Shown piece after piece: positions 1-64,000 of a stretch of 64,000 nt of DNA. Numbering within the stretch: the stretch's first letter is position 1; the number at the start of each line of letters is the position of its first letter. This stretch comes from Nitrospinaceae bacterium (GTDB lineage Bacteria > Nitrospinota > Nitrospinia > Nitrospinales > JACRGP01): positions 16,182 through 80,181 of the forward strand of contig JAJDBD010000059.1 in the NCBI GenBank assembly GCA_029261575.1. Reading direction: 5' to 3'. A program made the position numbers and the translations under genes. The notes under the pieces were generated by a model. That model saw nothing but the letters and a program-made list of their open reading frames with translations. It was not told the DNA's origin and ran no database searches.

Positions 1-767
1 TCGTCGCGAATTATTTTTACGTCGATTTCATAAACGGTTTTCAGGAGGTCTCTTTGCAAAACGGTAGCAGGAGGGCCTTCCTCCACGAGGCGACCATTTT
101 TTATCAGGACCAGCCGGTCGCAAAACTTGGAGGCCAAATGTAAATCGTGCAGGGCCATGACGATGGTTGCGCCCTGGTCGCGGTTCATTTTTTTTAGAAT
201 GTTTAAGATTTCCATTTGAAACTTGAGGTCCAGCGCCGACGTCGGTTCGTCCAACAACATCGCCCGGGGTTCCTGGGCAATCGCTGCGGCGATCATGACC
301 CTTTGCTTTTCTCCACTGCTGATTTCGTTGAAAAGCCGGTTCGCAAATTGGGAGGTATGGGTGAGGTCCATGGCGCGGCGGGCGATTCGGCAATCTTCTT
401 CCGACTCAAACGCCAGGGCGGAAAGATAGGGGTGACGGCCCATCAGGACGACTTCGGACGCCTTGAAAGGAAAAACCATCGGGTTTTCCTGGGGAACCCA
501 GGCGATCGATTGCGCCAGAGTTTTCCTCTTCTGAAGGCGCAAATCCAACCCGTCAAAATAAACCGAGTTTTTTGGGCCGGGCAATATTCCGCCCAACAAC
601 TTTAATAGAGTGGATTTCCCGGAACCGTTCGGTCCGATGACGCCGACGAATTCCCCTGGAAATATTTTGAGGGAAAAATCTTGGATCACGGGTTCCCGGT
701 CGTATTTAAAATCGGAATGTTTCAATTCCATGAGCGAGCGGGGTTCCTGCAGAGAATTTGAATGCAT
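1..767 (-). CDS. ABC transporter ATP-binding subunit (BtuD/FecE-like); C-terminus cut by window edge
   Basis: Not in the ORF track because it runs off the edge. My reverse-strand translation from ATG (rc 765-767) reads MHSNSLQEPRSLMELKHSDFKYDREPVIQDF... It has Walker A GPNGSGKSTLLK (rc ~600-635), signature SSGEKQR (rc ~300-320) and Walker B LLDEPTSALD (rc 231-260). Alternative start Met at rc 729-731. Confidence 0.85.
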   Translation of the reverse strand, partial: MHSNSLQEPRSLMELKHSDFKYDREPVIQDFSLKIFPGEFVGVIGPNGSGKSTLLKLLGGILPGPKNSVYFDGLDLRLQKRKTLAQSIAWVPQENPMVFPFKASEVVLMGRHPYLSALAFESEEDCRIARRAMDLTHTSQFANRLFNEISSGEKQRVMIAAAIAQEPRAMLLDEPTSALDLKFQMEILNILKKMNRDQGATIVMALHDLHLASKFCDRLVLIKNGRLVEEGPPATVLQRDLLKTVYEIDVKIIRD

Positions 768-775
768 TTCGCTCG

Positions 776-1729
776 TCAATTTTTGTCTCCCGTGGGCGAA
801 AGTTGAAGAGGAGAATCTCCAAATAGTTCAGGATGAACGGCCCTTGCAAGATGATCGACGATTTCCAATACCCTGGGACCGGGGATGACCATTACGCTGT
901 CGTCGATGAATCGGATGTTTCCATTTTTTACCGCGGTCACCGTGGGAAACCGCTGCCAGTCCCGCTTGCTTTGCTCTTTGTAATCTCTTGCCCTCTCAGC
1001 TCCGGGATGCAATTCTATGATCACCTCCGGAGAAGTTTTGACGACGTATTCCTTGGAAACTTTTGGGTAGGGAACGAATGAGTCCGTAAGGATATTGTCT
1101 CCCCCCGCGACGGTCAGCAACTGGTCCAAAAAGGTTCCCTTGCCGACGGCGAATAAATCTCTCAAAGCGTTCTGGTTGTCGTCGAATATGAAAAACACGG
1201 ATTTTCTTTTTTGGCCTTTAAGTTTGTTTTCATAAAACCGGACGCCGTTTTGAATGCGTTGGAGAAGTTTTTGCGCCGCCGGATCCGCGCCCAGGGCCTT
1301 TCCAATAATCAGAATGGATTCCTGTATGGATTCCAGATTGACAAGAGTGACGGGCAAACTTTTTATCCCAAGCGTTCGGGCGTGTTTGTCCAAATTAAAA
1401 TTGTCGTCCTGGTGGATGATGAGATCGGGCTTCAGAGCAACCATCAACTCGAAGTTTGGATTGACGACGCCGCCGACCCTGGGAATTTGGGTCGCCGCGG
1501 GCGGATAATTACAAAAGTCCGTGGCGCCGACGAGGCGGTCCTGCGCGCCCAGTTCGTAAATAATTTCAGTGACGGCTGGCGACAGGGAAACAATGCGTTG
1601 GGGAAGGGGATGGGAGGCGGCGTCGGAGAAACTTGTTTGTGGAACGCAAAAAGAAACCAGAAAAAGGGCGGCGCCCCATAGGAGAGACGAAAGCCCGAAC
1701 CTCCATTCTGGTTTGATAAAATCCTGCAA
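776..1729 (-). CDS. periplasmic substrate-binding protein, BtuF/FecB (cobalamin/siderophore) type
   Basis: ORF 776..1873. RIVSLSPAVTEIIYELGAQDRLVGATDFCNYP is typical of this binding-protein class. I place the start at TTG 1729 (MQDFIKPEWRFGLSSLLWGAALFLVSF = signal peptide) because 1732-2005 reads as a riboswitch, and the TTG at 1873 sits 1 nt after AAGGAG, which is too close. Confidence 0.8.
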   Translation of the reverse strand: MQDFIKPEWRFGLSSLLWGAALFLVSFCVPQTSFSDAASHPLPQRIVSLSPAVTEIIYELGAQDRLVGATDFCNYPPAATQIPRVGGVVNPNFELMVALKPDLIIHQDDNFNLDKHARTLGIKSLPVTLVNLESIQESILIIGKALGADPAAQKLLQRIQNGVRFYENKLKGQKRKSVFFIFDDNQNALRDLFAVGKGTFLDQLLTVAGGDNILTDSFVPYPKVSKEYVVKTSPEVIIELHPGAERARDYKEQSKRDWQRFPTVTAVKNGNIRFIDDSVMVIPGPRVLEIVDHLARAVHPELFGDSPLQLSPTGDKN

Positions 1730-1731
1730 TA

Positions 1732-2005
1732 AAAAAAATCCCCGATCCCTTTTGGGAGGGATGGGAGAAACTGCGTTACCCGGAAAAATTTGCTTCACCT
1801 CTTGTACTTCCCGAAGAGTTTGTGAAGCCTGTTCAGAGCAGGTTTTCTGGCTTCCGGATCGGGCTACTCCCAAGCTCCTTCCCGTTAAAAAATAACAGTG
1901 GATTTGCTGGTTTCGTCCCCGGTTACAGCGGCGGGTCCGCGACGGATTTGCACCGTCTTCCCTTGCGTCTGTTCAGGACAATTGCATTTCAAATCAGAGT
2001 ATCAA
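1732..2005 (-). promoter_or_regulatory. cobalamin (B12) riboswitch with intrinsic-terminator expression platform
   Basis: The minus strand reads AGGGAAGACGGTGCAAATCCGTCGCGGACCCGCCGCTGTAACCGGGGACGAA (rc ~1912-1963), then CCACTG (rc 1896-1901), CGGGAAGG (rc 1877-1884) and a B12 box GAAGCCAGAAAACCTGC (rc ~1838-1856). A C-rich/G-rich hairpin plus U8 follows (rc 1731-1770), directly before the TTG start at 1729. The 5' boundary is approximate. Confidence 0.8.
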
Positions 2006-2047
2006 ATAACAATGGCTTGTCAATATGGGAATGGATTGGGCGAATCG

Positions 2048-2701
2048 TCATGCGTTCAAAAATGCGGAGACGTCGGCGAGATTTTGTTCGCTGACTTCGT
2101 GTCCCTGGGCGGTCGACTGAACTGCGGCGGTATGACCAAAACTTTTCATTTGGTCGAGAGCGTGCTCGGCGAGGAAAGAAGGAACCACGTCGTCGTTCTC
2201 GCCAAAAATCCCCAGAATTTCGGCGCGCGACTCCCGGTCCGCAGGCGCCGGTATTTCCGGGAGGAAACCGCACACCGTGGCGGTTTTATGAATCGTGTGT
2301 CGACCGAGCAGGCTGAGAACCAAAGCCGCCGCGCCGCCCTGGGAAAATCCCCAAAGACAAATGCGGGCCTCAACGCCGGGCCGCGTTTCGCGAAAATAAT
2401 TCTCCAGGCTGTCCAGAAAGCCGCCCGTATACTCCAGAAACGCGGAAACCGATTTGGCCTGTCCGGGTCCGTCGGCCCACCAGCTCCACAGACCCTCGCC
2501 GGCGTCCACGGGGGCTTGGGGATAGATGAAAGCCGCGTTTTTCAAGGCAAGGCGGTTGCCGTGAACCAGCATGTTTTCCGGCGTGGATTCCGCGCCATGA
2601 AACCCGACGAGCAAATTCGCCGGCGAGGCGAGGGGTTCCTCCGGTTCGCCGAGGATTACTTTAATACCGTTCCATTCAACCGTGCTGTATTGGGTAGACA
2701 T
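2048..2701 (-). CDS. alpha/beta hydrolase (phospholipase/carboxylesterase family)
   Basis: 217 aa. Nucleophile elbow GFSQGG, later ENDDVVP and a C-terminal His. Size and layout match the carboxylesterase family. Confidence 0.7.
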   Translation of the reverse strand: MSTQYSTVEWNGIKVILGEPEEPLASPANLLVGFHGAESTPENMLVHGNRLALKNAAFIYPQAPVDAGEGLWSWWADGPGQAKSVSAFLEYTGGFLDSLENYFRETRPGVEARICLWGFSQGGAAALVLSLLGRHTIHKTATVCGFLPEIPAPADRESRAEILGIFGENDDVVPSFLAEHALDQMKSFGHTAAVQSTAQGHEVSEQNLADVSAFLNA

Positions 2702-2720
2702 AGTTTCGCTTTCGCCAGAG

Positions 2721-4061
2721 TTATTGATCGTCGATTATTTTTTGCGCCAGGCTCTCCGCGTCTTCGCGGGTCTTTATATCGCCCAACACCCTGGCCTGCT
2801 CGATTTGTTCCAGGATGATTTTGAAAAGGGGCGAAGGCGCCAGATGAAATTTGTTTTTGAGATCATCCCCATCCAGCAACGGGGATAGCTCGCTGATGGG
2901 AACATATTGGTTGTAATAAAAACTCTGTAAATTAGCCGCCGCTTTGTCGAAGGTTTGAACGCTGCCAGCATTCCCCTTACGGGCGGCATAAATGGCCCGC
3001 GCTAAAAACAGAGCGGGAATCAATTCGTCTCCCGAGCGCTTGGCGAATGCGTACATTTTATTCGAGTCGACCGGCTGGGCTGAAAATCCCAACTCGTTGG
3101 CTTGCGCCGACTCTTGAATTGCAATCGTTCGCTCTACAAATTGAATGTCTGCGTTTGAGGCGCGAAGACCTTTCAAAACTTTAGCAACGCCTCCAATTTT
3201 TTCTGGGACCGTTTCCAACAAGTGAAGCAAAACGGAAATTTTTAAAAGGGCATAGGTCCTGTTTTCATCCCGCGCCTTTTGGCGCTCACAATATTTAATC
3301 AATTCGGGAGGATTGGATGCAATAAATTTTTCCAGGTTTTTGCAAGATTGCAAAATACACTCGCAATCGTCCGGCTTCGCGTCATCCAAATCGGGAATGA
3401 TGCAGTTCAAAATCCCGGTTTGGAACATGGATTCCAACAGGGGTGCGGTTGTGGTCCCTTGAAAAAACAGAACCAGTTCGTACCAAATTCTTTCCGGCGC
3501 GGTTGCGACGATACGATTTTTGCATTGCTCTATCTTTTTTAAAGTATCCGGAGCGATCTGAAATCCAAAGGCGGCCGCGAAGCGATAGGCTCGGAGCATT
3601 CTCAAAGGATCAGACTCGAAAGCCGATCCGGGAAGAACGGTTAACGTTTTTGACAATAAATCATTTCGGCCTCCAAAGGGATCCAGTATTTCTATATTCC
3701 CCTCAAGATAATCGTCCAGTTTAACGGCCATGGAATTGCAGGTAAAATCTCTTTGTCCCAAATCTTCTAGGACGTCGACGCCTTGCAATTCTGAAAAATC
3801 AAAATAGATATTGCCCGGAAGGACGACGCGCACGGTTTCCCGTCCCGGAGTTTCATCGAGCGGGACCCGGGGAAGTTTCAACGTTTCGGAAAACTCCTTG
3901 GCCAGCGACGCGGCGCCCTTGCAGGTGAAATCGTAATCGGAAACGGGCAGGTTCATGACGTGGTTGCGGACCGCGCCGCCCACTAAATAAATTTCGGTAT
4001 TTGCCCGCCGGGAAAGTTCCAGAGTTTTATTTAGATAGTTTGTGATATCGGGTTGTTTCAT
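2721..4061 (-). CDS. cca: tRNA nucleotidyltransferase / poly(A) polymerase family (CCA-adding type)
   Basis: 446 aa. N-terminal LVGGAVRNHVMNLPVSDYDF head-domain motif of the PolyA_pol/CCA family. Confidence 0.75.
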   Translation of the reverse strand: MKQPDITNYLNKTLELSRRANTEIYLVGGAVRNHVMNLPVSDYDFTCKGAASLAKEFSETLKLPRVPLDETPGRETVRVVLPGNIYFDFSELQGVDVLEDLGQRDFTCNSMAVKLDDYLEGNIEILDPFGGRNDLLSKTLTVLPGSAFESDPLRMLRAYRFAAAFGFQIAPDTLKKIEQCKNRIVATAPERIWYELVLFFQGTTTAPLLESMFQTGILNCIIPDLDDAKPDDCECILQSCKNLEKFIASNPPELIKYCERQKARDENRTYALLKISVLLHLLETVPEKIGGVAKVLKGLRASNADIQFVERTIAIQESAQANELGFSAQPVDSNKMYAFAKRSGDELIPALFLARAIYAARKGNAGSVQTFDKAAANLQSFYYNQYVPISELSPLLDGDDLKNKFHLAPSPLFKIILEQIEQARVLGDIKTREDAESLAQKIIDDQ

Positions 4062-4139
4062 TTTTTGTCCGTGGCGTCATGGCGCGTTGACAAGAGGCGG
4101 GAAAACAGGCTTGAATACTTGGCGAGCAGTGGCGCGATT

Positions 4140-5126
4140 TTAAACTTTCCAGTCGGAGGACAGAGCGACTCGCTTGGATGAAAAAATGACCCCGTCCTTT
4201 TTCACCAGGTATAAGTCCGTTTGGGTCAGGTTTCCGAGAATCTGTTGCAGGTTCTCGGAGGGTTTGCTTTGCGGGTCCTTGATCAGGAAGGGAATCATTT
4301 CGTCGACGGAATCGCGGACCCTGTCGCTTTCGATAATGAATCCCAGAAAATTAAGGTTCACGTTCAAATACTTTTTTGCGAGTTGCGCCAGGTTGTCTCC
4401 CGCCAGCAAATCTTTTTTCTTTCGGACCCGGTTGACCACCAGGTTGGGCTTGAATTTTGCGGTCGCCTCGTCGATGGCCAAAACCAAATTCGGATCAATT
4501 AGAGCCGCTTTTTCTTTCAAATCGTCCAGCGAGCACAATTCGTCCCGCTCGTTCCGCCCGCCGCTGGAGGCGGAATCGCGGAAAAGTTCCTGGGTTTTGT
4601 CGCCGTCCGGCAATGCGTTTTGGATCTTCTTGAACAGAACGGATTTGATGAAACTAAAAGCGTTCATTACCGAAGGGATTTCCGGAAGCGTCAACACGAT
4701 GCCTGTGCTGGCAAGATTGAAGCGCTCCAAAGTATCGGAGTGGACGCCTGGACCCAGGTCGACCACGACATAATCAGCGTCCAGCCCGGCGATGATGGAA
4801 ATAATATTTTGGTTGGCCTCTCGGGATAAGGGGAAACTTCCGGAAAGATCGCCGGCTCCGCTTAAAAACTTCAGATTGCCCACTCCGGTATCCATCAAAA
4901 GGTTTCCCGGATCGCTTTCCTGATAATGGATCAAATCTCTCAATCCCAACCTGGGGTTGACGATTCCCAATAAGGCGTGCAGGTTGGAAGCGCCGTAATC
5001 CGTGTCCGCCAATACCACTCTGTAGCCGCCGAGAGCCAGGCCTACGGCCAGGTTGGCGCTGAGCAGGCTTTTGCCAATGCCGCCTTTTCCGCCACCCACC
5101 GCGATGATGTTTTTGGGGTTTGCCAT
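4140..5126 (-). CDS. MinD/ParA/FlhG-family P-loop ATPase
   Basis: 328 aa. Deviant Walker A GGGKGGIGKS near the N-terminus and DTDYGASNLH. Starts 23 nt after the upstream gene. Confidence 0.8.
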   Translation of the reverse strand: MANPKNIIAVGGGKGGIGKSLLSANLAVGLALGGYRVVLADTDYGASNLHALLGIVNPRLGLRDLIHYQESDPGNLLMDTGVGNLKFLSGAGDLSGSFPLSREANQNIISIIAGLDADYVVVDLGPGVHSDTLERFNLASTGIVLTLPEIPSVMNAFSFIKSVLFKKIQNALPDGDKTQELFRDSASSGGRNERDELCSLDDLKEKAALIDPNLVLAIDEATAKFKPNLVVNRVRKKKDLLAGDNLAQLAKKYLNVNLNFLGFIIESDRVRDSVDEMIPFLIKDPQSKPSENLQQILGNLTQTDLYLVKKDGVIFSSKRVALSSDWKV

Positions 5127-5149
5127 GGCTTCTCGATCGAGTGGAGCGC

Positions 5150-6523
5150 TCAGTTAATTCCGTTATTCGGGTTGGGATTTTTCTTTCTTTGCTTCGAGGT
5201 GAATATAAACGATTCGAGCAGTTCCTGGACGTCGGGCCGATTCCAGGAGAAGCCGGGGCCGCCTTTGACGTCTGAACCTCCAAGGGGGCGCGAGGGAGAC
5301 TTTTGCAACCAGTCCGGGACCACATTTTTCTGGCGCGTGGTTTCTGCGCTTATGAGCGCGAAACGGTCTTCCAGGTTTTTCTGGAATTGATTCAATTGCC
5401 CGATCAATTGGTCCGACTTTTTTTCGCTCTCTTCCGGAGTTTCGATCCGGGAGAAATCCGGACCCAGGTTGGTGATGGGTTTTTGAACCCAATCCGCCGC
5501 CGGTTCGGCCTGGAGAGGCGGGGTCGACGAGTCCTCGGAAGCGGGGACCTCTTCTTCATTCTCCAGGTCCTCGTTCAACTGGGAGGAAATCTCGTGGATG
5601 GTTTGCTCCATTTCCTGCTTCAATTTGGAAATCGCCTCGTCGTGTTGATCTATCTCCCGTTCCAGTTCCGCAGAACTTTCGTCGTTTTGGATTTCTGAGA
5701 GAGGGGAGGTCGGTTGGGCTGATGGTTCCTCCCACGGTTCGGGAACCGGGGAATCTTCCGGCTGGACGGGAACGACTGGTTCGATTTGATTTCCGGCCAG
5801 AATCGCCTCAAAATCCGCTATGATTTCATCGTCCAATTGACTTGGAGAATTTTTGTTGCCGGAGAAATCAGAAAAATCGGAGGAGTCGGAAGAATCCGGG
5901 AAAACGGGTGAAGGAGATTCGGCGGGTTCTTTCCTGATTTCGTTTTCCTTGATGTTTCGAAGCTCTTTTTCCAAATCGTTGAAATCTTTTTTCAGTTTGT
6001 GGAGAAGCAGGTCGTCATCGTCCGTAGGAGGCGAAGGGTCCTGATTTTCTGTGGGGGATTCTGGGTCCTGGTCCGCAAGATCAAAAAAACCTCCATCGTC
6101 AAAGCCCGTTGGAGTAGGTTTTGTTTTCGAGTTTTTATGCGCATCTTCCGGGAAAAGCGGAAAGGCTTTTTCATCATCCTGTCTTTGCTGTCTTTCCTTA
6201 AACTCCAATCCCTCGATGAAAGGATCGGCCCGGGGTCTTGTGGGTTCGATGATCAGTGGGTTGGATTTGCGTTTGGGATTCCGTTCATCCCGATCAAAAA
6301 AACTGCTTTCGTAAATGTCATTTTCATAATCCCGATGGTTGCGTTTCTTTTTAGCCCAAAGACGAAAAAAATACCAGCCAGCGAACGAAACGACCAATAG
6401 CCCAATAACTGTGGGAATCCAAATGGTAAGGTTCATGGTATTGAGTTCGGAACCCGATCCCTTGAACCAGGAAGAAATGGTTTGGGCGATTCCCGAACTG
6501 TTAAATTTTGGGAGGCTGTTCAT
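5150..6523 (-). CDS. membrane-anchored hyper-acidic low-complexity protein (hypothetical)
   Basis: 457 aa. One N-terminal TM (LTIWIPTVIGLLVVSFAGWYFF) followed by ~400 aa rich in D/E/S/P with short coiled segments. I recognise no family. Confidence 0.6.
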   Translation of the reverse strand: MNSLPKFNSSGIAQTISSWFKGSGSELNTMNLTIWIPTVIGLLVVSFAGWYFFRLWAKKKRNHRDYENDIYESSFFDRDERNPKRKSNPLIIEPTRPRADPFIEGLEFKERQQRQDDEKAFPLFPEDAHKNSKTKPTPTGFDDGGFFDLADQDPESPTENQDPSPPTDDDDLLLHKLKKDFNDLEKELRNIKENEIRKEPAESPSPVFPDSSDSSDFSDFSGNKNSPSQLDDEIIADFEAILAGNQIEPVVPVQPEDSPVPEPWEEPSAQPTSPLSEIQNDESSAELEREIDQHDEAISKLKQEMEQTIHEISSQLNEDLENEEEVPASEDSSTPPLQAEPAADWVQKPITNLGPDFSRIETPEESEKKSDQLIGQLNQFQKNLEDRFALISAETTRQKNVVPDWLQKSPSRPLGGSDVKGGPGFSWNRPDVQELLESFIFTSKQRKKNPNPNNGIN

Positions 6524-6766
6524 GACTCGATTTTTTGGGCGCCGGATTTTTTTTGATAGGCCGTTTTGGGAGGATCAGGGTTTTTCTGAATGTGAATTCT
6601 GGATATGAAGCGTTAAATAATTTTTTCGCTTTCATAGTAGCATAAAATGAGTAAAATCAGTAAAATTAATCACTTGGAGCAGGTTTGCCTCAAGTTTCTA
6701 TGGTAAAATTTTGCTGACGCATTGAGAAAAACGGGCTTTTTATCTTGTTCAACAAATAGGGACATT

Positions 6767-7522
6767 GTGGATAAAATTTCAGTCTCGATCATCACCTGCG
6801 ATGAAGAAAAAAATATTGAACGGTGTCTGAAAAGCCTTAAATGGGCGGACGAAATTATGGTGATGGACAGCGGTAGCGAGGACCGGACTGTGGAAATTTG
6901 CCGACGTTATACCAACAAGGTTTTTCAGGAAAGCTGGCAGGGGTATGGCAGGCAAAAAAACCTTTGCGCCGACAGGGCCAGCCATCGCTGGATTTTGAAT
7001 GTCGACGCCGACGAGGAGGTTTCAGGGGAATGCGCGCGGGAAATCCAAACGGCTCTTCAACAAGGGTTGGACCGGTCGATCTATTCTTTTCCTAGAAAAA
7101 ATTATTTTGGCAAACGTTGGGTGCGCTATGGCGGTTGGTTTCCCGACCGCATCGCCCGGCTGTACGATAAAACCCGGGTGCGGTTTTCGGAACCGCCGGT
7201 TCACGAGAAGCTGGTTCCAGAGTTGGAAACCGGTCGGTTTCAAAGCCCCTTGTTGCATTGGTCCTACCTGGGTATGGAGGATTACATCGCCCGGCAAAAC
7301 CGTTATTCTACCTTGTTTGCAAAAAATTCTCTTAAAAATGGTAGGATGAGTTCATGGTCGGATTTGCTCTTTCGGCCTCCGCTGGCATTTTTGAAGACTT
7401 ACGTTTTACAGCAGGGCTTTAGGGAAGGCAGTTTGGGATTGTTTCTTGCGACAGCCAACGCTTTTTATACCTACCTTAAGTATGCAAAAACCCGCGACCC
7501 GGATTTACGCGATGATAATTGA
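6767..7522 (+). CDS. family 2 glycosyltransferase
   Basis: ORF 6722..7522. ISVSIITCDEEKNIERCL...VMDSGSEDRT and NVDADE are GT2 motifs. The likely start is GTG 6767 (AGGGA 5 nt upstream) rather than TTG 6722. Confidence 0.8.
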   Translation: MDKISVSIITCDEEKNIERCLKSLKWADEIMVMDSGSEDRTVEICRRYTNKVFQESWQGYGRQKNLCADRASHRWILNVDADEEVSGECAREIQTALQQGLDRSIYSFPRKNYFGKRWVRYGGWFPDRIARLYDKTRVRFSEPPVHEKLVPELETGRFQSPLLHWSYLGMEDYIARQNRYSTLFAKNSLKNGRMSSWSDLLFRPPLAFLKTYVLQQGFREGSLGLFLATANAFYTYLKYAKTRDPDLRDDN

Positions 7523-7567
7523 CGCGACCGGTTAACCTTTTTTCTTCTTCCATCCCCCCGAGGAATT

Positions 7568-8224
7568 TTGACCAAGACGCAGTTGTTATTATTGATGACC
7601 CCCGTGGTTCTGTTTTCCCTGACCCTCCATGAATATTCTCATGGCAGGGTGGCCTATTATCTTGGCGACGACACGGCGAAACGGCAAGGGCGCCTGACCT
7701 TCAATCCCTTGAAGCACCTGGACCTGATGGGTATCCTGTTTTTTTATTTTGTCGGATTCGGTTGGGCCAAGCCCGTGCCCGTCGACTGGAGAAATTTTCA
7801 GCATCCGCGCCGGGACATGATGTATGTGTCCATTGCGGGACCCTTGGCCAACGTCGGCCTGGCTTTCTTGAGCAGTTTTTTTATAAGAATGATTTCTCCT
7901 TATGAAAATCCGGTGGTATTCTACCTCCTTTGTTTTTCCGTTTTTATAAACGTGGCGCTTTTCGTGTTCAACATGTTGCCGGTGTATCCCCTGGACGGAG
8001 CCAGCGTTTTAAAAGGTTTGGTATCCGATAAGATGGCCCTCCGTTTGACCTTCTTTGACCGATACGGCGCGGTCCTGATTCTGGGTATATTTTTGATGGA
8101 CCACTTTGCGCATACGGGAATTATCTGGCGGGTGATTGGCCTGCCGATTTTGATGGTCGTTCAAATGCTGACGCAGGAGGCGTTTCCGCTCCTGCAACAG
8201 GTTTTGATGATGAGTTTTGGTTGA
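7568..8224 (+). CDS. site-2 protease family (M50) membrane metalloprotease
   Basis: 218 aa, multi-TM. HEYSHG (HExxH) in the first TM and a later NMLPVYPLDG motif. Confidence 0.8.
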   Translation: MTKTQLLLLMTPVVLFSLTLHEYSHGRVAYYLGDDTAKRQGRLTFNPLKHLDLMGILFFYFVGFGWAKPVPVDWRNFQHPRRDMMYVSIAGPLANVGLAFLSSFFIRMISPYENPVVFYLLCFSVFINVALFVFNMLPVYPLDGASVLKGLVSDKMALRLTFFDRYGAVLILGIFLMDHFAHTGIIWRVIGLPILMVVQMLTQEAFPLLQQVLMMSFG

Positions 8225-8237
8225 TTGAAGGACTGAT

Positions 8238-9230
8238 ATGGCTGGAAAACGAATTTTGAGCGGAATGCAACCCACCGGTCCCTTGCACCTGGGAAACTAT
8301 TTCGGCGCGCTAAAAAACTGGATCGCCTTGCAGGACGACTATGAATGTTTCTATTTCATCGCCGACTGGCACGCGCTCACCTCGCTTTATAACGATCCGT
8401 CGTTGATCCGTAAATATTCGCGGGAAGTGGCGGCGGACTGGATAAGCTCCGGACTCGACCCGGAAAAATGCACTCTGTTCGTGCAATCCAAAATCCCGGA
8501 GCACGCCGAGTTGTACCTGATATTGTCGATGATCGTTCCCGTTCCCTGGTTGGAACGCAACCCGACGTATAAAGAAAAACAGGACGAAATTAAAAACGTG
8601 GAGCTGAGTTCCCACGGTTTTCTGGGGTACCCCGTTTTGCAAACCGCCGACGTCGTCCTTTACAAGGCAGACGCCGTGCCGGTGGGTATCGATCAGGCGC
8701 CGCATTTGGAGATTTCGCGCGAAATTGTACGGCGGTTTAATAATTTATACGGCAAGGAGGTTTTTATCGAGCCGGAGGCCAAAATATCGGAAATTCCCAA
8801 ACTCAACGGTCTGGACGGGCGGAAGATGAGCAAGAGCTATGACAACGCCATTTACCTTTCCGACGACGAGAATCAGATCGGTAAAAAAATCCGCTCCATG
8901 TTCACCGATCCGCAAAGGAAGAGGCGGGAAGACCCCGGCGACCCGGACGTTTGCAACCTATACCCCTTCCACAAAATTTATTCCAACGGGGAAACTCAAA
9001 AGGAAATCGATCGGGATTGCAGGACCGCCGCCATCGGTTGCGGCGACTGTAAAGCCATCCTGGCCAAGAACATGTTGGAGCAAATGAAACCGACGATGGA
9101 GAAGCGCCGGGAGATCATTGCCAAGCCAAAAGAGTTGGATGAAATTCTCGAGGAAGGGAGCAAAAAGGCCAGGCTGGTCGCAAAAGCCACTCTTCGCGAG
9201 GCCAAAAAAGCCATGCGCTTTCAAAAATAA
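8238..9230 (+). CDS. trpS: tryptophan--tRNA ligase
   Basis: 330 aa. SGMQPTGPLHLGNYFGA (HIGH region) and KMSKS. Confidence 0.95.
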   Translation: MAGKRILSGMQPTGPLHLGNYFGALKNWIALQDDYECFYFIADWHALTSLYNDPSLIRKYSREVAADWISSGLDPEKCTLFVQSKIPEHAELYLILSMIVPVPWLERNPTYKEKQDEIKNVELSSHGFLGYPVLQTADVVLYKADAVPVGIDQAPHLEISREIVRRFNNLYGKEVFIEPEAKISEIPKLNGLDGRKMSKSYDNAIYLSDDENQIGKKIRSMFTDPQRKRREDPGDPDVCNLYPFHKIYSNGETQKEIDRDCRTAAIGCGDCKAILAKNMLEQMKPTMEKRREIIAKPKELDEILEEGSKKARLVAKATLREAKKAMRFQK

Positions 9231-9250
9231 AGGAACAACAAGACTTGACT

Positions 9251-12049
9251 ATGGACTACAAAGACACTCTAAATTTACCGCAAACCAAATTTCCCATGAA
9301 GGCCAATCTGGCTCAAAGGGAACCGGAAATATTGAAAAAGTGGGACGAGGAAAATATTTACTCCCTTCTGCGCGAACGGTTTTCTGGCAAGCCCAAATAC
9401 GTTTTTCATGACGGTCCGCCCTACGCGAACGGCCATATTCATATGGGGCATGCGCTTAATAAAATACTTAAGGATTTTATAGTTAAATTTATGGGAATGA
9501 AGGGTTTTAATTCCTTGTTTATTCCGGGGTGGGATTGCCATGGTTTGCCCATTGAGCATCAGGTGCTCAAGGAGCAAAAGAAGAAAAAGGTCGAAACTCC
9601 CAAGGGCGGAATTCGTAAACTGTGTCGGGAGTACGCCGCAGAGTTCGTCGATATTCAAAGGGAGGAGTTTAAACGCTTGGGCGTTTTTGCCGACTGGGAA
9701 AATCCTTATCTGACGATGAACCATTCGTATCAGGCAACGATCATTAGGGAGTTTGGGAAATTCGTTACAGCCGGGATGGTTTACAAAGGACTCAAGCCGG
9801 TTCACTGGTGCACGAGTTGCGCGACCGCTTTGGCGGAGGCGGAGGTGGAATATGCGGATCACACCTCGCCTTCAATTTACGTCAAATTCCCCGTTAAAGA
9901 TGGGCTGACGGATCGAATCGAGGGTATCGATCCCGAAAGGGCCTTCTTTGTTATCTGGACCACCACGCCCTGGACGCTTCCCGCCAATCTGGCGATCTGC
10001 CTGCATCCCAAATTTCAGTACGTCGGGGTGCGCGTCGATGGCGCCGATTTGATCGTTGCGGAAGAGCTCCTGCCCGCGTTGGTTGCGGAGTGGGCGCTCG
10101 AGGATTATAAAATTCTGGGTAAATGCGCGGGCAAGGACCTGGAGGGCGTCGTCGCACGGCATCCTTTTATTGACCGCGATTCCATAGTCATTGTGGGCGA
10201 CCACGTTACGCTGGAGGCGGGGACGGGTTGTGTGCATACCGCTCCGGGGCATGGTCAGGACGACTATGTTGTGGGACAAAAGTACGGGTTGGAACCTTAC
10301 AATCCGGTAGACGACAAGGGGATTTTCAAACCGGAAGTGGAATTTTTCGCCGGCCAGTTCGTGACAAAGGCGAACCCGGAGATTATCGAAAAATTGCGCG
10401 CGCTGGGATTGATGGTAACCGACTCAACGATCAAGCATTCTTATCCCCATTGCTGGAGGTGTAGGCAACCCATTATTTTCCGCGCCACTGCCCAGTGGTT
10501 CATTTCCATGGACAAGGGGGATTTGCGGAAAAAATCTCTCGAGTGGATCGATAAAACCCAATGGGTTCCCGCCTGGGGCAAGGAGAGGATTTACAGCATG
10601 GTGGAGAACCGCCCCGACTGGTGCGTTTCCCGGCAAAGAACCTGGGGCGTTCCCATCGCCATTTTCATCTGTCAATCCTGCAATGAACCTTTGGCGTCCG
10701 GCGAGATATTCGAGCGCGTGGCAAAAATGGTAGAGCAGGAGGGCGCTGATTTCTGGTTTGAAAAGGAGCCGGAAGAAATTCTCCCATCAGGGACCCAGTG
10801 TTCCTGCGGCTCCGCGCAATTCAAAAAAGAGATGGATATTCTCGACGTATGGTTCGACTCCGGCGTCAGCCACGCGGCGGTATTGGAAAACGATCCGAAT
10901 TCCGCCTGGCCCGCAGACATGTACCTGGAAGGCAGCGACCAGCACCGAGGCTGGTTTCACAGTTCGCTTTTGGAATCTGTCGGCACGCGCGGACGGGCGC
11001 CTTATAAAACCGTTCTCACGCACGGTTATGTGGTGGACGGCAAGGGCAAAAAAATGTCCAAATCCGCAGGCAACGTTATAGCGCCGGAAAAAATCATCGA
11101 TCAGTACGGCGCGGAAATCCTGCGGCTGTGGGTCGCCTCGGAAAATTACCGCGAAGACATTCGCATCTCGCAAGAAATTTTAAAACGGCTCACGGAAGCT
11201 TATCGGAAAATCCGCAACACGTTTCGTTACCTTCTCGGCAACCTGGAAGATTTCGATTGGGAGAGAGACGGCGTGCCGGTCGAGGAAATGCAGGAGATCG
11301 ACCGTTTCATCCTCATGCGGTTGAAGCTTTTGAATGAAAAAATTCAAAAAGCGTTCGACAATTACGAGTTTCACGTGTTTTACCATTCTTTCTACAATTT
11401 CTGCGTGGTGGATTTGAGCGCGTTTTACCTGGATATTCTGAAGGACCGGATTTACACCTATCCGCGCGCTTCCCAGGCTCGCCGGTCCGGGCAAACCGCG
11501 CTTCATACTTTATTGACGAGCATGACTCGCCTGATGGCCCCTGTTTTAAGTTTTATGGCGGAAGAAATCTGGTCCTATCTCCCCAAAGGCGACGGCGAGG
11601 CGTCGAGCGTGTTTCTTTCCGAATTCTCTACTTTGGACAACCTGGCTCTGGACGATGAGTTGATGAACAAATGGGATCGCATCATCGAGTTGAAGGGAGA
11701 GGTCAGCAAGGCTCTGGAGATCAGCCGCAGGGAAAAAGTAATCGGTCACTCCCTGGACGCGCGGGTTCGACTGATCCTTCCAAAAGATTTGAGGGAAGTT
11801 TTGAAAGACAACCTGGACGAGCTGAAATTTATTTTTATCGTTTCCGGCGCCGACGTCGTCGATCAGTTGGAAGCGGACGATAAAATTTACGAAAGCGAAT
11901 CGATCAACGGTCTGCGGATCGGAGTGGGAATCATGCCGGGGAAAAAATGCGAACGCTGTTGGAACTATTTCGACGACGGCGCGGGATCTTCCGATTCGGC
12001 GTCCATATGCCTCCGGTGCCTGGAGCACCTGGACGCAGCCAAAGCCTAA
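9251..12049 (+). CDS. ileS: isoleucine--tRNA ligase
   Basis: ORF 9245..12049. MDYKDTLNLPQTKFPMKA start, HMGHALN, KMSKS, and a C-terminal Zn-finger CERCW...CLRC. I prefer ATG 9251 over TTG 9245. Confidence 0.95.
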   Translation: MDYKDTLNLPQTKFPMKANLAQREPEILKKWDEENIYSLLRERFSGKPKYVFHDGPPYANGHIHMGHALNKILKDFIVKFMGMKGFNSLFIPGWDCHGLPIEHQVLKEQKKKKVETPKGGIRKLCREYAAEFVDIQREEFKRLGVFADWENPYLTMNHSYQATIIREFGKFVTAGMVYKGLKPVHWCTSCATALAEAEVEYADHTSPSIYVKFPVKDGLTDRIEGIDPERAFFVIWTTTPWTLPANLAICLHPKFQYVGVRVDGADLIVAEELLPALVAEWALEDYKILGKCAGKDLEGVVARHPFIDRDSIVIVGDHVTLEAGTGCVHTAPGHGQDDYVVGQKYGLEPYNPVDDKGIFKPEVEFFAGQFVTKANPEIIEKLRALGLMVTDSTIKHSYPHCWRCRQPIIFRATAQWFISMDKGDLRKKSLEWIDKTQWVPAWGKERIYSMVENRPDWCVSRQRTWGVPIAIFICQSCNEPLASGEIFERVAKMVEQEGADFWFEKEPEEILPSGTQCSCGSAQFKKEMDILDVWFDSGVSHAAVLENDPNSAWPADMYLEGSDQHRGWFHSSLLESVGTRGRAPYKTVLTHGYVVDGKGKKMSKSAGNVIAPEKIIDQYGAEILRLWVASENYREDIRISQEILKRLTEAYRKIRNTFRYLLGNLEDFDWERDGVPVEEMQEIDRFILMRLKLLNEKIQKAFDNYEFHVFYHSFYNFCVVDLSAFYLDILKDRIYTYPRASQARRSGQTALHTLLTSMTRLMAPVLSFMAEEIWSYLPKGDGEASSVFLSEFSTLDNLALDDELMNKWDRIIELKGEVSKALEISRREKVIGHSLDARVRLILPKDLREVLKDNLDELKFIFIVSGADVVDQLEADDKIYESESINGLRIGVGIMPGKKCERCWNYFDDGAGSSDSASICLRCLEHLDAAKA

Positions 12050-12062
12050 ACGAAACTTTTCC

Positions 12063-12560
12063 GTGCGAAACAAGTACTTACATTTGTTCCTCATTTCCAA
12101 CGCGTTGATCATTATCGACCAGTTCACCAAATTCATGGCGGCGTCGCGTATTCCTTTGCACGACTCCATCCCCGTTATCGACAATTTTTTTCATATCACT
12201 CATATTAGAAACTCCGGGGTGGCTTTTGGTTTGTTCGCCGGCCAGGCGGAGAACAACAAGGCTACGTTTTTTGTTGCCATCTCCCTGGTGGCCATCGCCG
12301 CGATCCTGGGATTTTTTCACCGCACTCCGGAGCGGCATAAACTGTCGCTGAACGGTTTGATACTGATTTTCAGCGGCGCCATTGGCAACCTGATCGACCG
12401 CATTTTGCACCGCGAGGTGATCGATTTTATTTATTTTTTTTACAAGGATTTTCATTTCCCGGCCTTCAATATCGCCGATTCATGTATTACAATAGGGGTC
12501 GGTTTGATGTTTCTGGATATGTTTTTAAATCCGTCTGGCTCCGACCCTTCAGCTTCCTGA
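12063..12560 (+). CDS. lspA: lipoprotein signal peptidase II
   Basis: 165 aa. NSGVAFG and NLIDR...FNIAD motifs, and the classic position after ileS. Confidence 0.9.
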   Translation: MRNKYLHLFLISNALIIIDQFTKFMAASRIPLHDSIPVIDNFFHITHIRNSGVAFGLFAGQAENNKATFFVAISLVAIAAILGFFHRTPERHKLSLNGLILIFSGAIGNLIDRILHREVIDFIYFFYKDFHFPAFNIADSCITIGVGLMFLDMFLNPSGSDPSAS

Positions 12561-12617
12561 AAATAATTTTTCGCGTCTTTATCAGGATTTTCACGAAAAC
12601 GCCCACGAAAGCGTCCC

Positions 12618-13385
12618 ATGCATCCCGTCCTCCTGGAATTTGGTTTCATAAAAATTTTTACTTACGGCGTCTTTGTCGCCTCGGGATTCTTTGTCGCTAT
12701 CGTTTTGGCGGGCTGGCAGGCCAAGGCCGAGGGGCTGGACCAGGAAAAAGTATTGGACCTTTGCTTTTATATTCTGGTCGCCGCCATCCTGGGCGCGCGC
12801 CTGCTTTATGTGCTGGTGGAATATAAATACTTTTCCGCGAATCCCCTGGAAATATTTAAATTCTGGAAAGGCGGGCTGGTTTATTACGGCGGCTTGATCC
12901 TGGGCGCGTTGGTTTCCTTTTTTTATATGCGCAAGCACAACATGCCCGTCTGGAAAGTTGCGGACGTGATCGCTCCTTCCCTGGCCATCGGGCAGGCCAT
13001 CGGGCGATGGGGTTGTTTTTTCGCGGGCTGTTGTTACGGAAAGAAAACAGAGGTCTCATGGGCCATCGTGTTTACCGACGCTAAATCCCTGGCTCCAATT
13101 AATATCCCCCTGCACCCGACGCAAATCTATCTTTCCCTGAACGCGTTGGTCATCCTCGGCATTTTGGTTTGGTTGAGGAAACGAAAAACTTTTGACGGGC
13201 AGATTTTTTGGGCCTACGGCGCGCTGTATTCTATCGGACGCTTCCTCATTGAGTTCTTTCGAGGGGACGACCGAGGCTTTGCCGTCGAGGGGGTTCTTTC
13301 CACCTCGCAGTTTATAGGGATTTTTACGTTGGCCATTTCCCTGCTGATGTTGTTCTCCCTTCGTTCCTTCAAGACGGCGCGATAA
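12618..13385 (+). CDS. lgt: prolipoprotein diacylglyceryl transferase
   Basis: 255 aa, multi-TM. GGLVYYGG, GRWGCFFAGCCYG and HPTQIY motifs. Confidence 0.9.
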   Translation: MHPVLLEFGFIKIFTYGVFVASGFFVAIVLAGWQAKAEGLDQEKVLDLCFYILVAAILGARLLYVLVEYKYFSANPLEIFKFWKGGLVYYGGLILGALVSFFYMRKHNMPVWKVADVIAPSLAIGQAIGRWGCFFAGCCYGKKTEVSWAIVFTDAKSLAPINIPLHPTQIYLSLNALVILGILVWLRKRKTFDGQIFWAYGALYSIGRFLIEFFRGDDRGFAVEGVLSTSQFIGIFTLAISLLMLFSLRSFKTAR

Positions 13386-13540
13386 CCGGCTGGGCGCCGC
13401 CAGCGTGACGCTGGCTGCTCGCCGCAGGGGCAGTAGGTAACCTTTTACGGTGAATGCTATAAGAGCTAGGTTGAGTTTGAAAATCCAAACCACTGGTCCC
13501 GGCGCCTCGCCGGTTGCCTCCAGGCGCTTGCCCGGCGCGT
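13386..13540. repeat. GC-rich modular intergenic repeat, copy A
   Basis: Shares CCAGCGTGACGCTGGCTGCTCGCCGCAGGGGCAGTAGG (13400-13437) with the reverse complement of 57894-57931. Shares TGCCTCCAGGCGCTTGCC (13515-13532) with 22614-22631 and with the reverse complement of 57780-57797. Begins right after the lgt stop codon. Confidence 0.8.
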
Positions 13541-13568
13541 CTTATACGTTTCTCTTCCTTTATTTCTT

Positions 13569-14312
13569 ATGCTTTCTCTAATTCAAATTTCCGATTTACA
13601 TATAACGCTTTCTCCCGAAGACCGGTTTCGCGGGGTGGATACGCGGGCCAGTTTGAACCGGGTATTGCAAACCCGCGAGGTCCACGAGGCTGAGGCGCTT
13701 ATCGTTACCGGCGATTTGGCGGCCAAAGACCCGCATCCGGAAATTTACCGCTACATAAAAAATGTTTTGGACGCTTGCGGAACTTCCTATCATATTCTGC
13801 CGGGAAACCACGACCGATCGGACTTGACGGCGGAAATTTTCGGAATGGAGTTGAACGCCGGAAAATTAAATCGTTTTGTGGATCATCCCGCTCCCATGAT
13901 TTTTATGGATTCGTCGACGGAGGAAACGCTTCCCGAGGATCTGGCGTTTCTGGAAAACGCGTTGCGACATTTTTCCGGAAGGCGTCCCTTGCTGTTCATT
14001 CACCATCCTTTGAGGGAATGCGATCATCCTTATTTTGATACGCATTGCGTGCTGAATGGCCGCGAAAAAATCTGCGAAGTTTTGGAAAGGGAAAATGGGG
14101 GAGGGGTCCGGCATGTATTTTCCGGGCACGCTCATAAAAGCCATTCCCAAACTGTTTCCGGTATCGCCTACCACGTAAGCCCGTCGACGGCCTGTGAGTT
14201 TTATTCGACGCCGGACGACGTTTTTGACAGCCACCAAATGCCCGGCTTTCGAAAGATCGTCGTGGAACCGGTTTTGGGCGGATTGGATACGCGAACCATT
14301 TATCTGAGTTGA
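13569..14312 (+). CDS. metallophosphoesterase, Icc/CpdA-like (candidate cyclic-nucleotide phosphodiesterase)
   Basis: 247 aa. Ordered motifs SDLH, TGDL, PGNHD, IHHP and SGHAHKSH. Confidence 0.7.
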   Translation: MLSLIQISDLHITLSPEDRFRGVDTRASLNRVLQTREVHEAEALIVTGDLAAKDPHPEIYRYIKNVLDACGTSYHILPGNHDRSDLTAEIFGMELNAGKLNRFVDHPAPMIFMDSSTEETLPEDLAFLENALRHFSGRRPLLFIHHPLRECDHPYFDTHCVLNGREKICEVLERENGGGVRHVFSGHAHKSHSQTVSGIAYHVSPSTACEFYSTPDDVFDSHQMPGFRKIVVEPVLGGLDTRTIYLS

Positions 14313-14683
14313 TCAAGGTTTTATCGGGCCGCTCAAGGCCCGCGAGAAAGGAACTGCAAATGGATAAACCGGAAATGGATCAAGCGGAAAGCCAAAAGGA
14401 AACGGTCCGTTTAAGGCGCGGCGACCGGGTGGTTGAAAAGGTTTCGGTTCCCTCCCTGATTGGCGGAATTAAAAAAGGCAAACTGCGCCGGACCGATGAA
14501 ATTTCCATGGATGGAAACAGGTGGGTCGAGTTGGGCGAGCACCGTAAATTGGGACGACTGTTTGCTTCGGTTGAAAATACGCCATCCTCACCACCGTCCC
14601 GCCCATCGGAAAATTTAAAAAAGCGCCTCGCGGGCATATCCGAAATGTTGGATGAAATAAACTCTGCTACCCCGTTGCAATAG
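14309..14683 (+). CDS. hypothetical protein with GYF_2-like segment
   Basis: 124 aa. DGNRWVELGEHRKLGRLF resembles the DUF4339/GYF_2 type. The start may be ATG 14360 (AAAGGA upstream). Confidence 0.45.
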   Translation: MIKVLSGRSRPARKELQMDKPEMDQAESQKETVRLRRGDRVVEKVSVPSLIGGIKKGKLRRTDEISMDGNRWVELGEHRKLGRLFASVENTPSSPPSRPSENLKKRLAGISEMLDEINSATPLQ

Positions 14684-14691
14684 GTCCCTAA

Positions 14692-14994
14692 TTATTTTAC
14701 CGCCGTTAAATTGTATTCCTTGAATTCCAGCGGCTCGAGGGTTTCCGGATACACCGCGTTGACGAAAAGTTCCGAAGCCTTGGAACTTTGATGGATTTTC
14801 AAAGCCGCCTCGTTTTCAAATACAATCACATGCTGGAAGCTGTATGGATCCAGGACTTCCTGTCCCGCCGTATAGGAGGTTATGCCGGGCTCGTGGAGCT
14901 TGACGTAACGCACCAGATCGCAAACCGCGTTGCGAACTTTTTCGATACTTTCACGTTTAACCCTGTAACGGGCAGTCAGGTAAATGGGCCTCAT
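14692..14994 (-). CDS. antibiotic-biosynthesis-monooxygenase (ABM) domain protein
   Basis: 100 aa. Ferredoxin-like ABM pattern (EPGITSY...VIVFENEAALKIHQSS). Confidence 0.6.
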   Translation of the reverse strand: MRPIYLTARYRVKRESIEKVRNAVCDLVRYVKLHEPGITSYTAGQEVLDPYSFQHVIVFENEAALKIHQSSKASELFVNAVYPETLEPLEFKEYNLTAVK

Positions 14995-15023
14995 TTGATC
15001 GACTCCAATCAGTTATTAAGAAA

Positions 15024-15950
15024 TCAAAGGGAAGTCGCCTTATCCAGCGGGGAGGGGGGAACTTTTTTGTCTTCCTTAAGTTCCGCGCGAGGTTTGGGAA
15101 TGGGTTTGTTTTTTAACAATGACAACAGATTTTCCAACGTGGTTTTAAGATCGCGGCGGTGAACGACCTGATCGATCAAACCGTGTTCCAGCAAAAACTC
15201 GGACGTCTGGAACCCGTCGGGGAGTTCTTGCTGAATGGTCTGTTTGATAACCCTGGGGCCTGCAAACCCAATGGTGGCCCCAGGTTCCGCCAGGATAACA
15301 TCGCCCAGCAGGGCGAAACTTGCCGACACCCCGCCCGTGGTTGGATCGGTCAGAAGTGAAATGTAGGGAATGCCTGCCTCGGAAAGTTGTTGCAGGGAAG
15401 AAACGGTTTTGGCCATTTGCATGAGGGAAAGAATCCCTTCCTGCATTCTCGCGCCTCCGGAACAGCTAACGATGATCAGCGCCGATTGGTTTTTAATAGC
15501 CCTTTCAATACTCCGGGTTATTTTTTCTCCCACAACAGAACCCATGCTCCCGCCCATAAAGCCAAAATCAAAACTACAAATTTCAACCTCGTGTTCGCCT
15601 ATTTTGCCGGTTCCACAAATAATGGCGTCTTTTGGATTTCCATCTTTAAGATAATGTTTGATCCGGTCCTTGTATTTCTTTTTGTCCTTAAATTTAAGCG
15701 TATCCAGGGACACAAGGTTGACGTCGCGCTCTTGAAAAGAATCCGGGTTTACCAGGAGCCGGATGCGTTGTTGTCCATCGATCCGATAGTGAAGATCGCA
15801 CTTGAGGCAAACGTAGAGATTTTGATCAAGTTTGGAAGGATATTGGATCTCCTGGCAACGCGTGCACCCAAACCAATCTTCCTGCTCCTGCTTGGAGATT
15901 TTTTTCCCCAGGTTGGCGGCGGTGGATTTTACTTTATCTAACCAGGACAT
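15024..15950 (-). CDS. accD: acetyl-CoA carboxylase carboxyltransferase beta subunit
   Basis: 308 aa. N-terminal Zn finger CTRCQ...CLKC and MGGSMGSVVGEK. Confidence 0.9.
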   Translation of the reverse strand: MSWLDKVKSTAANLGKKISKQEQEDWFGCTRCQEIQYPSKLDQNLYVCLKCDLHYRIDGQQRIRLLVNPDSFQERDVNLVSLDTLKFKDKKKYKDRIKHYLKDGNPKDAIICGTGKIGEHEVEICSFDFGFMGGSMGSVVGEKITRSIERAIKNQSALIIVSCSGGARMQEGILSLMQMAKTVSSLQQLSEAGIPYISLLTDPTTGGVSASFALLGDVILAEPGATIGFAGPRVIKQTIQQELPDGFQTSEFLLEHGLIDQVVHRRDLKTTLENLLSLLKNKPIPKPRAELKEDKKVPPSPLDKATSL

Positions 15951-16003
15951 GGGAAATAGGGGTAATTATTAAAATGAACGGCGCTGGAAGGGCCTCGAAG
16001 AAA

Positions 16004-16783
16004 TCAGGATCTTCCCGTTTTGCCGTCGGCATTGGTCGGCTGGCTTTCCGGCGCGGCCTTTTTACGAGATTGATTGAACCACAGGACGAGCGGTCCCAGA
16101 AACACATAAGCCAGGCTGAGAAAAAATAAGGATATTTTTGGCACGGTCGCCAATGAATAGCATAATAAAATAACGAAAAGAAAGCGGGGAAAGGTGACTC
16201 GTTTCTTTTTCAGAGTTTGTTTGAAGGAAGGATATTTAATGTTGCTGACCATGAGAAACGCCAACGTATAAATAATAAAAACGATCACTCCGGGACTCGC
16301 TTTTTCGATGAGGTCTTCGCCGCTGGCAATGACGATGGCGGAAATAATGGCGGCGGAAGCCGGGGTGGGCAGGCCGGAGAAATCCGGTCCCTGGGTTTCC
16401 GGTTTGATGGTGTTGAACCGTGCCAGGCGCAGGGCCGAGCACAGCAGGAATAAAAAAGCCGCCATCCAGCCAATTCGGCCAAAAGGTTTCAGGACCCAGG
16501 AATACATCAGGAAAGCCGGGGCCATTCCGAAGGTGATGACGTCGGCCAACGAATCGTATTGAACGCCAAAGGCGCTGGTCGTGTTGGTGAGACGCGCCAC
16601 CCGTCCGTCCAGCATGTCGAAAATCATGCCGAACACAATGGCCCAGGCGGCCACCGTATAGTTTTCGTTCATCACCGCAATGAAGGCGTAGAACCCGCAA
16701 AATACGTTGCCCGTGGTGAACAGGCTGGGCAGGATGTAGATTCCCTTCCTGAAGCGCTTTGGAGAAATGGTTCGATTCTTCAT
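16004..16783 (-). CDS. pssA: CDP-diacylglycerol--serine O-phosphatidyltransferase
   Basis: 259 aa. CDP-alcohol transferase motif DMLDGRVARLTNTTSAFGVQYDSLADVI. Adjacent to psd. Confidence 0.85.
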   Translation of the reverse strand: MKNRTISPKRFRKGIYILPSLFTTGNVFCGFYAFIAVMNENYTVAAWAIVFGMIFDMLDGRVARLTNTTSAFGVQYDSLADVITFGMAPAFLMYSWVLKPFGRIGWMAAFLFLLCSALRLARFNTIKPETQGPDFSGLPTPASAAIISAIVIASGEDLIEKASPGVIVFIIYTLAFLMVSNIKYPSFKQTLKKKRVTFPRFLFVILLCYSLATVPKISLFFLSLAYVFLGPLVLWFNQSRKKAAPESQPTNADGKTGRS

Positions 16784-16788
16784 TCTGA

Positions 16789-17427
16789 TTAATCCGTCGG
16801 CAAATAAGCGATGATACTGCTTCCGCCTTTGACGATATCTCCGATTTTGATTTCCAATCGCGAGTTTTTTGGAAGGAACACGTCGGCCCGGCTTCCGAAA
16901 CGAATCAAGCCGAACCGCTCCCCACGTTCAAACGTTTGGTTCTCCTTCGCCCAGCAAACAATCCTTCGCGCGATCAGTCCCGCAATCTGCCGAACCAGCA
17001 CCTTGACGTTGCCGTGCTGGATCAGGAGAATGTTTTGCTCGTTGTCCAGCGACGCTTTATGATTGGACGCGTTCAAAAATTTCCCCCGGTTGTACTGGAT
17101 TTTTTCAATGTTCCCAGCCACGGGCATGCGATTGACATGCACGTTGAACACGTTTAAAAAAATACTGATCCGGGTGAAAGTCTCTCCCAAGATGGGATCC
17201 TTTTCCTCTTCGACGATCGCAACGACTTTCCCGTCCGCCGGCGAAACAACGACGTTGTCGCCGGAGGGGATCGGCCTTTCCGGATCGCGAAAAAAATTGG
17301 TCACAAACAAAAAGCCCAGGCCAAAAAATCCGGCGACCCAGGGAAATCCCATAAACCAGAAACCCAGCGTCAGCGCTCCCAGCGGGAGAATAAATCGGAG
17401 TCCGTCCTTAGCGATTGGCAATCTCAT
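16789..17427 (-). CDS. psd: phosphatidylserine decarboxylase proenzyme (short form)
   Basis: 212 aa. RISIFLNVFNVHVNRMP and a C-terminal FGSR self-cleavage-type motif. Confidence 0.85.
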   Translation of the reverse strand: MRLPIAKDGLRFILPLGALTLGFWFMGFPWVAGFFGLGFLFVTNFFRDPERPIPSGDNVVVSPADGKVVAIVEEEKDPILGETFTRISIFLNVFNVHVNRMPVAGNIEKIQYNRGKFLNASNHKASLDNEQNILLIQHGNVKVLVRQIAGLIARRIVCWAKENQTFERGERFGLIRFGSRADVFLPKNSRLEIKIGDIVKGGSSIIAYLPTD

Positions 17428-17440
17428 CGGCGGTCCGCCC

Positions 17441-18472
<1,032 letters not shown>

Positions 18473-18482
18473 TTATTAGTTG

Positions 18483-18971
18483 TCAGTTAATGGTTTTCAT
18501 CCCGCGGGAAATGGCGATTCGGCCCGAGCGCACCACTTCCTTGATCCCCAAAGGTTTGAGTAGCTCGATGAACCCGTTTAATTTTCCTTCGTCGCCGGTG
18601 ATTTCAAGCGTATAGGTTTTGGAACTGACGTCGACTACTTTAGCGCGAAATATTTCCGCGATGCGGAGGATTTCTTCCCGCACTCGCGGTTCCGCGTTCA
18701 TTTTAATGAGGAGCAATTCGCGATCCACAAAATTTTCCTCGGTCAAATCGACCACCTTGATAATGTCGACGAGCTTGTTTAGCTGTTTGGTGATTTGTTC
18801 TATCTTTTTATCGTCCCCTCGGGTGACAATGGTCATGCGCGAGATAGAGGGGTCGTAAGTTTCGGCCACGTTGAGGCTTTCGATGTTGAATCCTCGACCG
18901 CTGAACAGGCCGGAAACCCGGGAAAGAACGCCAAAACGGTTGACCATAAGTACAGAAATGGTGTGTTGCAT
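18483..18971 (-). CDS. ilvN: acetolactate synthase small (regulatory) subunit
   Basis: 162 aa. ISVLMVNRFGVLSRVSGLFSGRGFNIESL ACT domain. Confidence 0.9.
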   Translation of the reverse strand: MQHTISVLMVNRFGVLSRVSGLFSGRGFNIESLNVAETYDPSISRMTIVTRGDDKKIEQITKQLNKLVDIIKVVDLTEENFVDRELLLIKMNAEPRVREEILRIAEIFRAKVVDVSSKTYTLEITGDEGKLNGFIELLKPLGIKEVVRSGRIAISRGMKTIN

Positions 18972-19076
18972 TCGCTTGCTTGTGGATTAGGGGTTAATGG
19001 AAGACCGGAAAAACAGGTCTCGGCGATTAAGTCGGAACAGGCATAATATCAAAAAAGCCTTGATTATTCTACTTGT

Positions 19077-19766
19077 TTGAATAATTGGGCCAAAAATTAT
19101 CGCGGAGAGCCTTTGGACAACCGTCAAATAGCTAAAGTCCTGCGTGGTTTGAGAAAGCAGGCGCAATCCTGGAAAACCCCCGTGGTGATTCAAATCGGTA
19201 AAAAGCCGGACCCGTTCCAGGTTTTGATCAGTTGCCTGATAAGCCTTCGGACGCGGGACCCCATTACGGAAGAGGCTTCGATCCGGTTGTTCGCGTTGGC
19301 GAAAAATCCGAAGCGCCTGGCTGACCTGGGCGTTGAGGAAATTGAACAGGCTGTTTATCCCGCGGCGTTTTATCGCAACAAGGCTCGGACGCTGAAGGCG
19401 CTGGGCAGGCAGTTGTGCGATGAATTCGAGGGAAAAGTTCCGGATTCCATGGAAGCCCTGCTGGGTTTGAAAGGCGTGGGAAGAAAAACCGCCAATCTCA
19501 CCCTGATACTGGGTTTCGACAAACCGGGAATTTGCGTGGACACGCATGTTCACCGCATATGCGGGCGCTGGGGATACATTCAGGCTTCCACGGCGGATGA
19601 AACGGAAGGGGTCCTGCGAAAGAAATTGCCGAAGCGCTATTGGAAAGAATTCAATTTTCTTTTGGTGGCTTTGGGGCAAAACTGTTGCAGGCCGATTTCT
19701 CCACTTTGTTCGTCCTGTTGCATCTCCGAGTTTTGCCCCAAAATGGGCGTGACCCGCCATCGTTGA
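19077..19766 (+). CDS. nth: endonuclease III-like HhH-GPD DNA glycosylase
   Basis: 229 aa. LKGVGRKTANL helix-hairpin-helix, VDTHVHR, and a C-terminal Cys cluster CCRPISPLCSSCCISEFC. Confidence 0.85.
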   Translation: MNNWAKNYRGEPLDNRQIAKVLRGLRKQAQSWKTPVVIQIGKKPDPFQVLISCLISLRTRDPITEEASIRLFALAKNPKRLADLGVEEIEQAVYPAAFYRNKARTLKALGRQLCDEFEGKVPDSMEALLGLKGVGRKTANLTLILGFDKPGICVDTHVHRICGRWGYIQASTADETEGVLRKKLPKRYWKEFNFLLVALGQNCCRPISPLCSSCCISEFCPKMGVTRHR

Positions 19767-19790
19767 GGCGGGGCGAACCTGAGGTTTTTT

Positions 19791-20513
19791 TTACAAAGCG
19801 CCGATGGTCTTTTTTTGCAAAGCGATCAATTCCTTGATTCCTTTGTCGGCCAGTTTGAGTAGATCGGTCATTTCCTTTTGGTCAAACGGCTCCTGCTCGG
19901 CGGTGCCCTGGATTTCTACAAACTTTCCCGAACCGGTTTTGACGACGTTCATGTCCACGTCGGCCTGGGAGTCCAGTTCGTAATCCAGATCGAGATATTT
20001 TTTTCCGTTCACGATTCCGACGCTGACGGCGGCGATGTAATCCTTGATCGGGTTTTTCTCGATCAGATTTTGTTTCATGAGGGACTTGACGGCCAGTCCA
20101 AGGGCGATGAAGGCGCCGGTGATGGAGGCGCAACGGGTTCCGCCGTCGGCCTGGATCACGTCGCAGTCGATCCAAACGGTTCGCTCTCCCAGTTTGGAAA
20201 GATCAATCACGGTGCGAATGGACCGGCCAATGAGCCTTTGGATTTCCTGCGTTCTGCCGGAAAGTTTTCCGCGCGAGGCCTCCCGGATTGTTCGCGTATT
20301 TGTGGAACTTGGCGTCATGGAATATTCAGCGGTCACCCACCCCTGTTTTTTGCCTCTTAAAAAGTGAGGGACTTTTTCTTCGAGACTGGCGGCGCAGATC
20401 ACCTTGGTGTTTCCAGCCTCGATGAGGACGGAACCGGCGGGGTGCATGATATAGTTTTTGGTGATTTTAACTTTTCGCAGTGCGTTTTGAGCGCGGGCGG
20501 CGGTTTTGACCAT
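19791..20513 (-). CDS. rph: ribonuclease PH
   Basis: 240 aa. [17 protein letters not shown] and [12 protein letters not shown]. Confidence 0.95.
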
Positions 20514-20704
20514 GGAAATCTCCGGATGATTTAATGAATGGATTATCAGTTCGTTTCGTTTGGCTGGTTAAAATACCAGCAAATCATAGGAATATCAATT
20601 GTCCGCCGCACAATTAAAGGCAGGCAAAAGCTTGGTAAAAAAACTTTCATTGCTTTAAAATTATAATTGATCCTCGCACAAAATCTAATGGACGTGTTAG
20701 CCCT

Positions 20705-22474
20705 ATGGATTCATATTTTGAAAAAGGCGTGAAGCTGGAAGGCGTTCTGAAAGCTAAAAATCCCGTTCGTCTGGACGGAGAGTTTCGCGGCGAGGTGGAG
20801 TCTCAGGGATTATTTGTGGTCGATGGCTCTGGATTGTTCGTGGGGAATATACAGTCCTACGATCTTACCAATAAAGGAGTCATTGAGGGGGATATCAGCG
20901 CCTCCAATAAAATCGATTTAAAAAGCCAAAGCCAACTCTGCGGAGACATAACGGCCTATCAATTCGCCATAGAGGAAGGAGCGGGTTTTAATGGTCGTTG
21001 CCAAATGGCCAAGGCCCCGAAGGACAAACTGTCCACCACCCCTCCCGAAGAAACAATCTCTCAGAAAAAGAAATCGAAGAAAAAACGGTCCAACGATTCC
21101 GCCCCGTCTCCGAAGGTTAAGAAGGCATTCAAATTTGGGAGACGCGTTGCGGGAGTGGCGCTTCTGATCGGCCTCGCGGTTTTGATTTGGAGTGGGAGCG
21201 ATTATTTTTTGAAAACGTCTAAAGGCCAGGTGGAAATTCATCTTGAAAATGCCGTCGTATTTGTCCAGGCCGGAAAACTACCGGAGGCGATCAAGGAGTT
21301 CAACCGGGCCGTCGAAATACGACCCCGTGATCCCAGGGCCTATCTTGGGCTGGCCGAAATACATATCGATAAAAAGAGATTTCATAAGGCGCGTTCTCCA
21401 TTGAAGAAAGCCATAAAACTGGCTCCGAAAACGGCCTTATACCATGTGCGGCTGGCGGACGTTTATCGGGCCGAAAAGCGTTGGGAAGAGGCGTTGGACG
21501 AGTACAAAACCGGAGTGAAGCTGGATCCGAAAAATCATTCGGCATTTTATGGAATGAGCCAGGTTTACGAGGAACAGGAGAAGCCGGACCAGGTCGTTTC
21601 CGCCTTACAGCAAGCGGTGAAGTTGGCTCCAGAAGTTTTTGAATTTCGCAAGGCTCTGGGAAAGGGATTGATCCGGCAGGGGAAAAAATTAAAAGGCGCG
21701 CGGCAATTTCAGGAGGCTTTAAAAATACGTCAAGACGATCCGTCGTTTATCATTCAGACGGGAGAGGCGCTCCTGGAATTAAATTACAAGCAGGAAGCTT
21801 ACCGATACTTTAAACAAGCCGCGTTACTTTTGCCTCAGGATTTTCAGGGACAAATTCGCGCCGAGGATTGGTATTTTGAGAAAAACGTGCTGGATGATTT
21901 TATTAAATCCCAAACCGCCAAAAGCGTAGAAACAAACGAGGTCGTTTCCGAAAAGGAATTGAGCGATCCGGCGCCGGTTGAGAAAGAATCGGAATTGAAC
22001 CTGGCCGATCAACCTGAAAATCCTGAAATTCTTCTGGCGGTGGGCCGGGAAAACTTGGCGGAAAAAAATTACGCCGACGACCTCGACGCTTTAAAAACAG
22101 CCGAGGCGGCGGCGCCGGGCGATCCTCAAATTCAACTGGCGATGTGCAACGCCTATCGGAAAAAAGTTTTTTACACGGCGGGAATTGTGCATTGCCAAAA
22201 AGCCCTGGAACTCAAGAAGGATTATTACGAGGCCATGAACCGCCTCGCCTGGCTGTATGCAAAAAAGAAAATCAACCTGGACGAAGGAATCGCCTTATCG
22301 CAAAGGACTCTCGAAAAATTCCCCGAAAAACACGAGTACATCGACACCTTGTCTGAATTGTATTTTGCCAAAGGCGAAGCGGAGAAGGCAGTGGAAAGTA
22401 TGCAGGTCGCTATCAAGTTGGCGCCGGGGAAAAAATATTACCAGCGTCAATTAGAACGGTTCGAAAAAAAATAA
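20705..22474 (+). CDS. bactofilin-domain / TM / TPR-repeat fusion protein
   Basis: 589 aa. Residues ~1-100 carry the bactofilin beta-helix pattern, ending FAIEEGAGFNGRCQM. A K/S-rich linker and one TM (VAGVALLIGLAVLIWSG) follow, then ~400 aa of TPR-like repeats. Confidence 0.75.
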   Translation: MDSYFEKGVKLEGVLKAKNPVRLDGEFRGEVESQGLFVVDGSGLFVGNIQSYDLTNKGVIEGDISASNKIDLKSQSQLCGDITAYQFAIEEGAGFNGRCQMAKAPKDKLSTTPPEETISQKKKSKKKRSNDSAPSPKVKKAFKFGRRVAGVALLIGLAVLIWSGSDYFLKTSKGQVEIHLENAVVFVQAGKLPEAIKEFNRAVEIRPRDPRAYLGLAEIHIDKKRFHKARSPLKKAIKLAPKTALYHVRLADVYRAEKRWEEALDEYKTGVKLDPKNHSAFYGMSQVYEEQEKPDQVVSALQQAVKLAPEVFEFRKALGKGLIRQGKKLKGARQFQEALKIRQDDPSFIIQTGEALLELNYKQEAYRYFKQAALLLPQDFQGQIRAEDWYFEKNVLDDFIKSQTAKSVETNEVVSEKELSDPAPVEKESELNLADQPENPEILLAVGRENLAEKNYADDLDALKTAEAAAPGDPQIQLAMCNAYRKKVFYTAGIVHCQKALELKKDYYEAMNRLAWLYAKKKINLDEGIALSQRTLEKFPEKHEYIDTLSELYFAKGEAEKAVESMQVAIKLAPGKKYYQRQLERFEKK

Positions 22475-22663
22475 CCGGCGTACCGCCGGTGGTAACGGTT
22501 GGCGATTGAGAAATTTTTTACAATCCGGAATCCAACCCATCGATTTTTCGCTATTGTATTCGAGATGCAAATCCGCCGTGGTTTACGGCATTCACCCTAA
22601 ACGATGACTAGTCTGCCTCCAGGCGCTTGCCTGGCGCCTGCTGGCTCCGGCGCCTCGCCGGTT
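22475..22663. repeat. GC-rich modular intergenic repeat, copy B
   Basis: TGCCTCCAGGCGCTTGCC lies at 22614-22631 and CCGGCGCCTCGCCGGTT is shared with copy A. The central part (GGTTGGCGATTGAGAAATTTTTTACAATC...ATCGATTTTTCGCTATTGT) parallels 57801-57860 of copy C. Starts ATAACCGGC right at a stop codon, as copy A does. Confidence 0.75.
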
Positions 22664-23603
22664 AGAATATTCCTCCGGCCTTCATGCCTATATAGGAAAA
22701 ATAGCAGATCAACAGGATGGCGCCGTCGCGTTTTGAGAGTTGATGTTCCAGACGAATCAATATAATGAGCAGGCAGGTCAGAACGGTGGTGACGACCAGG
22801 TCGGGGTGAATGGGTTCCTGAATGTGCAGTGGCTTGATGCTTGCGGCCACGCCCAGGACCATAAGAATATTAAAAATATTACTGCCGAAAACGTTGCCAA
22901 TGGCCATCTCTGCATGACCGCGCTTCGCGGCGATGATGGAAGAAACAATTTCCGGCAGACTTGTTCCCACAGCGACAATGGAGATTCCTATGAACCATTC
23001 GCTGATTCCAAACGACCGGGCGATGCTGGCCGCGCCCTTGACCAGCCAGTGGGCGCCCAGCACCAGCATGATCAATCCGACCACTATCAATAAGACCTGA
23101 ATGCCCATGCCTCCTTCGGGAAACAGGCGCTCGTCTTCTTCGACTTCGAAAATCGAATCCTCTTTCTTGCTCAGGTTCCGCCAGATATACGCCGCCAAAA
23201 GTAAAATCAGGACGGCGCCGTTGACCCGCGATAACTGGAGATTCCAGGCCAGGCCCAGGATTAAAAAAGTGGCTCCCAGCAAGGGGATGGATTCATCGCG
23301 CAGGCGTTTTTCGGCGATGCACAAAGGCGATACGAGAGCGGTGAGTCCCAGGACCAGCCCGACATTGGCGATGTTGCTTCCAATCACGTTGCCCAAGGCC
23401 AGTTCCGGGGATCCCTGGAACGACGCCAGAACGCTGACGGCCAACTCCGGGGCGGAGGTTCCAAAACCGATGACCGTGGCGCCGATAACAAAAGGACTGA
23501 TTTTAAATTGACGGGCGATGCGCACCGCGCCGGTGATTAAAAAATCGCCTCCGTAATACAAAACGACGAGTCCTGCGGCGATCATCAAAAGATCAATCAA
23601 CAT
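22662..23603 (-). CDS. Ca2+/Na+ antiporter (CaCA/YrbG family)
   Basis: 313 aa. Two alpha-repeats, GTSAPELAVS and GTSLPEIVSS. Confidence 0.85.
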   Translation of the reverse strand: MLIDLLMIAAGLVVLYYGGDFLITGAVRIARQFKISPFVIGATVIGFGTSAPELAVSVLASFQGSPELALGNVIGSNIANVGLVLGLTALVSPLCIAEKRLRDESIPLLGATFLILGLAWNLQLSRVNGAVLILLLAAYIWRNLSKKEDSIFEVEEDERLFPEGGMGIQVLLIVVGLIMLVLGAHWLVKGAASIARSFGISEWFIGISIVAVGTSLPEIVSSIIAAKRGHAEMAIGNVFGSNIFNILMVLGVAASIKPLHIQEPIHPDLVVTTVLTCLLIILIRLEHQLSKRDGAILLICYFSYIGMKAGGIF

Positions 23604-23658
23604 TCAAAAATCCCCGAAAACAAAATTGCAAGGCGCGGATTATTTGGAGGAGTGTAAC

Positions 23659-25668
23659 TCATCCTTCTTTCGATGACGAAGGGTTATTTTGCGCCGGACC
23701 GTCGCGAAGCGCCCGCATTCCCTTGTCCAGTTGGGCGTGGCTACCGAATATGATGAGGATATCCCGGTGTTGCAGAAGAAAATCCTCGGGCGGATGGGCT
23801 TGAACCTTGCGGTTGCGGACGATAGCGAGCAGGGAGACTCCGGCGGTTTCTTCCAGGGAAATCTCCCGCAAGGTCTTGCCGTTGACCCAGGAGTCGTCCA
23901 AAACATGAAACGACTCCGTCAAGCTGGCGGTCAGGTAATGCGAGTATTTCCCCAAACCCTCGGTGGTGATGGATACGCCGCGAAACATGGCGTAACCTTC
24001 CAGGCGAATCAGTTCGATTTGTTGTTCGATGATGTTGTTGGGGATGCGGTATTCCCTGAGGACGCGCGAAAATATCTCAATGGAGGTTTCAAATTCTTCC
24101 GGAACCACCTGGTCGGCCCCTGCGTCCCGCAATAATTCCACCCGGTTGGCGTAATGGGTGCGGACCATCACGTAAATATCCGGGTTGAGGTTTTTGGCCA
24201 GCTTGACGCCCTGTTCGGTCAACGCGGAATCGGAAAAGAGAAAGACGATCATCTTTGCGGCGTCGATTCCCGCGCGCCGCAAAATATCCCGGTGAGTGGC
24301 GTCCCCGAACAAGGTTTTAACGCCGTCCGCTACCGCCTGTCTAATGCTTTCACCGTCCAGGTCGACCACGATGAACGATACGTGGGTTTCCTGTAAAACG
24401 CGGGAAAGGTGCCTGCCGCCCAAACCGTAGCCCGCGATGATAACATGATCCGCAAGCGGGGAGGCTTTTGCCTCGTCGTCGGTTCCTGCCGTCGTAAAAA
24501 TACGCGATAAAAATGAAACCGTCGTATTCGTCAAATACTGGATGATGAGCGGAGACAGCAACATGCTGGCGATGGAGACTATCAGGAACGATTGGAACAA
24601 CGGCTCGTCGAGCAATTTGGAATCCCGGGCCATTCCCGCCACCAGGAGAGAAAACTCTCCGATTTGAGCCAGACGAATCCCGACGAGCAACGAAACGCGC
24701 AATGAAAATTTCATGCACCAGGCGGCGGCCGTTGCGAAAATTGCCTTGAGGAAAATTACTAGCAAGGTCAATCCCAGGTACATGAAAAAAGAGTCGAATA
24801 AAAGGCTGGAGTTCAACAACATGCCGATGGAAATAAAAAAGATGCTGACGAAATAATCTTTAAGGGGCAAGGCGTCCAAAACGATCTGATAGCTGAATTC
24901 GGATTCGGAAAGGATGAGGCCCGCGATAAACGCGCCCATGGCGAGGGTCAGGCCCAGGCTTTCAGAAACCCAGCCGGTGGCCAGAATGATCAGGATGGTG
25001 AGGAGAGTGAGGTGTTCCTTGCTCCCGGTTTTGGAAATTGCGTTTAAAAACTTTGGGACGATCTTTCGGGACAGCAGAAAAATCACCACTACCGCAACCA
25101 TGGATTCCAAAAGGGCGAGGATGATGTGTCCCGTTCCCGCTTCGTTGTTTGGGGACAGGAGGGGGACGATGAGCATCAAAGGGACCACGCAGACGTCCTG
25201 GAACAGGAGCGCGCCTACGGTGGTTTTTCCATGCACGGCGTCGAGTTCGGCCTGGTCGGTAATTATTTTAAGGACAATGGCTGTGCTACTGAGCGCCGCC
25301 GCCAGTCCCAGGAATATCGATTGATTGAGTGGGAGTTCAAAATACCAGTCGATCAGCAATATAAACGGGATCGAGGTGAAAATAATTTGCAGGCTCCCGA
25401 CTCCAAGTATCTGCGCGAGGTTGCGGAGCAAGTGGGCGACGGAGAACTCGAGTCCGATGACAAATAAAAGCAGGACGACGCCGATTCCTGCCAGGGACTC
25501 CACCGATTCCGGGTCGCCGATCAATTGCAGGCCGTGTGGGCCGATAAGGATTCCGGCAATCAGGTACCCAATGACGGAGGGCAATTTCAGCCGATGAAAC
25601 AAAACGTTTATCGGCAGGGAGACCAGCAATAAAATCGTCAGATCCTGAATCAAATGGTTTTCGCTCAT
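23659..25668 (-). CDS. CPA2 monovalent cation:proton antiporter with RCK (TrkA-N/TrkA-C) domains (Kef-like)
   Basis: 669 aa. ~12 TM N-domain, Rossmann HVIIAGYGLGGRHL, and a C-terminal TrkA-C-like region. Confidence 0.85.
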   Translation of the reverse strand: MSENHLIQDLTILLLVSLPINVLFHRLKLPSVIGYLIAGILIGPHGLQLIGDPESVESLAGIGVVLLLFVIGLEFSVAHLLRNLAQILGVGSLQIIFTSIPFILLIDWYFELPLNQSIFLGLAAALSSTAIVLKIITDQAELDAVHGKTTVGALLFQDVCVVPLMLIVPLLSPNNEAGTGHIILALLESMVAVVVIFLLSRKIVPKFLNAISKTGSKEHLTLLTILIILATGWVSESLGLTLAMGAFIAGLILSESEFSYQIVLDALPLKDYFVSIFFISIGMLLNSSLLFDSFFMYLGLTLLVIFLKAIFATAAAWCMKFSLRVSLLVGIRLAQIGEFSLLVAGMARDSKLLDEPLFQSFLIVSIASMLLSPLIIQYLTNTTVSFLSRIFTTAGTDDEAKASPLADHVIIAGYGLGGRHLSRVLQETHVSFIVVDLDGESIRQAVADGVKTLFGDATHRDILRRAGIDAAKMIVFLFSDSALTEQGVKLAKNLNPDIYVMVRTHYANRVELLRDAGADQVVPEEFETSIEIFSRVLREYRIPNNIIEQQIELIRLEGYAMFRGVSITTEGLGKYSHYLTASLTESFHVLDDSWVNGKTLREISLEETAGVSLLAIVRNRKVQAHPPEDFLLQHRDILIIFGSHAQLDKGMRALRDGPAQNNPSSSKEG

Positions 25669-25761
25669 TCTGTTTTCTATCTTTGGGAGGAATTAAAGGC
25701 GCCGGATCAGATTTTAACAAATGGGAGGAGGAAGGCAAAAGAAACCGGAGGGAGAGGTCAA

Positions 25762-25796
25762 ATAAAAAACCAGAAAACCCCGTTGGGATTTTCTGG
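25762..25796 (-). terminator. Rho-independent terminator of the small secreted-protein gene
   Basis: The minus strand reads CCAGAAAATCCCAACGGGGTTTTCTGG (8+3 bp stem with one mismatch) followed by TTTTTTATTT. It lies ~60 nt after the stop at 25859. Confidence 0.7.
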
Positions 25797-25858
25797 TTCT
25801 ATTAAAGCGATTGAGCGATTAACGCGCCAGGACCGAGGGCGCGTTTGGCAATTTCAAG

Positions 25859-26194
25859 TTACATTCTGGAGCCGCCGCTGCCTTCTTCCATTCCTCCGCG
25901 ATGCTCTTTTGAAGTGTCTTTCATTTTATCATGTTCGCCCTTCATGTCATTTTTACCCTCGCTGCCTTCCGCCTTGGAATACTCCTTGCCGTGCTTGTCC
26001 TTGTATTCCTTATGGTCGCCCTCGCTGGAGGTGTGGACCGCCGAGGTTCCGCTGCCTTCTTCCACGGGCTTGGGTTTCATGGTTTGTTTCGAGTCGCTGC
26101 CTTCGTCCATATGATCGTCAGCCAAAAGGTTTGCGGGAAAGGACAGGGCAAGGGCAAACAGAAACGCGACGGAAATTTTTGCCAGATGACTCAT
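25859..26194 (-). CDS. small secreted His/Met/Glu/Lys/Gly-rich protein (hypothetical)
   Basis: 111 aa. Signal peptide MSHLAKISVAFLFALALSFPANLLA. The mature part has 6 His, 6 Met and four EGS motifs. TAGGAG RBS 7 nt before ATG, with its own promoter-like and terminator elements. Confidence 0.7.
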   Translation of the reverse strand: MSHLAKISVAFLFALALSFPANLLADDHMDEGSDSKQTMKPKPVEEGSGTSAVHTSSEGDHKEYKDKHGKEYSKAEGSEGKNDMKGEHDKMKDTSKEHRGGMEEGSGGSRM

Positions 26195-26291
26195 TGCTAA
26201 CTCCTAAGTTGATGTTTGTATAAAAAAAATGCCAGCCAGTTCAGTACATTGTGTATAGGTCGAAAGTAACGGCGATACCTTACGAAAAAAT

Positions 26292-26300
26292 ATTATATCA
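26292..26300 (-). promoter_or_regulatory. extended -10 promoter element (TGATATAAT)
   Basis: The minus strand reads TTGATATAAT ~95 nt upstream of the 26194 start. No clear -35. Confidence 0.3.
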
Positions 26301-26485
26301 ACCGGGGCGGGGGATAAATAGCCGGAAATTGGAAGCTTTATTTTGGTTTTGTCTGGCGGGAGGGCAATGAAACAGGGAACTCTAAAGGGGAAACATCGAA
26401 CCTTTCCCCGTTTAGTTTTCCAGCAAAAAAGACGGCTCGTAGGGGCAAGTTATCGCAAACTGCCCCCACGGCAAGTGGGGAAGGG

Positions 26486-27541
26486 CTAGCCTTCCGACCG
26501 GATAAACGAACTTTTGAAACCTTTTGAAGCCAGATTTTTTTGTTGCCGCACTGCCTCGGTCCGGCTGGAGAATCCACCGGTTTTCACGTAATAAAGAGAG
26601 GCTTGGCTGTTTTTAAATTTCCTGCCCGACAGAAAGCCCCTAATGCTGAGCCTGTCCTGGAGAGTTTCAGCTTCCCTCTGGCTTTTGAATTTTCCCAGCA
26701 AGAAGGTGTAGGAACCGCTGGGCGAGTTTTCCCATTGCGGCGAAAATCCGGCCTGCTTGAGCTGATCGAACTGGTATTGACCGCTGGTTTTGTTAGGATG
26801 GTCTCCCACATAGACGGCGTGTACTCTGGCGGTTTGGGATTTGGCCCAAATGGAGGGCGCGAAACCCTTGGCCTGCAGTTTTCTGGAAAAGTCCTGGGCG
26901 TTTGCTTTATTGCCAAAGGCGCCCAACTGGATATAGAATCCCTTGGCGGCGGCGCCCGATTGAACCGGCGTAGCGGAAACAGTTGGCGCCGGGATGGGAA
27001 CTGATTTTTTAGGTAATTTTTTTTCAATCCGGCGGACGGGAGTTTTGGTCACCGCGCGAACCGCAGGTATATTGGCGATGGGTTTTCTAATTTCGGGAGT
27101 AACCGGCGGAGGCAGAAAGTCGGACGCCTTTTTGGGAATCTCATTTTTGATCGCCGGAGCGGGAACGGTTTTGGGCGGTAACTTTTCCTGCAGGGCAGGG
27201 AGTTGTTGTTCCCCAATACTGGCCGATGGCGACAGGGCGGCGACGTCTTCTTCCGGCAACAGGGTTTCGTTCTCGGAGGTTCGGCTGGAGCTGTCCACCC
27301 AAAAATAAAGTCCAAACAGTATGACGACAGCCACTGCGGACATGGTTAACAATTTGGAGTGCTTGGAGCGAACTTTTTGCTCGGCTTCCAGTTCAGCTTC
27401 GATTTCCGCGTCTTCCATGATTTCTTCAATCCGTTTGCTGTACTTACTTTTTTCTTCGAAAGACTCGGGAGTAAAAAGGTCGTGTGGATGAGAAATTTGA
27501 TTGATCATGGCTTTTTTGTGTTGGATGGTTGAAAGGTTCAA
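26486..27541 (-). CDS. SPOR-domain (septal peptidoglycan-binding) membrane protein
   Basis: 351 aa. One TM (LLTMSAVAVVILFGLYFWV), a Pro-rich linker, and two C-terminal SPOR-like repeats (GFYIQLGAFGNKANAQDF...; YTFLLGKFKSQREAETL...). Confidence 0.75.
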   Translation of the reverse strand: MNLSTIQHKKAMINQISHPHDLFTPESFEEKSKYSKRIEEIMEDAEIEAELEAEQKVRSKHSKLLTMSAVAVVILFGLYFWVDSSSRTSENETLLPEEDVAALSPSASIGEQQLPALQEKLPPKTVPAPAIKNEIPKKASDFLPPPVTPEIRKPIANIPAVRAVTKTPVRRIEKKLPKKSVPIPAPTVSATPVQSGAAAKGFYIQLGAFGNKANAQDFSRKLQAKGFAPSIWAKSQTARVHAVYVGDHPNKTSGQYQFDQLKQAGFSPQWENSPSGSYTFLLGKFKSQREAETLQDRLSIRGFLSGRKFKNSQASLYYVKTGGFSSRTEAVRQQKNLASKGFKSSFIRSEG

Positions 27542-27764
27542 AAATCAACGGGTTTAGGCTTATGGATGAAATTGCGTTTGATTTTAATTTGCGCTCCGGA
27601 TCAAAATCATCAGGCCCTATGTTATTAATTTAATTGACCTTGTTCAATTTTTCATTAGTATATCCATGTAGTTTTAAGCTGTCAAGAGAAACCGAAGCCG
27701 GAAAAATTAAAAATCTCATTAAAAATCAAATGGTTGTGCCAGCTAAATCCGGCGGCGACCTAGG

Positions 27765-28658
27765 ATGCGTCGGATGGATTTATCGGTAAATTTAGGCAAA
27801 CTGCAATTGGCCCATCCGGTTCTGGCGGCGTCCGGAACTTTTGGGTACGGATTGGAGTACGCCCCTTTTGTCGACCTGAACCGTCTGGCCGGGTTTGCAA
27901 CCAAAGGGCTTTCGCTAAAACCCAGGCAAGGCAATCCCGTTCCCAGGATGGTGGAAACCCCGTCTGGAATGCTGAACGCCATCGGGTTGGAAAATATCGG
28001 GCTGGAAGCTTTTTTACGGGATAAGTTGCCCCTCCTTCACGCCTACAAAACTAAAATCATCGTCAATTTTTTTGGCGAAAGCCTGGAAGAATACGCCGAA
28101 ATGGCCGCCGCTCTGGATTCCGTCGAGCGCGTGGACGCCCTGGAGATGAATATATCCTGTCCGAACGTCTCTGCGGGCGGAACATTTTTTAGTTCTGAGT
28201 CGGGGATAGTCGAGCAGGTAGTACAAGCGACGCGACGGGCGACGGAAAAATTTTTGATCGTAAAACTGTCCCCCAACGTGACGGACATTGCGGAAATGGC
28301 ACGAGCGGCGGAAGGCGCGGGGGCGGAAGCGTTATCCGTGGCCAATACCTATGTGGGAATGAAGATGGACGTCGAGCGCGGCCAGCCTTATTTAGCCAAT
28401 GCGACGGGCGGATTATCGGGACCGGCCATCAAACCGATCACGTTGGCTCTGGTTCGCCAATGCGCGCTGGCGGTCAAGATTCCTATTATCGGCATTGGGG
28501 GGATAACAAACGCGGAGGACGCGCTGGAATATTTAATGGCCGGCGCGAAAGCCGTTCAAGTCGGCACGGCTAATTTCATCGACCCCGCAGTTACAATGAA
28601 GATCCTCGACGGCCTCGAATCCCACTACCGGAAAACCGGGGGAAAGGGATTGCCTTAG
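27765..28658 (+). CDS. pyrD: dihydroorotate dehydrogenase, class 1 catalytic subunit
   Basis: 297 aa. AASGTFGYG, EMNISCPNV (active-site Cys) and IGIGGI motifs. The start may be the Met at 27774. Confidence 0.9.
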   Translation: MRRMDLSVNLGKLQLAHPVLAASGTFGYGLEYAPFVDLNRLAGFATKGLSLKPRQGNPVPRMVETPSGMLNAIGLENIGLEAFLRDKLPLLHAYKTKIIVNFFGESLEEYAEMAAALDSVERVDALEMNISCPNVSAGGTFFSSESGIVEQVVQATRRATEKFLIVKLSPNVTDIAEMARAAEGAGAEALSVANTYVGMKMDVERGQPYLANATGGLSGPAIKPITLALVRQCALAVKIPIIGIGGITNAEDALEYLMAGAKAVQVGTANFIDPAVTMKILDGLESHYRKTGGKGLP

Positions 28659-28664
28659 CCGGAA

Positions 28665-29807
28665 TCAAGACAGGTACACCCTCGGGACGCGTTTACCGAC
28701 GGCGCACAAGGTTTCGTAGGGCAGGGTTCCGCTTTGGGCGGCGACTTCTTCCACGCGGATGCTCTCCTCTCCCTGCGTTCCGATGATCACGACCTCGTCG
28801 CCCTCCCTCGCTTCGGGAACTTCGGTGACGTCGATCAAAATCATGTCCATGCAAATATTTCCCACCTGCGGCGTCCGGCGTCCGCGCACAAGGACATGCA
28901 TTTTATTGGACAGGTTTCGCGCCAGTCCGTCGGCGTAACCCAGAGGCAGGGTGGCGATGCGGCTTTCCCGACGCGTACTTTGCGTTTTGCCGTAACTCAA
29001 CCCGGCGCCGGGAGGCAGGGTGTTTACCTGGATGATCCGGCTCTTCCATTGCATGACCGGCTGGAATCCGCCGACTCCCTTTGCAAAGCTCTCGGCAAAG
29101 GGTATTAGCGCTTCGGATAACAAGGCCCCATAGAGGATCAGGCCGGGGCGGGTCAGGTTGTGCCAGGTTTCGGGATATTTGATCATCGCCGCGCTGTTGG
29201 CGCTGTGTATGTAAGGAACGTCCAACCCGGATTTTTCCGCCCGCTCCAAGACCTCCCGAAATCTGGAAATTTGCAACCGGGTGTATTCGGGATCCTCTTC
29301 GTCGGCGCAGGAAAAATGCGTGGAGACTCCCTGGACGACAAGATTTTTTGATTTTCCGACTCGTTCCAGCAGGGAGGGAAAGTCCTCCATAGTCGCGCCC
29401 AAACGCCCCATCCCGGTATCGACTTTAACGTGAACGCCGACGGTTTTTCCGGCTTGGGCGGCCGCTTTTTCCAGAGCGTCGGCAAGAGCGTGGGTGGTCA
29501 GAACGGTTGAAAGGTCGTGTTGGATCAGAGCTTCGACCTCGTTTGGAAAGACGCTTCCCAACACGAGGATGGGGGCCGACAAACCGCTTTCGCGCAACTC
29601 GATCCCTTCCTGGACGATACCGACGCCCAACCAGTCGGCGCCGACTTCGACAGCCGCCTGGGCGCAAGGGACTGCGCCGTGGCCGTAAGCGTCCGCCTTG
29701 ACGACGGCAAGAACTCCCACTTCGGGACCCAGCGCGGTTTTGACGGTTCTTAAATTGCCGCGAAAGGCGTTCAGGTTAATTTCTGCGTAGGTGGCTCGTT
29801 GCGGCAT
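28665..29807 (-). CDS. alr: alanine racemase
   Basis: ORF 28665..29966. AVVKADAYGHG PLP-lysine motif. I trim the start to Met54 (MPQRATYAEINLNAF, 29807), which gives a typical ~380 aa and removes the overlap with 29885..30370. Confidence 0.9.
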   Translation of the reverse strand: MPQRATYAEINLNAFRGNLRTVKTALGPEVGVLAVVKADAYGHGAVPCAQAAVEVGADWLGVGIVQEGIELRESGLSAPILVLGSVFPNEVEALIQHDLSTVLTTHALADALEKAAAQAGKTVGVHVKVDTGMGRLGATMEDFPSLLERVGKSKNLVVQGVSTHFSCADEEDPEYTRLQISRFREVLERAEKSGLDVPYIHSANSAAMIKYPETWHNLTRPGLILYGALLSEALIPFAESFAKGVGGFQPVMQWKSRIIQVNTLPPGAGLSYGKTQSTRRESRIATLPLGYADGLARNLSNKMHVLVRGRRTPQVGNICMDMILIDVTEVPEAREGDEVVIIGTQGEESIRVEEVAAQSGTLPYETLCAVGKRVPRVYLS

Positions 29808-29884
29808 GAGGGGTTTTAATTCCCAGGTAAGTGGATCGTTGGGGTGCGCGAAATTTTGTTTTCCAGGCGCAGGCGGGAATGGTT

Positions 29885-30370
29885 CTATTCCCGGCGGGAT
29901 CTGCCCGTTGCGGACAACCGTCCGGATTTTTTGACTTTGGGTCCGGAGGTGCGGACGGGGCGGCAAACCATAAAACTGTCTTCCGACGAGGTTTTGCGTA
30001 CATAATACCCGCGGTCGCTATAAAAGTTATAGATCATGGCGTTGTTTCCCTGTTCTTCAACGCACCAGACGTTAGTGCCGCATCCTTCGGGGAACATATA
30101 GTCGATGTGCACGATATCGTCGTTAAAATCCATGTTTTTGCAATCGTGATCGTAAAGGTTCCGGCACTCCTGGCTGGAGGGAACCCGCCAATCTTCGTGC
30201 CCGGCAAACTTTTCCTCGTTCATTCTTTGAACAAATTTTTTGGCTTGCTTGTGGGTGCACCATTTGGCTTTTAGCTGGTAGGTATCCTGTTTGAACCACA
30301 TCAGGTTGTATTTGGAGTCGGTCAGGGTTTCGTCCCCATTGTCCTTGAATCGTTCGCTTTCTTCTTCCAT
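29885..30370 (-). CDS. DUF1566 (Lcl C-terminal-like) domain protein
   Basis: 161 aa. NLMWFKQD...GHEDWRVPSSQECRNLY pattern. No signal peptide seen. Confidence 0.55.
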   Translation of the reverse strand: MEEESERFKDNGDETLTDSKYNLMWFKQDTYQLKAKWCTHKQAKKFVQRMNEEKFAGHEDWRVPSSQECRNLYDHDCKNMDFNDDIVHIDYMFPEGCGTNVWCVEEQGNNAMIYNFYSDRGYYVRKTSSEDSFMVCRPVRTSGPKVKKSGRLSATGRSRRE

Positions 30371-30563
30371 ATCAGAGGCGGGTTTGAAAAATTGTTGACG
30401 ATAGAGTCGGTATTTCGTTTAGTATTTTATATAATATCAGGCTTTTTGTTTGCAATAAAATTTTCTTCGGGACGGTTTGTATTTTTCGAGGAGAATTTTA
30501 TTCTTTGAGAAATAACCGGTTTATTAAATTTAAAAATTTTAGAGATTAAGGGGAAAATAAATC

Positions 30564-30857
30564 ATGCCGCAAATTGAAATCCAGCCGTTTTTTTACGACT
30601 TGATCCATTGCAAAGATAAAATTCAAAGCGCCTTTGACGATTTTGACAAGAAATACGAAGAAGATGAGCGCGGGGCGTTGGTGGCGGGAATCAAGGAAAT
30701 GCCCAATCAGGAGTTGGTTCATCTTCTGATCAATATCCAACACCTGACGACGGGGTACCAGCAAATTCACGATATGATCAACGAGGCGGAACATAAAGAA
30801 ATGGAAAAAGGATTGGCGGCGGAGGGCGAAGACGACGACGATGACGATGATTTTTAA
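30564..30857 (+). CDS. small acidic hypothetical protein
   Basis: 97 aa. AAGGGG ~12 nt before ATG, helical-looking, poly-Asp tail EGEDDDDDDDF. Preferred over the antisense ORF 30546..30941. Confidence 0.45.
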   Translation: MPQIEIQPFFYDLIHCKDKIQSAFDDFDKKYEEDERGALVAGIKEMPNQELVHLLINIQHLTTGYQQIHDMINEAEHKEMEKGLAAEGEDDDDDDDF

Positions 30858-30868
30858 ATCGCGACTCG

Positions 30869-32050
30869 TCACCGGTTGATCAACTTGTGGGTTCGGGGAT
30901 CGATTTGCAGGCGGCTGAATCCGCCGCGTCCCCCGACCCAAAGGTAATTCCCGGCGCCAAACCCGAGGCTGGAAATGAATTTTCCCGGCAATCCGTTGAG
31001 GGTGGAAAAGTTTGTGAAGGTTGCGCCGTCGAAACGGCTCAATCCGTTATTGGTTCCAATCCACAGGTCGCCGCCGGGGCCTTCCTGGAGCGCCAGGACG
31101 TAATTTCCCGGCAAGCCGTCCTGGGTTGTGAAGTTTCTGATGCGGCGGGTCTCGGGGTCAAGTAAGGCCAGGCCGGCGCCCCAGAGTCCGACCCAGAGCC
31201 GGTTTGTTTTATCCAAAAGCATGGAGACCACGTAATTAGGGCGATATTCTCCGGAGTCCGGATTGGCGATGGCCCGCGGCTGGTTGGCGTGGTGTGAGCC
31301 TTTGAATTTCCCCACCGCTCCCGCGTTGGCTTTTTTTACCCGGTCGAGGGAGGCTCCGAGTCCGGTAGCGTGGTTCCAGTTTTTCCATTGGGCGCCGTCG
31401 AACATGGAAACTCCTGATTCGGTTCCAAACCACGCCCGTCCGTCTTTTCCCAATTCGATGGCGTAGACCCAGTTGTCGATCAACCCGCCGCCGGTGTTTT
31501 CTATCGTGAATGTCTCCCAGTTTTCCGGGGCGTCCGGATCGCCGCGAATGCGGTTGACCCCGCTCCATGTGGCGATCCATTTAACGTCGTCCCGTATTTC
31601 AATATCGTAAACGAAAGCGTCGCACAACCCATGGGGGATGTTATAGTGGGTCCATTGTTGGCCGTCGAACCGGCTCAATCCGCCCGCATAGGCGCCCACC
31701 CAGGGCATGCCGGTTTTGTCGAATTCAATGGAGAAAATTCCGTTGCTCAAGAGTCCGTTCCGGTTGTCGTAGACCTTATACCTTTCGGCGGTCGCGGCGT
31801 CGTATCGAACGATTCCGTTCATGGAGCCGATCCAGAGGTCCTGGCCAGATGTTTTTAGAACCTTCACATTGGACGTATTTAAAGTATACTTTTCAGTTTT
31901 GAGGATATGCGGGTACAGGCTCCCCGTTGTCTTTGCCTGGAGCGGACCACAGAAGGCCGTGTGCGCAGTCCAGATTGAAACGATGGTGAACATTCCGAAA
32001 AAAATCGTTCGGCGGCGAAGAGTTTTTCCCGGTTTTTTTAGGGCGAACAT
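30869..32050 (-). CDS. secreted beta-propeller protein (two-component-regulator-propeller type repeats)
   Basis: 393 aa. Signal peptide, then repeated G(L)xxNxVxxIxxDxxGxxWxG(T) units. Confidence 0.65.
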   Translation of the reverse strand: MFALKKPGKTLRRRTIFFGMFTIVSIWTAHTAFCGPLQAKTTGSLYPHILKTEKYTLNTSNVKVLKTSGQDLWIGSMNGIVRYDAATAERYKVYDNRNGLLSNGIFSIEFDKTGMPWVGAYAGGLSRFDGQQWTHYNIPHGLCDAFVYDIEIRDDVKWIATWSGVNRIRGDPDAPENWETFTIENTGGGLIDNWVYAIELGKDGRAWFGTESGVSMFDGAQWKNWNHATGLGASLDRVKKANAGAVGKFKGSHHANQPRAIANPDSGEYRPNYVVSMLLDKTNRLWVGLWGAGLALLDPETRRIRNFTTQDGLPGNYVLALQEGPGGDLWIGTNNGLSRFDGATFTNFSTLNGLPGKFISSLGFGAGNYLWVGGRGGFSRLQIDPRTHKLINR

Positions 32051-32086
32051 ATTTTTTCCTAAAAGACCTGAATTGAAATTAGGTTT

Positions 32087-32938
32087 ATGACGACTTCGAT
32101 TAAATTTTGGATTTTGATTTTATGTTTGGGCGTCTCTTTGTCGACGGGATGCGGTCCGGGCAATGAAAAACGCCCGGAGCAAATGGTTTCCAAAATCGAC
32201 GGCAAGGAAATGGTCCTTGTCCCCGAAGGCGAGTTTATCATGGGAACCGACCGTGTGGACGCGGAAAATACCCATATGAAAATTGGAACGGTCAAGCCTC
32301 TGTATGTGGATCAACATCCTGAGCGAAAAACTTTTTTGGAAGATTTTTATATAGATCGCTATGAGGTTACCAACCGGGAGTTCAAGCGGTTTGTCGACGA
32401 AACCCAATTCGTGGACGTTCCAGAAAACTGGGAGGATGAAAGTTTCTCAGAGGGTAAGGGGGACCATCCGGCGACAAACATAACCTGGGCGCAGGCTTCG
32501 GCGTATGCGTTCTGGGCCGGAAAGCGTTTGCCCACGGAGGCGCAATGGGAAAAGGCGGCGAGGGGAACCGACGGACGCACTTTCCCCTGGGGGAATGAAT
32601 ATCAAAAGGGCGACGCTAATATTGAAATCGACGGCGACCGGGAAACCTCGGCGGTGGGGGCTTATCCCAGGGACGTCAGCCCTTACGGGGTTTACGATAT
32701 GGAAGGCAACGTCATGGAATGGACCCGGGACTGGTATCTGCCGTATCCGGGAAGCAAATTCGCGACGGAGCGCTACGGAAAGCAGTTGAAAGTTTTAAGA
32801 GGCAACGCGTTTCAAAAAGCCGGCCACTATTTTCTTCCCGCCTACCGGTTCGCTTTTCACCGGACGGAGGTGGACCCTGGTCAGGTTTACGAGAATGTAG
32901 GTTTTCGTTGCGTTTTGGAGACGGCGAAACCGGAGTGA
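32087..32938 (+). CDS. formylglycine-generating-enzyme (SUMF1/FGE-sulfatase) family lipoprotein
   Basis: 283 aa. LSTGC lipobox, MVLVPEGEFIMGTD, HPATNITWAQASAYAFWAGKRLPTEAQWEKAARG and RGNAF. Confidence 0.8.
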   Translation: MTTSIKFWILILCLGVSLSTGCGPGNEKRPEQMVSKIDGKEMVLVPEGEFIMGTDRVDAENTHMKIGTVKPLYVDQHPERKTFLEDFYIDRYEVTNREFKRFVDETQFVDVPENWEDESFSEGKGDHPATNITWAQASAYAFWAGKRLPTEAQWEKAARGTDGRTFPWGNEYQKGDANIEIDGDRETSAVGAYPRDVSPYGVYDMEGNVMEWTRDWYLPYPGSKFATERYGKQLKVLRGNAFQKAGHYFLPAYRFAFHRTEVDPGQVYENVGFRCVLETAKPE

Positions 32939-32946
32939 GCCGGGCG

Positions 32947-33798
32947 TTAATCCAGGATGGTATTGTTCATGTTTGCCTGTTTGGTGATCGCCTTGGTGAT
33001 ATTGGCGTCGATGAGGTAGGCGTTTCTAAGGTTGGCTTTTGTGAAGTTGGCGCCGTGCAGGTTGGCTTCGAGAAGAAACGTGTTTTCCAGGTTGCATCCT
33101 TCGAAATTCGCGTAGGTTAGATCCACGCCTTCCAGATTGGTTCCGGAAAAATCGACTTCCTGCCCATGGCAATCTTTCAGTTCGCTCCCTGTCAGATTGG
33201 CGCTTGTGAGGTTGACCTTTTCCAGGGTGCATGAGTTCATGTCCGCGTACTTTAATACGGCCCCATGGAGATCGGCGTCGCTGATTTTGGCGAAACTAAG
33301 ATCCGTTCCTCTGGCGTTGACCCCCTTCCAGTCCGATTTGGAAATTTTCATTTCCTTCATATAGCAATACATCATCCGGGCGAAAGAGAAATCCCCGCCT
33401 TCAACGACGCAGGAAAAAAAACTGGAATGGTTCAGGGTGGCGCCCCGGAAATCGCACTTCTGGAACTGGGAGGCGTCGAAGCTTGCGTTGAGTATTTTTG
33501 CGTTTACAAAATTGCAATTTGTGAATGTGGCGTCTTCAAAACTGGATTCTTCCAGTTCCGCGTTGCTGAAGTTGATATTGGTCAAATGCGCATTTTTGAA
33601 GGATGACTTTTTTAAGTTGGCCTGGCTGAAGTTGACTTCGGTAAGATCCGAATCGTCCAGATTGGTTTCCTCCAGCGTTCCGTAGACAAAGGTGGTCCCC
33701 TTTAAACTGATTCCCTTGAGATCGTTGCCGCTGAGATTGATCCCGTCCTGGCAGTTGTTTTGCGCGGTGAGCCGAAGGACTTCGTCGATGTTAGACAT
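32947..33798 (-). CDS. pentapeptide-repeat protein
   Basis: 283 aa, almost entirely A(D/N)LxX pentapeptide repeats. ATG overlaps the upstream MotA-like stop by 8 nt (ATGTCTAA). Confidence 0.85.
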   Translation of the reverse strand: MSNIDEVLRLTAQNNCQDGINLSGNDLKGISLKGTTFVYGTLEETNLDDSDLTEVNFSQANLKKSSFKNAHLTNINFSNAELEESSFEDATFTNCNFVNAKILNASFDASQFQKCDFRGATLNHSSFFSCVVEGGDFSFARMMYCYMKEMKISKSDWKGVNARGTDLSFAKISDADLHGAVLKYADMNSCTLEKVNLTSANLTGSELKDCHGQEVDFSGTNLEGVDLTYANFEGCNLENTFLLEANLHGANFTKANLRNAYLIDANITKAITKQANMNNTILD

Positions 33799-34624
33799 TT
33801 CTATGTTTGTCCGGCGGCAGGAGGGCGTTCATGTTTCTTTGGATTTTCATGGGATTGATGCGGTCGTGAATTCCCATCACGCCGACCCGGATGGCTTTTA
33901 AAAGCGTGGCTTCGCTTTCTGTCCGGGCGTTCAATTTGGCGACGACCGGGGTGATGATCAGGTTGGCGAGCATCAACCCATAAAATGTGGTGATCAGGGC
34001 GGTGGCCAGGGAAGGGCCGATGCTGGAAGGGTCGGCAATCCGCATCAACATTTGAATCAAGCCGATCAAGGTGCCCGCCATGCCAAATACGGGAGCCTGC
34101 ACGGCCATGAACCTGAGGATTTTTTGCCCGGCGTTGTGACGTTCCACCATGGTGTTCAACTCGCGCTCCATGATTTCCTGGATTTCCCTGGCCTGGTATC
34201 CATCGACGATCATGACGATGCCGTTTTTCAAGTGCCGGTTGTTGAGAAGCCGTTCCTCCATTTCCAGTTGCTTCATTCCCCCGCTCCGGTACTTGGTCGC
34301 CAGGGTCATGATTTCGTCGATGTAATCGGCGGGTTGAAGAACGTCTGGTTTGAAGGCGTTGATGATGACCGGCACCATTCCAAGTATTTTTTTCGATGGA
34401 AAGGCGATGAGAGTGGTGGCTATAGTTCCCCCCATAACAATAAACGCGCTATTGAGATTGAGGAAGGTTTCGGAATCGCCGCCGCGAATGATTGCGATGC
34501 TGATTAATAGAATTCCCGAAGCAGCGCCGATGATGGTGCTGAGATCGACCCCGGACGCTTCTTTCGCGGGTTCGATGGACGCGGCTTTTGGGATCGCTTC
34601 GTTTTCTTTTACTGCGGTAGCCAT
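33791..34624 (-). CDS. MotA/PomA-type ion-channel (stator A) subunit
   Basis: 277 aa. Aligns by eye to PomA/MotA: IVDGYQAREIQ and GTLIGLIQMLMRIADPSSIGPSLATALITTFYGLMLANLIITPVVAKL. Confidence 0.85.
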   Translation of the reverse strand: MATAVKENEAIPKAASIEPAKEASGVDLSTIIGAASGILLISIAIIRGGDSETFLNLNSAFIVMGGTIATTLIAFPSKKILGMVPVIINAFKPDVLQPADYIDEIMTLATKYRSGGMKQLEMEERLLNNRHLKNGIVMIVDGYQAREIQEIMERELNTMVERHNAGQKILRFMAVQAPVFGMAGTLIGLIQMLMRIADPSSIGPSLATALITTFYGLMLANLIITPVVAKLNARTESEATLLKAIRVGVMGIHDRINPMKIQRNMNALLPPDKHRNV

Positions 34625-34642
34625 AGACTTCGGTCGTTAACG

Positions 34643-36718
34643 TTAACTGGCAAGTTTTTGAGCTTGGGCTTGCGCCTTGGACTTTAGGCTCATTTCAATA
34701 TAATCATGCAGCCAGGGAACCTCTAGTGTTTCTTTACGGCCGGAAGGAACGAAAACCTTTAATAAATTTTCATCCTCGATCTCAAGGTTTATTTTGGGAC
34801 CCAGCTCGTTGATGAATCTGGATATACAGTTTTGACCTGAAAATGTTTTACAAAAAAGCTCGCCCCAGGAAGTCAGATAAACGGGCGTTACGTTCAACGC
34901 AGCGCTCAGGCGGCGACGGAGAAACTCGTTGTAATCCTCCAGGGACTTGCAGTCGTTGATATTCCCAAGGGTTATATCCCTGGGAAGCGGATAACCAAAA
35001 TCCACGATCAAAAAAATCTTGCGGACCTCGGATTCGGCGAGAAGCTCTTCGTTGGAAATGGCCGCAATATTGATCTTCGTGAGAAATCTGGAGATTTGCT
35101 CCAACATCATGTGCAGGTCGACGTCCTTGATGGATTGTCTTTCCGCCCGCAACAGAATGGTGGTGTTGTTATTGTAAAGCCGGTTGAAACCGGCAAAGGC
35201 TATCAGAAAAGGCAACCCGGTCGCGTTCTGGATAATGTTTTCCTTGGGAACGTGCTCCAGGAAGGCGAGGGTTTTCCCCCGGATTAAAAACCAGTTGCCG
35301 CCTTCCCGGGGTTTTTCGTTGTCGAACAGGAAGGTCAATTCCCGCTCCGAACTTTTTCCGTCCACTAAAACAAATAAACATTCCACCTTGTGGGGCGCGG
35401 TGCGGTAGTAACTGAACAGTTTGCGTCCCAAAAGATGGGTGTCTCGGTCGGAAATCAAGCTTTCGCCGGGAGCGAGGGTTTTATTTGCTTCCGAGATTTT
35501 TTTGTAGGAATTCATCAGGATTTTATTCACCCGATTGCCCAAGCTCACTTTTTGCATTATTTGCCAGTTTTTATAATCGTTCAACTGTTCCAGCTTTTTG
35601 GCGGTCCATTCCCATTCGCGAATCATTGCGATCAGAGTTCGCTTGGTATGGAATTCGGATTTTTCATCCAGTTCTTCAGGAGCGATCTGGGTTCCGACTT
35701 TTAGATAAAACGCCGTTCGCAATGCGTCCACTTCGTTTTCGGATTTGGTTTCCTTGAAGTATTTTTCGACCCGAGCAAACAGCATGAGGTAGGGATCGAT
35801 GGTCAAATATTCTTCGCCGTTGAAAATTAAATTTTTGACCTGGTGGCACAGCAGATTCGATTTGGTTTGGCCGAACATGTATTCTTCGAGCAATCCCATT
35901 TTCATCAGGGTTTTGAAAGGGGACTGAAACGATTTGATCAAGGCCCAGATGGATCCGCCAAAAAATTCTCCCTGGGAAATATCGTCCACGTTCCCCATAT
36001 CGACAAATTCGTTGGGATTCAGAATGGATTGCCCGTTCTGGAGTTGATGGAGAAACTCGGCGTATTGCTCGTCGTTGGTTTCCACCGGAACGATCATCCA
36101 CAACGGGATTTTGCCGGCGGCGATGATGGCCGTGCGGTACATCTCCTCTTTTAATAATTTCGCGAGGGCGGAACCGGTGCTTTCGCTGTCGCTTTCCCCA
36201 AAAATGTTTTTTTTGACTTCCTCAATATCGTTGATAAAAAAATGGACCTCGATGACGAAAGTTTTCCACGCCCATTTTTCGATCAACATCAGCTTCTTTT
36301 TGAACAGCTCCATCCGTTCGGGAGAAATGGAATTTTTGTGGACCAATAACGTGTAATCGAGATCGGATTTTTGGGTCATCGCGATGGACCCCACGCTCCC
36401 CATCAGCAATACGGTATGAATGATAGGCTCCAGATTTTTGGGGCGGCTGGCAATGACGTCTGGAAACATGAATTCGCAGGCGACCTGGGATTCTTTGGTG
36501 AGATTGAAGTTGCCTATTCCGCAGGGAACGTCGCCCTCTACATAACCGGGGAAGCCTTCTTGATTGATATGCAACAACCGCGGGATCAAATAAAATATCC
36601 AGCGCTCTCCCGAGCGCAGGGTTTGAAACGTGCGGGTGAGTTTGAATCGATTGAACCTGTGGAAGGCCTGGCGATTTTCGAATAAAATATCCGTGGTTTC
36701 TGGCGCGGTTGTGGTCAT
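34643..36718 (-). CDS. class I (CyaA-type) adenylate cyclase homologue
   Basis: 691 aa. Colinear by eye with the E. coli CyaA catalytic region: LLHINQEGFPGYVEGDVPCGI, MGSVGSIAMTQKSDLDYTLLV (G-S...DxD), EEMYRTAIIAAGKIPLWMIVP, GEFFGGSIWALIKSFQSPFKTLMKMGLLEEY, DPYLMLFARVEKYF, FYLKV and NWQIMQKV. Confidence 0.8.
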   Translation of the reverse strand: MTTTAPETTDILFENRQAFHRFNRFKLTRTFQTLRSGERWIFYLIPRLLHINQEGFPGYVEGDVPCGIGNFNLTKESQVACEFMFPDVIASRPKNLEPIIHTVLLMGSVGSIAMTQKSDLDYTLLVHKNSISPERMELFKKKLMLIEKWAWKTFVIEVHFFINDIEEVKKNIFGESDSESTGSALAKLLKEEMYRTAIIAAGKIPLWMIVPVETNDEQYAEFLHQLQNGQSILNPNEFVDMGNVDDISQGEFFGGSIWALIKSFQSPFKTLMKMGLLEEYMFGQTKSNLLCHQVKNLIFNGEEYLTIDPYLMLFARVEKYFKETKSENEVDALRTAFYLKVGTQIAPEELDEKSEFHTKRTLIAMIREWEWTAKKLEQLNDYKNWQIMQKVSLGNRVNKILMNSYKKISEANKTLAPGESLISDRDTHLLGRKLFSYYRTAPHKVECLFVLVDGKSSERELTFLFDNEKPREGGNWFLIRGKTLAFLEHVPKENIIQNATGLPFLIAFAGFNRLYNNNTTILLRAERQSIKDVDLHMMLEQISRFLTKINIAAISNEELLAESEVRKIFLIVDFGYPLPRDITLGNINDCKSLEDYNEFLRRRLSAALNVTPVYLTSWGELFCKTFSGQNCISRFINELGPKINLEIEDENLLKVFVPSGRKETLEVPWLHDYIEMSLKSKAQAQAQKLAS

Positions 36719-36802
36719 GGGGTTTTCTATTGCCCTATACGCTTGTTGACGGCGGTGTTTCGGATAGTATAAAGAATTTCAAATAAAAATGCCGTCCTAT
36801 TT

Positions 36803-38398
36803 TTACTTTTTAGTCGGGGCTTCGCCGCTGGGCGCCTGCCCGGCGGGTGGGGCCTTGTCTTTGGATAATTGTTTGCCTAACTGGCCTGCGCTTTCCTCTT
36901 CTTTGGCCACTTCCTTGTCTTTAAGGATTTTAATATCCACCCGACGGTTCAAGGCGCGGTTATCGTCCGAGTCGTTGGGTTTGAGGGGGCGGTATTCCCC
37001 GTATCCGGAGACCACTAATTGTTCCGGGCGAAAATTTAATTTCTCGATGATAACGCGGGCCACGCTGGAAGCCCTGGCGGACGACAATTCCCAATTGGAA
37101 GGGAATTGATCGTTTTTAATGGGAACGTTATCCGTGTGGCCTTCGACCAAAGCCTGTTTCACTCCCTCTTGCATTTGACCCCGGATGGCGTCCAGAATGA
37201 TCTGGTCGGCGCCTTCCAGGAGGTCCGCGCTTCCCGGTCCGAACAGGTCGGAGTTCTGCAACCTTATCAGAATGGTCCGGGTGTCGCTTCGCACCAGGGA
37301 TTCCGGATCGACATTGTCCTTGACCAGTTCGCGCACCCGGTCCAGCATGGCCACTTCCTGGCCGGTCAACCAGACGTTGGATACCTCAATGCGCACTTTT
37401 TTGGACTGGAAAGAAGACAGGGCCTCGGCGAACTTGTCTACGTTTAATTTCGAAACCGTGTACAGCAAAACAAAAATTACCAGGAGCAGGGTGATCATGT
37501 CCGAATAGGTGATGAGGAAATTTTCCAGTCCCGAAGAGAACTCCGCCGTTTGAGCGCCCCGTCCTTCAACGTTCATTCTGGAGTCGAGCCGGCCGGCGGA
37601 GTCTTTTTCATCGGCCATGGACAATTTCATTTCCAGTTCCGTATTCGACTGAGCCAGTTTTTCCATTTCCAATTCCATTTTCCTGCGTTCTTCTTCCAGA
37701 ATGTCCAGATCCTCGCGCAATTCTAAAATAATTTCCGAAGGGAGCATGCCCTCCTGGCCCGGAGCCGCGTCTCCATACAGCATTTTTTCGTAGGATTCTA
37801 TGACGTTGTCTTTTTCGCGTATCAGTTCTTCGTAGTCCACAAGAGATTGGCCGGGATTTCTCCTCAAATTATCCAACTCCTGTCTCAATTCCTTGTTTCT
37901 ATCCTTAAGGACGTCCGTTTCCTCTCCAAGTTTTTTTAGTTTTTTTAGCTCTTTTAAAAGGACCTTTTTTTCACGGTTTTGTTTGGAGCGGATTTTTTCG
38001 TTTTTCTCAATTTCTGCTTTGAGGGCGGCCTCGTTCTTTTTGAGTTCTTGTAATTTTTTTAAAAGTTGCGGATCGGTAGAATAATCCAGGTCCTCGCCGT
38101 CTCCTTCCTTGCCGGACTTCCCCATTTTGGCATGCCTTGCGGCCCTTGCGGCCCAGGCGGCTTGTTGGGCTTCCTTGATTTCCTCCTCTTTGCCTTTGAT
38201 CAGTACCTGGAGTTCCGCCATCTTTTTTTGATTGAGCTTGACGACGTCTTTTATCTTCTTTTCCGTTTTTTCAATGATCCGGGTCTGGTTCTTGAGCTTC
38301 TGATTGGTGATTTTTAGTTGCTCTTTAACCAGTTGTAGGGTTTCGGGATTTTGCATGGTATGATCCGGTTTTTGTTGATTTATCGGTTTAAACGGCAA
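36803..38398 (-). CDS. MotB/OmpA-family protein with long N-terminal coiled coil
   Basis: 531 aa. ~290 aa of K/E-rich coiled-coil-like sequence comes first. Next is a MotB TM with the conserved Asp (ITYSDMITLLLVIFVLL), then an OmpA-like peptidoglycan-binding domain (VEGHTDNVP, NWELSSARA, NRRVDIKI). The start is uncertain (TTG 38398 or ATG 38356). Confidence 0.8.
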   Translation of the reverse strand: MPFKPINQQKPDHTMQNPETLQLVKEQLKITNQKLKNQTRIIEKTEKKIKDVVKLNQKKMAELQVLIKGKEEEIKEAQQAAWAARAARHAKMGKSGKEGDGEDLDYSTDPQLLKKLQELKKNEAALKAEIEKNEKIRSKQNREKKVLLKELKKLKKLGEETDVLKDRNKELRQELDNLRRNPGQSLVDYEELIREKDNVIESYEKMLYGDAAPGQEGMLPSEIILELREDLDILEEERRKMELEMEKLAQSNTELEMKLSMADEKDSAGRLDSRMNVEGRGAQTAEFSSGLENFLITYSDMITLLLVIFVLLYTVSKLNVDKFAEALSSFQSKKVRIEVSNVWLTGQEVAMLDRVRELVKDNVDPESLVRSDTRTILIRLQNSDLFGPGSADLLEGADQIILDAIRGQMQEGVKQALVEGHTDNVPIKNDQFPSNWELSSARASSVARVIIEKLNFRPEQLVVSGYGEYRPLKPNDSDDNRALNRRVDIKILKDKEVAKEEESAGQLGKQLSKDKAPPAGQAPSGEAPTKK

Positions 38399-38592
38399 AA
38401 AAGCTTATAATAAAATGACTTTAAACGATTTAAAATCAACGAAATGTGGTTTTTTTGCTTTACCTAGATTTTATGCAACTCTCTTGGTGCACGTCAATAT
38501 CCCTGTAAGTTTAAATTTTTACAGGGTTTCGTCTTTTCTGTCGCCTGGTTGGACGGACCCATAGGGGCGTTGATTCCAGCGGGAAAACTTTT

Positions 38593-39828
38593 ATGAGCAA
38601 TGGAGTTGAAACCTTTTCCAAGCGCCGGATTGGAGCGGTTTTTTTGTTGGGGTTTTCTTCCGGCCTGCCTTTGGCCCTGACCGGTGGAACTCTTCAAGCC
38701 TGGATGACCGTGGAGGGGGTCGATCTTAAAACCATCGGTATTTTTACCCTCGTTGGCTTGCCTTACACGCTAAAGTTTCTATGGTCCCCTTTGATGGACC
38801 GCTTTGTTCCTCCCTGGTTAGGACGGCGACGGGGTTGGTTGATTCTGACACAAATTGCCTTGATGGGCCTTATTTTTCTAATCTCCCAGGCGTCGCCGCG
38901 GGAGGCCCCCATGCTTTTGGCCGTTTTGGCTCTAGGGTTGGCTTTCAGTTCCGCGTCTCAGGATATCGTGGTTGACGCCTATCGGGCGGATATTCTGAAA
39001 GAGAAAGAGCGCGGACTGGGCGCCGCGACGTCCGTGACGGGTTACCGAATCGCCATGCTGGTTTCCGGCGCGCTGGCCCTGGTTTTATCCGAGTCAATTG
39101 GTTGGCAGACAACCTACCTGTTGATGGCCGTTTTGATGGTCATCGGAATGGGCGCGTCTTTAACGGGTCCTGAGCCGGAAGATAAAATTGTCCCTCCCCG
39201 CACACTTCAGGAAGCCATAACCCATCCGCTGACTGAGTTTTTTAGTCGCAAAGCGGCCTGGGGATTTTTGGCGCTTATTATTCTATACAAAATTGGCGAC
39301 GCTTTTGCCGGCAGTCTGACCACGGCTTTTTTGATTCGCGGGGTCGGGTTTTCGGTGGGTGAAGTTGGGACCGTAAACAAAGGGCTGGGGCTTTTGGCCA
39401 CCATTGTGGGCGCCTTGTTTGGCGGCGCGCTGATGGCGCGGTTAGGATTGTATCGTTCTTTGATGTTGTACGGGTGCCTGCAAGCGGTTTCCAATCTTTC
39501 CTTCATGGGACTCGCGTGGTTGGGGAAAAATTACTACATGATGATTTTTACCATCGCGTTTGAAAATATAGCCGGGGGCATGGGGACGGCGGCTTTTGTG
39601 GCTTTTTTGATGACGCTTTGCGACCATCGTTATACGGCCACTCAATTCGCGTTGCTTTCCGCGCTGGCTTCTTTAGGCCGGGTGTTTGTCGGTCCGCCCT
39701 CCGGCTTCCTGGCTGATGAATTGGGATGGATTACATTTTTCTTCATCACCTTCCTTGCGGCCTTGCCCGGATTGTTTCTTCTTTGGCGCATGAAATCGAG
39801 AATAGAGGGGCTTAAAGCGCACGGATGA
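38593..39828 (+). CDS. ampG: AmpG-family muropeptide MFS permease
   Basis: 411 aa. FLLGFSSGLPLALTGGTLQAWMT and PYTLKFLWSPLMDR. Confidence 0.85.
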   Translation: MSNGVETFSKRRIGAVFLLGFSSGLPLALTGGTLQAWMTVEGVDLKTIGIFTLVGLPYTLKFLWSPLMDRFVPPWLGRRRGWLILTQIALMGLIFLISQASPREAPMLLAVLALGLAFSSASQDIVVDAYRADILKEKERGLGAATSVTGYRIAMLVSGALALVLSESIGWQTTYLLMAVLMVIGMGASLTGPEPEDKIVPPRTLQEAITHPLTEFFSRKAAWGFLALIILYKIGDAFAGSLTTAFLIRGVGFSVGEVGTVNKGLGLLATIVGALFGGALMARLGLYRSLMLYGCLQAVSNLSFMGLAWLGKNYYMMIFTIAFENIAGGMGTAAFVAFLMTLCDHRYTATQFALLSALASLGRVFVGPPSGFLADELGWITFFFITFLAALPGLFLLWRMKSRIEGLKAHG

Positions 39829-40484
39829 CCCGGTTTCTTTATTTGCACGGTTTCGCCTCCAGTCCCGGTTCTTTCAAAGCTTCAAGATTTAAAAAAGAGT
39901 TTTCCAAAAGAGGAATCGATCTGATCGTTCCCGAACTGGACGGGGGGAATTTTGAAAATTTGACGGTATCCAGTCAGATAAAAATCGCCCGGCAATGCCT
40001 GGATCAATTTCCGGAAGACAGGTATGGCTTGATTGGGAGCAGTATGGGCGGCTATTTGGCGGCTTTGCTGGCGCAGTCGAACCCCAACGTTGCGGCGATG
40101 TACCTCATGGCTCCGGGGTTTAATTTCACGGCCCGATGGGCGGAAAAGGTTCGTTGCGAGTTCGGGGAAGACGGGGCGATTCCCGGCTTGATAAAGGTAT
40201 TTCATTATCGGTACAATGATTTTAGATGGTTGAGTACTGGTTTGTTCGCCGACGCTGCGGCTTGGGATCGGCTTGAATTGGACCGGAGTTTGCCCTGCAA
40301 AATTGTCCACGGGGTTCACGACGATACGGTGGATATTGAGGAATCGCGAAGGTTTGCCGCGACCCGGCCCTGGGTCCGGTTGGTAGAGTTGGATTCCGAC
40401 CACACCCTTATGTCGCGTATCGGCTGGATCGTTGAGGATTGTTTTGAATTTTTTTCCGAATTTCATTTGATCAAACAGGTATGA
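39825..40484 (+). CDS. YqiA-like alpha/beta esterase
   Basis: 219 aa. FLYLHGFASSPGSFKA and GSSMGGYLA. ATGA overlap with ampG. Confidence 0.7.
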   Translation: MTRFLYLHGFASSPGSFKASRFKKEFSKRGIDLIVPELDGGNFENLTVSSQIKIARQCLDQFPEDRYGLIGSSMGGYLAALLAQSNPNVAAMYLMAPGFNFTARWAEKVRCEFGEDGAIPGLIKVFHYRYNDFRWLSTGLFADAAAWDRLELDRSLPCKIVHGVHDDTVDIEESRRFAATRPWVRLVELDSDHTLMSRIGWIVEDCFEFFSEFHLIKQV

Positions 40485-41080
40485 GTTTGGAAGCGGAGAG
40501 TTTCAAGCGATTGAGGTTGGCGGTTCGTTTGGCCCGGAGAGGCCACGCGGGACAATTCCGTAAAGGCCGCCTGAAAGAGATTTATTACTGCCATCCAAAA
40601 CGGGTATGTAAGGCTTATTTGAAGTACAAATTTAACTCGCTCGACGGCGCCATTGCCTGTCTTTGCCACGACTTGGTGGAGGATACCGAGTTGAGTTTAC
40701 CTGATATTGAGCGTGAGTTTGGACCCACGGTAGAATCTCTGGTGGACTATTTGACCAAACCTCCGGAGCTTCCCAGCCTGGAATACGCCAGCTTGATGAA
40801 CGGCTGGAGCCTGGAGGCGAAAAAAATAAAGCTCTGCGATATTGAGGATAATATTATCAGCTCCCGGCAAATCTCGCCGGACCGCAGGGAAAGGATGCTG
40901 GGAAAATGGCTGGCGTTCCTTTCTAACCTGAACGAGATCTCCGTCGGTTCCTGCGAAAAAACTTCGGAGTTTTTGGATAAAAAGCGTAAGGTTTGCGAGC
41001 TTTGCCGCGACGAACTGTCAACATGTAATCGACTCCAGGAGAAATCGGCTCTTTTGCAAAACAATCAGTCCACGCCATGA
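40481..41080 (+). CDS. HD-domain protein, SpoT/Mesh1-type (p)ppGpp hydrolase-like
   Basis: 199 aa. ARRGHAGQFRK...YYCHP...CLCHDLVEDT...FGPTVESLVDYLTK matches the SpoT hydrolase (HD_4) pattern. ATGA overlaps on both sides. Confidence 0.65.
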   Translation: MSLEAESFKRLRLAVRLARRGHAGQFRKGRLKEIYYCHPKRVCKAYLKYKFNSLDGAIACLCHDLVEDTELSLPDIEREFGPTVESLVDYLTKPPELPSLEYASLMNGWSLEAKKIKLCDIEDNIISSRQISPDRRERMLGKWLAFLSNLNEISVGSCEKTSEFLDKKRKVCELCRDELSTCNRLQEKSALLQNNQSTP

Positions 41081-41763
41081 AACAGTCCATTTTAATTATT
41101 GACGACGATCTGGATTTATTGAATTTGTTGAAAACCAAATTTGAAAAAGACGGATTCGATATCTTGACCGCGCTCGACGGCGAGGAGGGGTTGAGTCTGG
41201 CCCAAAAAAAGCCGCCGGACCTGATCGTTCTCGACGTCAAGATGCCGGGGCGTTCGGGTTTGGACGTCTGCAAAAATTTAAAGGAAGCGGGGAGCACCAA
41301 AACCGTTCCGGTGATCATGTTGACGTCCAAGAACGAAGAGATGGATCGCATATTGGGTTTGGAACTCGGCGCCGACGATTACCTTGCCAAGCCGTTCAGT
41401 TACCGGGAATTGTTGCTTCGAATCAAAAGTATATTGAGGCGGACGGCCTCCAAGCCGTTAAAACAGAAGCGGGTCGTTAAACTGGGAGAGTTGACGGTTG
41501 ATAACGTCAATCACGAGGTTTGGGTCGGCAAAGAGAAAATTTTTTTAACGCTCACAGAATTTAACCTGCTCGCCACCCTGATGGAAAGTCCGGGGCAGGT
41601 GAAGACGCGCGAATTTCTTTTGGAGGAAATCTGGGATTATAACGACGGGGTTTATTCGCGAACCGTCGACACCCATGTCCAAAGGTTGCGTACCAAATTG
41701 CTAGACGTCGGACACTCCATAGAAACCATCCGCGGTGTGGGATATCGGTTTAATAAGGCCTGA
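41077..41763 (+). CDS. OmpR/PhoB-family response regulator
   Basis: 228 aa. Receiver domain (ILIIDDD...LIVLDVKMPG...KP) plus a winged-helix C-terminus (TVDTHVQRLRTKL...RGVGYRF). No histidine kinase gene adjacent. Confidence 0.9.
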   Translation: MKQSILIIDDDLDLLNLLKTKFEKDGFDILTALDGEEGLSLAQKKPPDLIVLDVKMPGRSGLDVCKNLKEAGSTKTVPVIMLTSKNEEMDRILGLELGADDYLAKPFSYRELLLRIKSILRRTASKPLKQKRVVKLGELTVDNVNHEVWVGKEKIFLTLTEFNLLATLMESPGQVKTREFLLEEIWDYNDGVYSRTVDTHVQRLRTKLLDVGHSIETIRGVGYRFNKA

Positions 41764-41998
41764 CCAAAATCTTATTTGCAAAAGTTCATTTCCTCTACTT
41801 AATTTTTCTCCCGCCCAAAATTAATTTTCTCCGATAATTTTAAAGCTTCCCGAAGAATTTTCATTCGCTCTGTTTGAAACGCCTCCAATTGTGACCAATT
41901 TGTGACCCTTTCTTAATCATATCGTAATGTTCATGCCTTAACCTGAAATCAAGGCAATGACGCCGAAACAAATTGGAAATAATATATAGGAGAACGCG

Positions 41999-42409
41999 AT
42001 GGAGAATTCGACGAATATTACCCCTATGGAAAACACGGTGGGCAAGCGGCTTCGGAATTGGAGAAAAACGGATTTTCTGACCCTAAAGCAGGTTTCCGAG
42101 AAAATCGGAATTTCTCAAAGCGCGCTGTCGGAATTGGAAAACGATAAATCGCTTCCCTCCGCCACGACGCTCGCCCAGTTTTGCGTTAAAACAGAAATGA
42201 ATATTTGCTGGTTGCTGACTGGACTCAAACGTTTCAATAGCGATGGAAACGACGAAGGAGCGTCGGTCGTCGAGGAATCCGTTCTGGAACCCAGGAATTT
42301 CAAACTGGACAGCATGACGGAAATTCTAAAACGGATTTATCAATCGAAAGATCCCAGACTGGCGGCGAGGATTGAAGGGTTTTTGATTGGAGTCGATCCG
42401 GGAGTTTAA
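41999..42409 (+). CDS. XRE-family helix-turn-helix transcriptional regulator
   Basis: 136 aa. LRNWRKTDFLTLKQVSEKIGISQSALSELENDKSLPS HTH_3 pattern. AGGAGA RBS. Confidence 0.75.
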   Translation: MENSTNITPMENTVGKRLRNWRKTDFLTLKQVSEKIGISQSALSELENDKSLPSATTLAQFCVKTEMNICWLLTGLKRFNSDGNDEGASVVEESVLEPRNFKLDSMTEILKRIYQSKDPRLAARIEGFLIGVDPGV

Positions 42410-42437
42410 AAAGTGAGGTTTGCCGATTGGGAGGCGA

Positions 42438-43202
42438 TCAAACCGCTCCGAGAGCGGTTTTAAGGGTCCAACCCTTTTTGTCTTCCTCCAATTGGATTTG
42501 GTTCCATTGGTCTTTCTCTCCCAGAATGGATACCACCGCTCCTTCATGCAATCGAAACAAAGTGACATGACCCTTTCCAAAGGAAGATTTAACCTCCACA
42601 AGCTTGGTTAACACCACCCCCCGTTGATTCCTACTCCCGAAGTCCAGGTAAGACATGGCTCCGTTGGAAATCAGGCCCGCCAACGTCAAAGCCAGCGCGG
42701 TTTTTCGCAGGATATCGAAAACGCGGTTGCGGTATATCAGCCACAGGGTCAGACTCGTCCAAAAAAGAAAATTGGCGAGCGCCAACGCCAGTAAATTTTC
42801 ATTACGGTTTATAGAGTCCAGCCAAAAAAACAAGTTGCGCAATATGCCGGAGCGTTTTGGCGCGATTTTATCCTCCGTGTTTTGTGTCGCATAATTCAAA
42901 TTGGCCTGCAAGTCCGCGTTTCTGGGGAGAAGTTGTTGAGCGCGTAAATAATTTAAAATGCTCAACCCTTTTTTTCCTTGTCGATAATAAGCGTTGCCCA
43001 GATTATAAAAAAGATAGCCGTTTTGTACGCCTTGCCCGACGAGGCTTTCATAAATTTTCGCGGCTTCCTGGAAGCGTTGGCTTTCGTACAAATCGTTGGC
43101 TCGGGCGACGTCTCTTTGGGTATCCAGGGCCTCGCAATGAACGGGAGCCAATGCAATTAAAAAGAATAAAACCATGATTTGCCAAAGCGGTCGCGGATTC
43201 AT
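42438..43202 (-). CDS. batE: BatE-like TPR + SH3b protein
   Basis: 254 aa. Signal peptide, TPR (ANDLYESQRFQEAAKIYE...GNAYYRQG), TM segments, and a C-terminal SH3-like GAVVSILGEKDQWNQIQLEEDKKGW. Confidence 0.65.
   Translation of the reverse strand: MNPRPLWQIMVLFFLIALAPVHCEALDTQRDVARANDLYESQRFQEAAKIYESLVGQGVQNGYLFYNLGNAYYRQGKKGLSILNYLRAQQLLPRNADLQANLNYATQNTEDKIAPKRSGILRNLFFWLDSINRNENLLALALANFLFWTSLTLWLIYRNRVFDILRKTALALTLAGLISNGAMSYLDFGSRNQRGVVLTKLVEVKSSFGKGHVTLFRLHEGAVVSILGEKDQWNQIQLEEDKKGWTLKTALGAV
42440..42462 (+). terminator. hairpin terminator between convergent genes
   Basis: AAACCGCTC-CGA-GAGCGGTTT (9-bp stem) followed by TTA. It overlaps the last codons of the minus-strand batE-like gene. 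Confidence 0.4.
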
Positions 43203-44998
43203 AATTTTTTTTCCAGTTTTTCCAAAACTTCAAAAGACTCTTCGATCAACTTATCGGAAGCCACGGGCCGTTGCGCTCCTCCCCGGTATTGAATTTCCTC
43301 GCATTTTTCCAGCAAAGCCCGCATTGATTTTGCGGATTCTTCCGGGAAACGTTTTTCCCTTAACTTGAGTTCCACCTCCACGGGAGTGAAAGCGGCGCCG
43401 GGCAAATTCAGTTTGTCGCCGACATATTCCCGAAGGGCTTTTGAAATTTCGACGATGGATTCTCCGTTGCCTGCGGATTGGGTTTTCTGGAGACGTTTCT
43501 TGGCGGACCTGTAAGCGTTCTTGTTGCGCGTAAAGGCAAGGTCGTATTTTAATCTGTCCTTGTGGCGAACCCACCAGGCGGTTCCACAAAATAAAAATAC
43601 CGGCGCCAAAAAAGCCGCCCAAAGATAATTCCGCCGGGGGCCTGTCAGGGCCTGATTGCTAAAATCGGACAGTCGGGTGTGAATGGGAAGGATGTCTTCT
43701 CCTAAAATTTTCACCTCGGGCGCCTGGGGCGCGATGGCCGACTGGGGAGCCTGAACAATTTTCAATTTTTCCCTGGCGGGGGCCTGTGTGATTTTTAAAG
43801 AGATTTTTTTTGTTTGCCTCGTGATGTACTTTCCGGCGGCGGGGTCGAAATAGGACAGGGAGATCGGGGGGACTTGTAAATCGCCGTCCCGGAGAGGCAC
43901 CAACGCCCATTTAAAAGTTTTTCCGCCCGCAAGGTTTTTACCGTCGATCCATTTTTTGAAATCCGGCTGGTCCGGATAAACTTTGAATTGGTCCAGGACG
44001 TCCAGATTGGGAGTGGGAATATCGTAAACGTTTCCCTTTCCGGATATCGTCAGGGTCAGCGTGGTGGAGTCGCCAAACTCCAACTCATGCTTTCCCAGTC
44101 TCGCCGAAATGGCGAACTGGCCCACCAGATTGGAAAATCCCGCGGGTTTATCTTGTTCGGGAAGCGGCAGAGCTTCTACTTGTATCGTCGACGTTCGCAG
44201 GGTTTTATGCGCGCTGCTGGTTCCCCCAAAAAACGGATCGTTAAAAAACCGGTCGAAAAAAGGGTCGGAATGGGATCGGGATTTATCCTGAATCAGGATA
44301 TCGATATCCACCCGAGACGGAGGGATTTCCAGGACGCCGACCTTTGAAGGAAATAAAGCCTTGGAGACTTCGTAAACGTTGTATTGGAGTCCGTCCACCA
44401 CCTGGGAATATTGCTTGTCCTGGCCCAGGGGTTCCTCGCGGAAACCGTCGAAGGTTTGCTTCAGGTTGATGTTTCTCGCGTTGACCCGGCGGAACAGTTT
44501 GAAAGTGTAAATCGCCTGTTCGTTGACGAATAATTTGTTTTTCGAAATGGACGCCTCGGCAAACACCAGTCTTCCCGAGCGGGATTGTGCGGCAACTTGT
44601 TTTACCGTAACAATAATGGGTTTAGTGGAATAAATTTTTCCGTCCAATTCCAGCCTGGCCGCGCCAATTTCCAGTTGCCCCGCTTTTTGGGGAACCAGGT
44701 TGTAGGTGAAGACGATGGATTTGGAAACCTGGGAGTTGATTACCTGGACCTGAGTCTGGGTTCCCGTGGAACGGATATCAAAATCTTTCAGGTCGGGAAG
44801 AGCGGGGGAGGGGGCGGTCTTTACTCCGTTGACGGCGATGGAAAGATTGACCGAGTCTTCAAGAGAGATTTCCGTTTTGTCTACCGAGGCCGTTAACCCG
44901 ATTTCCTTGGCATAAACCTGGGCAGCGGGGAGGGCGGCCGTCAAAAATAAGCCGCAGAGGATATAAGCGCAATATCTCGATATCAAATAGAATCTCAT
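43199..44998 (-). CDS. batD: BatD-like (oxygen-tolerance) protein
   Basis: 599 aa. Signal peptide, a long beta-rich ectodomain, a late TM (YLWAAFLAPVFLFCGTAWWV). 4-nt overlap with batE-like. Confidence 0.65.
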   Translation of the reverse strand: MRFYLISRYCAYILCGLFLTAALPAAQVYAKEIGLTASVDKTEISLEDSVNLSIAVNGVKTAPSPALPDLKDFDIRSTGTQTQVQVINSQVSKSIVFTYNLVPQKAGQLEIGAARLELDGKIYSTKPIIVTVKQVAAQSRSGRLVFAEASISKNKLFVNEQAIYTFKLFRRVNARNINLKQTFDGFREEPLGQDKQYSQVVDGLQYNVYEVSKALFPSKVGVLEIPPSRVDIDILIQDKSRSHSDPFFDRFFNDPFFGGTSSAHKTLRTSTIQVEALPLPEQDKPAGFSNLVGQFAISARLGKHELEFGDSTTLTLTISGKGNVYDIPTPNLDVLDQFKVYPDQPDFKKWIDGKNLAGGKTFKWALVPLRDGDLQVPPISLSYFDPAAGKYITRQTKKISLKITQAPAREKLKIVQAPQSAIAPQAPEVKILGEDILPIHTRLSDFSNQALTGPRRNYLWAAFLAPVFLFCGTAWWVRHKDRLKYDLAFTRNKNAYRSAKKRLQKTQSAGNGESIVEISKALREYVGDKLNLPGAAFTPVEVELKLREKRFPEESAKSMRALLEKCEEIQYRGGAQRPVASDKLIEESFEVLEKLEKKL

Positions 44999-45001
44999 CG
45001 C

Positions 45002-45841
45002 TTACCAATCGTTTCCCTGATATGCGGGGGACTCGAAAATTTCTTCGAGAGCTTGTTTGCGGTTGAATTTTTTTGGGGCCTCTTCCAACGAACGCAACCA
45101 TTGCTCCGCCTCTTGCTTGCTCATGGATTCTTTGGGACGCGCCTGGGCGGTTTGCGTTTCTTCCCGGCGGGACTCTTTTTTGTCCTGGGGGTTTTGCGAA
45201 GGTTGGTTTTTCGCGTTCTCTTCGTCCGGCTTTTTGTCCTGCGCCTTATCCTTGTCTTTTTTCTTTTTGTCGTCGTCGTTTTGTTTTTTATCCTTCGGGT
45301 CGGAGGAGGCCGAATCTTTTTTTTGTTCCTGCTCCTGTTCTTTTTTCTTGAGTTGGAGCCGGGCGTATTCGAGATTGAACTTGGCGTCCATGTCTGTAGG
45401 ATCGAGTTTGAGGGCCTCTTTATAGGAGGCAATGGATTCCTCAAGCTTTCCCAGCCGATACAGGGCGTTGCCGGAATTGTAAAGCGCGTTCTGTTTTAAT
45501 TTGGATTCCCCGGAGGCGGCTTGGCTGTAACCGGAAAGCGCTTCTTGAAATTTACCCTGTTTATAAAAACTGTTGCCCAGGTTGTAGTCGACGCCGGGAT
45601 TATCGGGTTGGTCCTCTTTGGCGGATTTAAAGGATTGAACGGCGGAGGAATAATTTTGCGCGTTGTAGTCTTCGATTCCCTGACGAGCAGGATTGTCAAA
45701 AAGCTGGGCGTTGCCGGAGGGCGGAATAAGCAGGGCAAAACCATTTAAGACAAAACAAAATATATATACTGGAAAAAAGCGCATAAACTTTGTGGAGGGT
45801 TGTTGGATAAAATGGATGAATGCGGCGGTTTTGGAAATCAC
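45002..45841 (-). CDS. batC: BatC-like TPR protein with K/D/E-rich tail
   Basis: 279 aa. TPRs (NLGNSFYKQGKFQEAL, NSGNALYRLGKLEESI) followed by a charged low-complexity tail. Confidence 0.6.
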   Translation of the reverse strand: MISKTAAFIHFIQQPSTKFMRFFPVYIFCFVLNGFALLIPPSGNAQLFDNPARQGIEDYNAQNYSSAVQSFKSAKEDQPDNPGVDYNLGNSFYKQGKFQEALSGYSQAASGESKLKQNALYNSGNALYRLGKLEESIASYKEALKLDPTDMDAKFNLEYARLQLKKKEQEQEQKKDSASSDPKDKKQNDDDKKKKDKDKAQDKKPDEENAKNQPSQNPQDKKESRREETQTAQARPKESMSKQEAEQWLRSLEEAPKKFNRKQALEEIFESPAYQGNDW

Positions 45842-45983
45842 GTATAGAATTTATCTATTTTACCACACTGTTTACCCGCGAATGATTTTGATAATATATT
45901 AATCTAAATGGATTTTTCCCCGCAAAAATTTTCTTTTCTACCCGGGGGGTTGGGAAGCTCGATCAATCTGGAGGCGGTATTGC

Positions 45984-47144
45984 ATGCCCGGCAGGCTTCT
46001 GAAATATTTTTTAATCTGGTTTGTATTGATTTTTGTCCTCTCCCTTACGGTTGAAAACTGGACGCGAATCAACCTGTTTATTTTTGGTCGTCCGGACCCG
46101 CAGGATTTGGCTTTCAACCAGCCGGGCAATCTTTCCGGAAACCGGCCCCTCGTCGTTTCCCGGGACGAGCAGATCAATATGGACGTGTTTGAAAAGGTCC
46201 ATGAAGCCGTTGTCAATATCGTCGCCACGACGCTCACCGTAAATTTTTGGATGCAGGTGATTCCCCAGCAGGGCCAGGGGTCGGGTTTCATCATCGACGA
46301 CAGGGGATTCATCCTGACCAATAATCACGTCGTGGCCGACGCGCAAAAAATCACCGTCACCTTCGGGAACGGAAAAAAAGTTTCGGCTTCATTGGTTGGG
46401 CGCGACCCGTCCAACGACCTGGCGGTGATCAAAGTATCCAAATCCAAAGTAGAGGCCGTCGCCCCCTTGGGAAATTCCGACGAAGTCCGCGTTGGACAAA
46501 AAGCCATCGCCATTGGCAATCCCTTTGGCTTGTCGCAAACTCTCACCACCGGCACGGTGAGCGCCTTGAACCGGGACCTTAAAGAAGAATCCGGCGCTGT
46601 TTTGACCGGTCTGATCCAAACCGACGCGGCCATCAATCCGGGAAACTCCGGCGGACCTTTGCTCAATTCCAACGGCGAAGTCATCGGCGTCAACACGGCC
46701 ATATTCAGCTTGTCCGGCGGGTATCAGGGAATCGGGTTCGCCATTCCGGTGAACCGCGCCCGGGAAGTGGCCACGCAACTCATCGCCAACGGAAGGTTTG
46801 CGCAACCCTGGTTGGGGATTTCCGGAATGGCCCTGAACCGGGAATTTGCCGACGTCCTGCAAATATCAAGCGACGAGGGAATCCTCGTTGTCGGGGTCTA
46901 TCCCGAAAGCCCGGCCCACAACGCCGGACTGCGCGGGGGCGACCGGGAAATGATTGTCGGCAATTACCGCGTGCCCGTCGGTGGAGACGTGGTCCTGAGT
47001 CTCAACGGCAAAAAAATGTTGGACATGGACGACCTGATTCGGGAGGTCAAGCGTCACCAGGTCGGCGACGCCCTCAACCTGGAAATTTTAAGAAAAAACC
47101 GCTCCGCTATTGTATCCGTCGTGCTAGAGGAAAAACCCTCCTGA
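45984..47144 (+). CDS. HtrA/DegS-like S1C serine protease with PDZ domain
   Basis: 386 aa. N-terminal TM, catalytic TNNHVV / DLAVIKV / GNSGGPL, and a C-terminal PDZ. Confidence 0.85.
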   Translation: MPGRLLKYFLIWFVLIFVLSLTVENWTRINLFIFGRPDPQDLAFNQPGNLSGNRPLVVSRDEQINMDVFEKVHEAVVNIVATTLTVNFWMQVIPQQGQGSGFIIDDRGFILTNNHVVADAQKITVTFGNGKKVSASLVGRDPSNDLAVIKVSKSKVEAVAPLGNSDEVRVGQKAIAIGNPFGLSQTLTTGTVSALNRDLKEESGAVLTGLIQTDAAINPGNSGGPLLNSNGEVIGVNTAIFSLSGGYQGIGFAIPVNRAREVATQLIANGRFAQPWLGISGMALNREFADVLQISSDEGILVVGVYPESPAHNAGLRGGDREMIVGNYRVPVGGDVVLSLNGKKMLDMDDLIREVKRHQVGDALNLEILRKNRSAIVSVVLEEKPS

Positions 47145-47231
47145 TCGTCCCGCAGGGCTACCGAAAAACCGGAAAACCGGGGAACAAGGTTTTTCCTGCA
47201 ACGAAAAACCCTTTTCCCCGAGAAAACTTTT

Positions 47232-47933
47232 TTACCGCCGGTCTCCCATAAGCCTCAACATCATCAGGAACAAATTGATGAAATCCAGATACAAGGTCAG
47301 CGCGCCGGAGATGGCTTCTTTATGGTCCTCGTCGGTGCCTTCATTGCCCAGGATATTCATTTCCTTGATTTTTTGCGTGTCGTAAGCGGTGAGGCCGACA
47401 AAGATCAATACTCCGGCATAGGTGATGATCCAGTGCATCGCCGAGCTTTGCAGGAACATATTGACCACGGAGGCCAGGATGATACCGATCAGTCCCATGA
47501 ACAGGAAACTTCCCCAGGAGGTCAGGTCCTTTTTGGTCGTGTAGCCGTAAAGGCTCATCGCCCCAAAGGTGCCTGCCGTGACCAGAAAAGCGCTGGTGAT
47601 GGACGACGCCGTGTACACCAGAAAAATGAACGACAGCGTCAGGCCGTTTAGTCCCGAATAGAGGATGAAAACGCCGGTCGCCTGACTGGCGGTCATTTTT
47701 TCGATCCAACCGGCAAGATAAAACACCAGTCCCAATTCCACAATGATCAATCCGAAAAACAGGATTTGATTTCCAAAAATCAGGTTGGTCATGGTTTCGC
47801 TGTTGGCAACCCAAAAGGCCATGAAGCCGGTGGTGGCGAGTCCAATGCCCATCCAGTTATAAACTTTTACCATGAACCGCTGCTGCTCGGCGGCGATGGT
47901 TTCAGCGCTACTAGCGTACATAGGGTTTTGCAT
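47232..47933 (-). CDS. Bax-inhibitor-1/YccA-family membrane protein
   Basis: 233 aa, seven TM. C-terminal ALTLYLDFINLFLMMLRL. Confidence 0.8.
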   Translation of the reverse strand: MQNPMYASSAETIAAEQQRFMVKVYNWMGIGLATTGFMAFWVANSETMTNLIFGNQILFFGLIIVELGLVFYLAGWIEKMTASQATGVFILYSGLNGLTLSFIFLVYTASSITSAFLVTAGTFGAMSLYGYTTKKDLTSWGSFLFMGLIGIILASVVNMFLQSSAMHWIITYAGVLIFVGLTAYDTQKIKEMNILGNEGTDEDHKEAISGALTLYLDFINLFLMMLRLMGDRR

Positions 47934-48012
47934 CGTTAAATCCTTCTAAATTATCGGTTAATTTTTGTTGTCCTTGTTCAAATAAAATCCAAATATTGTC
48001 TTGTCAAGAAGA

Positions 48013-49215
48013 TCATTTTCTTCGTGATTCCATCATTAAATAAAGCCGAATCAATCGGTTGGGGAAAACCCATTCCCCTTTTTGGTCGCCGGACTTCAAT
48101 GCCTGAAGTTTTTTCATTCGTTGAAGAAAATTTGAAAATTTCTTTTTTTCCGTTACGGTAAGTTTTTTTTCAACTTCGGTTTTTGAAAAGCTCAATTCAA
48201 GGCCCAATGTACCCAATTTTTTCAATATAGAGTGATAATCCGAGCTACGCAAGGCCCTTTGAATGGGTTGGAAATATTTTTTCCCAACGGCGTCGGCGGC
48301 GTCAAACGCTCCATCAAACGAATCGTCATCGTCAATAAGGTCGTCTTTATCGCACCAAAATGTGGCTTCTCCCAATTCATGCATCAGGGTTGGAAGACCT
48401 CCGGAATATTTGTTTAATATTTTCAAAGCGCTTTCTTCAATTCTTATATTTACGCTTGCAAATGCGTCGTTAAAAAAAGAATCGACCTCCAGAGCGCTCA
48501 AGGGTTTGATTTCGGCAATATTAAAGATGCGCTCAACGGAGCGTTGGTGCTGAAGAATTTCTTCGCGTCTTTCGGGAACTCCAGTCAGGATAAGCAATAG
48601 GGGGAGGGGAAGCCCGCTGGTGGCGATTTCGTCCACCATGCTTTTTAATAAAGCGGCAAATTCCGGAGTCCTGGTGATTCCGTTTAGATCGTCCAGAATT
48701 AAGGTCAAGCCTTGGTATTCATCTTTTAATGAATCATAAATTTGGCGCAAGAACGGCAAAAAACCATGGGCCAGCGCAGGCGCGTCCTTTTTGATCGTCC
48801 CAAGGTTAAGTTTAACGCCAAACAAGGTTACTTCCTGAACATACTTTTCTAAAATGCTTTTTACTTTGTCAAAGTTTTTATTGCTATGGGTTTGATGGAT
48901 GATATTAGAAATCACCTGTTCCATCATTTTTTCAATGGTGGTTGCCCCACCAAGATAAACATGAAATCCGGCCAGCTTGTATTCTTCTTCCGCGGCGAAA
49001 CGTATAAAAGCCCCAAGTGAGCTTTTACCCATCCCATATTCCCCGGTTAAAAATATATTTTCCTGTTTTCCCATGGCAACCTGACTGGCGGCCCTAAGAA
49101 TTTGGTCGATTTCGGTTTTTCTACCGACAAACAATTCTCTTGGAACCGGTTTGCCCGGGCTGAACGGGCTTCGAGCTTTGTTGGGTTGCGAGTAATATTG
49201 ATTAAGACCTTTCAT
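48013..49215 (-). CDS. AAA/ORC-like P-loop ATPase with putative C-terminal winged helix (stand-alone)
   Basis: 400 aa. ELFVGRKTEIDQI...FLTGEYGMGKSS (Walker A) and LTLILDDL (Walker B). Visibly AT-richer than its neighbours. Confidence 0.65.
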   Translation of the reverse strand: MKGLNQYYSQPNKARSPFSPGKPVPRELFVGRKTEIDQILRAASQVAMGKQENIFLTGEYGMGKSSLGAFIRFAAEEEYKLAGFHVYLGGATTIEKMMEQVISNIIHQTHSNKNFDKVKSILEKYVQEVTLFGVKLNLGTIKKDAPALAHGFLPFLRQIYDSLKDEYQGLTLILDDLNGITRTPEFAALLKSMVDEIATSGLPLPLLLILTGVPERREEILQHQRSVERIFNIAEIKPLSALEVDSFFNDAFASVNIRIEESALKILNKYSGGLPTLMHELGEATFWCDKDDLIDDDDSFDGAFDAADAVGKKYFQPIQRALRSSDYHSILKKLGTLGLELSFSKTEVEKKLTVTEKKKFSNFLQRMKKLQALKSGDQKGEWVFPNRLIRLYLMMESRRK

Positions 49216-49344
49216 TTAGGAGCCATATATTTAAAAAACTACATTAATAAAGCTGATTTCGTCCATTTACATACTAGGGACTTTCTCTTGTCTCTTCAAG
49301 GTGATAAAAACCGCATTGGAAATTTAAGTTTCCATGTCCGTTTA

Positions 49345-50328
49345 TCAAGTCTCGCGGTAAAACCATTCCCAGCACAGGCAGATCAGCGCCAGGGCCAACA
49401 TCCATTGAAAACGCTCGCTCCACAGCTTGCGGCGAGTGGATTGATGTTCCTTTTGTTTCAGCGTTTGCTTGATGTTTTCCAAGTAGATTTTTTTCAAATC
49501 CATATCCCCGGTGACCGACCGGACATAGGCTCCGCCGGTCAGCAAGGCGATTTCCTGCAAGGTTTTTTCGTCCAGTTTGGAAATCGCAACTTCCCCGCGT
49601 GGGTCTTTTTTGAAGCCGCCTTCCGGATCGGGAATGGGAACTCCCGTCTCCTGGCCGATTCCAATGGCGAAAATTTTGACGCCTTCGTCCTTGGCCAATT
49701 GGGCCGCCTCCAGCGCCTCGCCCGTCTGGTCCTCGCCATCCGTAATCAGGATGATCGCTTTGGATTCCTTTTCCTGCGTGGTGAAGGCCTTGATCGAAGT
49801 TTGCAGCGCGCGGCCAATGGCGGTTCCCTGGACGGGTATCAAGTCCGTGTCGATGGCTCCCAGGAAAATTTCCGCCGCCGAATAATCCTGCGTCAACGGA
49901 CACTGTACAAAACTCGTTCCGGCAAAGGCGACCAACCCGATCCGGTCGCCTTCTAACAGCTTCAATAAATCCGCGACCTTGCGTTTGGCGCGCGTCAGGC
50001 GGTCGGGTTTGACGTCCTGAGCCAGCATGCTGGTGGAAACGTCCAGAGCGACGATAATATCCACTCCGCGTTGATGCAAGTCCTCCCATTGGTATCCCCA
50101 GCGCGGTTGGGCGAGGGATAAAAGGAGAAAGACCAAGGCGATCGCCATCAACGCCGATTTGAATTTATGTCGGGCGAAGATATCCCCAGGCGCCAGTTTG
50201 GTCAGTAAGGCTTGCGAACAAAACCGGTTTATCAGGGCGCGCTTTTTTTTCGCGCCCCAGGCGATAAAAAATATCAACGGCAGGATCAGCCATAAAAAGT
50301 GCAAAAGTTGGGGGTGGCCAAAACGCAT
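49345..50328 (-). CDS. batB: VWA-domain protein (BatB-like)
   Basis: 327 aa. N-terminal TMs, MIDAS VALDVSTSM, and a C-terminal TM. Confidence 0.75.
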   Translation of the reverse strand: MRFGHPQLLHFLWLILPLIFFIAWGAKKKRALINRFCSQALLTKLAPGDIFARHKFKSALMAIALVFLLLSLAQPRWGYQWEDLHQRGVDIIVALDVSTSMLAQDVKPDRLTRAKRKVADLLKLLEGDRIGLVAFAGTSFVQCPLTQDYSAAEIFLGAIDTDLIPVQGTAIGRALQTSIKAFTTQEKESKAIILITDGEDQTGEALEAAQLAKDEGVKIFAIGIGQETGVPIPDPEGGFKKDPRGEVAISKLDEKTLQEIALLTGGAYVRSVTGDMDLKKIYLENIKQTLKQKEHQSTRRKLWSERFQWMLALALICLCWEWFYRET

Positions 50329-50330
50329 GA

Positions 50331-51329
50331 TCAGGGAAACCTCCTCAGCCGCGTATTGGTCAAAAGGATTTCCAAAAATACAAAGCCCAGGCAGGGATAG
50401 ACAAACCAGGGAAAAAGTTCCGTGTATTGGGAGTGATCCTTGACCTTGACCTCGGACTTTTCCAGGCGGTCGATTTGCCCGTAAATATCCTTGAGAGTTT
50501 CCCGGTCCGTGGCGCGAAAGTATTTGGCGCCCGTGGTCTCGGCGATGGCTTTTAATGTGTCTTCATCAAGATCGACATTTTGATAGACGTAGCGTTTTCC
50601 AAAAACGGAATCGATGAGAAACGGCGCCTTGCCCTGGGTTCCCACGCCGATGGTGTAAACCTTGACGCCGAGGGATTTGGCTATTTCAGCCGCCTTCAGG
50701 GGCGAAATGTTTCCCGCATTGTTGCGGCCGTCGGTCAGCAATATCGCCACCTTCGATTTGGATTTCAAGTCTTTCAAACGTTTGACGGCGATTCCTATGG
50801 CGGATCCTATGGCGGTTTGGTCGCCGGCCATTCCAATTTTCAACTTGTCCAGAAAAGATAAAAAAATATCGTGATCCAGAGTGAGCGGGCATTGGGTGAA
50901 CGCTTCGCTGCCAAAAGCGACCATGCCCAGACGGTCGCTTCCTCTTTGACTCACGAAGTCCCGGACCACGTCCTTGACGACTTCCAGGCGACTGACGCGG
51001 TTTTCGTCCTTAAAAAAATCCAGGGCGCGCATGCTCCCCGAAGCGTCCAGCGCCAAAACGATATCCACGCCGGTAGACAAGATTTCTGTCCGCTTTCGAC
51101 CTTCCTGGGGGCGCGCTAATGCCAGAACCAGAAAAACCAGAGCCAACACCCGGAGAATTTGCGGAAGCCTGGCGAACCAGCTCGCCCCCGAAGCCTGCGC
51201 GGTTTTCAGAGGTTGAATGCTGGAATAATGAATCGCTCCGGGAGTCATCCTCCTTTTCAGATAAATCAAAAGGGGAAGAATGGGAAGCAAAAGTAGAACC
51301 AGCGGATCCTGGAATTGAAAAAAACTCAT
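50331..51329 (-). CDS. batA: VWA-domain protein (BatA-like)
   Basis: 332 aa. N-terminal TMs, MIDAS LALDASGSM, and a C-terminal TM. Confidence 0.75.
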   Translation of the reverse strand: MSFFQFQDPLVLLLLPILPLLIYLKRRMTPGAIHYSSIQPLKTAQASGASWFARLPQILRVLALVFLVLALARPQEGRKRTEILSTGVDIVLALDASGSMRALDFFKDENRVSRLEVVKDVVRDFVSQRGSDRLGMVAFGSEAFTQCPLTLDHDIFLSFLDKLKIGMAGDQTAIGSAIGIAVKRLKDLKSKSKVAILLTDGRNNAGNISPLKAAEIAKSLGVKVYTIGVGTQGKAPFLIDSVFGKRYVYQNVDLDEDTLKAIAETTGAKYFRATDRETLKDIYGQIDRLEKSEVKVKDHSQYTELFPWFVYPCLGFVFLEILLTNTRLRRFP

Positions 51330-52348
51330 GGGCCTAATGCCGAGGGGGTGAATTCCCTGGGTTCTTCGGGAATGAATTTAGTCGTTTGAACAAACCGCAC
51401 AATTGAATCCATGATTTCTGCGGACAGGCGGTCGTCGATGGCCGCCTTGGCAAATTTTACCCGGTCGGCTTTACCGAGAATGGCGACGAGGGCGTCTTTC
51501 AGGGAGTCGCTCAAACCCTCCAGCCGGTCGAGGTTGCCGGCGATTTCCTCTGTGGTCCAGTCCATTGCCGGGACGCCGAACCGGGCGCCAAGATAACGGC
51601 GAAAAATTTCTGAAAGCTGGAAATAATGTTCCTGTACGGCGCCCCTTTCCAAAAGCTGTTTTTTGCGCAGAATTTCCAGTTCGCGCAAAGCTACTTCATG
51701 AGGCAAAAGCGGGCGCGCGTGATTTGAATTCCCGGAGGACCCTCTTTTTCTTTGAATGAACAAGGCCGCCGCCAGCGCTAACAAGGCCAAAAGCGGACCC
51801 AATAAATGCCACGGCCATTTTTGCGGAATGTCGACCACAGTTTTTATGTCGCGAATATCTTTCGGCTCTCCTTGTAAATTCAGCACGGATTTTACTTCAA
51901 ATTTAATGGAAGGAACTTTGATGTTGCCTTCGATTTTTTGATCTGGATGGTTTGCGTCCGGTACCTTAAACAAAATTGAAAGATTCGGAGTTTGGTATGT
52001 CCCTACCTGGTCGGCTCGCCATCGGTAAGAAAACTCCCTTTCGATTTTGCCCTCTACCTGCCGAGGAGACGTCTCGCTTTTATCCACAAATTCCAGACCC
52101 TCCAAAATTCCGCTGTAGTTTGGCGGCGAGACTTGCATGTCCGGATCGTGCAAAACCTTTATAGCGAACGCGATCAAATCTCCGACGGTGGCGGACTGCG
52201 GGTCCACAATGGCTTCCACCTGGATGGGCGAAGCAAGGGCGGCTTCAGCCGGGGCTGGGGTTGGCGCGGCTCCGGCGTGTTGGCCTGCGGAAATTAAAAA
52301 AACCAGAGCGGCGCAAAATGTAAATTTCAATCGAGCGAGCGGCGTCAT
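51326..52348 (-). CDS. Bat-cluster membrane protein (BatD-N-like ectodomain + DUF4381-like TM/C-terminal region)
   Basis: 340 aa. Signal peptide and a central TM (WPWHLLGPLLALLALAAALFI). 4-nt overlaps with both neighbours. Confidence 0.5.
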   Translation of the reverse strand: MTPLARLKFTFCAALVFLISAGQHAGAAPTPAPAEAALASPIQVEAIVDPQSATVGDLIAFAIKVLHDPDMQVSPPNYSGILEGLEFVDKSETSPRQVEGKIEREFSYRWRADQVGTYQTPNLSILFKVPDANHPDQKIEGNIKVPSIKFEVKSVLNLQGEPKDIRDIKTVVDIPQKWPWHLLGPLLALLALAAALFIQRKRGSSGNSNHARPLLPHEVALRELEILRKKQLLERGAVQEHYFQLSEIFRRYLGARFGVPAMDWTTEEIAGNLDRLEGLSDSLKDALVAILGKADRVKFAKAAIDDRLSAEIMDSIVRFVQTTKFIPEEPREFTPSALGP

Positions 52349-52791
52349 TCAATCAGGGATTGATCGATTTGTTGGCGGCAAGTTTGTTTGTGAGTCTGGA
52401 AAGCGGAATCGTCTTTAATTTTTTCGTCGGCAAGCTCCGCCTTGAACAGCCAGACCATAGCTTCCCGGCAATCATGCAAATCAATATTCAGTTCGGCCAG
52501 TTTAATGTAAAGCGGAACGCTTTGGCTGGCGGGTAACAGGGCGGACTGCAAATAAGTTTCGTATTGTTTGATCGCTTTGTCTTTCAGTCCCGCCTGTTCC
52601 AGTTTTTCCGCAAGGGGCAACAGTCGCTCCTTATCCGCCGGAGCCTGGGCGCCGTCCGATGAAACTTTTAGAATCAATTTCCCCGCAAGCGCGCCCAGCC
52701 CGCCCAGTAAGGCCAGGGTCAGCAGGGCCACGATAACTTTTATAATAATACCGCTTCGGTCCTTTGGCGGTTCTGGATGGGAAGTTTTCAT
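52345..52791 (-). CDS. membrane-anchored hypothetical protein of the Bat cluster
   Basis: 148 aa. One TM (IIIKVIVALLTLALLGGLGALAG) and a helical C-terminal part. Tight operon spacing. Confidence 0.5.
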   Translation of the reverse strand: MKTSHPEPPKDRSGIIIKVIVALLTLALLGGLGALAGKLILKVSSDGAQAPADKERLLPLAEKLEQAGLKDKAIKQYETYLQSALLPASQSVPLYIKLAELNIDLHDCREAMVWLFKAELADEKIKDDSAFQTHKQTCRQQIDQSLIE

Positions 52792-52792
52792 G

Positions 52793-53740
52793 TTAACGGC
52801 GTTTCTCCCGCATTTTGAAATATTTTAATATGGGGTTGATCATGGGTTGATGCGTGTAGATTTCCACGGTATCCATGCCGATGGATTTTAAAAATTTGGT
52901 TTTGGCTTGATGTTCCGCGCGTCGGCCTTCGTGAAAACGCTCCACGGTCTCAGTGTTCAAGGCGTCCACCATGATGGTCTCTCCGGTTTCCGCGTCCTGA
53001 AAGTTTATCAAACCAATCTGCGGAAGTTCAAATTCCCTGGGGTCGAGAATGAAAAACGCAATCACGTCGTGTTTTTGTTTTGCCAGTTTAAAACTGGTTT
53101 CGTAATCCCGCCCTTGAAAATCGGAAATGAAAAAAGCCGCGCATTTTCTTTTCTGAACTTTTAGCAGATACTCCAACGGCAGGGACAAATTGGTTTCGCG
53201 TCCCTCGGGATTGAAATTTAAAATGGTGCGAATGATGTTCCAGACGTGCGCCTTGCCTTTTTTGGGCGGAACGTAATGCTCGATTTTATCGGAAAAAACG
53301 ATCAGCCCGATTTTGTCGTTGTTCTTCACGGCCAAAAAGGCCAGTACGGAAGCCGCCTCGGCGGCGACCTCGTTTTTCATCCGCTCCACCGAACCGAATT
53401 CGCCGGAAGAACTGACGTCCACCATCAGCATGACGGTCAACTCCCGCTCCTCGCGAAATTCCTTGATGAAAGGCGCGTTCATTCGGGCGGTGACGTTCCA
53501 GTCGATCAGGCGCACGTCGTCGCCCGGTTGATATTCCCTCACCTCGCTGAACTCCATGCCCCGTCCCTTGAAGGCGGAAACATATTCCCCCGCCATCAGG
53601 TCGTTGGCCAGAAAGTTAGCGCGCACCTGAACGGCCCGAATCCGGCGCATCAATTCGGGAGAAATTTTATTTTCCTCGGGCGGAGGCGGGGGAGGCGGCA
53701 CCCGAATGCGGTCCCAAATTTTAGTAAACAAATTTTGCAT
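52793..53740 (-). CDS. DUF58-domain protein
   Basis: 315 aa. FSEVREYQPGDDVRLIDWNVTAR hallmark, downstream of MoxR. Confidence 0.85.
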   Translation of the reverse strand: MQNLFTKIWDRIRVPPPPPPPEENKISPELMRRIRAVQVRANFLANDLMAGEYVSAFKGRGMEFSEVREYQPGDDVRLIDWNVTARMNAPFIKEFREERELTVMLMVDVSSSGEFGSVERMKNEVAAEAASVLAFLAVKNNDKIGLIVFSDKIEHYVPPKKGKAHVWNIIRTILNFNPEGRETNLSLPLEYLLKVQKRKCAAFFISDFQGRDYETSFKLAKQKHDVIAFFILDPREFELPQIGLINFQDAETGETIMVDALNTETVERFHEGRRAEHQAKTKFLKSIGMDTVEIYTHQPMINPILKYFKMREKRR

Positions 53741-53758
53741 GCGCGGGTCAGGCTCGGG

Positions 53759-54796
53759 TCAGGGGACTTCGACGGCGTCGAAAATTTGTTTGAGAACGGC
53801 GTCCGAATCGAGGTCTTCCGCTTCCGCTTCGTAAGACAACAAGACGCGGTGGCGTAAAATGTCGAGACCCAGACTTTTGACGTCGTGAGGAACGACATAC
53901 CCGCGTCCGTTCATGAACGCCAGCGCCTTGGAGGCCCGGAATAAAAATATGGAGGCCCTGGGCGAGGCGCCAAACTGGATCAGGTTGGCCAAAGAGTGCA
54001 GTTTGTGCGCTTTGGGGTCGCGGGTGGCGCTCACAATATTGACGATATAATCCTGCAGATTTTCGTCGATATAAATGGAGTCGATGACTTTCCGCGTTTT
54101 TAAAATATCCTCCGGCTGAACGACGGTTGCCGTTTGAATCGCTTGATCGCCCGCCCGTCGCATGATCTGTTTTTCTTCCTCCTTGGACGGGTAGGTGATC
54201 TTGAGTTTGAACATGAAGCGATCAACCTGCGCCTCCGGCAGAGGATAGGTGCCCTCCTGCTCAATCGGATTTTGCGTGGCCAAAACCATGAAGGGCGGGG
54301 CGAGGTCGAACGTTTGCCCGCCCAGAGTGATCTGCCTTTCCTGCATGGCTTCCAGCAGGGCGCTTTGAACCTTGGCCGGCGCACGGTTGATCTCGTCCGC
54401 CAAAATGATGTTGGCGAACAGCGGCCCTTTTTTAATGCTGAAATCTCCGGTTTTGGGATTGTATATCTGCGTCCCCAAAAGGTCCGCAGGCAGGAGATCC
54501 GGGGTGAATTGCACGCGGCTGGACCTGGCGTTGATGGTTTGGGCCAGGGCTTTCACGGCGGTGGTCTTCGCCAGTCCCGGAACGCCTTCCAGCAGGATGT
54601 GCTCGCCGGTCAGCAGGCCCAGTATCATGCGCTCGATCAGATATTCCTGGCCGACGATGACGCGCGAGATTTCCTCGCGGATTTTTTCGATAAAGCCCGC
54701 ATGCTGGCGGACGTGTTGGGTGATCTCTTCTATGCTTTGCGACATGGCAGTCATTTCAATTGAAGGAGCGTTCAGGTGGATTGAGTTAAAAACCAA
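53759..54796 (-). CDS. moxR: MoxR-family AAA+ ATPase
   Basis: 345 aa. ILLEGVPGLAKT Walker A and ILADEINRA Walker B. The true start is probably an internal Met (MTAMSQS, ~54754/54745). Confidence 0.9.
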   Translation of the reverse strand: MVFNSIHLNAPSIEMTAMSQSIEEITQHVRQHAGFIEKIREEISRVIVGQEYLIERMILGLLTGEHILLEGVPGLAKTTAVKALAQTINARSSRVQFTPDLLPADLLGTQIYNPKTGDFSIKKGPLFANIILADEINRAPAKVQSALLEAMQERQITLGGQTFDLAPPFMVLATQNPIEQEGTYPLPEAQVDRFMFKLKITYPSKEEEKQIMRRAGDQAIQTATVVQPEDILKTRKVIDSIYIDENLQDYIVNIVSATRDPKAHKLHSLANLIQFGASPRASIFLFRASKALAFMNGRGYVVPHDVKSLGLDILRHRVLLSYEAEAEDLDSDAVLKQIFDAVEVP

Positions 54797-54883
54797 AGAT
54801 ACAAATTTATAAAAAATTTATAAAAATTACATTAAAAAAATATTAGCGCGGATATCCCTTTCTTATCCCGAATTAAAAGAATG

Positions 54884-56530
54884 TCACGTGAGTGACAAGA
54901 GAATTTGGGCAAAGAGTATCTTTAATATCGTCGCGGTGGGGAAAACCGAAGAATATCCAAGATTGGGGTGGTCGTTTTTCGTCTGATCTAAAGCGAAGCC
55001 AAGAACAGCCGGCTGGGTGTGTATTCCGGCCACCATTCCAATGAGGATCCCATAGGGTATTTTAAGAACACGATACCCGACGACCAGGGCCAGCATTGAA
55101 GTGACGAATGTGATCAGGGCGCCGGCCAAAAACAAATCAAGGGCTCCGCCTTGTACGAAAATGGCGGTCAACCCGGACCCCGCCCGTGTTCCTATGCCTG
55201 CAAGGAACAGGATCAAACCAATCTGCCGCAGAGTCATGTTGGAGCTGTATGGGACGTCCCAAACCAGGGAACCCGAACGGCCTATAGCTCCCAGGATAAG
55301 CCCCAGTATCAGAGGTCCACCCGCAAAACCCAGTCGAACCGTAATGTCCCCAGGTAGCGGAATGGGCAGAATCCCAAGGAATAATCCTAACACCAGCCCC
55401 AGGCTGAATGACAGGATATCCACCTGGCTCACATCCCGGTAGGAATCGCCGAAATATTCGCTGACGTCCGACATTCGACTGCGTGGAGCCACCACCCGGA
55501 CCCGGTCTCCAGGCTCCAGGGTGGAATCGCCTCGGACCACCATGTCCATATCCCCTCGCCGCAGGCGCGTCACCACAGCCCCGAATTTAAGGTCGACTTG
55601 CAAGTCTTTTAACTTTCGGCCCGCAACCTGCGTATTGGAAACGAAGACACGCCGCATTTCCAGATCTTTTTGATCCCGTTCTATATGCTCCCCACTGGGT
55701 TCGCCCAGAAACAGGGAAACCCGGTCAAGCTCTTCTTCCGGCCCCACGATTAACACCAGGTCGTCCAGGGAAAGCGGGCTGTCCCTTCCCGCCAACGTTA
55801 CCTGATCCCCGCGTTTTGTTCTGCTGAACACGACGTTCCATCCATGGGCTTTCGACATGATCCGAATGGCGTCCCGCGTGGCCTCCTCGCGAGTCACCCG
55901 GACAGTGCGCCTGGAGATCGCCTGACTTTCCGAAGCAAACCCACGCATCGCGCGAGCTTCGACGGCATAATCAATTTTCCAAATCCGCTTTACGAGGTTG
56001 ATGGCCAGCATCACGCCCAACACACCCATTGGATAAGTAATAGAATAGGCGATCACCGGTTCCGCCAAAAGCTGATCGAGATTGCCCGTCTCGGGATAAC
56101 CTTTAAGAGTATCCAGAATTCCCGCCAGGGCGGGGGTGTTGGTGAGGCTGCCCGCGAACGCTCCCGCAGTGAAGGAGGGGGGCATTCCAATCGACCGTGA
56201 GGCAACCACGGTGATTCCGAATGCCATGAGAAGTACCCCCGCCACGAAAAGATTGTCCCGCAAACCTTCCCGTCGCAACGAGGCAACGAAGGTGGAGCCG
56301 CTACTCAATCCAATAGTGTAAACGAACAGAACCAGGCCGAGAACATAAACAATGTCCGGAAGTCTCAAATCCTCGTGGAGAGCCCCGAAGCCGAGACCCA
56401 CAAAAAGCACCGACGCAACTCCCAGACTGCTTCCGAAAAACTTTATCCTCCCCAATGGATATCCCAGGGCGGCGATAAGGAAAAGTTGCAACAGTGGGTA
56501 TTTGATCAATACCTCGATGACTGGGTTCAT
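54884..56530 (-). CDS. YidE/YbjL (AspT-type) duplicated transporter with two RCK_C domains
   Basis: 548 aa. TM bundles at both ends and two central TrkA-C-like repeats (GRKLKDL...VTRLRRG). Confidence 0.75.
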   Translation of the reverse strand: MNPVIEVLIKYPLLQLFLIAALGYPLGRIKFFGSSLGVASVLFVGLGFGALHEDLRLPDIVYVLGLVLFVYTIGLSSGSTFVASLRREGLRDNLFVAGVLLMAFGITVVASRSIGMPPSFTAGAFAGSLTNTPALAGILDTLKGYPETGNLDQLLAEPVIAYSITYPMGVLGVMLAINLVKRIWKIDYAVEARAMRGFASESQAISRRTVRVTREEATRDAIRIMSKAHGWNVVFSRTKRGDQVTLAGRDSPLSLDDLVLIVGPEEELDRVSLFLGEPSGEHIERDQKDLEMRRVFVSNTQVAGRKLKDLQVDLKFGAVVTRLRRGDMDMVVRGDSTLEPGDRVRVVAPRSRMSDVSEYFGDSYRDVSQVDILSFSLGLVLGLFLGILPIPLPGDITVRLGFAGGPLILGLILGAIGRSGSLVWDVPYSSNMTLRQIGLILFLAGIGTRAGSGLTAIFVQGGALDLFLAGALITFVTSMLALVVGYRVLKIPYGILIGMVAGIHTQPAVLGFALDQTKNDHPNLGYSSVFPTATILKILFAQILLSLT

Positions 56531-56833
56531 TTTTTATTCCTTAAACCGGGAGTTCCCATTTGACCGTGAAATTTTACAGATAGTTCAACTGAGCGAGTGA
56601 AATTGCTATTCATTTCAAAATTCTCTTTGGAGTTGACCGGGAGTCTCTCATTTTTGTTTCATTTGATCAACCGTTGAGCCTTTTCAGTGAAGAACTTGCG
56701 ATAATCGGGCTTTTTCAGACGAGTCCATCCATGCTCAAGTATATTTTGGGGTTTACAAATAGAAGAACTTGCCTAAAATAGCCCGCTTAACCCATACTGA
56801 AATTTATTAGCCCAGGCAATTGGAGAGCAGAGC

Positions 56834-57748
56834 ATGGCCGAAGTTCAGGATCAGGAAAAAGATTTCGAAAAACTCATAGAGGATAATTTCAACGTCGAAA
56901 ACGGAGAGTTGGATTTGCGCCAACAGGAAGTGGCCGACGCCGATCTGGTCGAGATCGCCAAATCCGACAAGATGAAAAACGTCACCGCTCTGTTTCTGGA
57001 GTTTAACGAGGTGGGCGATAAGGGAATCATTGCTCTGGCGGAGTCGAATTCGATCAAGAATTTAACGGTTTTGAATCTGTTTAAAAATCAGGTGACCGAC
57101 GAAGGACTCAAGGCTCTGGCGGAGTCCAAAAACTTTCTGAATTTGTCGGAATTGGTGATGAGCGACAACGATATCACGGCGGAAGGCGCAAAAGCGGTGG
57201 CCAAATCGAAAAAGCTCGCCAATCTCGTGTCCCTCTGGCTGGGAGATAAACTGGAGGACGAAGGGGCGGCCGCGATTGCCGAGTCGGAAACCTTGACGCA
57301 TTTAAACCTGCTTTCGCTTTATCGCAACGGCCTCACCAACGAGGGCGCCCGTGCCATCGCTCAATCAAAGAATCTTGCGACGCTCACGGAGTTGAACCTG
57401 AATTGGAACTATATAGACGCCGAAGGCGTCGAAGCGTTGGCCGCTTCGGAAACTTTACAGAACCTGACCCAACTGACCCTGACCTATAATCCGATAGGGT
57501 CTCGCGGCGCTCAGGCGATTGCCAGTTCAAAATACCTTAAAAACCTGGAGCTTCTCGACCTTTATGAGGCGGATATTGGAAGCGCGGGCGCCAGGGCGTT
57601 TGCCGAATCCAAAAACCTTACCAAGCTGGAGACTCTCGTTCTCATCCACAACGACGTCGGCGAAGAGGCTCAGGAACTCATCAGAAACTCTCCAAATTTA
57701 AAAAAACTTTCCAACGTCATTTTTCAAGTCGCCGCCCCCTCCAGTTGA
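56834..57748 (+). CDS. leucine-rich-repeat protein (ribonuclease-inhibitor-like LRRs), cytoplasmic
   Basis: 304 aa. ~9 repeats of ~28 aa, such as LxxLxLxxNxIxxEGAxAIAxSKNL. No signal peptide. Confidence 0.75.
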   Translation: MAEVQDQEKDFEKLIEDNFNVENGELDLRQQEVADADLVEIAKSDKMKNVTALFLEFNEVGDKGIIALAESNSIKNLTVLNLFKNQVTDEGLKALAESKNFLNLSELVMSDNDITAEGAKAVAKSKKLANLVSLWLGDKLEDEGAAAIAESETLTHLNLLSLYRNGLTNEGARAIAQSKNLATLTELNLNWNYIDAEGVEALAASETLQNLTQLTLTYNPIGSRGAQAIASSKYLKNLELLDLYEADIGSAGARAFAESKNLTKLETLVLIHNDVGEEAQELIRNSPNLKKLSNVIFQVAAPSS

Positions 57749-57754
57749 TAGACC

Positions 57755-57945
57755 CCGGCCCGGAAAGGCGCCGGGGCCAGGCAAGCGCCTGGAGGCAATA
57801 GTTGGCGAATGGAAATTTTTTTCGAATCGACAATTGCACTATCGATTTTTACTCATTGTTCCTAAGCGCGCAGCATTTACCGTATAAGCGGCGCCTACTG
57901 CCCCTGCGGCGAGTAGCCAGCGTTACGCTGGTTGCCCCGGCGCTT
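57755..57945. repeat. GC-rich modular intergenic repeat, copy C (inverted relative to copy A)
   Basis: GGCAAGCGCCTGGAGGCA (57780-57797) and CCTACTGCCCCTGCGGCGAGTAGCCAGCGTTACGCTGG (57894-57931) are reverse complements of copy A modules, the latter with 2 mismatches. Confidence 0.8.
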
Positions 57946-57970
57946 CTTTTGTTTTAAGGACTCAGCAAAA

Positions 57971-58804
57971 ATGTTTATAGGCGAGCACCCAGACCTCCTG
58001 GATTTATGGGTTTTTGACGAAAAAAATATTTATGTGGTGGGCAAGGATGGGATTCCCCAAAACTGGGATGGAATCGAGTGGACCCCCGTCCGGACCAACA
58101 ACACCAATCCCTTGATGGGCGTTTGGGGCGCTCACGAAAAAGACATTTACGCCGTCGGTATCGGAGGCGTGGTGTTGCATTTTGAGGGAAAAGAATGGAA
58201 AACCATCGACACCGGTAGTTATGATTCCCTGAACGGGATTTATGGATTTTCATCCGACTGTTTATTTATTTACGGGGTCGGCGGGCGCGTCCTTTACTGG
58301 AGCGGCGAATGGGAATACCGGGAACCCAACACCATCCACGACCTGTTCTGTTTTTGGGGAGAGAGTATCGATCGGATCTACGCCGTGGGCGGGGAGGGCA
58401 CCTACCGTTTATATAACGGTAAGGAATTTCTCCGCCAGGAGGAATTGACCGAGGAGACGGTTTCCCTGTACGGAGTGTGGGGCGCTAGCTCCAACGACGT
58501 CTACGCTGTCGGCTCCGACGGCGTCATCCTGCATTTCGACGGCGAAGCGTGGTCGCCCATGGAGTCGGGAACCAAAGAATACCTCCTCGGCGTTTGGGGG
58601 AACTCCGCAAACGATATCTTCGCCGTGGGCGATAATTCCGTGATTTTGCATTACGACGGAAAGCAGTGGACTCCGATGGATTCCGGAACCGAACGTTATT
58701 TAACCAAAGTCCGGGGATTGCGTTCCGATTGCGTTTACGCGGTCGGCGACGATGGATGCGTTCTGCATTACGACGGCGATCAGTGGAAGGACATGTCTCT
58801 ATGA
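57971..58804 (+). CDS. seven-bladed beta-propeller repeat protein (paralogue 1)
   Basis: ORF 57932..58804. Seven ~40-aa units LxGVWGxSxxDVYAVGxxGxILHYDGxxWxxM. Start preferred at ATG 57971 (AAGGA upstream). No signal peptide. Confidence 0.7.
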   Translation: MFIGEHPDLLDLWVFDEKNIYVVGKDGIPQNWDGIEWTPVRTNNTNPLMGVWGAHEKDIYAVGIGGVVLHFEGKEWKTIDTGSYDSLNGIYGFSSDCLFIYGVGGRVLYWSGEWEYREPNTIHDLFCFWGESIDRIYAVGGEGTYRLYNGKEFLRQEELTEETVSLYGVWGASSNDVYAVGSDGVILHFDGEAWSPMESGTKEYLLGVWGNSANDIFAVGDNSVILHYDGKQWTPMDSGTERYLTKVRGLRSDCVYAVGDDGCVLHYDGDQWKDMSL

Positions 58805-59625
58805 GCAGCCTGACCGAAAGTCATCTTCTCTGCGTTTACGGGTTCGACGAGAAAAATATTTTCATCGGCGGCGCCGAGGGAACCGTTTTACGTTTTGACG
58901 GCGACCAGTGGACCAAAATGGAAACCGGCGGTCGGTGGACGATCAAACAGATGTGGGGAACCGGACCGGATAATCTTTACGCGGTTTGTACAGACGGTAA
59001 AATCTTGCATTTCGACGGCGCTGAATGGAAGCCGGAGGATACGGAAAATTTTCCGCCCATGTCGGGGATTTTTGGATTTTCGGAGAATGAAATTTACGTC
59101 GGTTGCCGGATCGGAAAAATCGCCCGCTACGACGGCGATTCCTGGAAGTACATGAAGGTCCATTCCGAAGTCGACGTGGCCCGGTTGTGGGGTTGCAAGG
59201 AAGGCGATTTGTACGCCGTCGGAATCGACGGACTCGTCCTCAAGCTCGAAGGCGAAGATTGGAACCGCCTGACCTTCAATTCAAACGCGGAGCTTTACAG
59301 CATATACGGATTTGGTCCCGACGAAATGTTTATCGCCGGATCGGACGGCGCCATGTACCGCTTCAACGGCGTCGAGTTTACCGAAATGCCCACCCGGACC
59401 GGCAACTTCATTCTCGACGTATGGGGACCGTCGCGCGATATGGTTTTCGCCGTCGGCGACGAAGGCATGATCCTCTTTCTGGACGGCGACCAGTGGACCC
59501 CGATTGAATCCAATACCGAAGAATTCCTGGCCGCTATCTGGGGTCCCTCGGATGATAACATCTACGCCGTCGGCGACAACGGTATCATCATGCACTGGGA
59601 CGGCGAGGACTGGAAAGAAGTTTAG
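58801..59625 (+). CDS. seven-bladed beta-propeller repeat protein (paralogue 2)
   Basis: ORF 58666..59625. Same repeat family, seven units. Start set at ATG 58801, overlapping the upstream stop (ATGA); the longer N-terminus is Arg-rich junk that overlaps gene 1. Confidence 0.7.
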   Translation: MSSLTESHLLCVYGFDEKNIFIGGAEGTVLRFDGDQWTKMETGGRWTIKQMWGTGPDNLYAVCTDGKILHFDGAEWKPEDTENFPPMSGIFGFSENEIYVGCRIGKIARYDGDSWKYMKVHSEVDVARLWGCKEGDLYAVGIDGLVLKLEGEDWNRLTFNSNAELYSIYGFGPDEMFIAGSDGAMYRFNGVEFTEMPTRTGNFILDVWGPSRDMVFAVGDEGMILFLDGDQWTPIESNTEEFLAAIWGPSDDNIYAVGDNGIIMHWDGEDWKEV

Positions 59626-59684
59626 TTCGGCAAATCCCCCCTCTTATTTTTTAGTCAAACGCCGGATAACGTTACCGTTAGCCT

Positions 59685-60443
59685 TCAAAAATACCAGACA
59701 AACTTGGAACCGCGTGCCCAGAGACTTTGTCCAAAGCTCAATTTTTCACCCCGTTCCCAGGGGACGGGCGAATTTCCTCCTGGTATATCATGCATCAGAT
59801 TCTCTTTCGGTTTGCGATGTATAAGCCCACAAGCGTGACCGATTTCGTGGGCTGTTGTTGCTGTTGCTGGTGGCACTAGTATTTCTCCAGTGTCAGGGTT
59901 GGCGCTATGTATACGCGCCTTTGTTACCATAACAAAGTTAGCCGCCGGAAATATGAAGCTTTGTGCTCGACCTGTGTGATCCCACCCCAGTGTTCTTACT
60001 ATGATCACAGACAGCTCACGCGTGAAAGGCCCAATCCCGGCGAGCATATTAAAATATGTTCCTACCGCGCTCCAATTCTCAAAAAAACCTTCCACCGGAC
60101 CCGCCACATCTAGGGCGCCTGCAGGTGCGCCACCGACCTCCAATATGCCAGCTTGAATGATTTCGATATCGGCTTGTTCGTCGAAAATGCGTTTCGTTAT
60201 GTTGAAATTTTCAACGACACTCTCTTGAGGAACTAACGGGGTCCCCCTTTCGTCGAGTAAAATAAAATATTTTAATCGAAGCTTCTTTTTGAACCGAATA
60301 CCGATCAGGTCGAGGAAGAAGCCCACAATGCCAAATAATCGCCCCAAAATATCGCCAAAAAGTGTACCGACGACGGATACGGTGCCGGTAAGAAAATTAC
60401 CAATACCCTTCACAATGCCCGAGAGTCCGCTATAAAATGCCAT
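59685..60443 (-). CDS. metzincin-motif zinc metalloprotease-like protein with N-terminal Gly-rich hydrophobic region
   Basis: 252 aa. HEIGHACGLIH fits HExxHxxGxxH. N-terminus GLSGIVKGIGNFLTGTVSVVGTLFGDILGRLFGIVGFFLDLIG. Confidence 0.6.
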   Translation of the reverse strand: MAFYSGLSGIVKGIGNFLTGTVSVVGTLFGDILGRLFGIVGFFLDLIGIRFKKKLRLKYFILLDERGTPLVPQESVVENFNITKRIFDEQADIEIIQAGILEVGGAPAGALDVAGPVEGFFENWSAVGTYFNMLAGIGPFTRELSVIIVRTLGWDHTGRAQSFIFPAANFVMVTKARIHSANPDTGEILVPPATATTAHEIGHACGLIHRKPKENLMHDIPGGNSPVPWERGEKLSFGQSLWARGSKFVWYF

Positions 60444-60627
60444 TACTTCCTCCCTGTTAAATTAAAATTGAAATAGCCCTTTGATCGACGCTTATCCGGG
60501 TTGTACTGGAAACTTTAAACCGAGATTCCCCATAAAGTTCTTTGCGCAATTATAGTCGGGATGGTTTCTGAAATGCGGACTAATGATCGCCTGTCTTTTT
60601 TGGGCTGATTTATAGCCGCCAATTGCC

Positions 60628-60657
60628 TTGACCCGCCTTCCTTCCTGGCGCTATATT
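60628..60657 (+). promoter_or_regulatory. candidate sigma70-type promoter of the trp operon
   Basis: TTGACC (60628-60633), 18-nt spacer, TATATT (60652-60657), ~85 nt before the trpE ATG. Confidence 0.35.
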
Positions 60658-60711
60658 AAGCAATTAACCTTTTGAAATTCGGCTCTTTGTTGGACTGAGT
60701 TTTATTTTTCC

Positions 60712-60736
60712 GCACAGCCTGGCTGTGCTTTTTTTT
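60712..60736 (+). terminator. terminator-like hairpin + T8 in the trpE leader (possible attenuator)
   Basis: GCACAGC-CTG-GCTGTGC (60712-60728) followed by TTTTTTTT (60729-60736), 6 nt before the trpE ATG at 60743. Confidence 0.5.
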
Positions 60737-60742
60737 ATTGCC

Positions 60743-62233
60743 ATGTACAAACCCAGCCTCGAAGAATTTAAAAAGAATGCCCAGTCCGGCAACCTGATTC
60801 CCGTTTATAAGGAAATCCTCGCCGATCTGGACACCCCCGTTTCCGCCTATATGAAAATCAAAGGGGAGTATTCTTTCCTGTTTGAAAGCGTCGAGGGCGG
60901 AGAAAAATGGGCGCGGTTTTGCTTCCTGGGTTGCGATCCCCAAGCCGTTTTCACCATGAAGGGCGGGAAGGTCGTCGTCGAGACCGACGGCGCTAAAACG
61001 GAAATCGTTAGCGAAACCGGCGACGCGCTGGACGTTCTTAAAGAACAAATGCAAAAATACCGTCCGGTTAAAATCGACGGATTGCCTCGCTTTACCGGCG
61101 GCGCCGTGGGATTCATCAGTTACGATATGGTTCGCTATTTCGAGGAGCTTCCAGACAACACAACGGACGACCTGCAAATCCCCGACGCGCAGTTCATCAT
61201 CGCCGATACGTTGCTGATTTTTGACAACGTCCGGCAAACGATCATCATCGTCTCCAACGCCTTCGTTGAAAACAACGACCCCGACGCAAGTTACCGGGAG
61301 GCGATTAAAAAAATCGAGATCCTGGAGAACAAACTCAAGCAAAATGCGCCCGCAGGCAATAACAGCGGACCCCTAAAGCAAAAATCATCGCCGCCGAAGT
61401 TTGTTTCAAATTTTGAGAAGGAAAAATTCAAAGAGGCGGTTCTCAAGATCAAGGATTATATTTTGGAAGGCGACGCCATTCAGGTGGTGTTGTCCCAGCG
61501 GTTGAAGTTTGAAATCACCCAGGATCCGTTCAGCGTTTACCGGGCGTTGCGTTCCATCAATCCGTCCCCGTACATGTATTATTTGAATTTCGGGGGTTTA
61601 CAAGTCGTGGGTTCCTCGCCGGAAATCCTGGTGCGCAGGGAAGGGGAGGACGTCGAGGTTCGGCCCATTGCCGGCACCCGGAAGCGAGGAAAAAACGAAG
61701 CCGAGGACCTGGAATTGGAGAAGGACCTGCTGGCCGACGAAAAGGAACGCGCCGAGCATATCATGTTGCTGGACCTGGGGAGAAACGACCTGGGGCGGAT
61801 CGCCGAAACCGGAACGGTCGACGTGAACGAGCAGTTCACGATAGAGCGATATTCCCATGTCATGCATATCGTTTCCAACGTCCGGGGGAAATTGAAAGAG
61901 GGTATGGACAGTTTCGACGTTCTGCGCGCGGCCTTTCCCGCCGGGACGGTTTCCGGCGCGCCGAAAATACGCGCCATGGAAATCATCGACGAGTTGGAAC
62001 CCACCCGCAGGGGACTGTATGCAGGCTCCGTGGGTTATTTTGGCTTCGAGGGGAATATGGACGCCGCCATCGCCATCCGCACATTGGTGATCAAGAATCA
62101 AACCGCCTACCTGGGAGTGGGCGCGGGGATCGTCGCCGATTCCGTTCCGGAAAGCGAATACGAGGAAACCATGAACAAGGGAAAGGCCCTGCTTAAGGCG
62201 ATCGAACTGGCCGAAAGGGGATTGGACTTATGA
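60743..62233 (+). CDS. trpE: anthranilate synthase component I
   Basis: ORF 60725..62233. [20 protein letters not shown] and GGAVGY-type motifs. ATG 60743 (MYKPSLEEF) is preferred over the GTG 60725 inside the hairpin. Confidence 0.93.
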
Positions 62234-62817
62234 TCCTCATGATCGACAACTACGATTCCTTCACCTACAATCTGGTGCAGTATCTGGGGGAGTTGGGCGC
62301 CGACATTCAGGTGCTCCGCAACGATAAAATCAGCGTCGCGGAGATTGAAAAGCTCAATCCCGAAAAAATCGTTATTTCTCCCGGTCCCTGCACGCCGGAT
62401 AAGGCGGGGATTTCCTGCGAAGTCGCGGCGCACTTTTCTGGGAAGCTTCCTCTATTGGGAGTTTGTCTGGGGCATCAATCCGTCTGCGCGGCCTTCGGCG
62501 GCAAAATTATCAAAGCCCAAAAGTTGATGCACGGCAAAACGTCCATGATCCATCACGACGGAAAAACCCTGTTTAAAGATCTGCCCAATCCGTTCGAGGC
62601 CACGCGCTATCATTCCCTGATCGTTGAGAAAGCGTCCCTGCCCGACTGTTTTGAAATTTCCGCCTGGACGGACGAGGATGAAATCATGGGCGTCCGCCAC
62701 AAGGAGAGTTGGATCGAGGGCGTGCAGTTTCATCCGGAATCTATACTCACGGCGTCCGGCAAGCTTTTGTTGAAAAACTTTTTGGAAAACGCGGACCGAC
62801 CCGTTTCTACTCGTTAA
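62230..62817 (+). CDS. trpG: anthranilate synthase component II (glutamine amidotransferase)
   Basis: 195 aa. [19 protein letters not shown], catalytic LGVCLGHQ, and HPES. ATGA overlap with trpE. Confidence 0.93.
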
Positions 62818-62839
62818 AAAATAGCAAATAACAAAATCC

Positions 62840-63856
62840 ATGGAAATCACTGAAGCCCTGCAACGCATCGTCGACCGTAGAAACCTGACCGAAGAGGAAA
62901 TGATCTCGGTCATGACGCAAATTATGGAGGGGAAAACCGGGCCGGTTCATCTGGCGGCGTTTTTGACCGCCCTGCGCATGAAAGGCGAGAGCGTGGACGA
63001 AATCGTCGGCGCCGCCAGGGTGATGCGTGAAAAGGCCGTGCGGCTGAACGTTTCGGCTGAACCCATCGTCGATACCTGCGGGACGGGCGGGTCCGGGTTG
63101 GACACCTTCAATATATCGACGGCGGCGGCGTTTGTCGTGGCGGGCGCCGGGGTGGTCGTCGCCAAACACGGCAACCGGGCGGTGACCAGCAAGTCCGGTA
63201 GCGCCGACGTCCTGAAATGTCTGGGCGTCAATATCGAGGCCGATAAGGCGTTGGTCGAAAAATGCCTGGCCGAAGTAGGGATAGGATTCCTATTTGCCCC
63301 GCTCATGCACCAGGCCATGAAGTACGCGGTGGAGGTAAGAAAACAACTCAAGATCCGCACGATATTTAATATCCTCGGACCCCTGACTAATCCCGCCGGA
63401 GCGCATGCCCAGGTCATCGGCGTGTACGATAAAAAATGGGCTTCCACACTGGCGCGGGTCCTGGCAAAATTGGGATGCCGACGGGCTTTCATAGTCCATG
63501 GCGACGATGGGATGGACGAAGTCACCTTGACAAATTACACGATAGTTTATGAGTTAAATAATGGAAATATAAGTGAATTTGAAATTCATCCGGAATGGTT
63601 TGAAATGCAGGTATGCCAACCGGAAGATTTGCGGGGCGGTGGGCCGGAGGAAAATGCCGGGATCATAAAGGGGATCTTGTCGGGCGAAACCGGACCCAAA
63701 ACCGACATTGTTTTATTGAACGCCGCTCTGGGGATCACCGCTTCCGGGAAAGCTCAAACGCCAAAGGACGGCTTGGCGCTGGCGAAAGAATCCATCGCTT
63801 CCGGCGCCGCCATGGAAAAACTCGAAGGTCTGCGCCGGGTCGCAGGTTCTGGTTGA
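62840..63856 (+). CDS. trpD: anthranilate phosphoribosyltransferase
   Basis: 338 aa. DTCGTGGSGLDTFNISTAAAFV and KHGNRAVTSKSGSADVL. Confidence 0.93.
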   Translation: MEITEALQRIVDRRNLTEEEMISVMTQIMEGKTGPVHLAAFLTALRMKGESVDEIVGAARVMREKAVRLNVSAEPIVDTCGTGGSGLDTFNISTAAAFVVAGAGVVVAKHGNRAVTSKSGSADVLKCLGVNIEADKALVEKCLAEVGIGFLFAPLMHQAMKYAVEVRKQLKIRTIFNILGPLTNPAGAHAQVIGVYDKKWASTLARVLAKLGCRRAFIVHGDDGMDEVTLTNYTIVYELNNGNISEFEIHPEWFEMQVCQPEDLRGGGPEENAGIIKGILSGETGPKTDIVLLNAALGITASGKAQTPKDGLALAKESIASGAAMEKLEGLRRVAGSG

Positions 63857-63875
63857 TCCGAAAGGGTAAAATTTA

Positions 63876-64000
63876 ATGGCCACCATTCTCGAAAAAATTT
63901 TCGCGGACAAACAACTGGAGTTGGAGGAAACTCGTCGCAGGGTTCCTCTGTCCCAACTCAAGGACCTGATTCAGGAATCCGCCGCTCCGCTGGATTTCTC
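63876..64000 (+). CDS. trpC: indole-3-glycerol-phosphate synthase, N-terminal fragment (runs off window)
   Basis: My translation from ATG 63876 reads MATILEKIFADKQLELEETRRRVPLSQLKDLIQESAAPLDF, a typical TrpC N-terminus in the position after trpD. Confidence 0.8.
   Translation, partial: MATILEKIFADKQLELEETRRRVPLSQLKDLIQESAAPLDF

Follow-up and report, generated by a model that had tools for sequence, protein, structure and literature searches.

Flagellar stators of the PomAB, MotPS and MotAB types are 5:2 ion-driven rotary motors, and in P. aeruginosa stators have been linked to nucleotide signalling. There MotC binds and stimulates the diguanylate cyclase SadC (bioRxiv 10.1101/483339), and cAMP rises with flagellar load, its action on the motor depending in turn on MotAB (PMC6855561). 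Class I adenylate cyclases are best known as the products of stand-alone cyaA genes of Gammaproteobacteria. In the locus discussed here the gene for a class I cyclase homologue is instead paired with one for a pentapeptide-repeat protein (PRP), and in most of the related loci it is embedded between the two genes of a stator.

The locus is from a Nitrospinota bacterium (Nitrospinaceae, GCA_029261575.1), and the window, by which we mean the whole stretch of DNA analysed, is 64,000 nucleotides long (JAJDBD010000059.1:16182-80181). The initial annotation of this DNA knew of no system with such a composition, and we likewise found no published description of the B subunit-cyclase-A subunit-PRP combination in the literature. 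The reading that we favour, tentatively and with a little less than even confidence, is that this is a Nitrospinota operon for the co-expression of a flagellar-type stator with a class I cyclase and its PRP partner, to which the stator is probably also physically coupled. The arrangement may tie motor state to cAMP signalling.

The four genes and their neighbours

An ORF check of the window found the four minus-strand ORFs where they had been annotated, with intergenic gaps of 84 nt between genes 1 and 2 and 18 nt between genes 2 and 3, and with an 8-nt start/stop overlap, ATGTCTAA, at the junction of genes 3 and 4. The order is B subunit, cyclase, A subunit and PRP, such that two functional pairs are interleaved and not side by side, and by this layout the four genes are organised like an operon. 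The families assigned to the four products from the sequence proved right in every case when Pfam and NCBIfam profiles were searched, and all four proteins retain the residues required for the functions of their families. The features are as follows, in window coordinates.

36803-38356, minus strand: gene 1, MotB/PomB-like stator B subunit, 517 aa (MotB_plug and OmpA domains, start as in orthologues)
37553-38356, minus strand: cytoplasmic N-terminal arm of the B subunit, about residues 1-268 (AF2 model, conservation profile)
37403-37552, minus strand: TM helix with the channel Asp (ITYSDM, D286 in the 517-aa numbering) and plug helix (MotB_plug match)
36944-37246, minus strand: OmpA-like peptidoglycan-binding domain of the B subunit (PF00691, full-length profile match)
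34643-36718, minus strand: gene 2, soluble class I adenylate cyclase homologue, 691 aa (PF12633 and PF01295)
36356-36400, minus strand: nucleotidyltransferase motif G107-S108...S118-D119-L-D121 (alignment of Nitrospinota sequences)
33791-34624, minus strand: gene 3, PomA/MotA-like stator A subunit, 277 aa, four TM segments (PF01618)
32947-33798, minus strand: gene 4, soluble PRP, 283 aa (start overlaps the gene 3 stop by 8 nt)
38468-38497, minus strand: promoter-like site TTGACG-18-TAAAAT in the divergent intergenic region upstream of gene 1 (10/12 matches, consensus only)

Promoter-like sites in that divergent intergenic region are no more numerous than in shuffled sequence. The flanking genes are those of the initial annotation: the divergent neighbour belongs to the AmpG family of muropeptide transporters (TIGR00901, 503 bits against a cutoff of 350) and the convergent neighbour, for which we can now give a family, encodes an FGE-sulfatase-domain protein. 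Flagellar, Tol and Ton genes had been reported as absent from the immediate neighbourhood, and there are none within the approximately 40 kb that we scanned around the block.

Products of the four genes

Gene 1 had been annotated as starting at a TTG at 38398 (531 aa) and as having an N-terminus of about 290 aa resembling a coiled coil. The helical cytoplasmic arm stands, with a smaller size: the TTG has no backing from orthologues, all of which begin at the Met encoded by the ATG at 38356, and for that reason the gene is probably 36803-38356, encoding 517 aa with an arm of about 270 aa. The product has one predicted TM segment and matches MotB_plug (49.7 bits) and OmpA (PF00691, 62.3 bits). 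The channel Asp, D286, aligns with D32 of E. coli MotB and is invariant in the 7 aligned sequences, as are the SNWELS and NRRV motifs of the OmpA-like domain in the alignment. The protein is below every curated flagellar equivalog cutoff in NCBIfam (MotD, 137 vs 283 bits).

The arm is kept in 10/10 four-gene loci, with a mean identity of 37%, and consists of long helices, predicted at residues 4-78, 96-166, 168-194 and 206-261 in an AF2 single-sequence model, with two conserved patches that are not coiled (AAWAAR and YEKMLYG..PG.EGMLPSEII). Its pLDDT in that model is about 52-81 as means of 10-residue blocks, and is near 80 in the first half only. E. coli MotB, the sole reference B subunit aligned, lacks this arm, and the flagellar MotB and PomB proteins that have been characterised are not known to carry a cytoplasmic arm of about 270 aa.

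The gene 3 product matches MotA_ExbB (PF01618, 93.9 bits), and its top NCBIfam models are PomA, MotP and MotA, all at scores under the cutoffs (192 vs 341, 178 vs 394 and 144 vs 340 bits respectively). R113 and E124 align with the FliG-contact residues R90 and E98 of E. coli MotA, and P178 and P226 with the hallmark prolines P173 and P222. R113 is kept in 120 of 121 Nitrospinota sequences and the other three residues in all 121, and on this conservation the A subunit looks rotor-competent. Its mean identity, 65%, is also the highest among the four proteins. There is Thr at the positions of PomA T158 and T185/T186, as in Na+-type stators, and the pair can be described as an A5B2-type PomAB/MotAB homologue that is possibly Na+-driven. 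In a MotA search for other Nitrospinota stators the matches were all orthologues of gene 3. A Tol-Pal or Ton identity was considered and rejected, the TolQ score being 25.8 vs 221 bits and the B subunit having MotB_plug and OmpA domains and not being of the TolR/ExbD type.

Gene 2 had been recognised by eye as colinear with the catalytic region of E. coli CyaA, and the profile searches bear this out, with 168 bits for Adenyl_cycl_N (PF12633) and 233 bits for Adenylate_cycl (PF01295), both against cutoffs of 27. The best NCBIfam class I model, NF006981, gives 438 bits, under its equivalog cutoff of 802, and the product is, by sequence, a member of a divergent class I cyclase subfamily. Colinearity with CyaA extends over residues 9-671 at 27% identity; the alignment stops at residue 671 of 848, the last 175 or so aa of the CyaA regulatory domain being missing. 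Within the nucleotidyltransferase motif G107, S108, S118 and D119 are invariant across 121 Nitrospinota sequences and D121 is present in 120 of them. In a 21-sequence family alignment that includes the window protein there are 30 invariant columns, all of which gene 2 shares by definition. Just outside the listed motif, two residues past it, T123 is Thr in 136/136 Nitrospinota sequences, whereas 140 of 147 representatives from other lineages have Trp at this position, two after the second catalytic Asp. In E. coli CyaA this is W118, which we take to be a functionally important residue.

There are no class I adenylate cyclase structures in the PDB. The AF2 model of the cyclase (pLDDT 85.4) has Pol beta-type nucleotidyltransferases as its closest structures, the best Foldseek matches in the PDB being AadA/ANT, MNT, GlnE and HalB, at probabilities of up to 0.99 and weak E-values of 0.01-0.3. 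With the motif in the sequence and a Pol beta-like fold in the model, gene 2 is a predicted class I adenylate cyclase.

Gene 4 encodes a protein with no predicted TM segment that matches Pentapeptide (PF00805) at 197 bits over 10 stretches, and PF13599 at 158 bits. Its length is 283-284 aa in 12/12 Nitrospinota loci. Association of a PRP with a class I cyclase is also found elsewhere. Among 147 cyclase representatives from outside Nitrospinota, 24 have more than 400 aa in front of the catalytic motif. Pfam scans of five of these 24 showed, in every one, pentapeptide repeats fused on the N-terminal side of the cyclase domains; additional loci of other lineages have PRP matches within the cyclase ORF.

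Conservation and competing readings

Of 12 Nitrospinota loci, 10 have the four-gene order, and none of these has an insertion inside the block. In these 10 loci the cyclase-MotA gap is 1-34 nt and the MotA-PRP junction is -8 to +8 nt, and the proteins have diverged to 37-65% mean identity. The recurrence of order and tight spacing in 10 loci despite this divergence places the arrangement above chance. The entire neighbourhood is syntenic across the phylum, with a fixed position in the core genome, and the conservation of order is therefore in part inherited rather than independently selected.

With regard to its distribution, most of the sampled marine nitrite-oxidising Nitrospinota carry the interleaved arrangement.

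The description of the block as a self-contained operon fits the 10 loci and fails for two basal Nitrospinota lineages, L090 and L092, which at the same syntenic locus have only the cyclase and PRP genes, still adjacent, with no stator-gene remnants there. The four-gene unit is thus not indivisible. The L090 and L092 cyclases keep 185 of the 195 positions that are invariant in four-gene loci, from which it follows that the cyclase does not need the stator. The cyclase and PRP are a stable core: an independent and recurrent pair, fused elsewhere and alone in two Nitrospinota lineages. The initial annotation had proposed looking for MotA/MotB genes close to class I cyclase genes outside Gammaproteobacteria; the linkage is there within Nitrospinota and in 0/80 cyclase loci from other lineages, and the stator-cyclase link is phylum-specific.

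We suggest that the cyclase-PRP pair would be the signalling core, which in most Nitrospinota the arm of the B subunit would wire to the stator; an arm of about 270 aa would reach out from the A ring on its cytoplasmic side. The state of the stator (rotor engagement, load or ion flux) could then set cAMP synthesis, or alternatively cAMP could be made locally at the motor, and the likely role would be the coupling of motility or surface contact to cAMP signalling. Against such a coupling stand the synteny of the whole neighbourhood, the missing stator link in all 80 cyclase loci of other lineages and the two lineages that have cyclase and PRP alone. In a more specific form the stator would be a transducer that directly gates cAMP synthesis, a dimer of arms, belonging to B subunits anchored in peptidoglycan, holding the cyclase and PRP as a complex beneath the rotating A ring and engagement, load or ion flow being turned into a cAMP signal. 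We consider direct gating unlikely. If true, it would make this the first genetically hard-wired stator-to-second-messenger machine, and PRPs would gain a defined role as cyclase adaptors.

The alternative that fares best, and which we rate as somewhat unlikely, is that this is an ordinary flagellar stator, sole or accessory, into which a rearrangement interleaved an unrelated cyaA-PRP pair, the order persisting by synteny and shared transcription without any coupling. Intact and conserved rotor-contact Arg and Glu, prolines, plug, channel Asp and peptidoglycan-binding domain are all in keeping with this, as are the phylum-wide synteny of the flanks, the existence of the cyclase-PRP pair without a stator in L090 and L092, and the presence of flagellar genes in Nitrospinota (PMC5029188, PMC11607428, PMC12403147), including 97 genes in COG category N in N. 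gracilis (PMC3578206). However an ordinary stator with passengers does not account for a B arm that E. coli MotB lacks and that retains its conserved patches in 10/10 four-gene loci, nor for a B-then-A order with an intervening gene, when motA and motB of E. coli overlap. The block has also taken no insertion across 10 genomes and has very tight or overlapping junctions, yet DUF2784, SLFN_AlbA_2 and HD_4 genes have been gained or lost just outside it.

The initial annotation had preferred a non-flagellar motor dedicated to the cyclase, on the ground that flagellar genes are missing nearby. That preference is not upheld: each FliG-contact residue and each proline of the A subunit is present in at least 120 of the 121 sequences, and Nitrospinota have genes for flagella, which leaves the ordinary stator in contention. 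We regard as quite unlikely a 5:2 motor that is never on a rotor and only controls or obeys the cyclase, for example as a sensor of the envelope, ion-motive force or peptidoglycan. The AmpG muropeptide transporter next door, the non-canonical arm and gene order, the scores under curated flagellar equivalog cutoffs (PomA and MotD models) and the flagellar-gene-free 40 kb would suit such a motor, but a FliG-contact Arg and Glu so well kept are not easily accounted for unless the A subunit has a rotor-like partner, this subunit is the best conserved of the four proteins, and two lineages show the stator to be dispensable to the cyclase-PRP pair. Stator genes away from flagellar clusters are in any case common, which also counts against a dedicated motor.

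An anti-phage module, either Zorya-like with the stator sensing envelope perturbation, as the initial annotation had allowed, or Hailong-like with a nucleotidyltransferase and a pentapeptide-containing effector, is very improbable: the PADLOC ZorB models that gene 1 matches (best E 2e-22) recognise MotB proteins generally, nothing in PADLOC matches genes 2-4, the 277-aa A subunit has no ZorA-type tail, ZorC and ZorD are absent, the weak likenesses to HalA (NCBIfam, 50 bits vs a cutoff of 250) and HalB (Foldseek with the cyclase model, E 0.2-0.4) reflect only pentapeptide repeats and a shared Pol beta fold, the PRP has no TM segment, and the position is fixed in the core genome across the phylum and is not a variable island.

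Comparison with known systems

Zorya ZorAB is likewise a MotAB-type motor with a long helical extension in the cytoplasm, which there serves to signal and not to propel. It lies on the A subunit, with ZorC and ZorD as effectors, and none of this is present in the Nitrospinota locus.

With PomAB, MotPS and MotAB the locus shares a four-TM A subunit with the MotA_ExbB domain, the rotor-contact Arg and Glu and the prolines, and a B subunit with channel Asp, plug helix and OmpA-like peptidoglycan-binding domain. It differs in having a helical B arm of about 270 aa in place of a short cytoplasmic N-terminus, in that both subunits miss the curated equivalog cutoffs, and in gene order, with B before A, the cyclase between them and the PRP gene overlapping the end of the A gene; this order holds in 10/10 four-gene loci.

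The cyclase has in common with E. coli CyaA and other class I cyclases both Pfam domains, the colinearity, the G-S...S-D-x-D motif and the family-invariant residues, and differs from CyaA in its low identity, its missing C-terminal region and the Thr for Trp. The PRP-fused class I cyclases, which are uncharacterised proteins of about 1300 aa, have the same two modules in one polypeptide. In these the repeats are N-terminal to the cyclase, behind a helical-repeat region of about 450 aa, with no stator genes nearby, and they form a clade apart from the Nitrospinota cyclases in a rough NJ tree without support values.

In P. aeruginosa the genes concerned are unlinked, the messenger of the MotC-SadC pair is c-di-GMP, SadC is a membrane GGDEF protein, and there is neither a PRP nor a B arm. 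The Nitrospinota stator-cyclase link is known from gene adjacency alone, unlike the contact between MotC and SadC. The common theme is of stator units communicating with a nucleotide cyclase, and in this P. aeruginosa provides a precedent for the coupling that we propose.

Gene content and conservation of the operon

The four successive minus-strand ORFs proposed in the initial annotation (38398-36803, 36718-34643, 34624-33791 and 33798-32947) are borne out by the ORF listing, with intergenic gaps of 84 nt and 18 nt and an 8-nt ATGTCTAA stop/start overlap at the gene 3/gene 4 junction, and profile searches uphold all of the family assignments. In the case of gene 1 the ORF exists but its start at 38398 is doubtful: all orthologues begin at the ATG Met at 38356, and for this reason the product is more likely to be of 517 aa than of 531 aa. 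The genes are as follows.

36803-38356, minus strand: gene 1, MotB/PomB-like B subunit, with MotB_plug (49.7 bits) and OmpA (62.3 bits) after a long N-terminal region
34643-36718, minus strand: gene 2, class I adenylate cyclase homologue of 691 aa, with class I adenylate cyclase domains (168 and 233 bits)
33791-34624, minus strand: gene 3, PomA/MotA-like A subunit of 277 aa, MotA_ExbB (93.9 bits), top NCBIfam models flagellar PomA, MotP and MotA
32947-33798, minus strand: gene 4, pentapeptide-repeat protein (PRP) of 283 aa, with pentapeptide repeats over its whole length (197 bits)

The named relatives of the window cyclase are all from Nitrospina or Nitrospinota, the closest being in a Nitrospinaceae MAG (90% identity). 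The order MotB-like, cyclase, MotA-like, PRP holds in ten Nitrospinota loci (the window, N. gracilis, the OFTM324 MAG, genomes of 3.37 Mb and 4.0 Mb, a groundwater lineage, Ca. Nitrohelix and three others), with a cyclase-MotA gap of 1-34 nt, a MotA-PRP junction of -8 to +8 nt and a constant PRP length of 283-284 aa. The genes around the block are syntenic as well, and conservation of its order is thus partly inherited. DUF2784, SLFN_AlbA_2 and HD_4 genes are gained or lost right outside the block and there are no insertions inside it.

Mean pairwise identity among the ten four-gene loci
MotA-like subunit: 65%
MotB-like subunit, TM and peptidoglycan-binding part: 57%
Cyclase: 56%
PRP: 51%
MotB-like subunit, N-terminal arm: 37%

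The HD_4 gene (40481-41080, plus strand) encodes a small stand-alone protein resembling the RelA/SpoT hydrolase region, and sits between the genes for a UPF0227 hydrolase and for a PhoB-like response regulator. The window and loci L001, L089, L093 and L094 have it, and L087, L088, L091, L092 and L095 lack it.

With regard to the immediate neighbours, the convergent gene encodes an FGE-sulfatase-domain protein, and the divergent one was rightly placed in the AmpG family, for which it passes the family cutoff. This gene for a muropeptide transporter (38593-39828, plus strand) is divergent from that of the peptidoglycan-binding B subunit (36803-38356, minus strand). It has this orientation at every Nitrospinota locus examined, those without stator genes included, and therefore probably has no functional tie to the stator.

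Promoter and terminator scans gave site counts no higher than in shuffled sequence, and no Rfam family was matched near the operon. The sole Rfam match in the window is a cobalamin riboswitch (RF00174, 95.6 bits; 1820-2006, minus strand), just upstream of the minus-strand ORF 776-1873, whose listed TTG start it overlaps by about 50 nt. Elsewhere in the window there is a Bat/MoxR-type 'aerotolerance' cluster (42438-54796, minus strand), comprising a MoxR AAA ATPase, DUF58, two VWA/BatA-like proteins, TPR proteins and BatD, with an AAA_16/BrxC-like ATPase (48013-49215) and a Bax1-I protein in the same stretch. At 20705-22474 (plus strand) there is a gene for a 589-aa fusion of an N-terminal bactofilin domain and a long TPR array; the bactofilin-TPR protein of L094 is of 757 aa.

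The cyclase and its pentapeptide-repeat partner

The window cyclase keeps the G-S...S-D-x-D motif and every family-invariant residue. The solved folds closest to its predicted model (pLDDT 85.4) are Pol beta-type nucleotidyltransferases, and a PDB sequence search detected no solved class I cyclase structure. E. coli CyaA has about 175 more C-terminal aa, which are absent from the window protein. Two residues past the second catalytic Asp is a Thr (T123; window 36350-36352), found at this position in 136/136 Nitrospinota cyclases, whereas 140 of the 147 other representatives have Trp; this Trp is W118 of the E. coli enzyme, reported as important for catalysis. The Thr could mean altered activity or nucleotide specificity. 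To our knowledge no class I cyclase has been characterised outside the Gammaproteobacteria.

Judged from gene and domain distribution, the cyclase and the PRP are the core pair of the locus. Among 1.84 billion representative proteins searched there were 1148 class I cyclase homologues, in size classes of about 660-700, 940 and 1300 aa. Of the 147 non-Nitrospinota representatives, 24 have more than 400 aa between the N-terminus and the catalytic motif, and pentapeptide repeats are directly N-terminal to the cyclase domains in all such proteins scanned in Pfam (5/5); metagenomic loci have the same repeats within the cyclase ORF. No convincing TM segments were found in these fusions. The association of pentapeptide repeats with cyclases appears to be undescribed so far, and its recurrence, both as fusion and as adjacent gene, suggests that the repeats are a new kind of regulatory partner for class I cyclases.

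The homologues of about 1300 aa, from other lineages, have a helical (HEAT-like) region of about 450 aa, followed by pentapeptide repeats and then the cyclase. This large class includes the cyclase ORFs of loci L037, L039, L046-L048, L059, L068, L073, L077 and L081, and proteins P0139, P0150, P0171, P0161 and P0195, and appears to be uncharacterised.

Within Nitrospinota there are two loci, L090 (2640-5630) and L092 (10001-12934, in the complete 2.53-Mb genome CP070799.1), in which the syntenic position holds cyclase and then PRP only, both stator genes being absent, with AmpG and the UPF0227 hydrolase on one side and the FGE-sulfatase gene on the other. A tblastn search of L090 gave no remnant of either stator gene, and there is none among the called genes of L092. 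In a neighbour-joining tree the two cyclases group as sisters (bootstrap 74), with a basal position relative to the remaining Nitrospinota cyclases (bootstrap 66). Parsimony fits gain or loss of the stator genes alike, and loss seems mechanistically easier because gain needs two partner genes to be inserted, one on each side of the cyclase. The two loci indicate, whether the stator was gained or lost, that cyclase and PRP are a pair that functions without it. Of the 195 cyclase positions that do not vary among the four-gene loci, 185 are retained in the stator-less cyclases; the positions changed in both stator-less lineages (10/195 in the cyclase, 3/52 in the PRP) are scattered, and from them no stator interface can be inferred on either protein.

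Character and distribution of the stator

The stator looks flagellar. The A subunit scores only 25.8 bits against the TolQ model, which is not among its best NCBIfam models. Its R113 and E124 align with R90/E98 of E. coli MotA and R88/E96 of a PomA sequence, which are known FliG-contact residues; the counterparts of P178 and P226 are P173 and P222. Among 121 Nitrospinota sequences R113 is conserved in 120, and E124, P178 and P226 are each conserved in all 121. T185 and T212-T213 match the Thr positions T158 and T185-T186 of PomA, where E. coli MotA has Ala and Gly-Thr, and this match hints at Na+ coupling. Ahead of TM1 there is an N-terminal extension of about 25 aa (residues 1-25), of which the first seven (MA.AVKE) are conserved among orthologues; PomA and E. 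coli MotA have no such extension.

The B subunit has an invariant channel Asp, a plug-like helix and an OmpA-type peptidoglycan-binding domain with SNWELS and NRRV motifs. Ahead of its TM are about 270 cytoplasmic residues, and this entire arm is absent from E. coli MotB. Single-sequence AF2 resolved the arm helices only, which are long and predicted at 4-78, 96-166, 168-194 and 206-261 with short breaks between, the C-terminal half of the model being unreliable (pLDDT <50). Charged residues make up 41% of the arm, in which two non-coiled patches are conserved, AAWAAR and YEKMLYG..PG.EGMLPSEII.

For other lineages we took 80 metagenomic cyclase loci, the best 80 of at least 488 matches, with flanks of up to 10 kb per side where the contig allowed, several contigs being only 2-6 kb. 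No MotA-like or MotB-like ORF was present at phmmer E <= 1e-5 (0/80 loci), and neighbour clustering gave no recurrent partner gene, stator-like or other. The stator link is thus phylum-specific, with rare cases elsewhere possible beyond the 80 best matches.

Proposed coupling of stator and cyclase

The order B, cyclase, A, PRP interleaves two functional pairs. The best-supported reading, which we hold tentatively, is that a flagellar-type stator is expressed together with a cyclase-PRP signalling pair and is probably physically coupled to it. The arm of the B subunit would be the likely docking element for this pair, and the state of the stator would be linked to cAMP synthesis. It is only from gene organisation that we infer the coupling. 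A less probable alternative is that an ordinary flagellar stator merely shares its operon with cyaA and the PRP gene, uncoupled from them.

The dedicated non-flagellar motor of the initial annotation is in our view unlikely. It was argued from the absence of adjacent flagellar genes, which is true of the roughly 40 kb surrounding the locus, but the conclusion does not follow. Flagellar genes are published for Nitrospinota: genes for flagellar assembly and chemotaxis are part of the core genome (PMC5029188), FlgV is located in a flagellar superoperon (PMC11607428), FliO is found (PMC12403147) and in N. gracilis COG category N comprises 97 genes (PMC3578206). Swimming has never been observed in cultures, although the genomes encode flagella (PMC5029188). 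The proposal is further weakened by the conserved rotor-contact residues. A MotA homologue search gave 120 orthologues of gene 3 (64-100% identity) and no paralogues, though the genomes may hold a second stator pair. A defence system is very improbable and we reject it, as PADLOC gave generic ZorB matches only, the ZorA tail and ZorC/D are absent, no TM is found in the PRP and the locus keeps a fixed place in core-genome synteny.

Each of the proteins is a member of a known family; we found no description in the literature of stator, class I cyclase and PRP in combination, and nothing relevant on Nitrospina and adenylate cyclase. Whether stators serve as mechanosensors that signal to second-messenger enzymes is being actively studied, so far mainly in Pseudomonas with unlinked genes, and with the interleaved operon a direct coupling of stator to cyclase could be tested in a compact set of four proteins. 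As a genomic pattern the arrangement is clear, with the stator link within one phylum, and it is experimentally tractable in E. coli cya mutants. Nitrospinota are reported to be the major marine nitrite oxidisers (PMC3578206), and a link between cAMP and the motor could be part of their control of motility or attachment.

There are precedents in P. aeruginosa for communication between stator and messenger: the diguanylate cyclase SadC is bound and stimulated by MotC (bioRxiv 10.1101/483339), and cAMP is raised by flagellar load and acts on the motor, with dependence on MotAB (PMC6855561). In both of these cases the genes are unlinked.

Follow-up and report, generated by a model that had tools for sequence, protein, structure and literature searches.

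The cya gene of this Nitrospinaceae genome encodes a homologue of the class I (CyaA-type) cyclases whose constant partner across Nitrospinaceae loci is a pentapeptide-repeat protein (PRP), while the neighbouring stator genes have disappeared more than once in related lineages. On balance we consider it probable that the gene product is an active short-form cyclase with PRP as its partner in trans, optionally linked to a flagellar-type stator. The features on which the argument draws are collected in Table 1, numbered along the 64,000-nt stretch of DNA that was analysed as a whole (the window).

Table 1. Features of the cya operon and of the wider window
Feature	Position	Strand	Basis
Metallophosphoesterase, possible cyclic-nucleotide phosphodiesterase	13569-14312	+	Pfam Metallophos, E=8e-11
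PRP, 283 aa, without signal peptide	32947-33798	-	Pfam Pentapeptide (PF00805), E=2e-59
motA/pomA-like stator A subunit, 277 aa	33791-34624	-	Pfam MotA_ExbB, NCBIfam PomA
cya, short-form class I (CyaA-type) nucleotide cyclase	34643-36718	-	691 aa, Pfam and NCBIfam
Catalytic strand-loop motif GSVGSIAMTQKSDLDYT, G107 S108 ... S118 D119 L120 D121 Y122 T123	36350-36400	-	Translation and family alignment
motB-like gene	36803-38398	-	Pfam MotB_plug 292-332, OmpA 385-485
Promoter-like site TTGACG-18-TAAAAT ahead of motB, candidate operon promoter	38468-38497	-	Consensus scan, 10/12 matches

Identity and active site of the cyclase

The cya reading frame begins at an ATG, and its product carries both Pfam domains of the class I family, Adenyl_cycl_N (PF12633, residues 16-208, E=3e-49, 168 bits) and Adenylate_cycl class-I (PF01295, residues 237-679, E=1e-68, 232.7 bits), each against a gathering cut-off of 27. 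It also matches nine NCBIfam 'class I adenylate cyclase' models with E values from 1e-67 to 4e-131, while remaining under the equivalog cut-off of all nine (best NF006981, 438 bits vs 802). Pairwise alignment with E. coli CyaA gives 26% identity and is colinear over ~680 residues; the initial annotation had placed the similarity in the catalytic half, where it is indeed present, but it extends through nearly the whole protein. As had been noted, the product is shorter than the 848-aa E. coli enzyme: the PF01295 match spans profile positions 1-443 of 601, leaving 444-601 unmatched, and nothing in the cya product corresponds to the C-terminal ~165 residues of the E. coli enzyme (~680-848), the tail of the enterobacterial regulatory domain. 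That this shortening is special to the protein does not hold, as ~650-700 aa is a major length class among 150 family representatives and NF006981 itself comprises only 638 positions, making the short length of cya ordinary within the family. Orthologues across the Nitrospinaceae are 50-90% identical, and the protein used as a single query on genome contigs matched one MAG at 90% identity. A sequence search of the PDB with the cya product found no solved relative; its AF2 model (pLDDT 83.8) is closest among solved folds to the Pol-beta-type adenylyltransferases ANT(9), AadA, GlnE and DrrA.

The predicted catalytic DxD is intact. Residues G107-S108...S118-D119-L120-D121 (nt 36356-36400) align with E. 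coli G102 S103...S113 D114 L115 D116 and reproduce the Pol-beta-type pattern G-S-x9-S-D-x-D, the five defining columns of which are 99-100% conserved over 152 family sequences. About 18 further family-invariant residues are likewise retained, those noted in E. coli numbering being K136, E185, R188, G195, W200, D231, G233, K253, K260, K264, K286, D300, Y302 and K332. The alignment of catalytic residues proposed in the initial annotation thus finds every acidic and basic invariant of the family in place, but it also reveals that the near-invariant W118 of E. coli, a tryptophan in 142 of the 152 representatives, is Thr123 in cya, a substitution that partly triggers the refuting condition named there. 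Position 123 comes two residues after D121, the second catalytic Asp, and from beta-strand geometry the two would share a strand and a face; Linder is said to have found in 2008 that W118 is essential in E. coli CyaA. Thr occupies the position throughout the Nitrospinaceae clade and is invariant over 48 sequences of 55-90% identity, so purifying selection, and not decay, is at work on the site. One further short-form clade, independent of this one, has V or N here; the substitution arose twice and was kept both times, implying that it is tolerated. Neither the W118-to-Thr change nor the PRP gene had been picked up by the initial annotation.

Operon architecture and its conservation

The gene lies, as first described, between stator-type genes on the same strand, within a four-gene operon of the order motB-cya-motA-PRP. 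The intergenic spacings are 84, 18 and -8 nt, the last being an overlap of the PRP start with the motA stop that suggests translational coupling. The candidate promoter ahead of motB is weak, as such sites in the region are not above shuffled expectation, and a palindrome beside it is conserved in none of 88 loci.

Judged from the aligned sequences, the MotAB pair carries the hallmark residues of flagellar stators. The MotA-like protein has the four transmembrane segments of flagellar MotA/PomA and matches the NCBIfam PomA model over its full length (192 bits, under the cut-off of 341); the equivalents of E. coli R90, E98, P173 and P222 (R113, E121, P178 and P226) are retained in 45/45, 43/45, 45/45 and 45/45 orthologues. 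It is the most conserved of the four operon proteins, with a median identity of 65% vs 58% for Cya. The matches listed in a MotA homologue search for paralogues were taken up by Nitrospinae orthologues. The motB-like protein shares with its flagellar counterparts the plug, the OmpA-type peptidoglycan-binding domain and a TM segment that contains the aspartate D300 (nt 37499-37501), which aligns with E. coli MotB D32 and is invariant in 35/35 orthologues; its translation probably starts at ATG 38356, for a length of 517 aa. In place of the short cytoplasmic N-terminus of flagellar MotB, however, stands a K/E/L-rich helical extension of ~285 aa; a single-sequence AF2 model predicts long helices over residues 4-261 (pLDDT 70-80), the remainder of the model being poor. 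The gene order differs too, as flagellar motA and motB form an adjacent pair whereas here motB comes first and cya is inserted before motA. The best NCBIfam matches of the pair are PomA, MotP, MotD and MotS, and it stays under the equivalog cut-offs of PomA, MotP, MotA, MotB, MotD and MotS (for MotD, 137 vs 283). Flagellar assembly and chemotaxis genes have been reported in the Nitrospina/Nitromaritima core genome (PMC5029188), and 97 CDS of N. gracilis fall under the COG cell-motility category (PMC3578206).

The fourth gene encodes a PRP with pentapeptide repeats over all 283 aa (PF00805, 196.8 bits in 10 stretches). Among 73 orthologous Nitrospinaceae cya loci, a PRP orthologue lies downstream of cya in every one of the 59 that could be judged, loci lacking MotAB included, and this adjacency suggests that PRP may act in trans as a partner or regulator of the cyclase.

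The stator genes behave differently. N. gracilis, two complete genomes (3.4 and 4.0 Mb) and ~35 metagenome loci whose cyclases are only 52-62% identical share the order motB-cya-motA-PRP, and one lineage has all four genes arranged as motB'-motA'-cya-PRP. Of the 73 loci, however, 15 have no MotAB, 5 retain only deletion scars of it and ~4 have it rearranged or moved upstream. An NJ tree calls for no fewer than three to four independent losses or decays of MotAB, with cya and PRP left intact, and the earliest-branching orthologue (L008) has no MotAB. Cya is intact and equally conserved in loci without MotAB, so the cyclase does not depend on the stator genes; the earlier suggestion was that these may supply its regulation, but MotAB cannot be a regulator that the cyclase requires. 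A search for a cyclase surface patch relaxed after MotAB loss gave no signal, yielding only 16 scattered, mostly conservative class-specific columns. In all lineages the locus occupies a fixed position in the core genome, between ampG and an FGE-sulfatase gene. Inspection of seven outgroup class I cyclase loci found no stator genes nearby, which marks the cya-MotAB linkage as a specific, retained innovation.

The Icc/CpdA-like phosphodiesterase proposed earlier is a calcineurin-type metallophosphoesterase gene 20 kb from, and outside, the operon; its one secure assignment is the generic Metallophos domain, its likeness to CpdA being weak and sub-threshold (71.5 bits vs a cut-off of 225 for CpdA model NF008359, and 67.6 vs 400 for SpdA). 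Among the ~50 window ORFs scanned we found no cAMP receptor (CRP or cNMP-binding protein), and the window holds no CRP-type site TGTGA-N6-TCACA with up to one mismatch. In the literature we found no paper tying class I cyclases to MotA and no activity data for non-gammaproteobacterial class I cyclases; cAMP, CRP and stators receive no discussion in the Nitrospina genome papers.

Favoured and alternative readings of the operon

If the favoured reading is correct, the cya product would be a soluble, catalytically competent, short-form class I cyclase of Pol-beta fold that most probably makes cAMP and that, missing the enterobacterial C-terminal tail, would be paired instead with cytoplasmic PRP, its partner or regulator in trans. 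The cya-PRP core would, in most Nitrospinaceae, share a transcript with a flagellar-type, ion-driven MotA/MotB stator whose long helical MotB extension would be cytoplasmic. The stator would then be an accessory module, functionally linked to cAMP signalling and dispensable for the cyclase, which could feed into that signalling through its own activity, its load or the ion-motive force, or else be a motility output regulated alongside it.

An unlikely account is that these are plain Nitrospinaceae flagellar stator genes, that cya-PRP sits among them by accident or through shared transcription, and that loss of MotAB tracks loss of motility. The retained stator residues and domains, the PomA, MotP, MotD and MotS matches, the flagellar and motility genes reported for these genomes and the fact that cya does not need MotAB all fit such an account. 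What it leaves unexplained is that the four genes remain together through an order-changing rearrangement, that motA and PRP overlap, that stator genes are missing from the surroundings of all seven outgroup loci, and that both a motB-first interrupted order and a long MotB N-terminal extension are atypical of flagellar stators. A bolder version of the link, in which a MotA5MotB2 stator docks the cyclase and PRP via a MotB coiled-coil arm so that engagement, load or ion flux is passed on directly to cAMP synthesis, and which non-motile lineages of marine nitrite oxidisers would have lost, seems rather unlikely. Quite unlikely, in our judgement, is that the MotA/MotB-like complex is non-flagellar and a dedicated regulator or sensor of the cyclase that replaces the PTS-responsive tail, with ion flow or peptidoglycan engagement switching cAMP synthesis via the MotB extension. 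The physical flanking of cya by motB and motA, a linkage that holds at 52-62% cyclase identity and in two gene orders, a conserved extension that could serve as a docking arm, and the high conservation of MotA speak for such a regulator; the repeated independent losses, the MotAB-less L008, the neither relaxed nor patch-wise altered conservation of MotAB-less cyclases, and the retention in MotA of the FliG-contact residues R90 and E98, expected of a real flagellar stator, speak against it.

We regard it as improbable that cya is not an adenylate cyclase at all, the W118-to-Thr change marking an enzyme that uses a different NTP, yields a different cyclic product or transfers nucleotides without cyclising them, or else a catalytically dead scaffold. 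The clade-wide loss of a tryptophan so close to the catalytic Asp, its replacement in a second short-form clade and the unmet NCBIfam equivalog cut-offs are compatible with altered chemistry, but the family's remaining near-invariant polar and glycine residues (~18, among them both Asp, both Ser and the Lys/Arg residues) are all in place, and both the invariance of T123 and the twofold retention of the substitution weigh the other way. A change of nucleotide specificity through W118T would be a smaller novelty of its own. An anti-phage module of the Zorya kind, combining a MotAB-like envelope sensor with a nucleotide-signal generator, is effectively refuted. Cyclic-nucleotide synthases are common in defence systems and MotB matches PADLOC ZorB models with E values down to 2e-22, but these matches reflect generic MotB similarity, and MotA, Cya and PRP have no PADLOC match. 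The 277-aa MotA lacks the long ZorA-type tail, ZorC, ZorD and ZorE are absent, and the locus occupies a fixed core-genome site and not a variable island.

Relation to known systems and significance

E. coli CyaA shares with cya the two Pfam domains, the GS...SDxD motif and the other invariant polar residues, and differs in possessing the C-terminal tail and W118; its gene stands alone beside hemC/cyaY, whereas cya lies within a stator-type/PRP operon. The nearest relatives of cya outside the Nitrospinaceae clade, at 32-37% identity, are short-form class I cyclases of the NCBIfam NF006981 type from Tectomicrobia, other Nitrospinota and Oligoflexales MAGs, which have the same domains in 650-700 aa. 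Several of these have a lineage-specific gene of their own directly downstream (encoding REC-TPR, PilZ-like or small unknown proteins), but at the seven outgroup loci neither MotAB nor PRP accompanies the cyclase, and most keep W118. PRP itself resembles the pentapeptide-repeat proteins HetL, Qnr and MfpA; its best NCBIfam match is HetL (165 bits, under the cut-off of 260), from which it differs in being strictly syntenic with cya, and we know of no PRP that acts as a cyclase partner.

Motor- or stator-dependent second-messenger signalling is described for other bacteria, from the Caulobacter motor to DgcB and c-di-GMP, from Pseudomonas stators with SadC, and from Pil-Chp to CyaB. The likeness to these systems is one of concept only, in that a motor or its stator acts as a mechanosensor and drives a nucleotide cyclase. 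Their cyclases are of the GGDEF or class III type and are encoded at other places in the genome, whereas the present operon has a class I cyclase gene among its stator genes. The ZorAB complex of Zorya likewise belongs to the MotAB-type 5:2 motor family and signals instead of driving flagellar rotation; beyond a generically ZorB-like MotB, the present operon shares neither its ZorA tail nor its ZorC and ZorD effectors, and differs in its core-genome location.

Class I cyclases are textbook enzymes whose regulation is known from the enterobacterial PTS paradigm. Many of the sampled representatives from outside the enterobacteria are short forms without the enterobacterial tail, and at most of the loci examined a lineage-specific gene comes immediately downstream of them. 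The main marine nitrite oxidisers have the cyclase gene set within a flagellar-type stator operon, with a MotB that bears an unusually long cytoplasmic arm. A real coupling would provide a genetically explicit link between stator units and cAMP and a tractable system for signal transmission by 5:2 motors, and if docking through the MotB arm is true, this would amount to a hard-wired stator-to-cAMP pathway for sensing mechanical load or ion-motive force. Without such a coupling, the repeated decay of motAB next to intact cya and PRP would still document that several Nitrospinaceae lineages have lost the stator genes.

Identity and active site of the class I cyclase

The cyclase gene (cya) begins with ATG and encodes 691 aa, of which residues 16-208 match the Pfam profile Adenyl_cycl_N (E=3e-49) and residues 237-679 match positions 1-443 of the 601 in Adenylate_cycl (E=1e-68). 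Nine NCBIfam models for 'class I adenylate cyclase' hit the protein as well (lowest E-value 4e-131), but none reaches its strict equivalog cut-off (438 bits vs a cut-off of 802 for the best, NF006981, of 638 positions), and the protein already carries this label in public databases. The initial annotation had traced similarity to enterobacterial CyaA through the catalytic half; this similarity is present but extends further, the alignment with the E. coli protein (848 aa, from NC_000913) being colinear along almost the entire length of Cya (26% identity). Cya is indeed shorter, yet the loss is limited to the far C-terminal end (the counterpart of E. coli ~680-848), and because of it it is plausible from the sequence that Cya lacks PTS control. 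Being 'shortened' does not set it apart, as representatives of the family form three groups by length, of ~650-700, ~900-960 and ~1300 aa, the longest with an N-terminal extension (~680 residues in representative P0139 and ~25 others, e.g. from a Desulfobacterales MAG); short forms are common and hence not new in themselves. The top homologue, from a Nitrospinaceae MAG, is 90% identical, the orthologues in Nitrospina gracilis and N. watsonii share 56-58% identity, and the nearest relatives of the Nitrospinaceae clade (Tectomicrobia, other Nitrospinota and Oligoflexales MAGs) are 660-700 aa long at 32-37% identity. The window belongs to the core chromosome of a Nitrospinaceae member.

Residue conservation was read from 152 aligned sequences, comprising Cya, E. 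coli CyaA and 150 family representatives drawn from the 1148 clusters (50% identity) that an exhaustive HMMER search recovered at E<=1e-3. The expected catalytic residues are largely in place: the Pol-beta-type motif G107-S108...S118-D119-L120-D121 corresponds to E. coli G102, S103, S113, D114 and D116, and all the remaining near-invariant polar positions (K136, E185, R188, D231, K253, K260, K264, K286, D300, Y302 and K332 in E. coli numbering) are unchanged. The sole near-invariant residue to differ is E. coli W118, two residues past the second Asp and Trp in 142 of the 152 sequences, which is Thr123 here. All 48 aligned Nitrospinaceae orthologues have Thr at this position, the closest outgroup cyclases keep 'WVC', and in another, independent short-cyclase clade the residue is Val or Asn. 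The AlphaFold2 model of Cya is confident (pLDDT 83.8, pTM 0.77), and the solved structures closest to it are Pol-beta-fold adenylyltransferases (ANT(9), AadA, DrrA, GlnE and MNT), all weak matches at E>1e-3; a PDB sequence search with Cya gave no match at E<=1.

The operon and its setting

The four genes are ordered motB-cya-motA-PRP with spacings of 84, 18 and -8 nt, PRP encoding a pentapeptide-repeat protein. Upstream of motB lies a candidate promoter, TTGACG-18-TAAAAT, for which the evidence is weak, followed by a divergent gene for an AmpG-family muropeptide transporter. A perfect palindrome abutting the -35 element of this promoter is conserved in none of the 88 fetched loci, the 90%-identical MAG included. 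The block headed by ampG is syntenic beside the operon in all Nitrospinaceae loci; it includes a YqiA-like esterase, and E. coli yqiA lies within the cpdA operon.

The phosphodiesterase candidate first described as Icc/CpdA-like is a calcineurin-type metallophosphoesterase. It resembles CpdA below threshold (71.5 bits vs 225) and matches the 2',3'-cNMP phosphodiesterase SpdA about equally well; it lies 20 kb from cya in an unrelated context. Neither a CRP or cNMP-binding protein among the ~50 window ORFs scanned nor a CRP-type site in the window was found.

Features of the window, with the operon genes first
Feature	Position	Strand	Remarks
MotB-like gene	36803-38398	-	listed TTG start (38398) probably wrong; orthologues start at M15 (ATG 38356, 517 aa)
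Cyclase gene (cya)	34643-36718	-	
MotA/PomA-like gene	33791-34624	-	
PRP gene	32947-33798	-	283 aa; absent from the initial annotation
Palindrome	38501-38526		CCCTGTAA-N10-TTACAGGG
ampG block	38593-41763	+	AmpG transporter, YqiA-like esterase (UPF0227), small HD_4 (RelA/SpoT-type HD) protein, OmpR-type response regulator
Metallophosphoesterase ORF	13569-14312		
Cobalamin riboswitch	1820-2006	-	95.6 bits; upstream of the next ORF
Periplasmic-binding-protein ORF (Peripla_BP_2)	776-1873		real start probably further downstream, because the listed TTG overlaps the riboswitch
'Aerotolerance'-type operon	43199-54796	-	BatA/BatD-MoxR-DUF58-VWA
AAA_16/BrxC-like ATPase	48013-49215		within the BatA/BatD-type operon
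340-aa ORF	51326-52348		within the same operon; no Pfam match
TPR-bactofilin fusion	20705-22474	+	long TPR array, 589 aa; such a fusion is also near the cya locus of a 4.0-Mb Nitrospinaceae genome
457-aa ORF	5150-6523	-	no Pfam match at thresholds used
257-aa ORF	18987-19760	-	no Pfam match at thresholds used

Stator genes and PRP across orthologous loci

By sequence, MotAB is predicted to be a flagellar-type, ion-conducting and rotor-contact-competent stator, since the hallmark residues and domains are kept. The MotA equivalents of E. coli R90, E98, P173 and P222 are found in 45/45, 43/45, 45/45 and 45/45 orthologues, and the MotB channel Asp (E. coli D32, here D300) in 35/35, alongside a plug and an OmpA-type peptidoglycan-binding domain; the top family matches (PomA, MotP, MotD and MotS) all fall below cut-offs. 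The pair is atypical in gene order, motB coming first with cya between it and motA, and in an N-terminal MotB extension of ~285 K/E/L-rich residues, whose presence is conserved across orthologues and which a single-sequence model, moderately confident for the extension only, predicts as long helices. Flagellar assembly and chemotaxis genes are reported from the Nitrospina/Nitromaritima pan-genome, yet motility has never been observed (PMC5029188).

Window proteins were mapped by tblastn onto 71 metagenome loci with orthologous cyclases and onto loci from genomes, in all of which cya occupies the same syntenic position, with ampG on one side and an FGE-sulfatase gene on the other. Among judgeable loci, PRP comes after cya in every case (59 of 59), full-length MotA lies downstream of cya in 35 of 59, and long MotB upstream in 36 of 54. 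The window's arrangement is that of the majority; 15 loci carry cya-PRP alone, including that of the earliest-branching orthologue (L008; PRP of 283 aa, 48% identical to the window's), and 5 show MotAB decay. In one of the latter (L019), all that remains of motB is two tiny ORFs matching only its N- and C-terminal ends, and motA has lost TM1-2 through an in-frame internal deletion (scars at 3668-3960 and 6267-6752), with cya (729 aa) and PRP intact. An AT-rich lineage has motB'-motA'-cya-PRP, and its MotB' retains both the channel Asp and an extension of ~170 aa. An unbootstrapped neighbour-joining tree of 63 cyclases nests this order within the majority arrangement and places MotAB loss or decay on at least 3-4 separate branches.

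Neither stator genes nor PRP adjoin the short class I cyclases at 7 outgroup loci. Several of these cyclases have their own gene directly downstream, encoding REC-TPR (in the Val-variant clade), PilZ-like or small unknown proteins. The Trp-less (Val) clade is always trailed by one or two REC+TPR proteins (L082, 2795-3823; L084, 7151-9325), and a PilZ-like protein comes next in outgroup locus L007.

Function of the cyclase operon

We favour, on balance, an active short-form class I cyclase with PRP as its trans partner, optionally coupled to a flagellar-type stator. Altered chemistry owing to W118T is very unlikely. W118 is reportedly essential in E. coli CyaA; its substitution is fixed under purifying selection and arose twice, which suggests that the change is tolerated or alters specificity and does not reflect decay. 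That the operon is a defence system is highly improbable.

Regulation by the flanking MotA/MotB-like proteins had been raised initially, and an obligatory MotAB sensor is quite unlikely, as cyclases from loci that lack MotAB show the same degree of conservation as those from loci that have it (only 16 scattered, mostly conservative columns differ). An obligatory role is not supported because the conserved functional unit is, judging from these loci, probably cya plus PRP, MotAB being a putatively expendable accessory acquired or retained in most Nitrospinaceae. A functional link between MotAB and cya-PRP is nevertheless likely, since the four genes stay neighbours through an order change and deep divergence and since the motA/PRP overlap suggests translational coupling; mere adjacency of cya to flagellar stator genes is thus unlikely, if conceivable. 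The link could run from stator activity, as an input, to cAMP synthesis, or could lie in the co-expression of cAMP signalling and motility; a hard-wired route from stator to cAMP by way of the MotB arm is rather doubtful.

The association of stator and PRP genes in one operon with the cyclase, the long MotB extension and the presence of W118T throughout the clade appear undescribed in the searchable literature. Short class I cyclases seem to be accompanied by lineage-specific downstream partners.

Follow-up and report, generated by a model that had tools for sequence, protein, structure and literature searches.

A MotB-type stator subunit of Nitrospinota with a long, conserved, predicted coiled-coil N-terminus encoded beside a class-I adenylate cyclase

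Background

The B subunits of ion-driven 5:2 motors are normally short on their cytoplasmic side. In a preliminary description of a 64,000-nucleotide stretch of DNA (hereafter the window) from a Nitrospinaceae bacterium (GCA_029261575.1, contig JAJDBD010000059.1), it was noted that the MotB-type open reading frame at positions 36803-38398 appeared to carry a cytoplasmic coiled coil of about 290 residues, and that in Zorya such a coiled coil is found on the other subunit, the MotA-like ZorA. We therefore asked whether this N-terminal extension is a genuine part of the protein, to which kind of motor the protein belongs, and what its genomic context suggests about its role.

Results

The long N-terminus is a genuine part of a MotB-type protein

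The open reading frame at 36803-38398 (minus strand) encodes 531 aa from a TTG and contains no in-frame stop. Pfam identified MotB_plug at residues 292-332 (49.7 bits, cut-off 24) and OmpA at residues 385-485 (62.3 bits, cut-off 27.2), and the only TM-like segment lies at approximately 294-316. As stated in the preliminary description, 291 residues of this reading frame precede the segment beginning ENFL. However, the first 14 codons are gapped in 98% of 118 orthologues, and the 100%-identical database protein is 517 aa long. The real start is therefore the ATG at 38356, which leaves 277 residues before ENFL. The features of the gene, in 517-aa numbering, and of its neighbours are as follows.

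36803-38356, minus strand: CDS of the long MotB (517 aa; stop codon 36803-36805)
38357-38398, minus strand: 14 codons upstream of the true start, probably not translated
37541-38356, minus strand: cytoplasmic N-terminal module (residues 1-272), four long predicted helices, no known domain
38123-38347, minus strand: predicted helix 1 (residues 4-78), with the near-invariant N-terminal motif (L/I)Q.(V/I)KEQLK
37859-38071, minus strand: predicted helix 2 (residues 96-166), with the conserved LLKELKRLR block
37775-37855, minus strand: predicted helix 3 (residues 168-194), with the conserved EKDxxIxxYEKMLYG motif
37580-37738, minus strand: predicted helix 4 (residues 207-259), preceded by the conserved G..EGMLPSEII turn
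37541-37579, minus strand: low-confidence linker (residues 260-272; pLDDT below 50) between the coiled-coil module and the TM helix
37448-37540, minus strand: TM helix (residues 273-303) with the invariant channel Asp286 (codon GAC at 37499-37501)
37406-37441, minus strand: plug helix (residues 306-317)
36944-37246, minus strand: periplasmic OmpA-like peptidoglycan-binding domain
36806-36913, minus strand: variable Pro/Ala/Lys/Glu-rich C-terminal tail (residues 482-517)
34643-36718, minus strand: class-I adenylate cyclase (691 aa), 84 nt downstream of the long motB
33791-34624, minus strand: PomA/MotA-like A subunit (277 aa), 18 nt after cyaA
32947-33798, minus strand: pentapeptide-repeat protein (283 aa), whose start overlaps the motA stop by 8 nt
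38468-38497, minus strand: sigma-70-like promoter match (TTGACG, 18 nt spacer, TAAAAT) upstream of the long motB

The promoter is a consensus match only (10 of 12 positions), and the number of such sites in the region is no higher than in shuffled sequences.

The N-terminal region is rich in K (14.4%), E (14.4%) and L (12.4%), and AF2 predicted its four helices with pLDDT of about 85-93. When hydrophobicity was averaged over the alignment, a 3.5-residue periodicity was found with z=5.7 in helix 1 and z=9.5 in helix 2, values reached by 0 of 500 shuffles, whereas the signal was weaker in helices 3 and 4 (z about 2.7-2.9) and absent in control helices. The pTM of the monomer models was only 0.23-0.34 (0.23 for a model of the N-terminus alone), and therefore no conclusion about packing was drawn. 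The module is co-linear in more than 100 full-length orthologues (44-53% identity, over 90% coverage) across Nitrospinota, including Nitrospina gracilis, and is under purifying selection, with a pN/pS of 0.11 compared with 0.07 for the core. In 103 orthologues the distance from the EKD..YE motif to the channel Asp is fixed at 103-112 residues. The Pro/Ala/Lys-rich tail after the OmpA domain, which was also noted in the preliminary description, is real, but it is poorly conserved, has pLDDT below 50 and evolves nearly neutrally (pN/pS 0.64).

No known domain was recognized in the N-terminal module. Pfam returned only sub-threshold coiled-coil noise (TMCO5, GAS, STI1), a PDB sequence search matched only residues 290 onward, Foldseek with the full model hit only OmpA domains, and Foldseek with the N-terminal model returned zero hits. 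Furthermore, neither a survey of stator diversity (PMC12505986) nor our other literature searches, which covered open-access papers only, revealed a characterized family with this architecture, and the literature searches revealed no operon combining a stator with an adenylate cyclase.

The core of the protein and its partner are of the flagellar type

The remainder of the protein has the hallmarks of a stator B subunit. Asp286, within TYSDM, aligns with TFSD/TFAD of the 6ysf MotB and PomB and is invariant in 109 sequences, the plug aligns with the MotB plug of 6ysf/8ucs and was predicted by AF2 as a helix, and the best PDB matches of the core are flagellar MotB/PomB/MotS, with Foldseek E about 1e-11 to the MotS/PomB/MotB periplasmic domains. 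What is different is the cytoplasmic N-terminus. The first TM-like (hydrophobic) window starts at a median of about residue 285 in orthologues, while the aligned segment in solved MotB/PomB chains starts at residues 14-17, and 277 residues precede ENFL here instead of roughly 10-40.

The A subunit matches Pfam MotA_ExbB, and its best PDB matches are Clostridium sporogenes MotA (6ysf/8ucs) and Vibrio PomA (8brd), with E about 1e-43. The residues aligned with PomA R88/E96/E97, P151 and T158/T185/T186 are retained, and the Arg is conserved in both A clades; R88 and E96/E97 correspond to FliG-contact charges (PMC7564593). In comparison with the stator units PomAB, MotPS and C. sporogenes MotAB (8brd, 8zyv, 6ysf, 8ucs, 9ljk), however, this A subunit has an extra N-terminus of about 25 residues, and scores against the curated PomA/MotA/MotB equivalog models fall below their cut-offs.

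Gene order, a second paralogous pair and related forms

A scan of a genome collection with the single protein found only one close relative, in the Nitrospinaceae MAG OFTM324 (90% identity), and the neighbours were tabulated instead from a metagenome scan with an alignment of the N-terminus only. The class-I adenylate cyclase gene was adjacent to the long motB in 16/16 loci, the A subunit gene was present in 11/11 contigs that extend far enough, and the pentapeptide-repeat gene (Pfam Pentapeptide, 2.4e-59) in 7/7. Synteny with an AmpG-like muropeptide permease is also conserved. The order motB-cyaA-motA differs from that reported for MotAB homologs, in which B lies consistently directly downstream of A (PMC12505986). 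The cyclase contains Adenyl_cycl_N and Adenylate_cycl domains (Pfam, 168 and 233 bits) and matches an NCBIfam class I model with E 4e-131, although all NCBIfam equivalog scores are below their cut-offs. Its nucleotidyltransferase GS...SDLD motif, GSVGSIAMTQKSDLDY, is conserved in 4/4 orthologues examined. The full-length enterobacterial-type C-terminal regulatory domain is lacking, as the Pfam match ends at model position 443 of 601.

Nitrospinota carry a second, paralogous pair, encoded in the order MotA2, long MotB, PilZ, in which the A-B order is followed and the PilZ has intact RxxxR and DxSxxG motifs. A gene encoding a cNMP-binding GGDEF-EAL protein was found upstream of the paralogue in one locus only and was absent from the others. 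The motifs KEQL, LLKELKR and EKD..YE are conserved between both paralogues. Furthermore, two related metagenomic forms (P0127 and P0128) carry a REC domain N-terminal to the homologous coiled-coil module, pair with an A subunit of the type found in the cyaA-linked operon (A1) and sit beside REC-HD-GYP or PAS-kinase genes; the taxonomy of these loci, and of a tandem-MotB locus, was not determined.

Discussion

These results confirm that the extension noted in the preliminary description is real, and they support its interpretation, including the contrast with Zorya. In Zorya (PMC11946911; 8vvn), a MotAB-like 5:2 core also carries a very long cytoplasmic coiled coil and is encoded with accessory cytoplasmic proteins, but there the coiled coil is a pentameric C-terminal tail of the rotating A subunit, whereas here it is the N-terminus of B, and the A subunit is a short PomA-like protein with no tail. 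The idea that a static axle is extended into the cytoplasm remains an inference in the absence of a multimer model.

With moderate confidence, we propose that the gene encodes the B subunit of a PomAB/MotPS-type 5:2 ion-driven stator unit, in which PomA-like A subunits surround a B dimer anchored to peptidoglycan. In contrast to the characterized MotB, PomB, ExbD, TolR and ZorB proteins, its cytoplasmic N-terminus has grown into a conserved module of about 270 residues, predicted as a four-helix coiled coil, which is joined to the channel-forming TM helix by a short flexible linker. Because the B dimer is the non-rotating part, the module would emerge axially beneath the A pentamer as a stationary arm, although whether two chains can exit through the cytoplasmic domain of the A pentamer was not modelled. 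This arm may be a regulatory and docking element that couples the state of the channel or stator (plugged or open, engaged or idle) to cyclic-nucleotide signalling. The likely partner in this operon is the co-encoded cyclase, possibly together with the translationally coupled pentapeptide-repeat protein, while in the paralogous operon it would be a c-di-GMP-binding PilZ protein, and in related forms the input would be a fused receiver domain. However, there is no direct evidence of contact between the arm and CyaA, the pentapeptide-repeat protein or PilZ, the dimeric coiled-coil geometry and the direction of signal flow are inferred, and conserved gene order could reflect co-regulation only. 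The motifs shared by both paralogues also argue for a common function, such as binding of the A subunit or of a shared motor component, rather than for partner-specific docking.

There is precedent for several elements of this proposal. GFP fused to the MotB N-terminus is tolerated but increases proton-channel activity, and it has been proposed that the cytoplasmic tail couples gating to the MotA-FliG interaction (PMC7564593), although that is an artificial globular tag on a short natural tail rather than a natural, conserved module. Flagellar load, stators and cAMP have been linked in P. aeruginosa (PMC6855561). PilZ-type regulators such as YcgR/MotI and FlgX of Campylobacter (PMC11725899) act on the cytoplasmic face of stator units, but the known examples bind MotA or the rotor of canonical stators, and no case is known in which the B subunit supplies a dedicated cytoplasmic arm or in which an adenylate cyclase is the operon partner.

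Alternatively, both long-MotB pairs could be ordinary flagellar stators of a dual-stator system, in which the coiled coil is a strut that tethers or spaces stator units around the C-ring, as a cytoplasmic counterpart of periplasmic scaffolds such as the T-ring or PflAB, and the cyclase and PilZ are merely co-regulated. This is possible but appears less likely. It would be consistent with the sharing of the module and its most conserved motifs by both paralogues, with the FliG-contact charges kept by the A subunits, with the flagella and chemotaxis genes reported in the Nitrospinae core genome (PMC5029188), and with the stabilization of the stator ring by FlgX through the cytoplasmic side of the stator units (PMC11725899). 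However, the interleaved order motB-cyaA-motA-pentapeptide is invariant across lineages at only 44-53% identity, the REC fusions point to signal input rather than a passive strut, and no flagellar genes were found near either operon. It is also conceivable, though doubtful, that the cyaA-linked pair is a non-flagellar 5:2 motor, recruited as a sensor of ion-motive force, envelope or peptidoglycan, or to power another process, with the B arm and the cyclase as its output. The atypical gene order, the extra N-terminus of the A subunit, the synteny with the AmpG-like permease, the scores below the equivalog cut-offs and the lack of motility of cultured Nitrospina (PMC5029188) favor this view. In contrast, the A subunit is closest to structurally characterized flagellar stators and keeps the residues aligned with PomA R88/E96/E97, the plug and peptidoglycan-binding domain typical of flagellar stators are intact, and the nearest canonical-length relatives of the B core are Firmicutes flagellar MotBs, a canonical short MotB in Nitrospinota not having been established.

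Other explanations are very unlikely. A Zorya-like or other anti-phage defense module was suggested by PADLOC ZorB models (best E 2e-22) and by a four-gene cassette with a MotAB core and two accessory genes, but the ZorB hits cover only the generic TM/OmpA core shared with all MotB proteins, no neighbour matched ZorA, ZorC, ZorD or ZorE, and the cassette sits in fixed core-genome synteny across the phylum rather than in a variable island. The long form of the T6SS protein TssL/DotU has a similar overall topology, with an N-terminal cytoplasmic helical domain, one TM helix and a periplasmic OmpA-like domain. However, NCBIfam DotU and type_VI_ompA matches cover only residues 301-501 and are far below their cut-offs, no DotU domain was found in the N-terminus, the TM helix carries the MotB Asp and plug, the partner is a MotA, and there are no T6SS genes nearby. 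Finally, although the longest reading frame starts at a TTG 14 codons too early, an artefact of assembly or annotation (a fused reading frame, a frameshift or a wrong start) is refuted by the same architecture in more than 100 independent assemblies, including complete Nitrospina genomes, and by the purifying selection on the N-terminus.

A more speculative and rather improbable possibility is that the four-gene cassette is a signalling device based on a rotary motor, in which the peptidoglycan-anchored B dimer projects a stationary coiled-coil shaft beneath the rotating PomA-like pentamer and holds or regulates the cyclase there, possibly with the pentapeptide beta-helix riding on the A ring. 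Ion flow, stator engagement or mechanical load would then be converted directly into cAMP, and conversely, cyclase, REC or PilZ inputs on the shaft could gate the channel, which would make the N-terminus of the B subunit a general signal port of 5:2 motors.

The organisms concerned are the dominant marine nitrite oxidizers, whose motility and signalling are essentially unstudied, and they offer a natural system for testing the proposal that the MotB N-terminus gates the channel and for testing how stators feed into second-messenger sensing of surface or load. The 5:2 ion-driven motors (MotAB, ExbBD, TolQR, GldLM, ZorAB) are currently understood to transmit work through the rotating A pentamer or through the periplasmic part of B, and the cytoplasmic end of B has been treated as a short, disordered tail. 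Here that end is a large, conserved, phylum-wide module, predicted to be a coiled coil and encoded alongside cAMP, c-di-GMP or phosphorelay components, and if it is functional, the stationary axle can also serve as a cytoplasmic signalling or gating port.

Anatomy of the MotB-type protein

The minus-strand ORF at 36803-38398, which encodes 531 aa when read from a TTG, is uninterrupted. Pfam places MotB_plug at residues 292-332 and OmpA at residues 385-485, both well above their gathering scores, and the only TM-like segment lies at about residues 294-316. The count of 291 residues before ENFLITYSDM in the preliminary description is therefore correct for that ORF. However, an alignment with 118 full-length orthologues showed that the first 14 codons are absent in 98% of them, and the identical database protein is 517 aa. 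The true start is therefore the ATG at 38356, which leaves 277 cytoplasmic residues, and the 517-aa numbering is used from here on.

The region preceding the TM helix is rich in K, E and L (14.4%, 14.4% and 12.4%, respectively). AlphaFold2, run on a 109-sequence alignment, predicted the following arrangement, with pLDDT of about 85-93 for the four long helices:

Residues 4-78: predicted helix 1
Residues 79-95: disordered loop
Residues 96-166: predicted helix 2
Residues 168-194: predicted helix 3
Residues 207-259: predicted helix 4
Residues 260-272: low-confidence linker leading into the TM helix
Residues 273-303: TM helix
Residues 306-317: plug helix, followed by the OmpA domain

Alignment-averaged hydrophobicity showed a 3.5-residue period with z=5.7 for helix 1 and z=9.5 for helix 2, values that were reached by none of 500 shuffles. 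The signal was weaker in helices 3 and 4, and it was absent in the TM helix and in an OmpA helix, which were used as controls. The description of the region as a coiled coil is therefore justified, at least for helices 1 and 2. The Pro/Ala/Lys-rich C-terminal tail, which had also been noted in the preliminary description, exists but is variable and evolves almost neutrally.

Conservation of the N-terminal region

A database search returned more than 100 proteins of 500-580 aa at 44-53% identity and over 90% coverage, and every hit that carries an organism name is from Nitrospinota, including Nitrospina gracilis. The closest named genome, and the only named relative reached by the genome-collection scan, is the Nitrospinaceae MAG OFTM324, at 90% identity. 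In these orthologues the TM-like segment begins at residue 264-320, with a median of about 285. Conserved blocks occur throughout the N-terminus, namely (L/I)Q.(V/I)KEQLK at the extreme N-terminus, LLKELKRLR in helix 2, EKDxxIxxYEKMLYG....EGMLPSEII spanning helices 3 and 4, and the EFSxGLExFLITYSDM entry into the membrane. Furthermore, the distance from the EKD..YE motif to the channel Asp is fixed at 103-112 residues in 103 orthologues, and length variation is concentrated in the loop between helices 1 and 2. When the gene was compared with its 90%-identical relative, pN/pS was 0.11 for the N-terminal module, 0.07 for the TM/plug/OmpA core and 0.64 for the tail. A frameshift, a fused ORF or a far-downstream start is effectively excluded.

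Genomic context

The gene heads a four-gene minus-strand operon, which is organized as follows:

36803-38356, minus strand: motB-long (the coding sequence starting at the ATG at 38356)
34643-36718, minus strand: class-I adenylate cyclase of 691 aa, after 84 nt (Pfam Adenyl_cycl_N + Adenylate_cycl; NCBIfam class I AC, E 4e-131)
33791-34624, minus strand: MotA/PomA-like A subunit of 277 aa, after 18 nt
Minus strand, overlapping the A subunit gene by 8 nt: pentapeptide-repeat protein of 283 aa

The same order is present in N. gracilis and in a Nitrospinae CG11 genome. When 16 loci were tabulated (three from earlier look-ups, OFTM324, and 12 from a metagenome scan seeded with an N-terminus-only alignment), CyaA was found to follow motB-long in 16/16 loci, the A subunit in 11/11 contigs long enough to show it, and the pentapeptide gene in 7/7. 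The cyclase keeps the GSxGS...KSDLDY nucleotidyltransferase motif, but it is a short form lacking the end of the enterobacterial regulatory region, and no solved structure matches it by sequence. At 55-63% identity across the phylum, it is better conserved than the MotB (44-53%).

The four-gene block is flanked by a divergent AmpG-like MFS gene and a convergent FGE-sulfatase gene. The window has no flagellar genes, and it is a housekeeping region carrying tRNA synthetases, lgt, a MoxR/Bat block and trpEGD. Features of the window include the following:

38593-41763, plus strand: divergently transcribed operon of AmpG-like MFS permease, UPF0227 alpha/beta hydrolase, HD_4 phosphohydrolase and OmpR-type response regulator
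42438-54796, minus strand: MoxR (AAA_3)-DUF58-VWA-BatA...BatD/TPR "aerotolerance" block, with an AAA_16/BrxC-like ATPase gene (48013-49215), a Bax1-I gene and a plus-strand trypsin-like/PDZ protease gene (45984-47144) inserted within it
22662-25668, minus strand: adjacent Na+/Ca2+ exchanger and Kef-type Na+/H+ exchanger (with TrkA-N/C domains) genes
20705-22474, plus strand: 589-aa protein combining an N-terminal bactofilin domain with a long TPR array, an unusual cytoskeletal fusion

The divergent operon keeps its position next to motB-long in N. gracilis, whereas the CG11 genomes lack the HD_4 gene, and most metagenome loci conserve at least the MFS gene. A block equivalent to the MoxR/Bat block lies upstream of the cassette in N. 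gracilis.

A paralogue and a wider family

An exhaustive representative search found a second tier of full-length matches, 465-604 aa in length and 27-36% identical, which aligned from about query residue 15 to 495. Most of these turned out to be a Nitrospinota paralogue, for example the proteins of N. gracilis (492 aa) and N. watsonii (493 aa). This paralogue always lies in an operon of MotA2 (about 257-260 aa), a long MotB (about 490 aa), PilZ and a protein of ~210 aa with no Pfam match, as seen at L008:9215-12499 (the N. gracilis locus) and also at the loci L006, L007, L025, L026 and L093. The PilZ start overlaps the motB end, all PilZ copies begin with MFWKKK or LFWKKK, and the PilZ proteins keep the RxxxR and DxSxxG c-di-GMP-binding motifs. 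Motifs shared by both paralogues (E12-Q13-L14, L133/E136/R139, E181-K182, Y189-E190 and E223) show that the modules are homologous and not merely similar in composition. In one lineage only (L006:3146-5263), a cNMP-binding-PAS-GGDEF-EAL protein is encoded immediately upstream of the motA of this second operon. This protein is a possible cAMP-to-c-di-GMP bridge between the two stator operons, but it is not conserved in the other loci.

Two further representatives, P0127 and P0128, carry a receiver (REC) domain N-terminal to the homologous coiled-coil region, followed by MotB_plug and OmpA, and they pair with an A subunit 55-58% identical to the one in this window. The REC-fused MotB-like proteins (583 and 604 aa) are encoded at the loci L005:8001-9752 and L092:3156-4970, where the A1-type MotA is encoded convergently and the flanking genes encode a PAS hybrid histidine kinase (L005) or are REC-HD-GYP-like (L092). 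Another locus, L009:65-4215, has two tandem long MotB-like genes (524 and 516 aa), of which the second has MotB_plug but no OmpA domain, followed by one A1-type MotA, and this could be a heterodimeric B pair. The taxonomic origin of these last loci is unknown. Overall, B subunits with a long cytoplasmic helical module form a family, whose members are repeatedly associated with cAMP, c-di-GMP or phosphorelay components.

Type of motor

The best solved relatives of the A subunit are flagellar, namely C. sporogenes MotA (6ysf, 8ucs; E 2e-43) and Vibrio PomA (8brd; E 2e-42). In the alignments, the A subunit keeps the Arg and Glu-Glu aligned with PomA R88 and E96/E97, which are the FliG-contact charges (equivalents of E. 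coli R90/E98; PMC7564593), as well as the prolines and the Thr residues aligned with PomA T158/T185/T186. The PomA-type Thr residues, together with the Na+/Ca2+ and Kef-type Na+/H+ exchanger genes in the window, suggest sodium-based energetics. The B core is closest to C. sporogenes MotB, PomB and MotS, its nearest canonical-length relatives are Firmicutes MotBs, and Asp286 is invariant. PADLOC matched ZorB models only through the generic core and found nothing for the A subunit or the other two genes, and NCBIfam DotU/TssL models matched only the TM-OmpA part. This is therefore a PomAB/MotPS-type unit, and not a Zorya, ExbBD/TolQR or T6SS component. However, the scores against the curated flagellar equivalogs are all below their cut-offs, and the gene order departs from the reported A-then-B rule (PMC12505986), and we therefore do not regard it as an orthodox member. 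In addition, the A subunit of the cassette and its A1-clade relatives carry an extra cytoplasmic N-terminal extension of ~25 residues before TM1, which PomA, the paralogue-2 MotA and solved MotAs lack. The Nitrospinae core genome is reported to encode flagella and chemotaxis, although motility has never been seen in culture (PMC5029188).

Proposed function of the N-terminal module

In 5:2 motors, the A pentamer rotates around a B dimer that is fixed to peptidoglycan (PMC9389320; PMC12704724). Because the OmpA domain must be periplasmic and there is a single TM helix, we infer that the 272-residue module is cytoplasmic and belongs to the non-rotating part. To remain compatible with rotation, it would have to leave along the axis beneath the A ring, with the ~13-residue linker and the conserved pre-TM segment threading the cytoplasmic vestibule. 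We propose, with no more than moderate confidence, that the module is a stationary regulatory and docking arm. The module is connected at fixed spacing to the helix that carries the ion-binding Asp, and even an artificial GFP on the MotB N-terminus alters channel gating while leaving the motor functional (PMC7564593). Furthermore, evolution has repeatedly placed signalling parts either on the module (REC) or immediately beside it in the operon, such as the class-I cyclase here, PilZ in the paralogue, and HD-GYP and kinases in the REC forms. Under this proposal, either the stator state is converted to cAMP, or the state of the cyclase, PilZ or REC controls the stator. A functional link between flagellar load, stators and cAMP has precedent in P. 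aeruginosa (PMC6855561). The pentapeptide-repeat protein is translationally coupled to the A subunit and is thus likely a stoichiometric partner.

Alternatively, the module could be a purely structural strut for a dual flagellar stator system, which is favoured by the motifs shared between the paralogues, but the invariant interleaved cyclase and the REC fusions weaken this possibility, and we consider it the less likely explanation. It is also possible, though we regard it as somewhat more doubtful still, that the cassette encodes a non-flagellar sensor or motor, as the atypical gene order, the extended A N-terminus, the AmpG synteny and the sub-threshold equivalog scores would suggest, while the retained FliG-contact residues speak against it. 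A defence system is effectively excluded.

The proteins are present in databases only as "OmpA family protein" or "chemotaxis protein MotB". Neither a stator B subunit with a long cytoplasmic coiled coil nor a stator operon containing an adenylate cyclase was found to be described, either in the stator-diversity survey (PMC12505986), which classifies A-subunit appendages and not B-subunit ones, or in our other searches of the literature, which covered open-access papers only. The core machine is a familiar 5:2 stator, whereas the cytoplasmic module on the axle subunit and its second-messenger operon partners are, as far as these searches reach, new.
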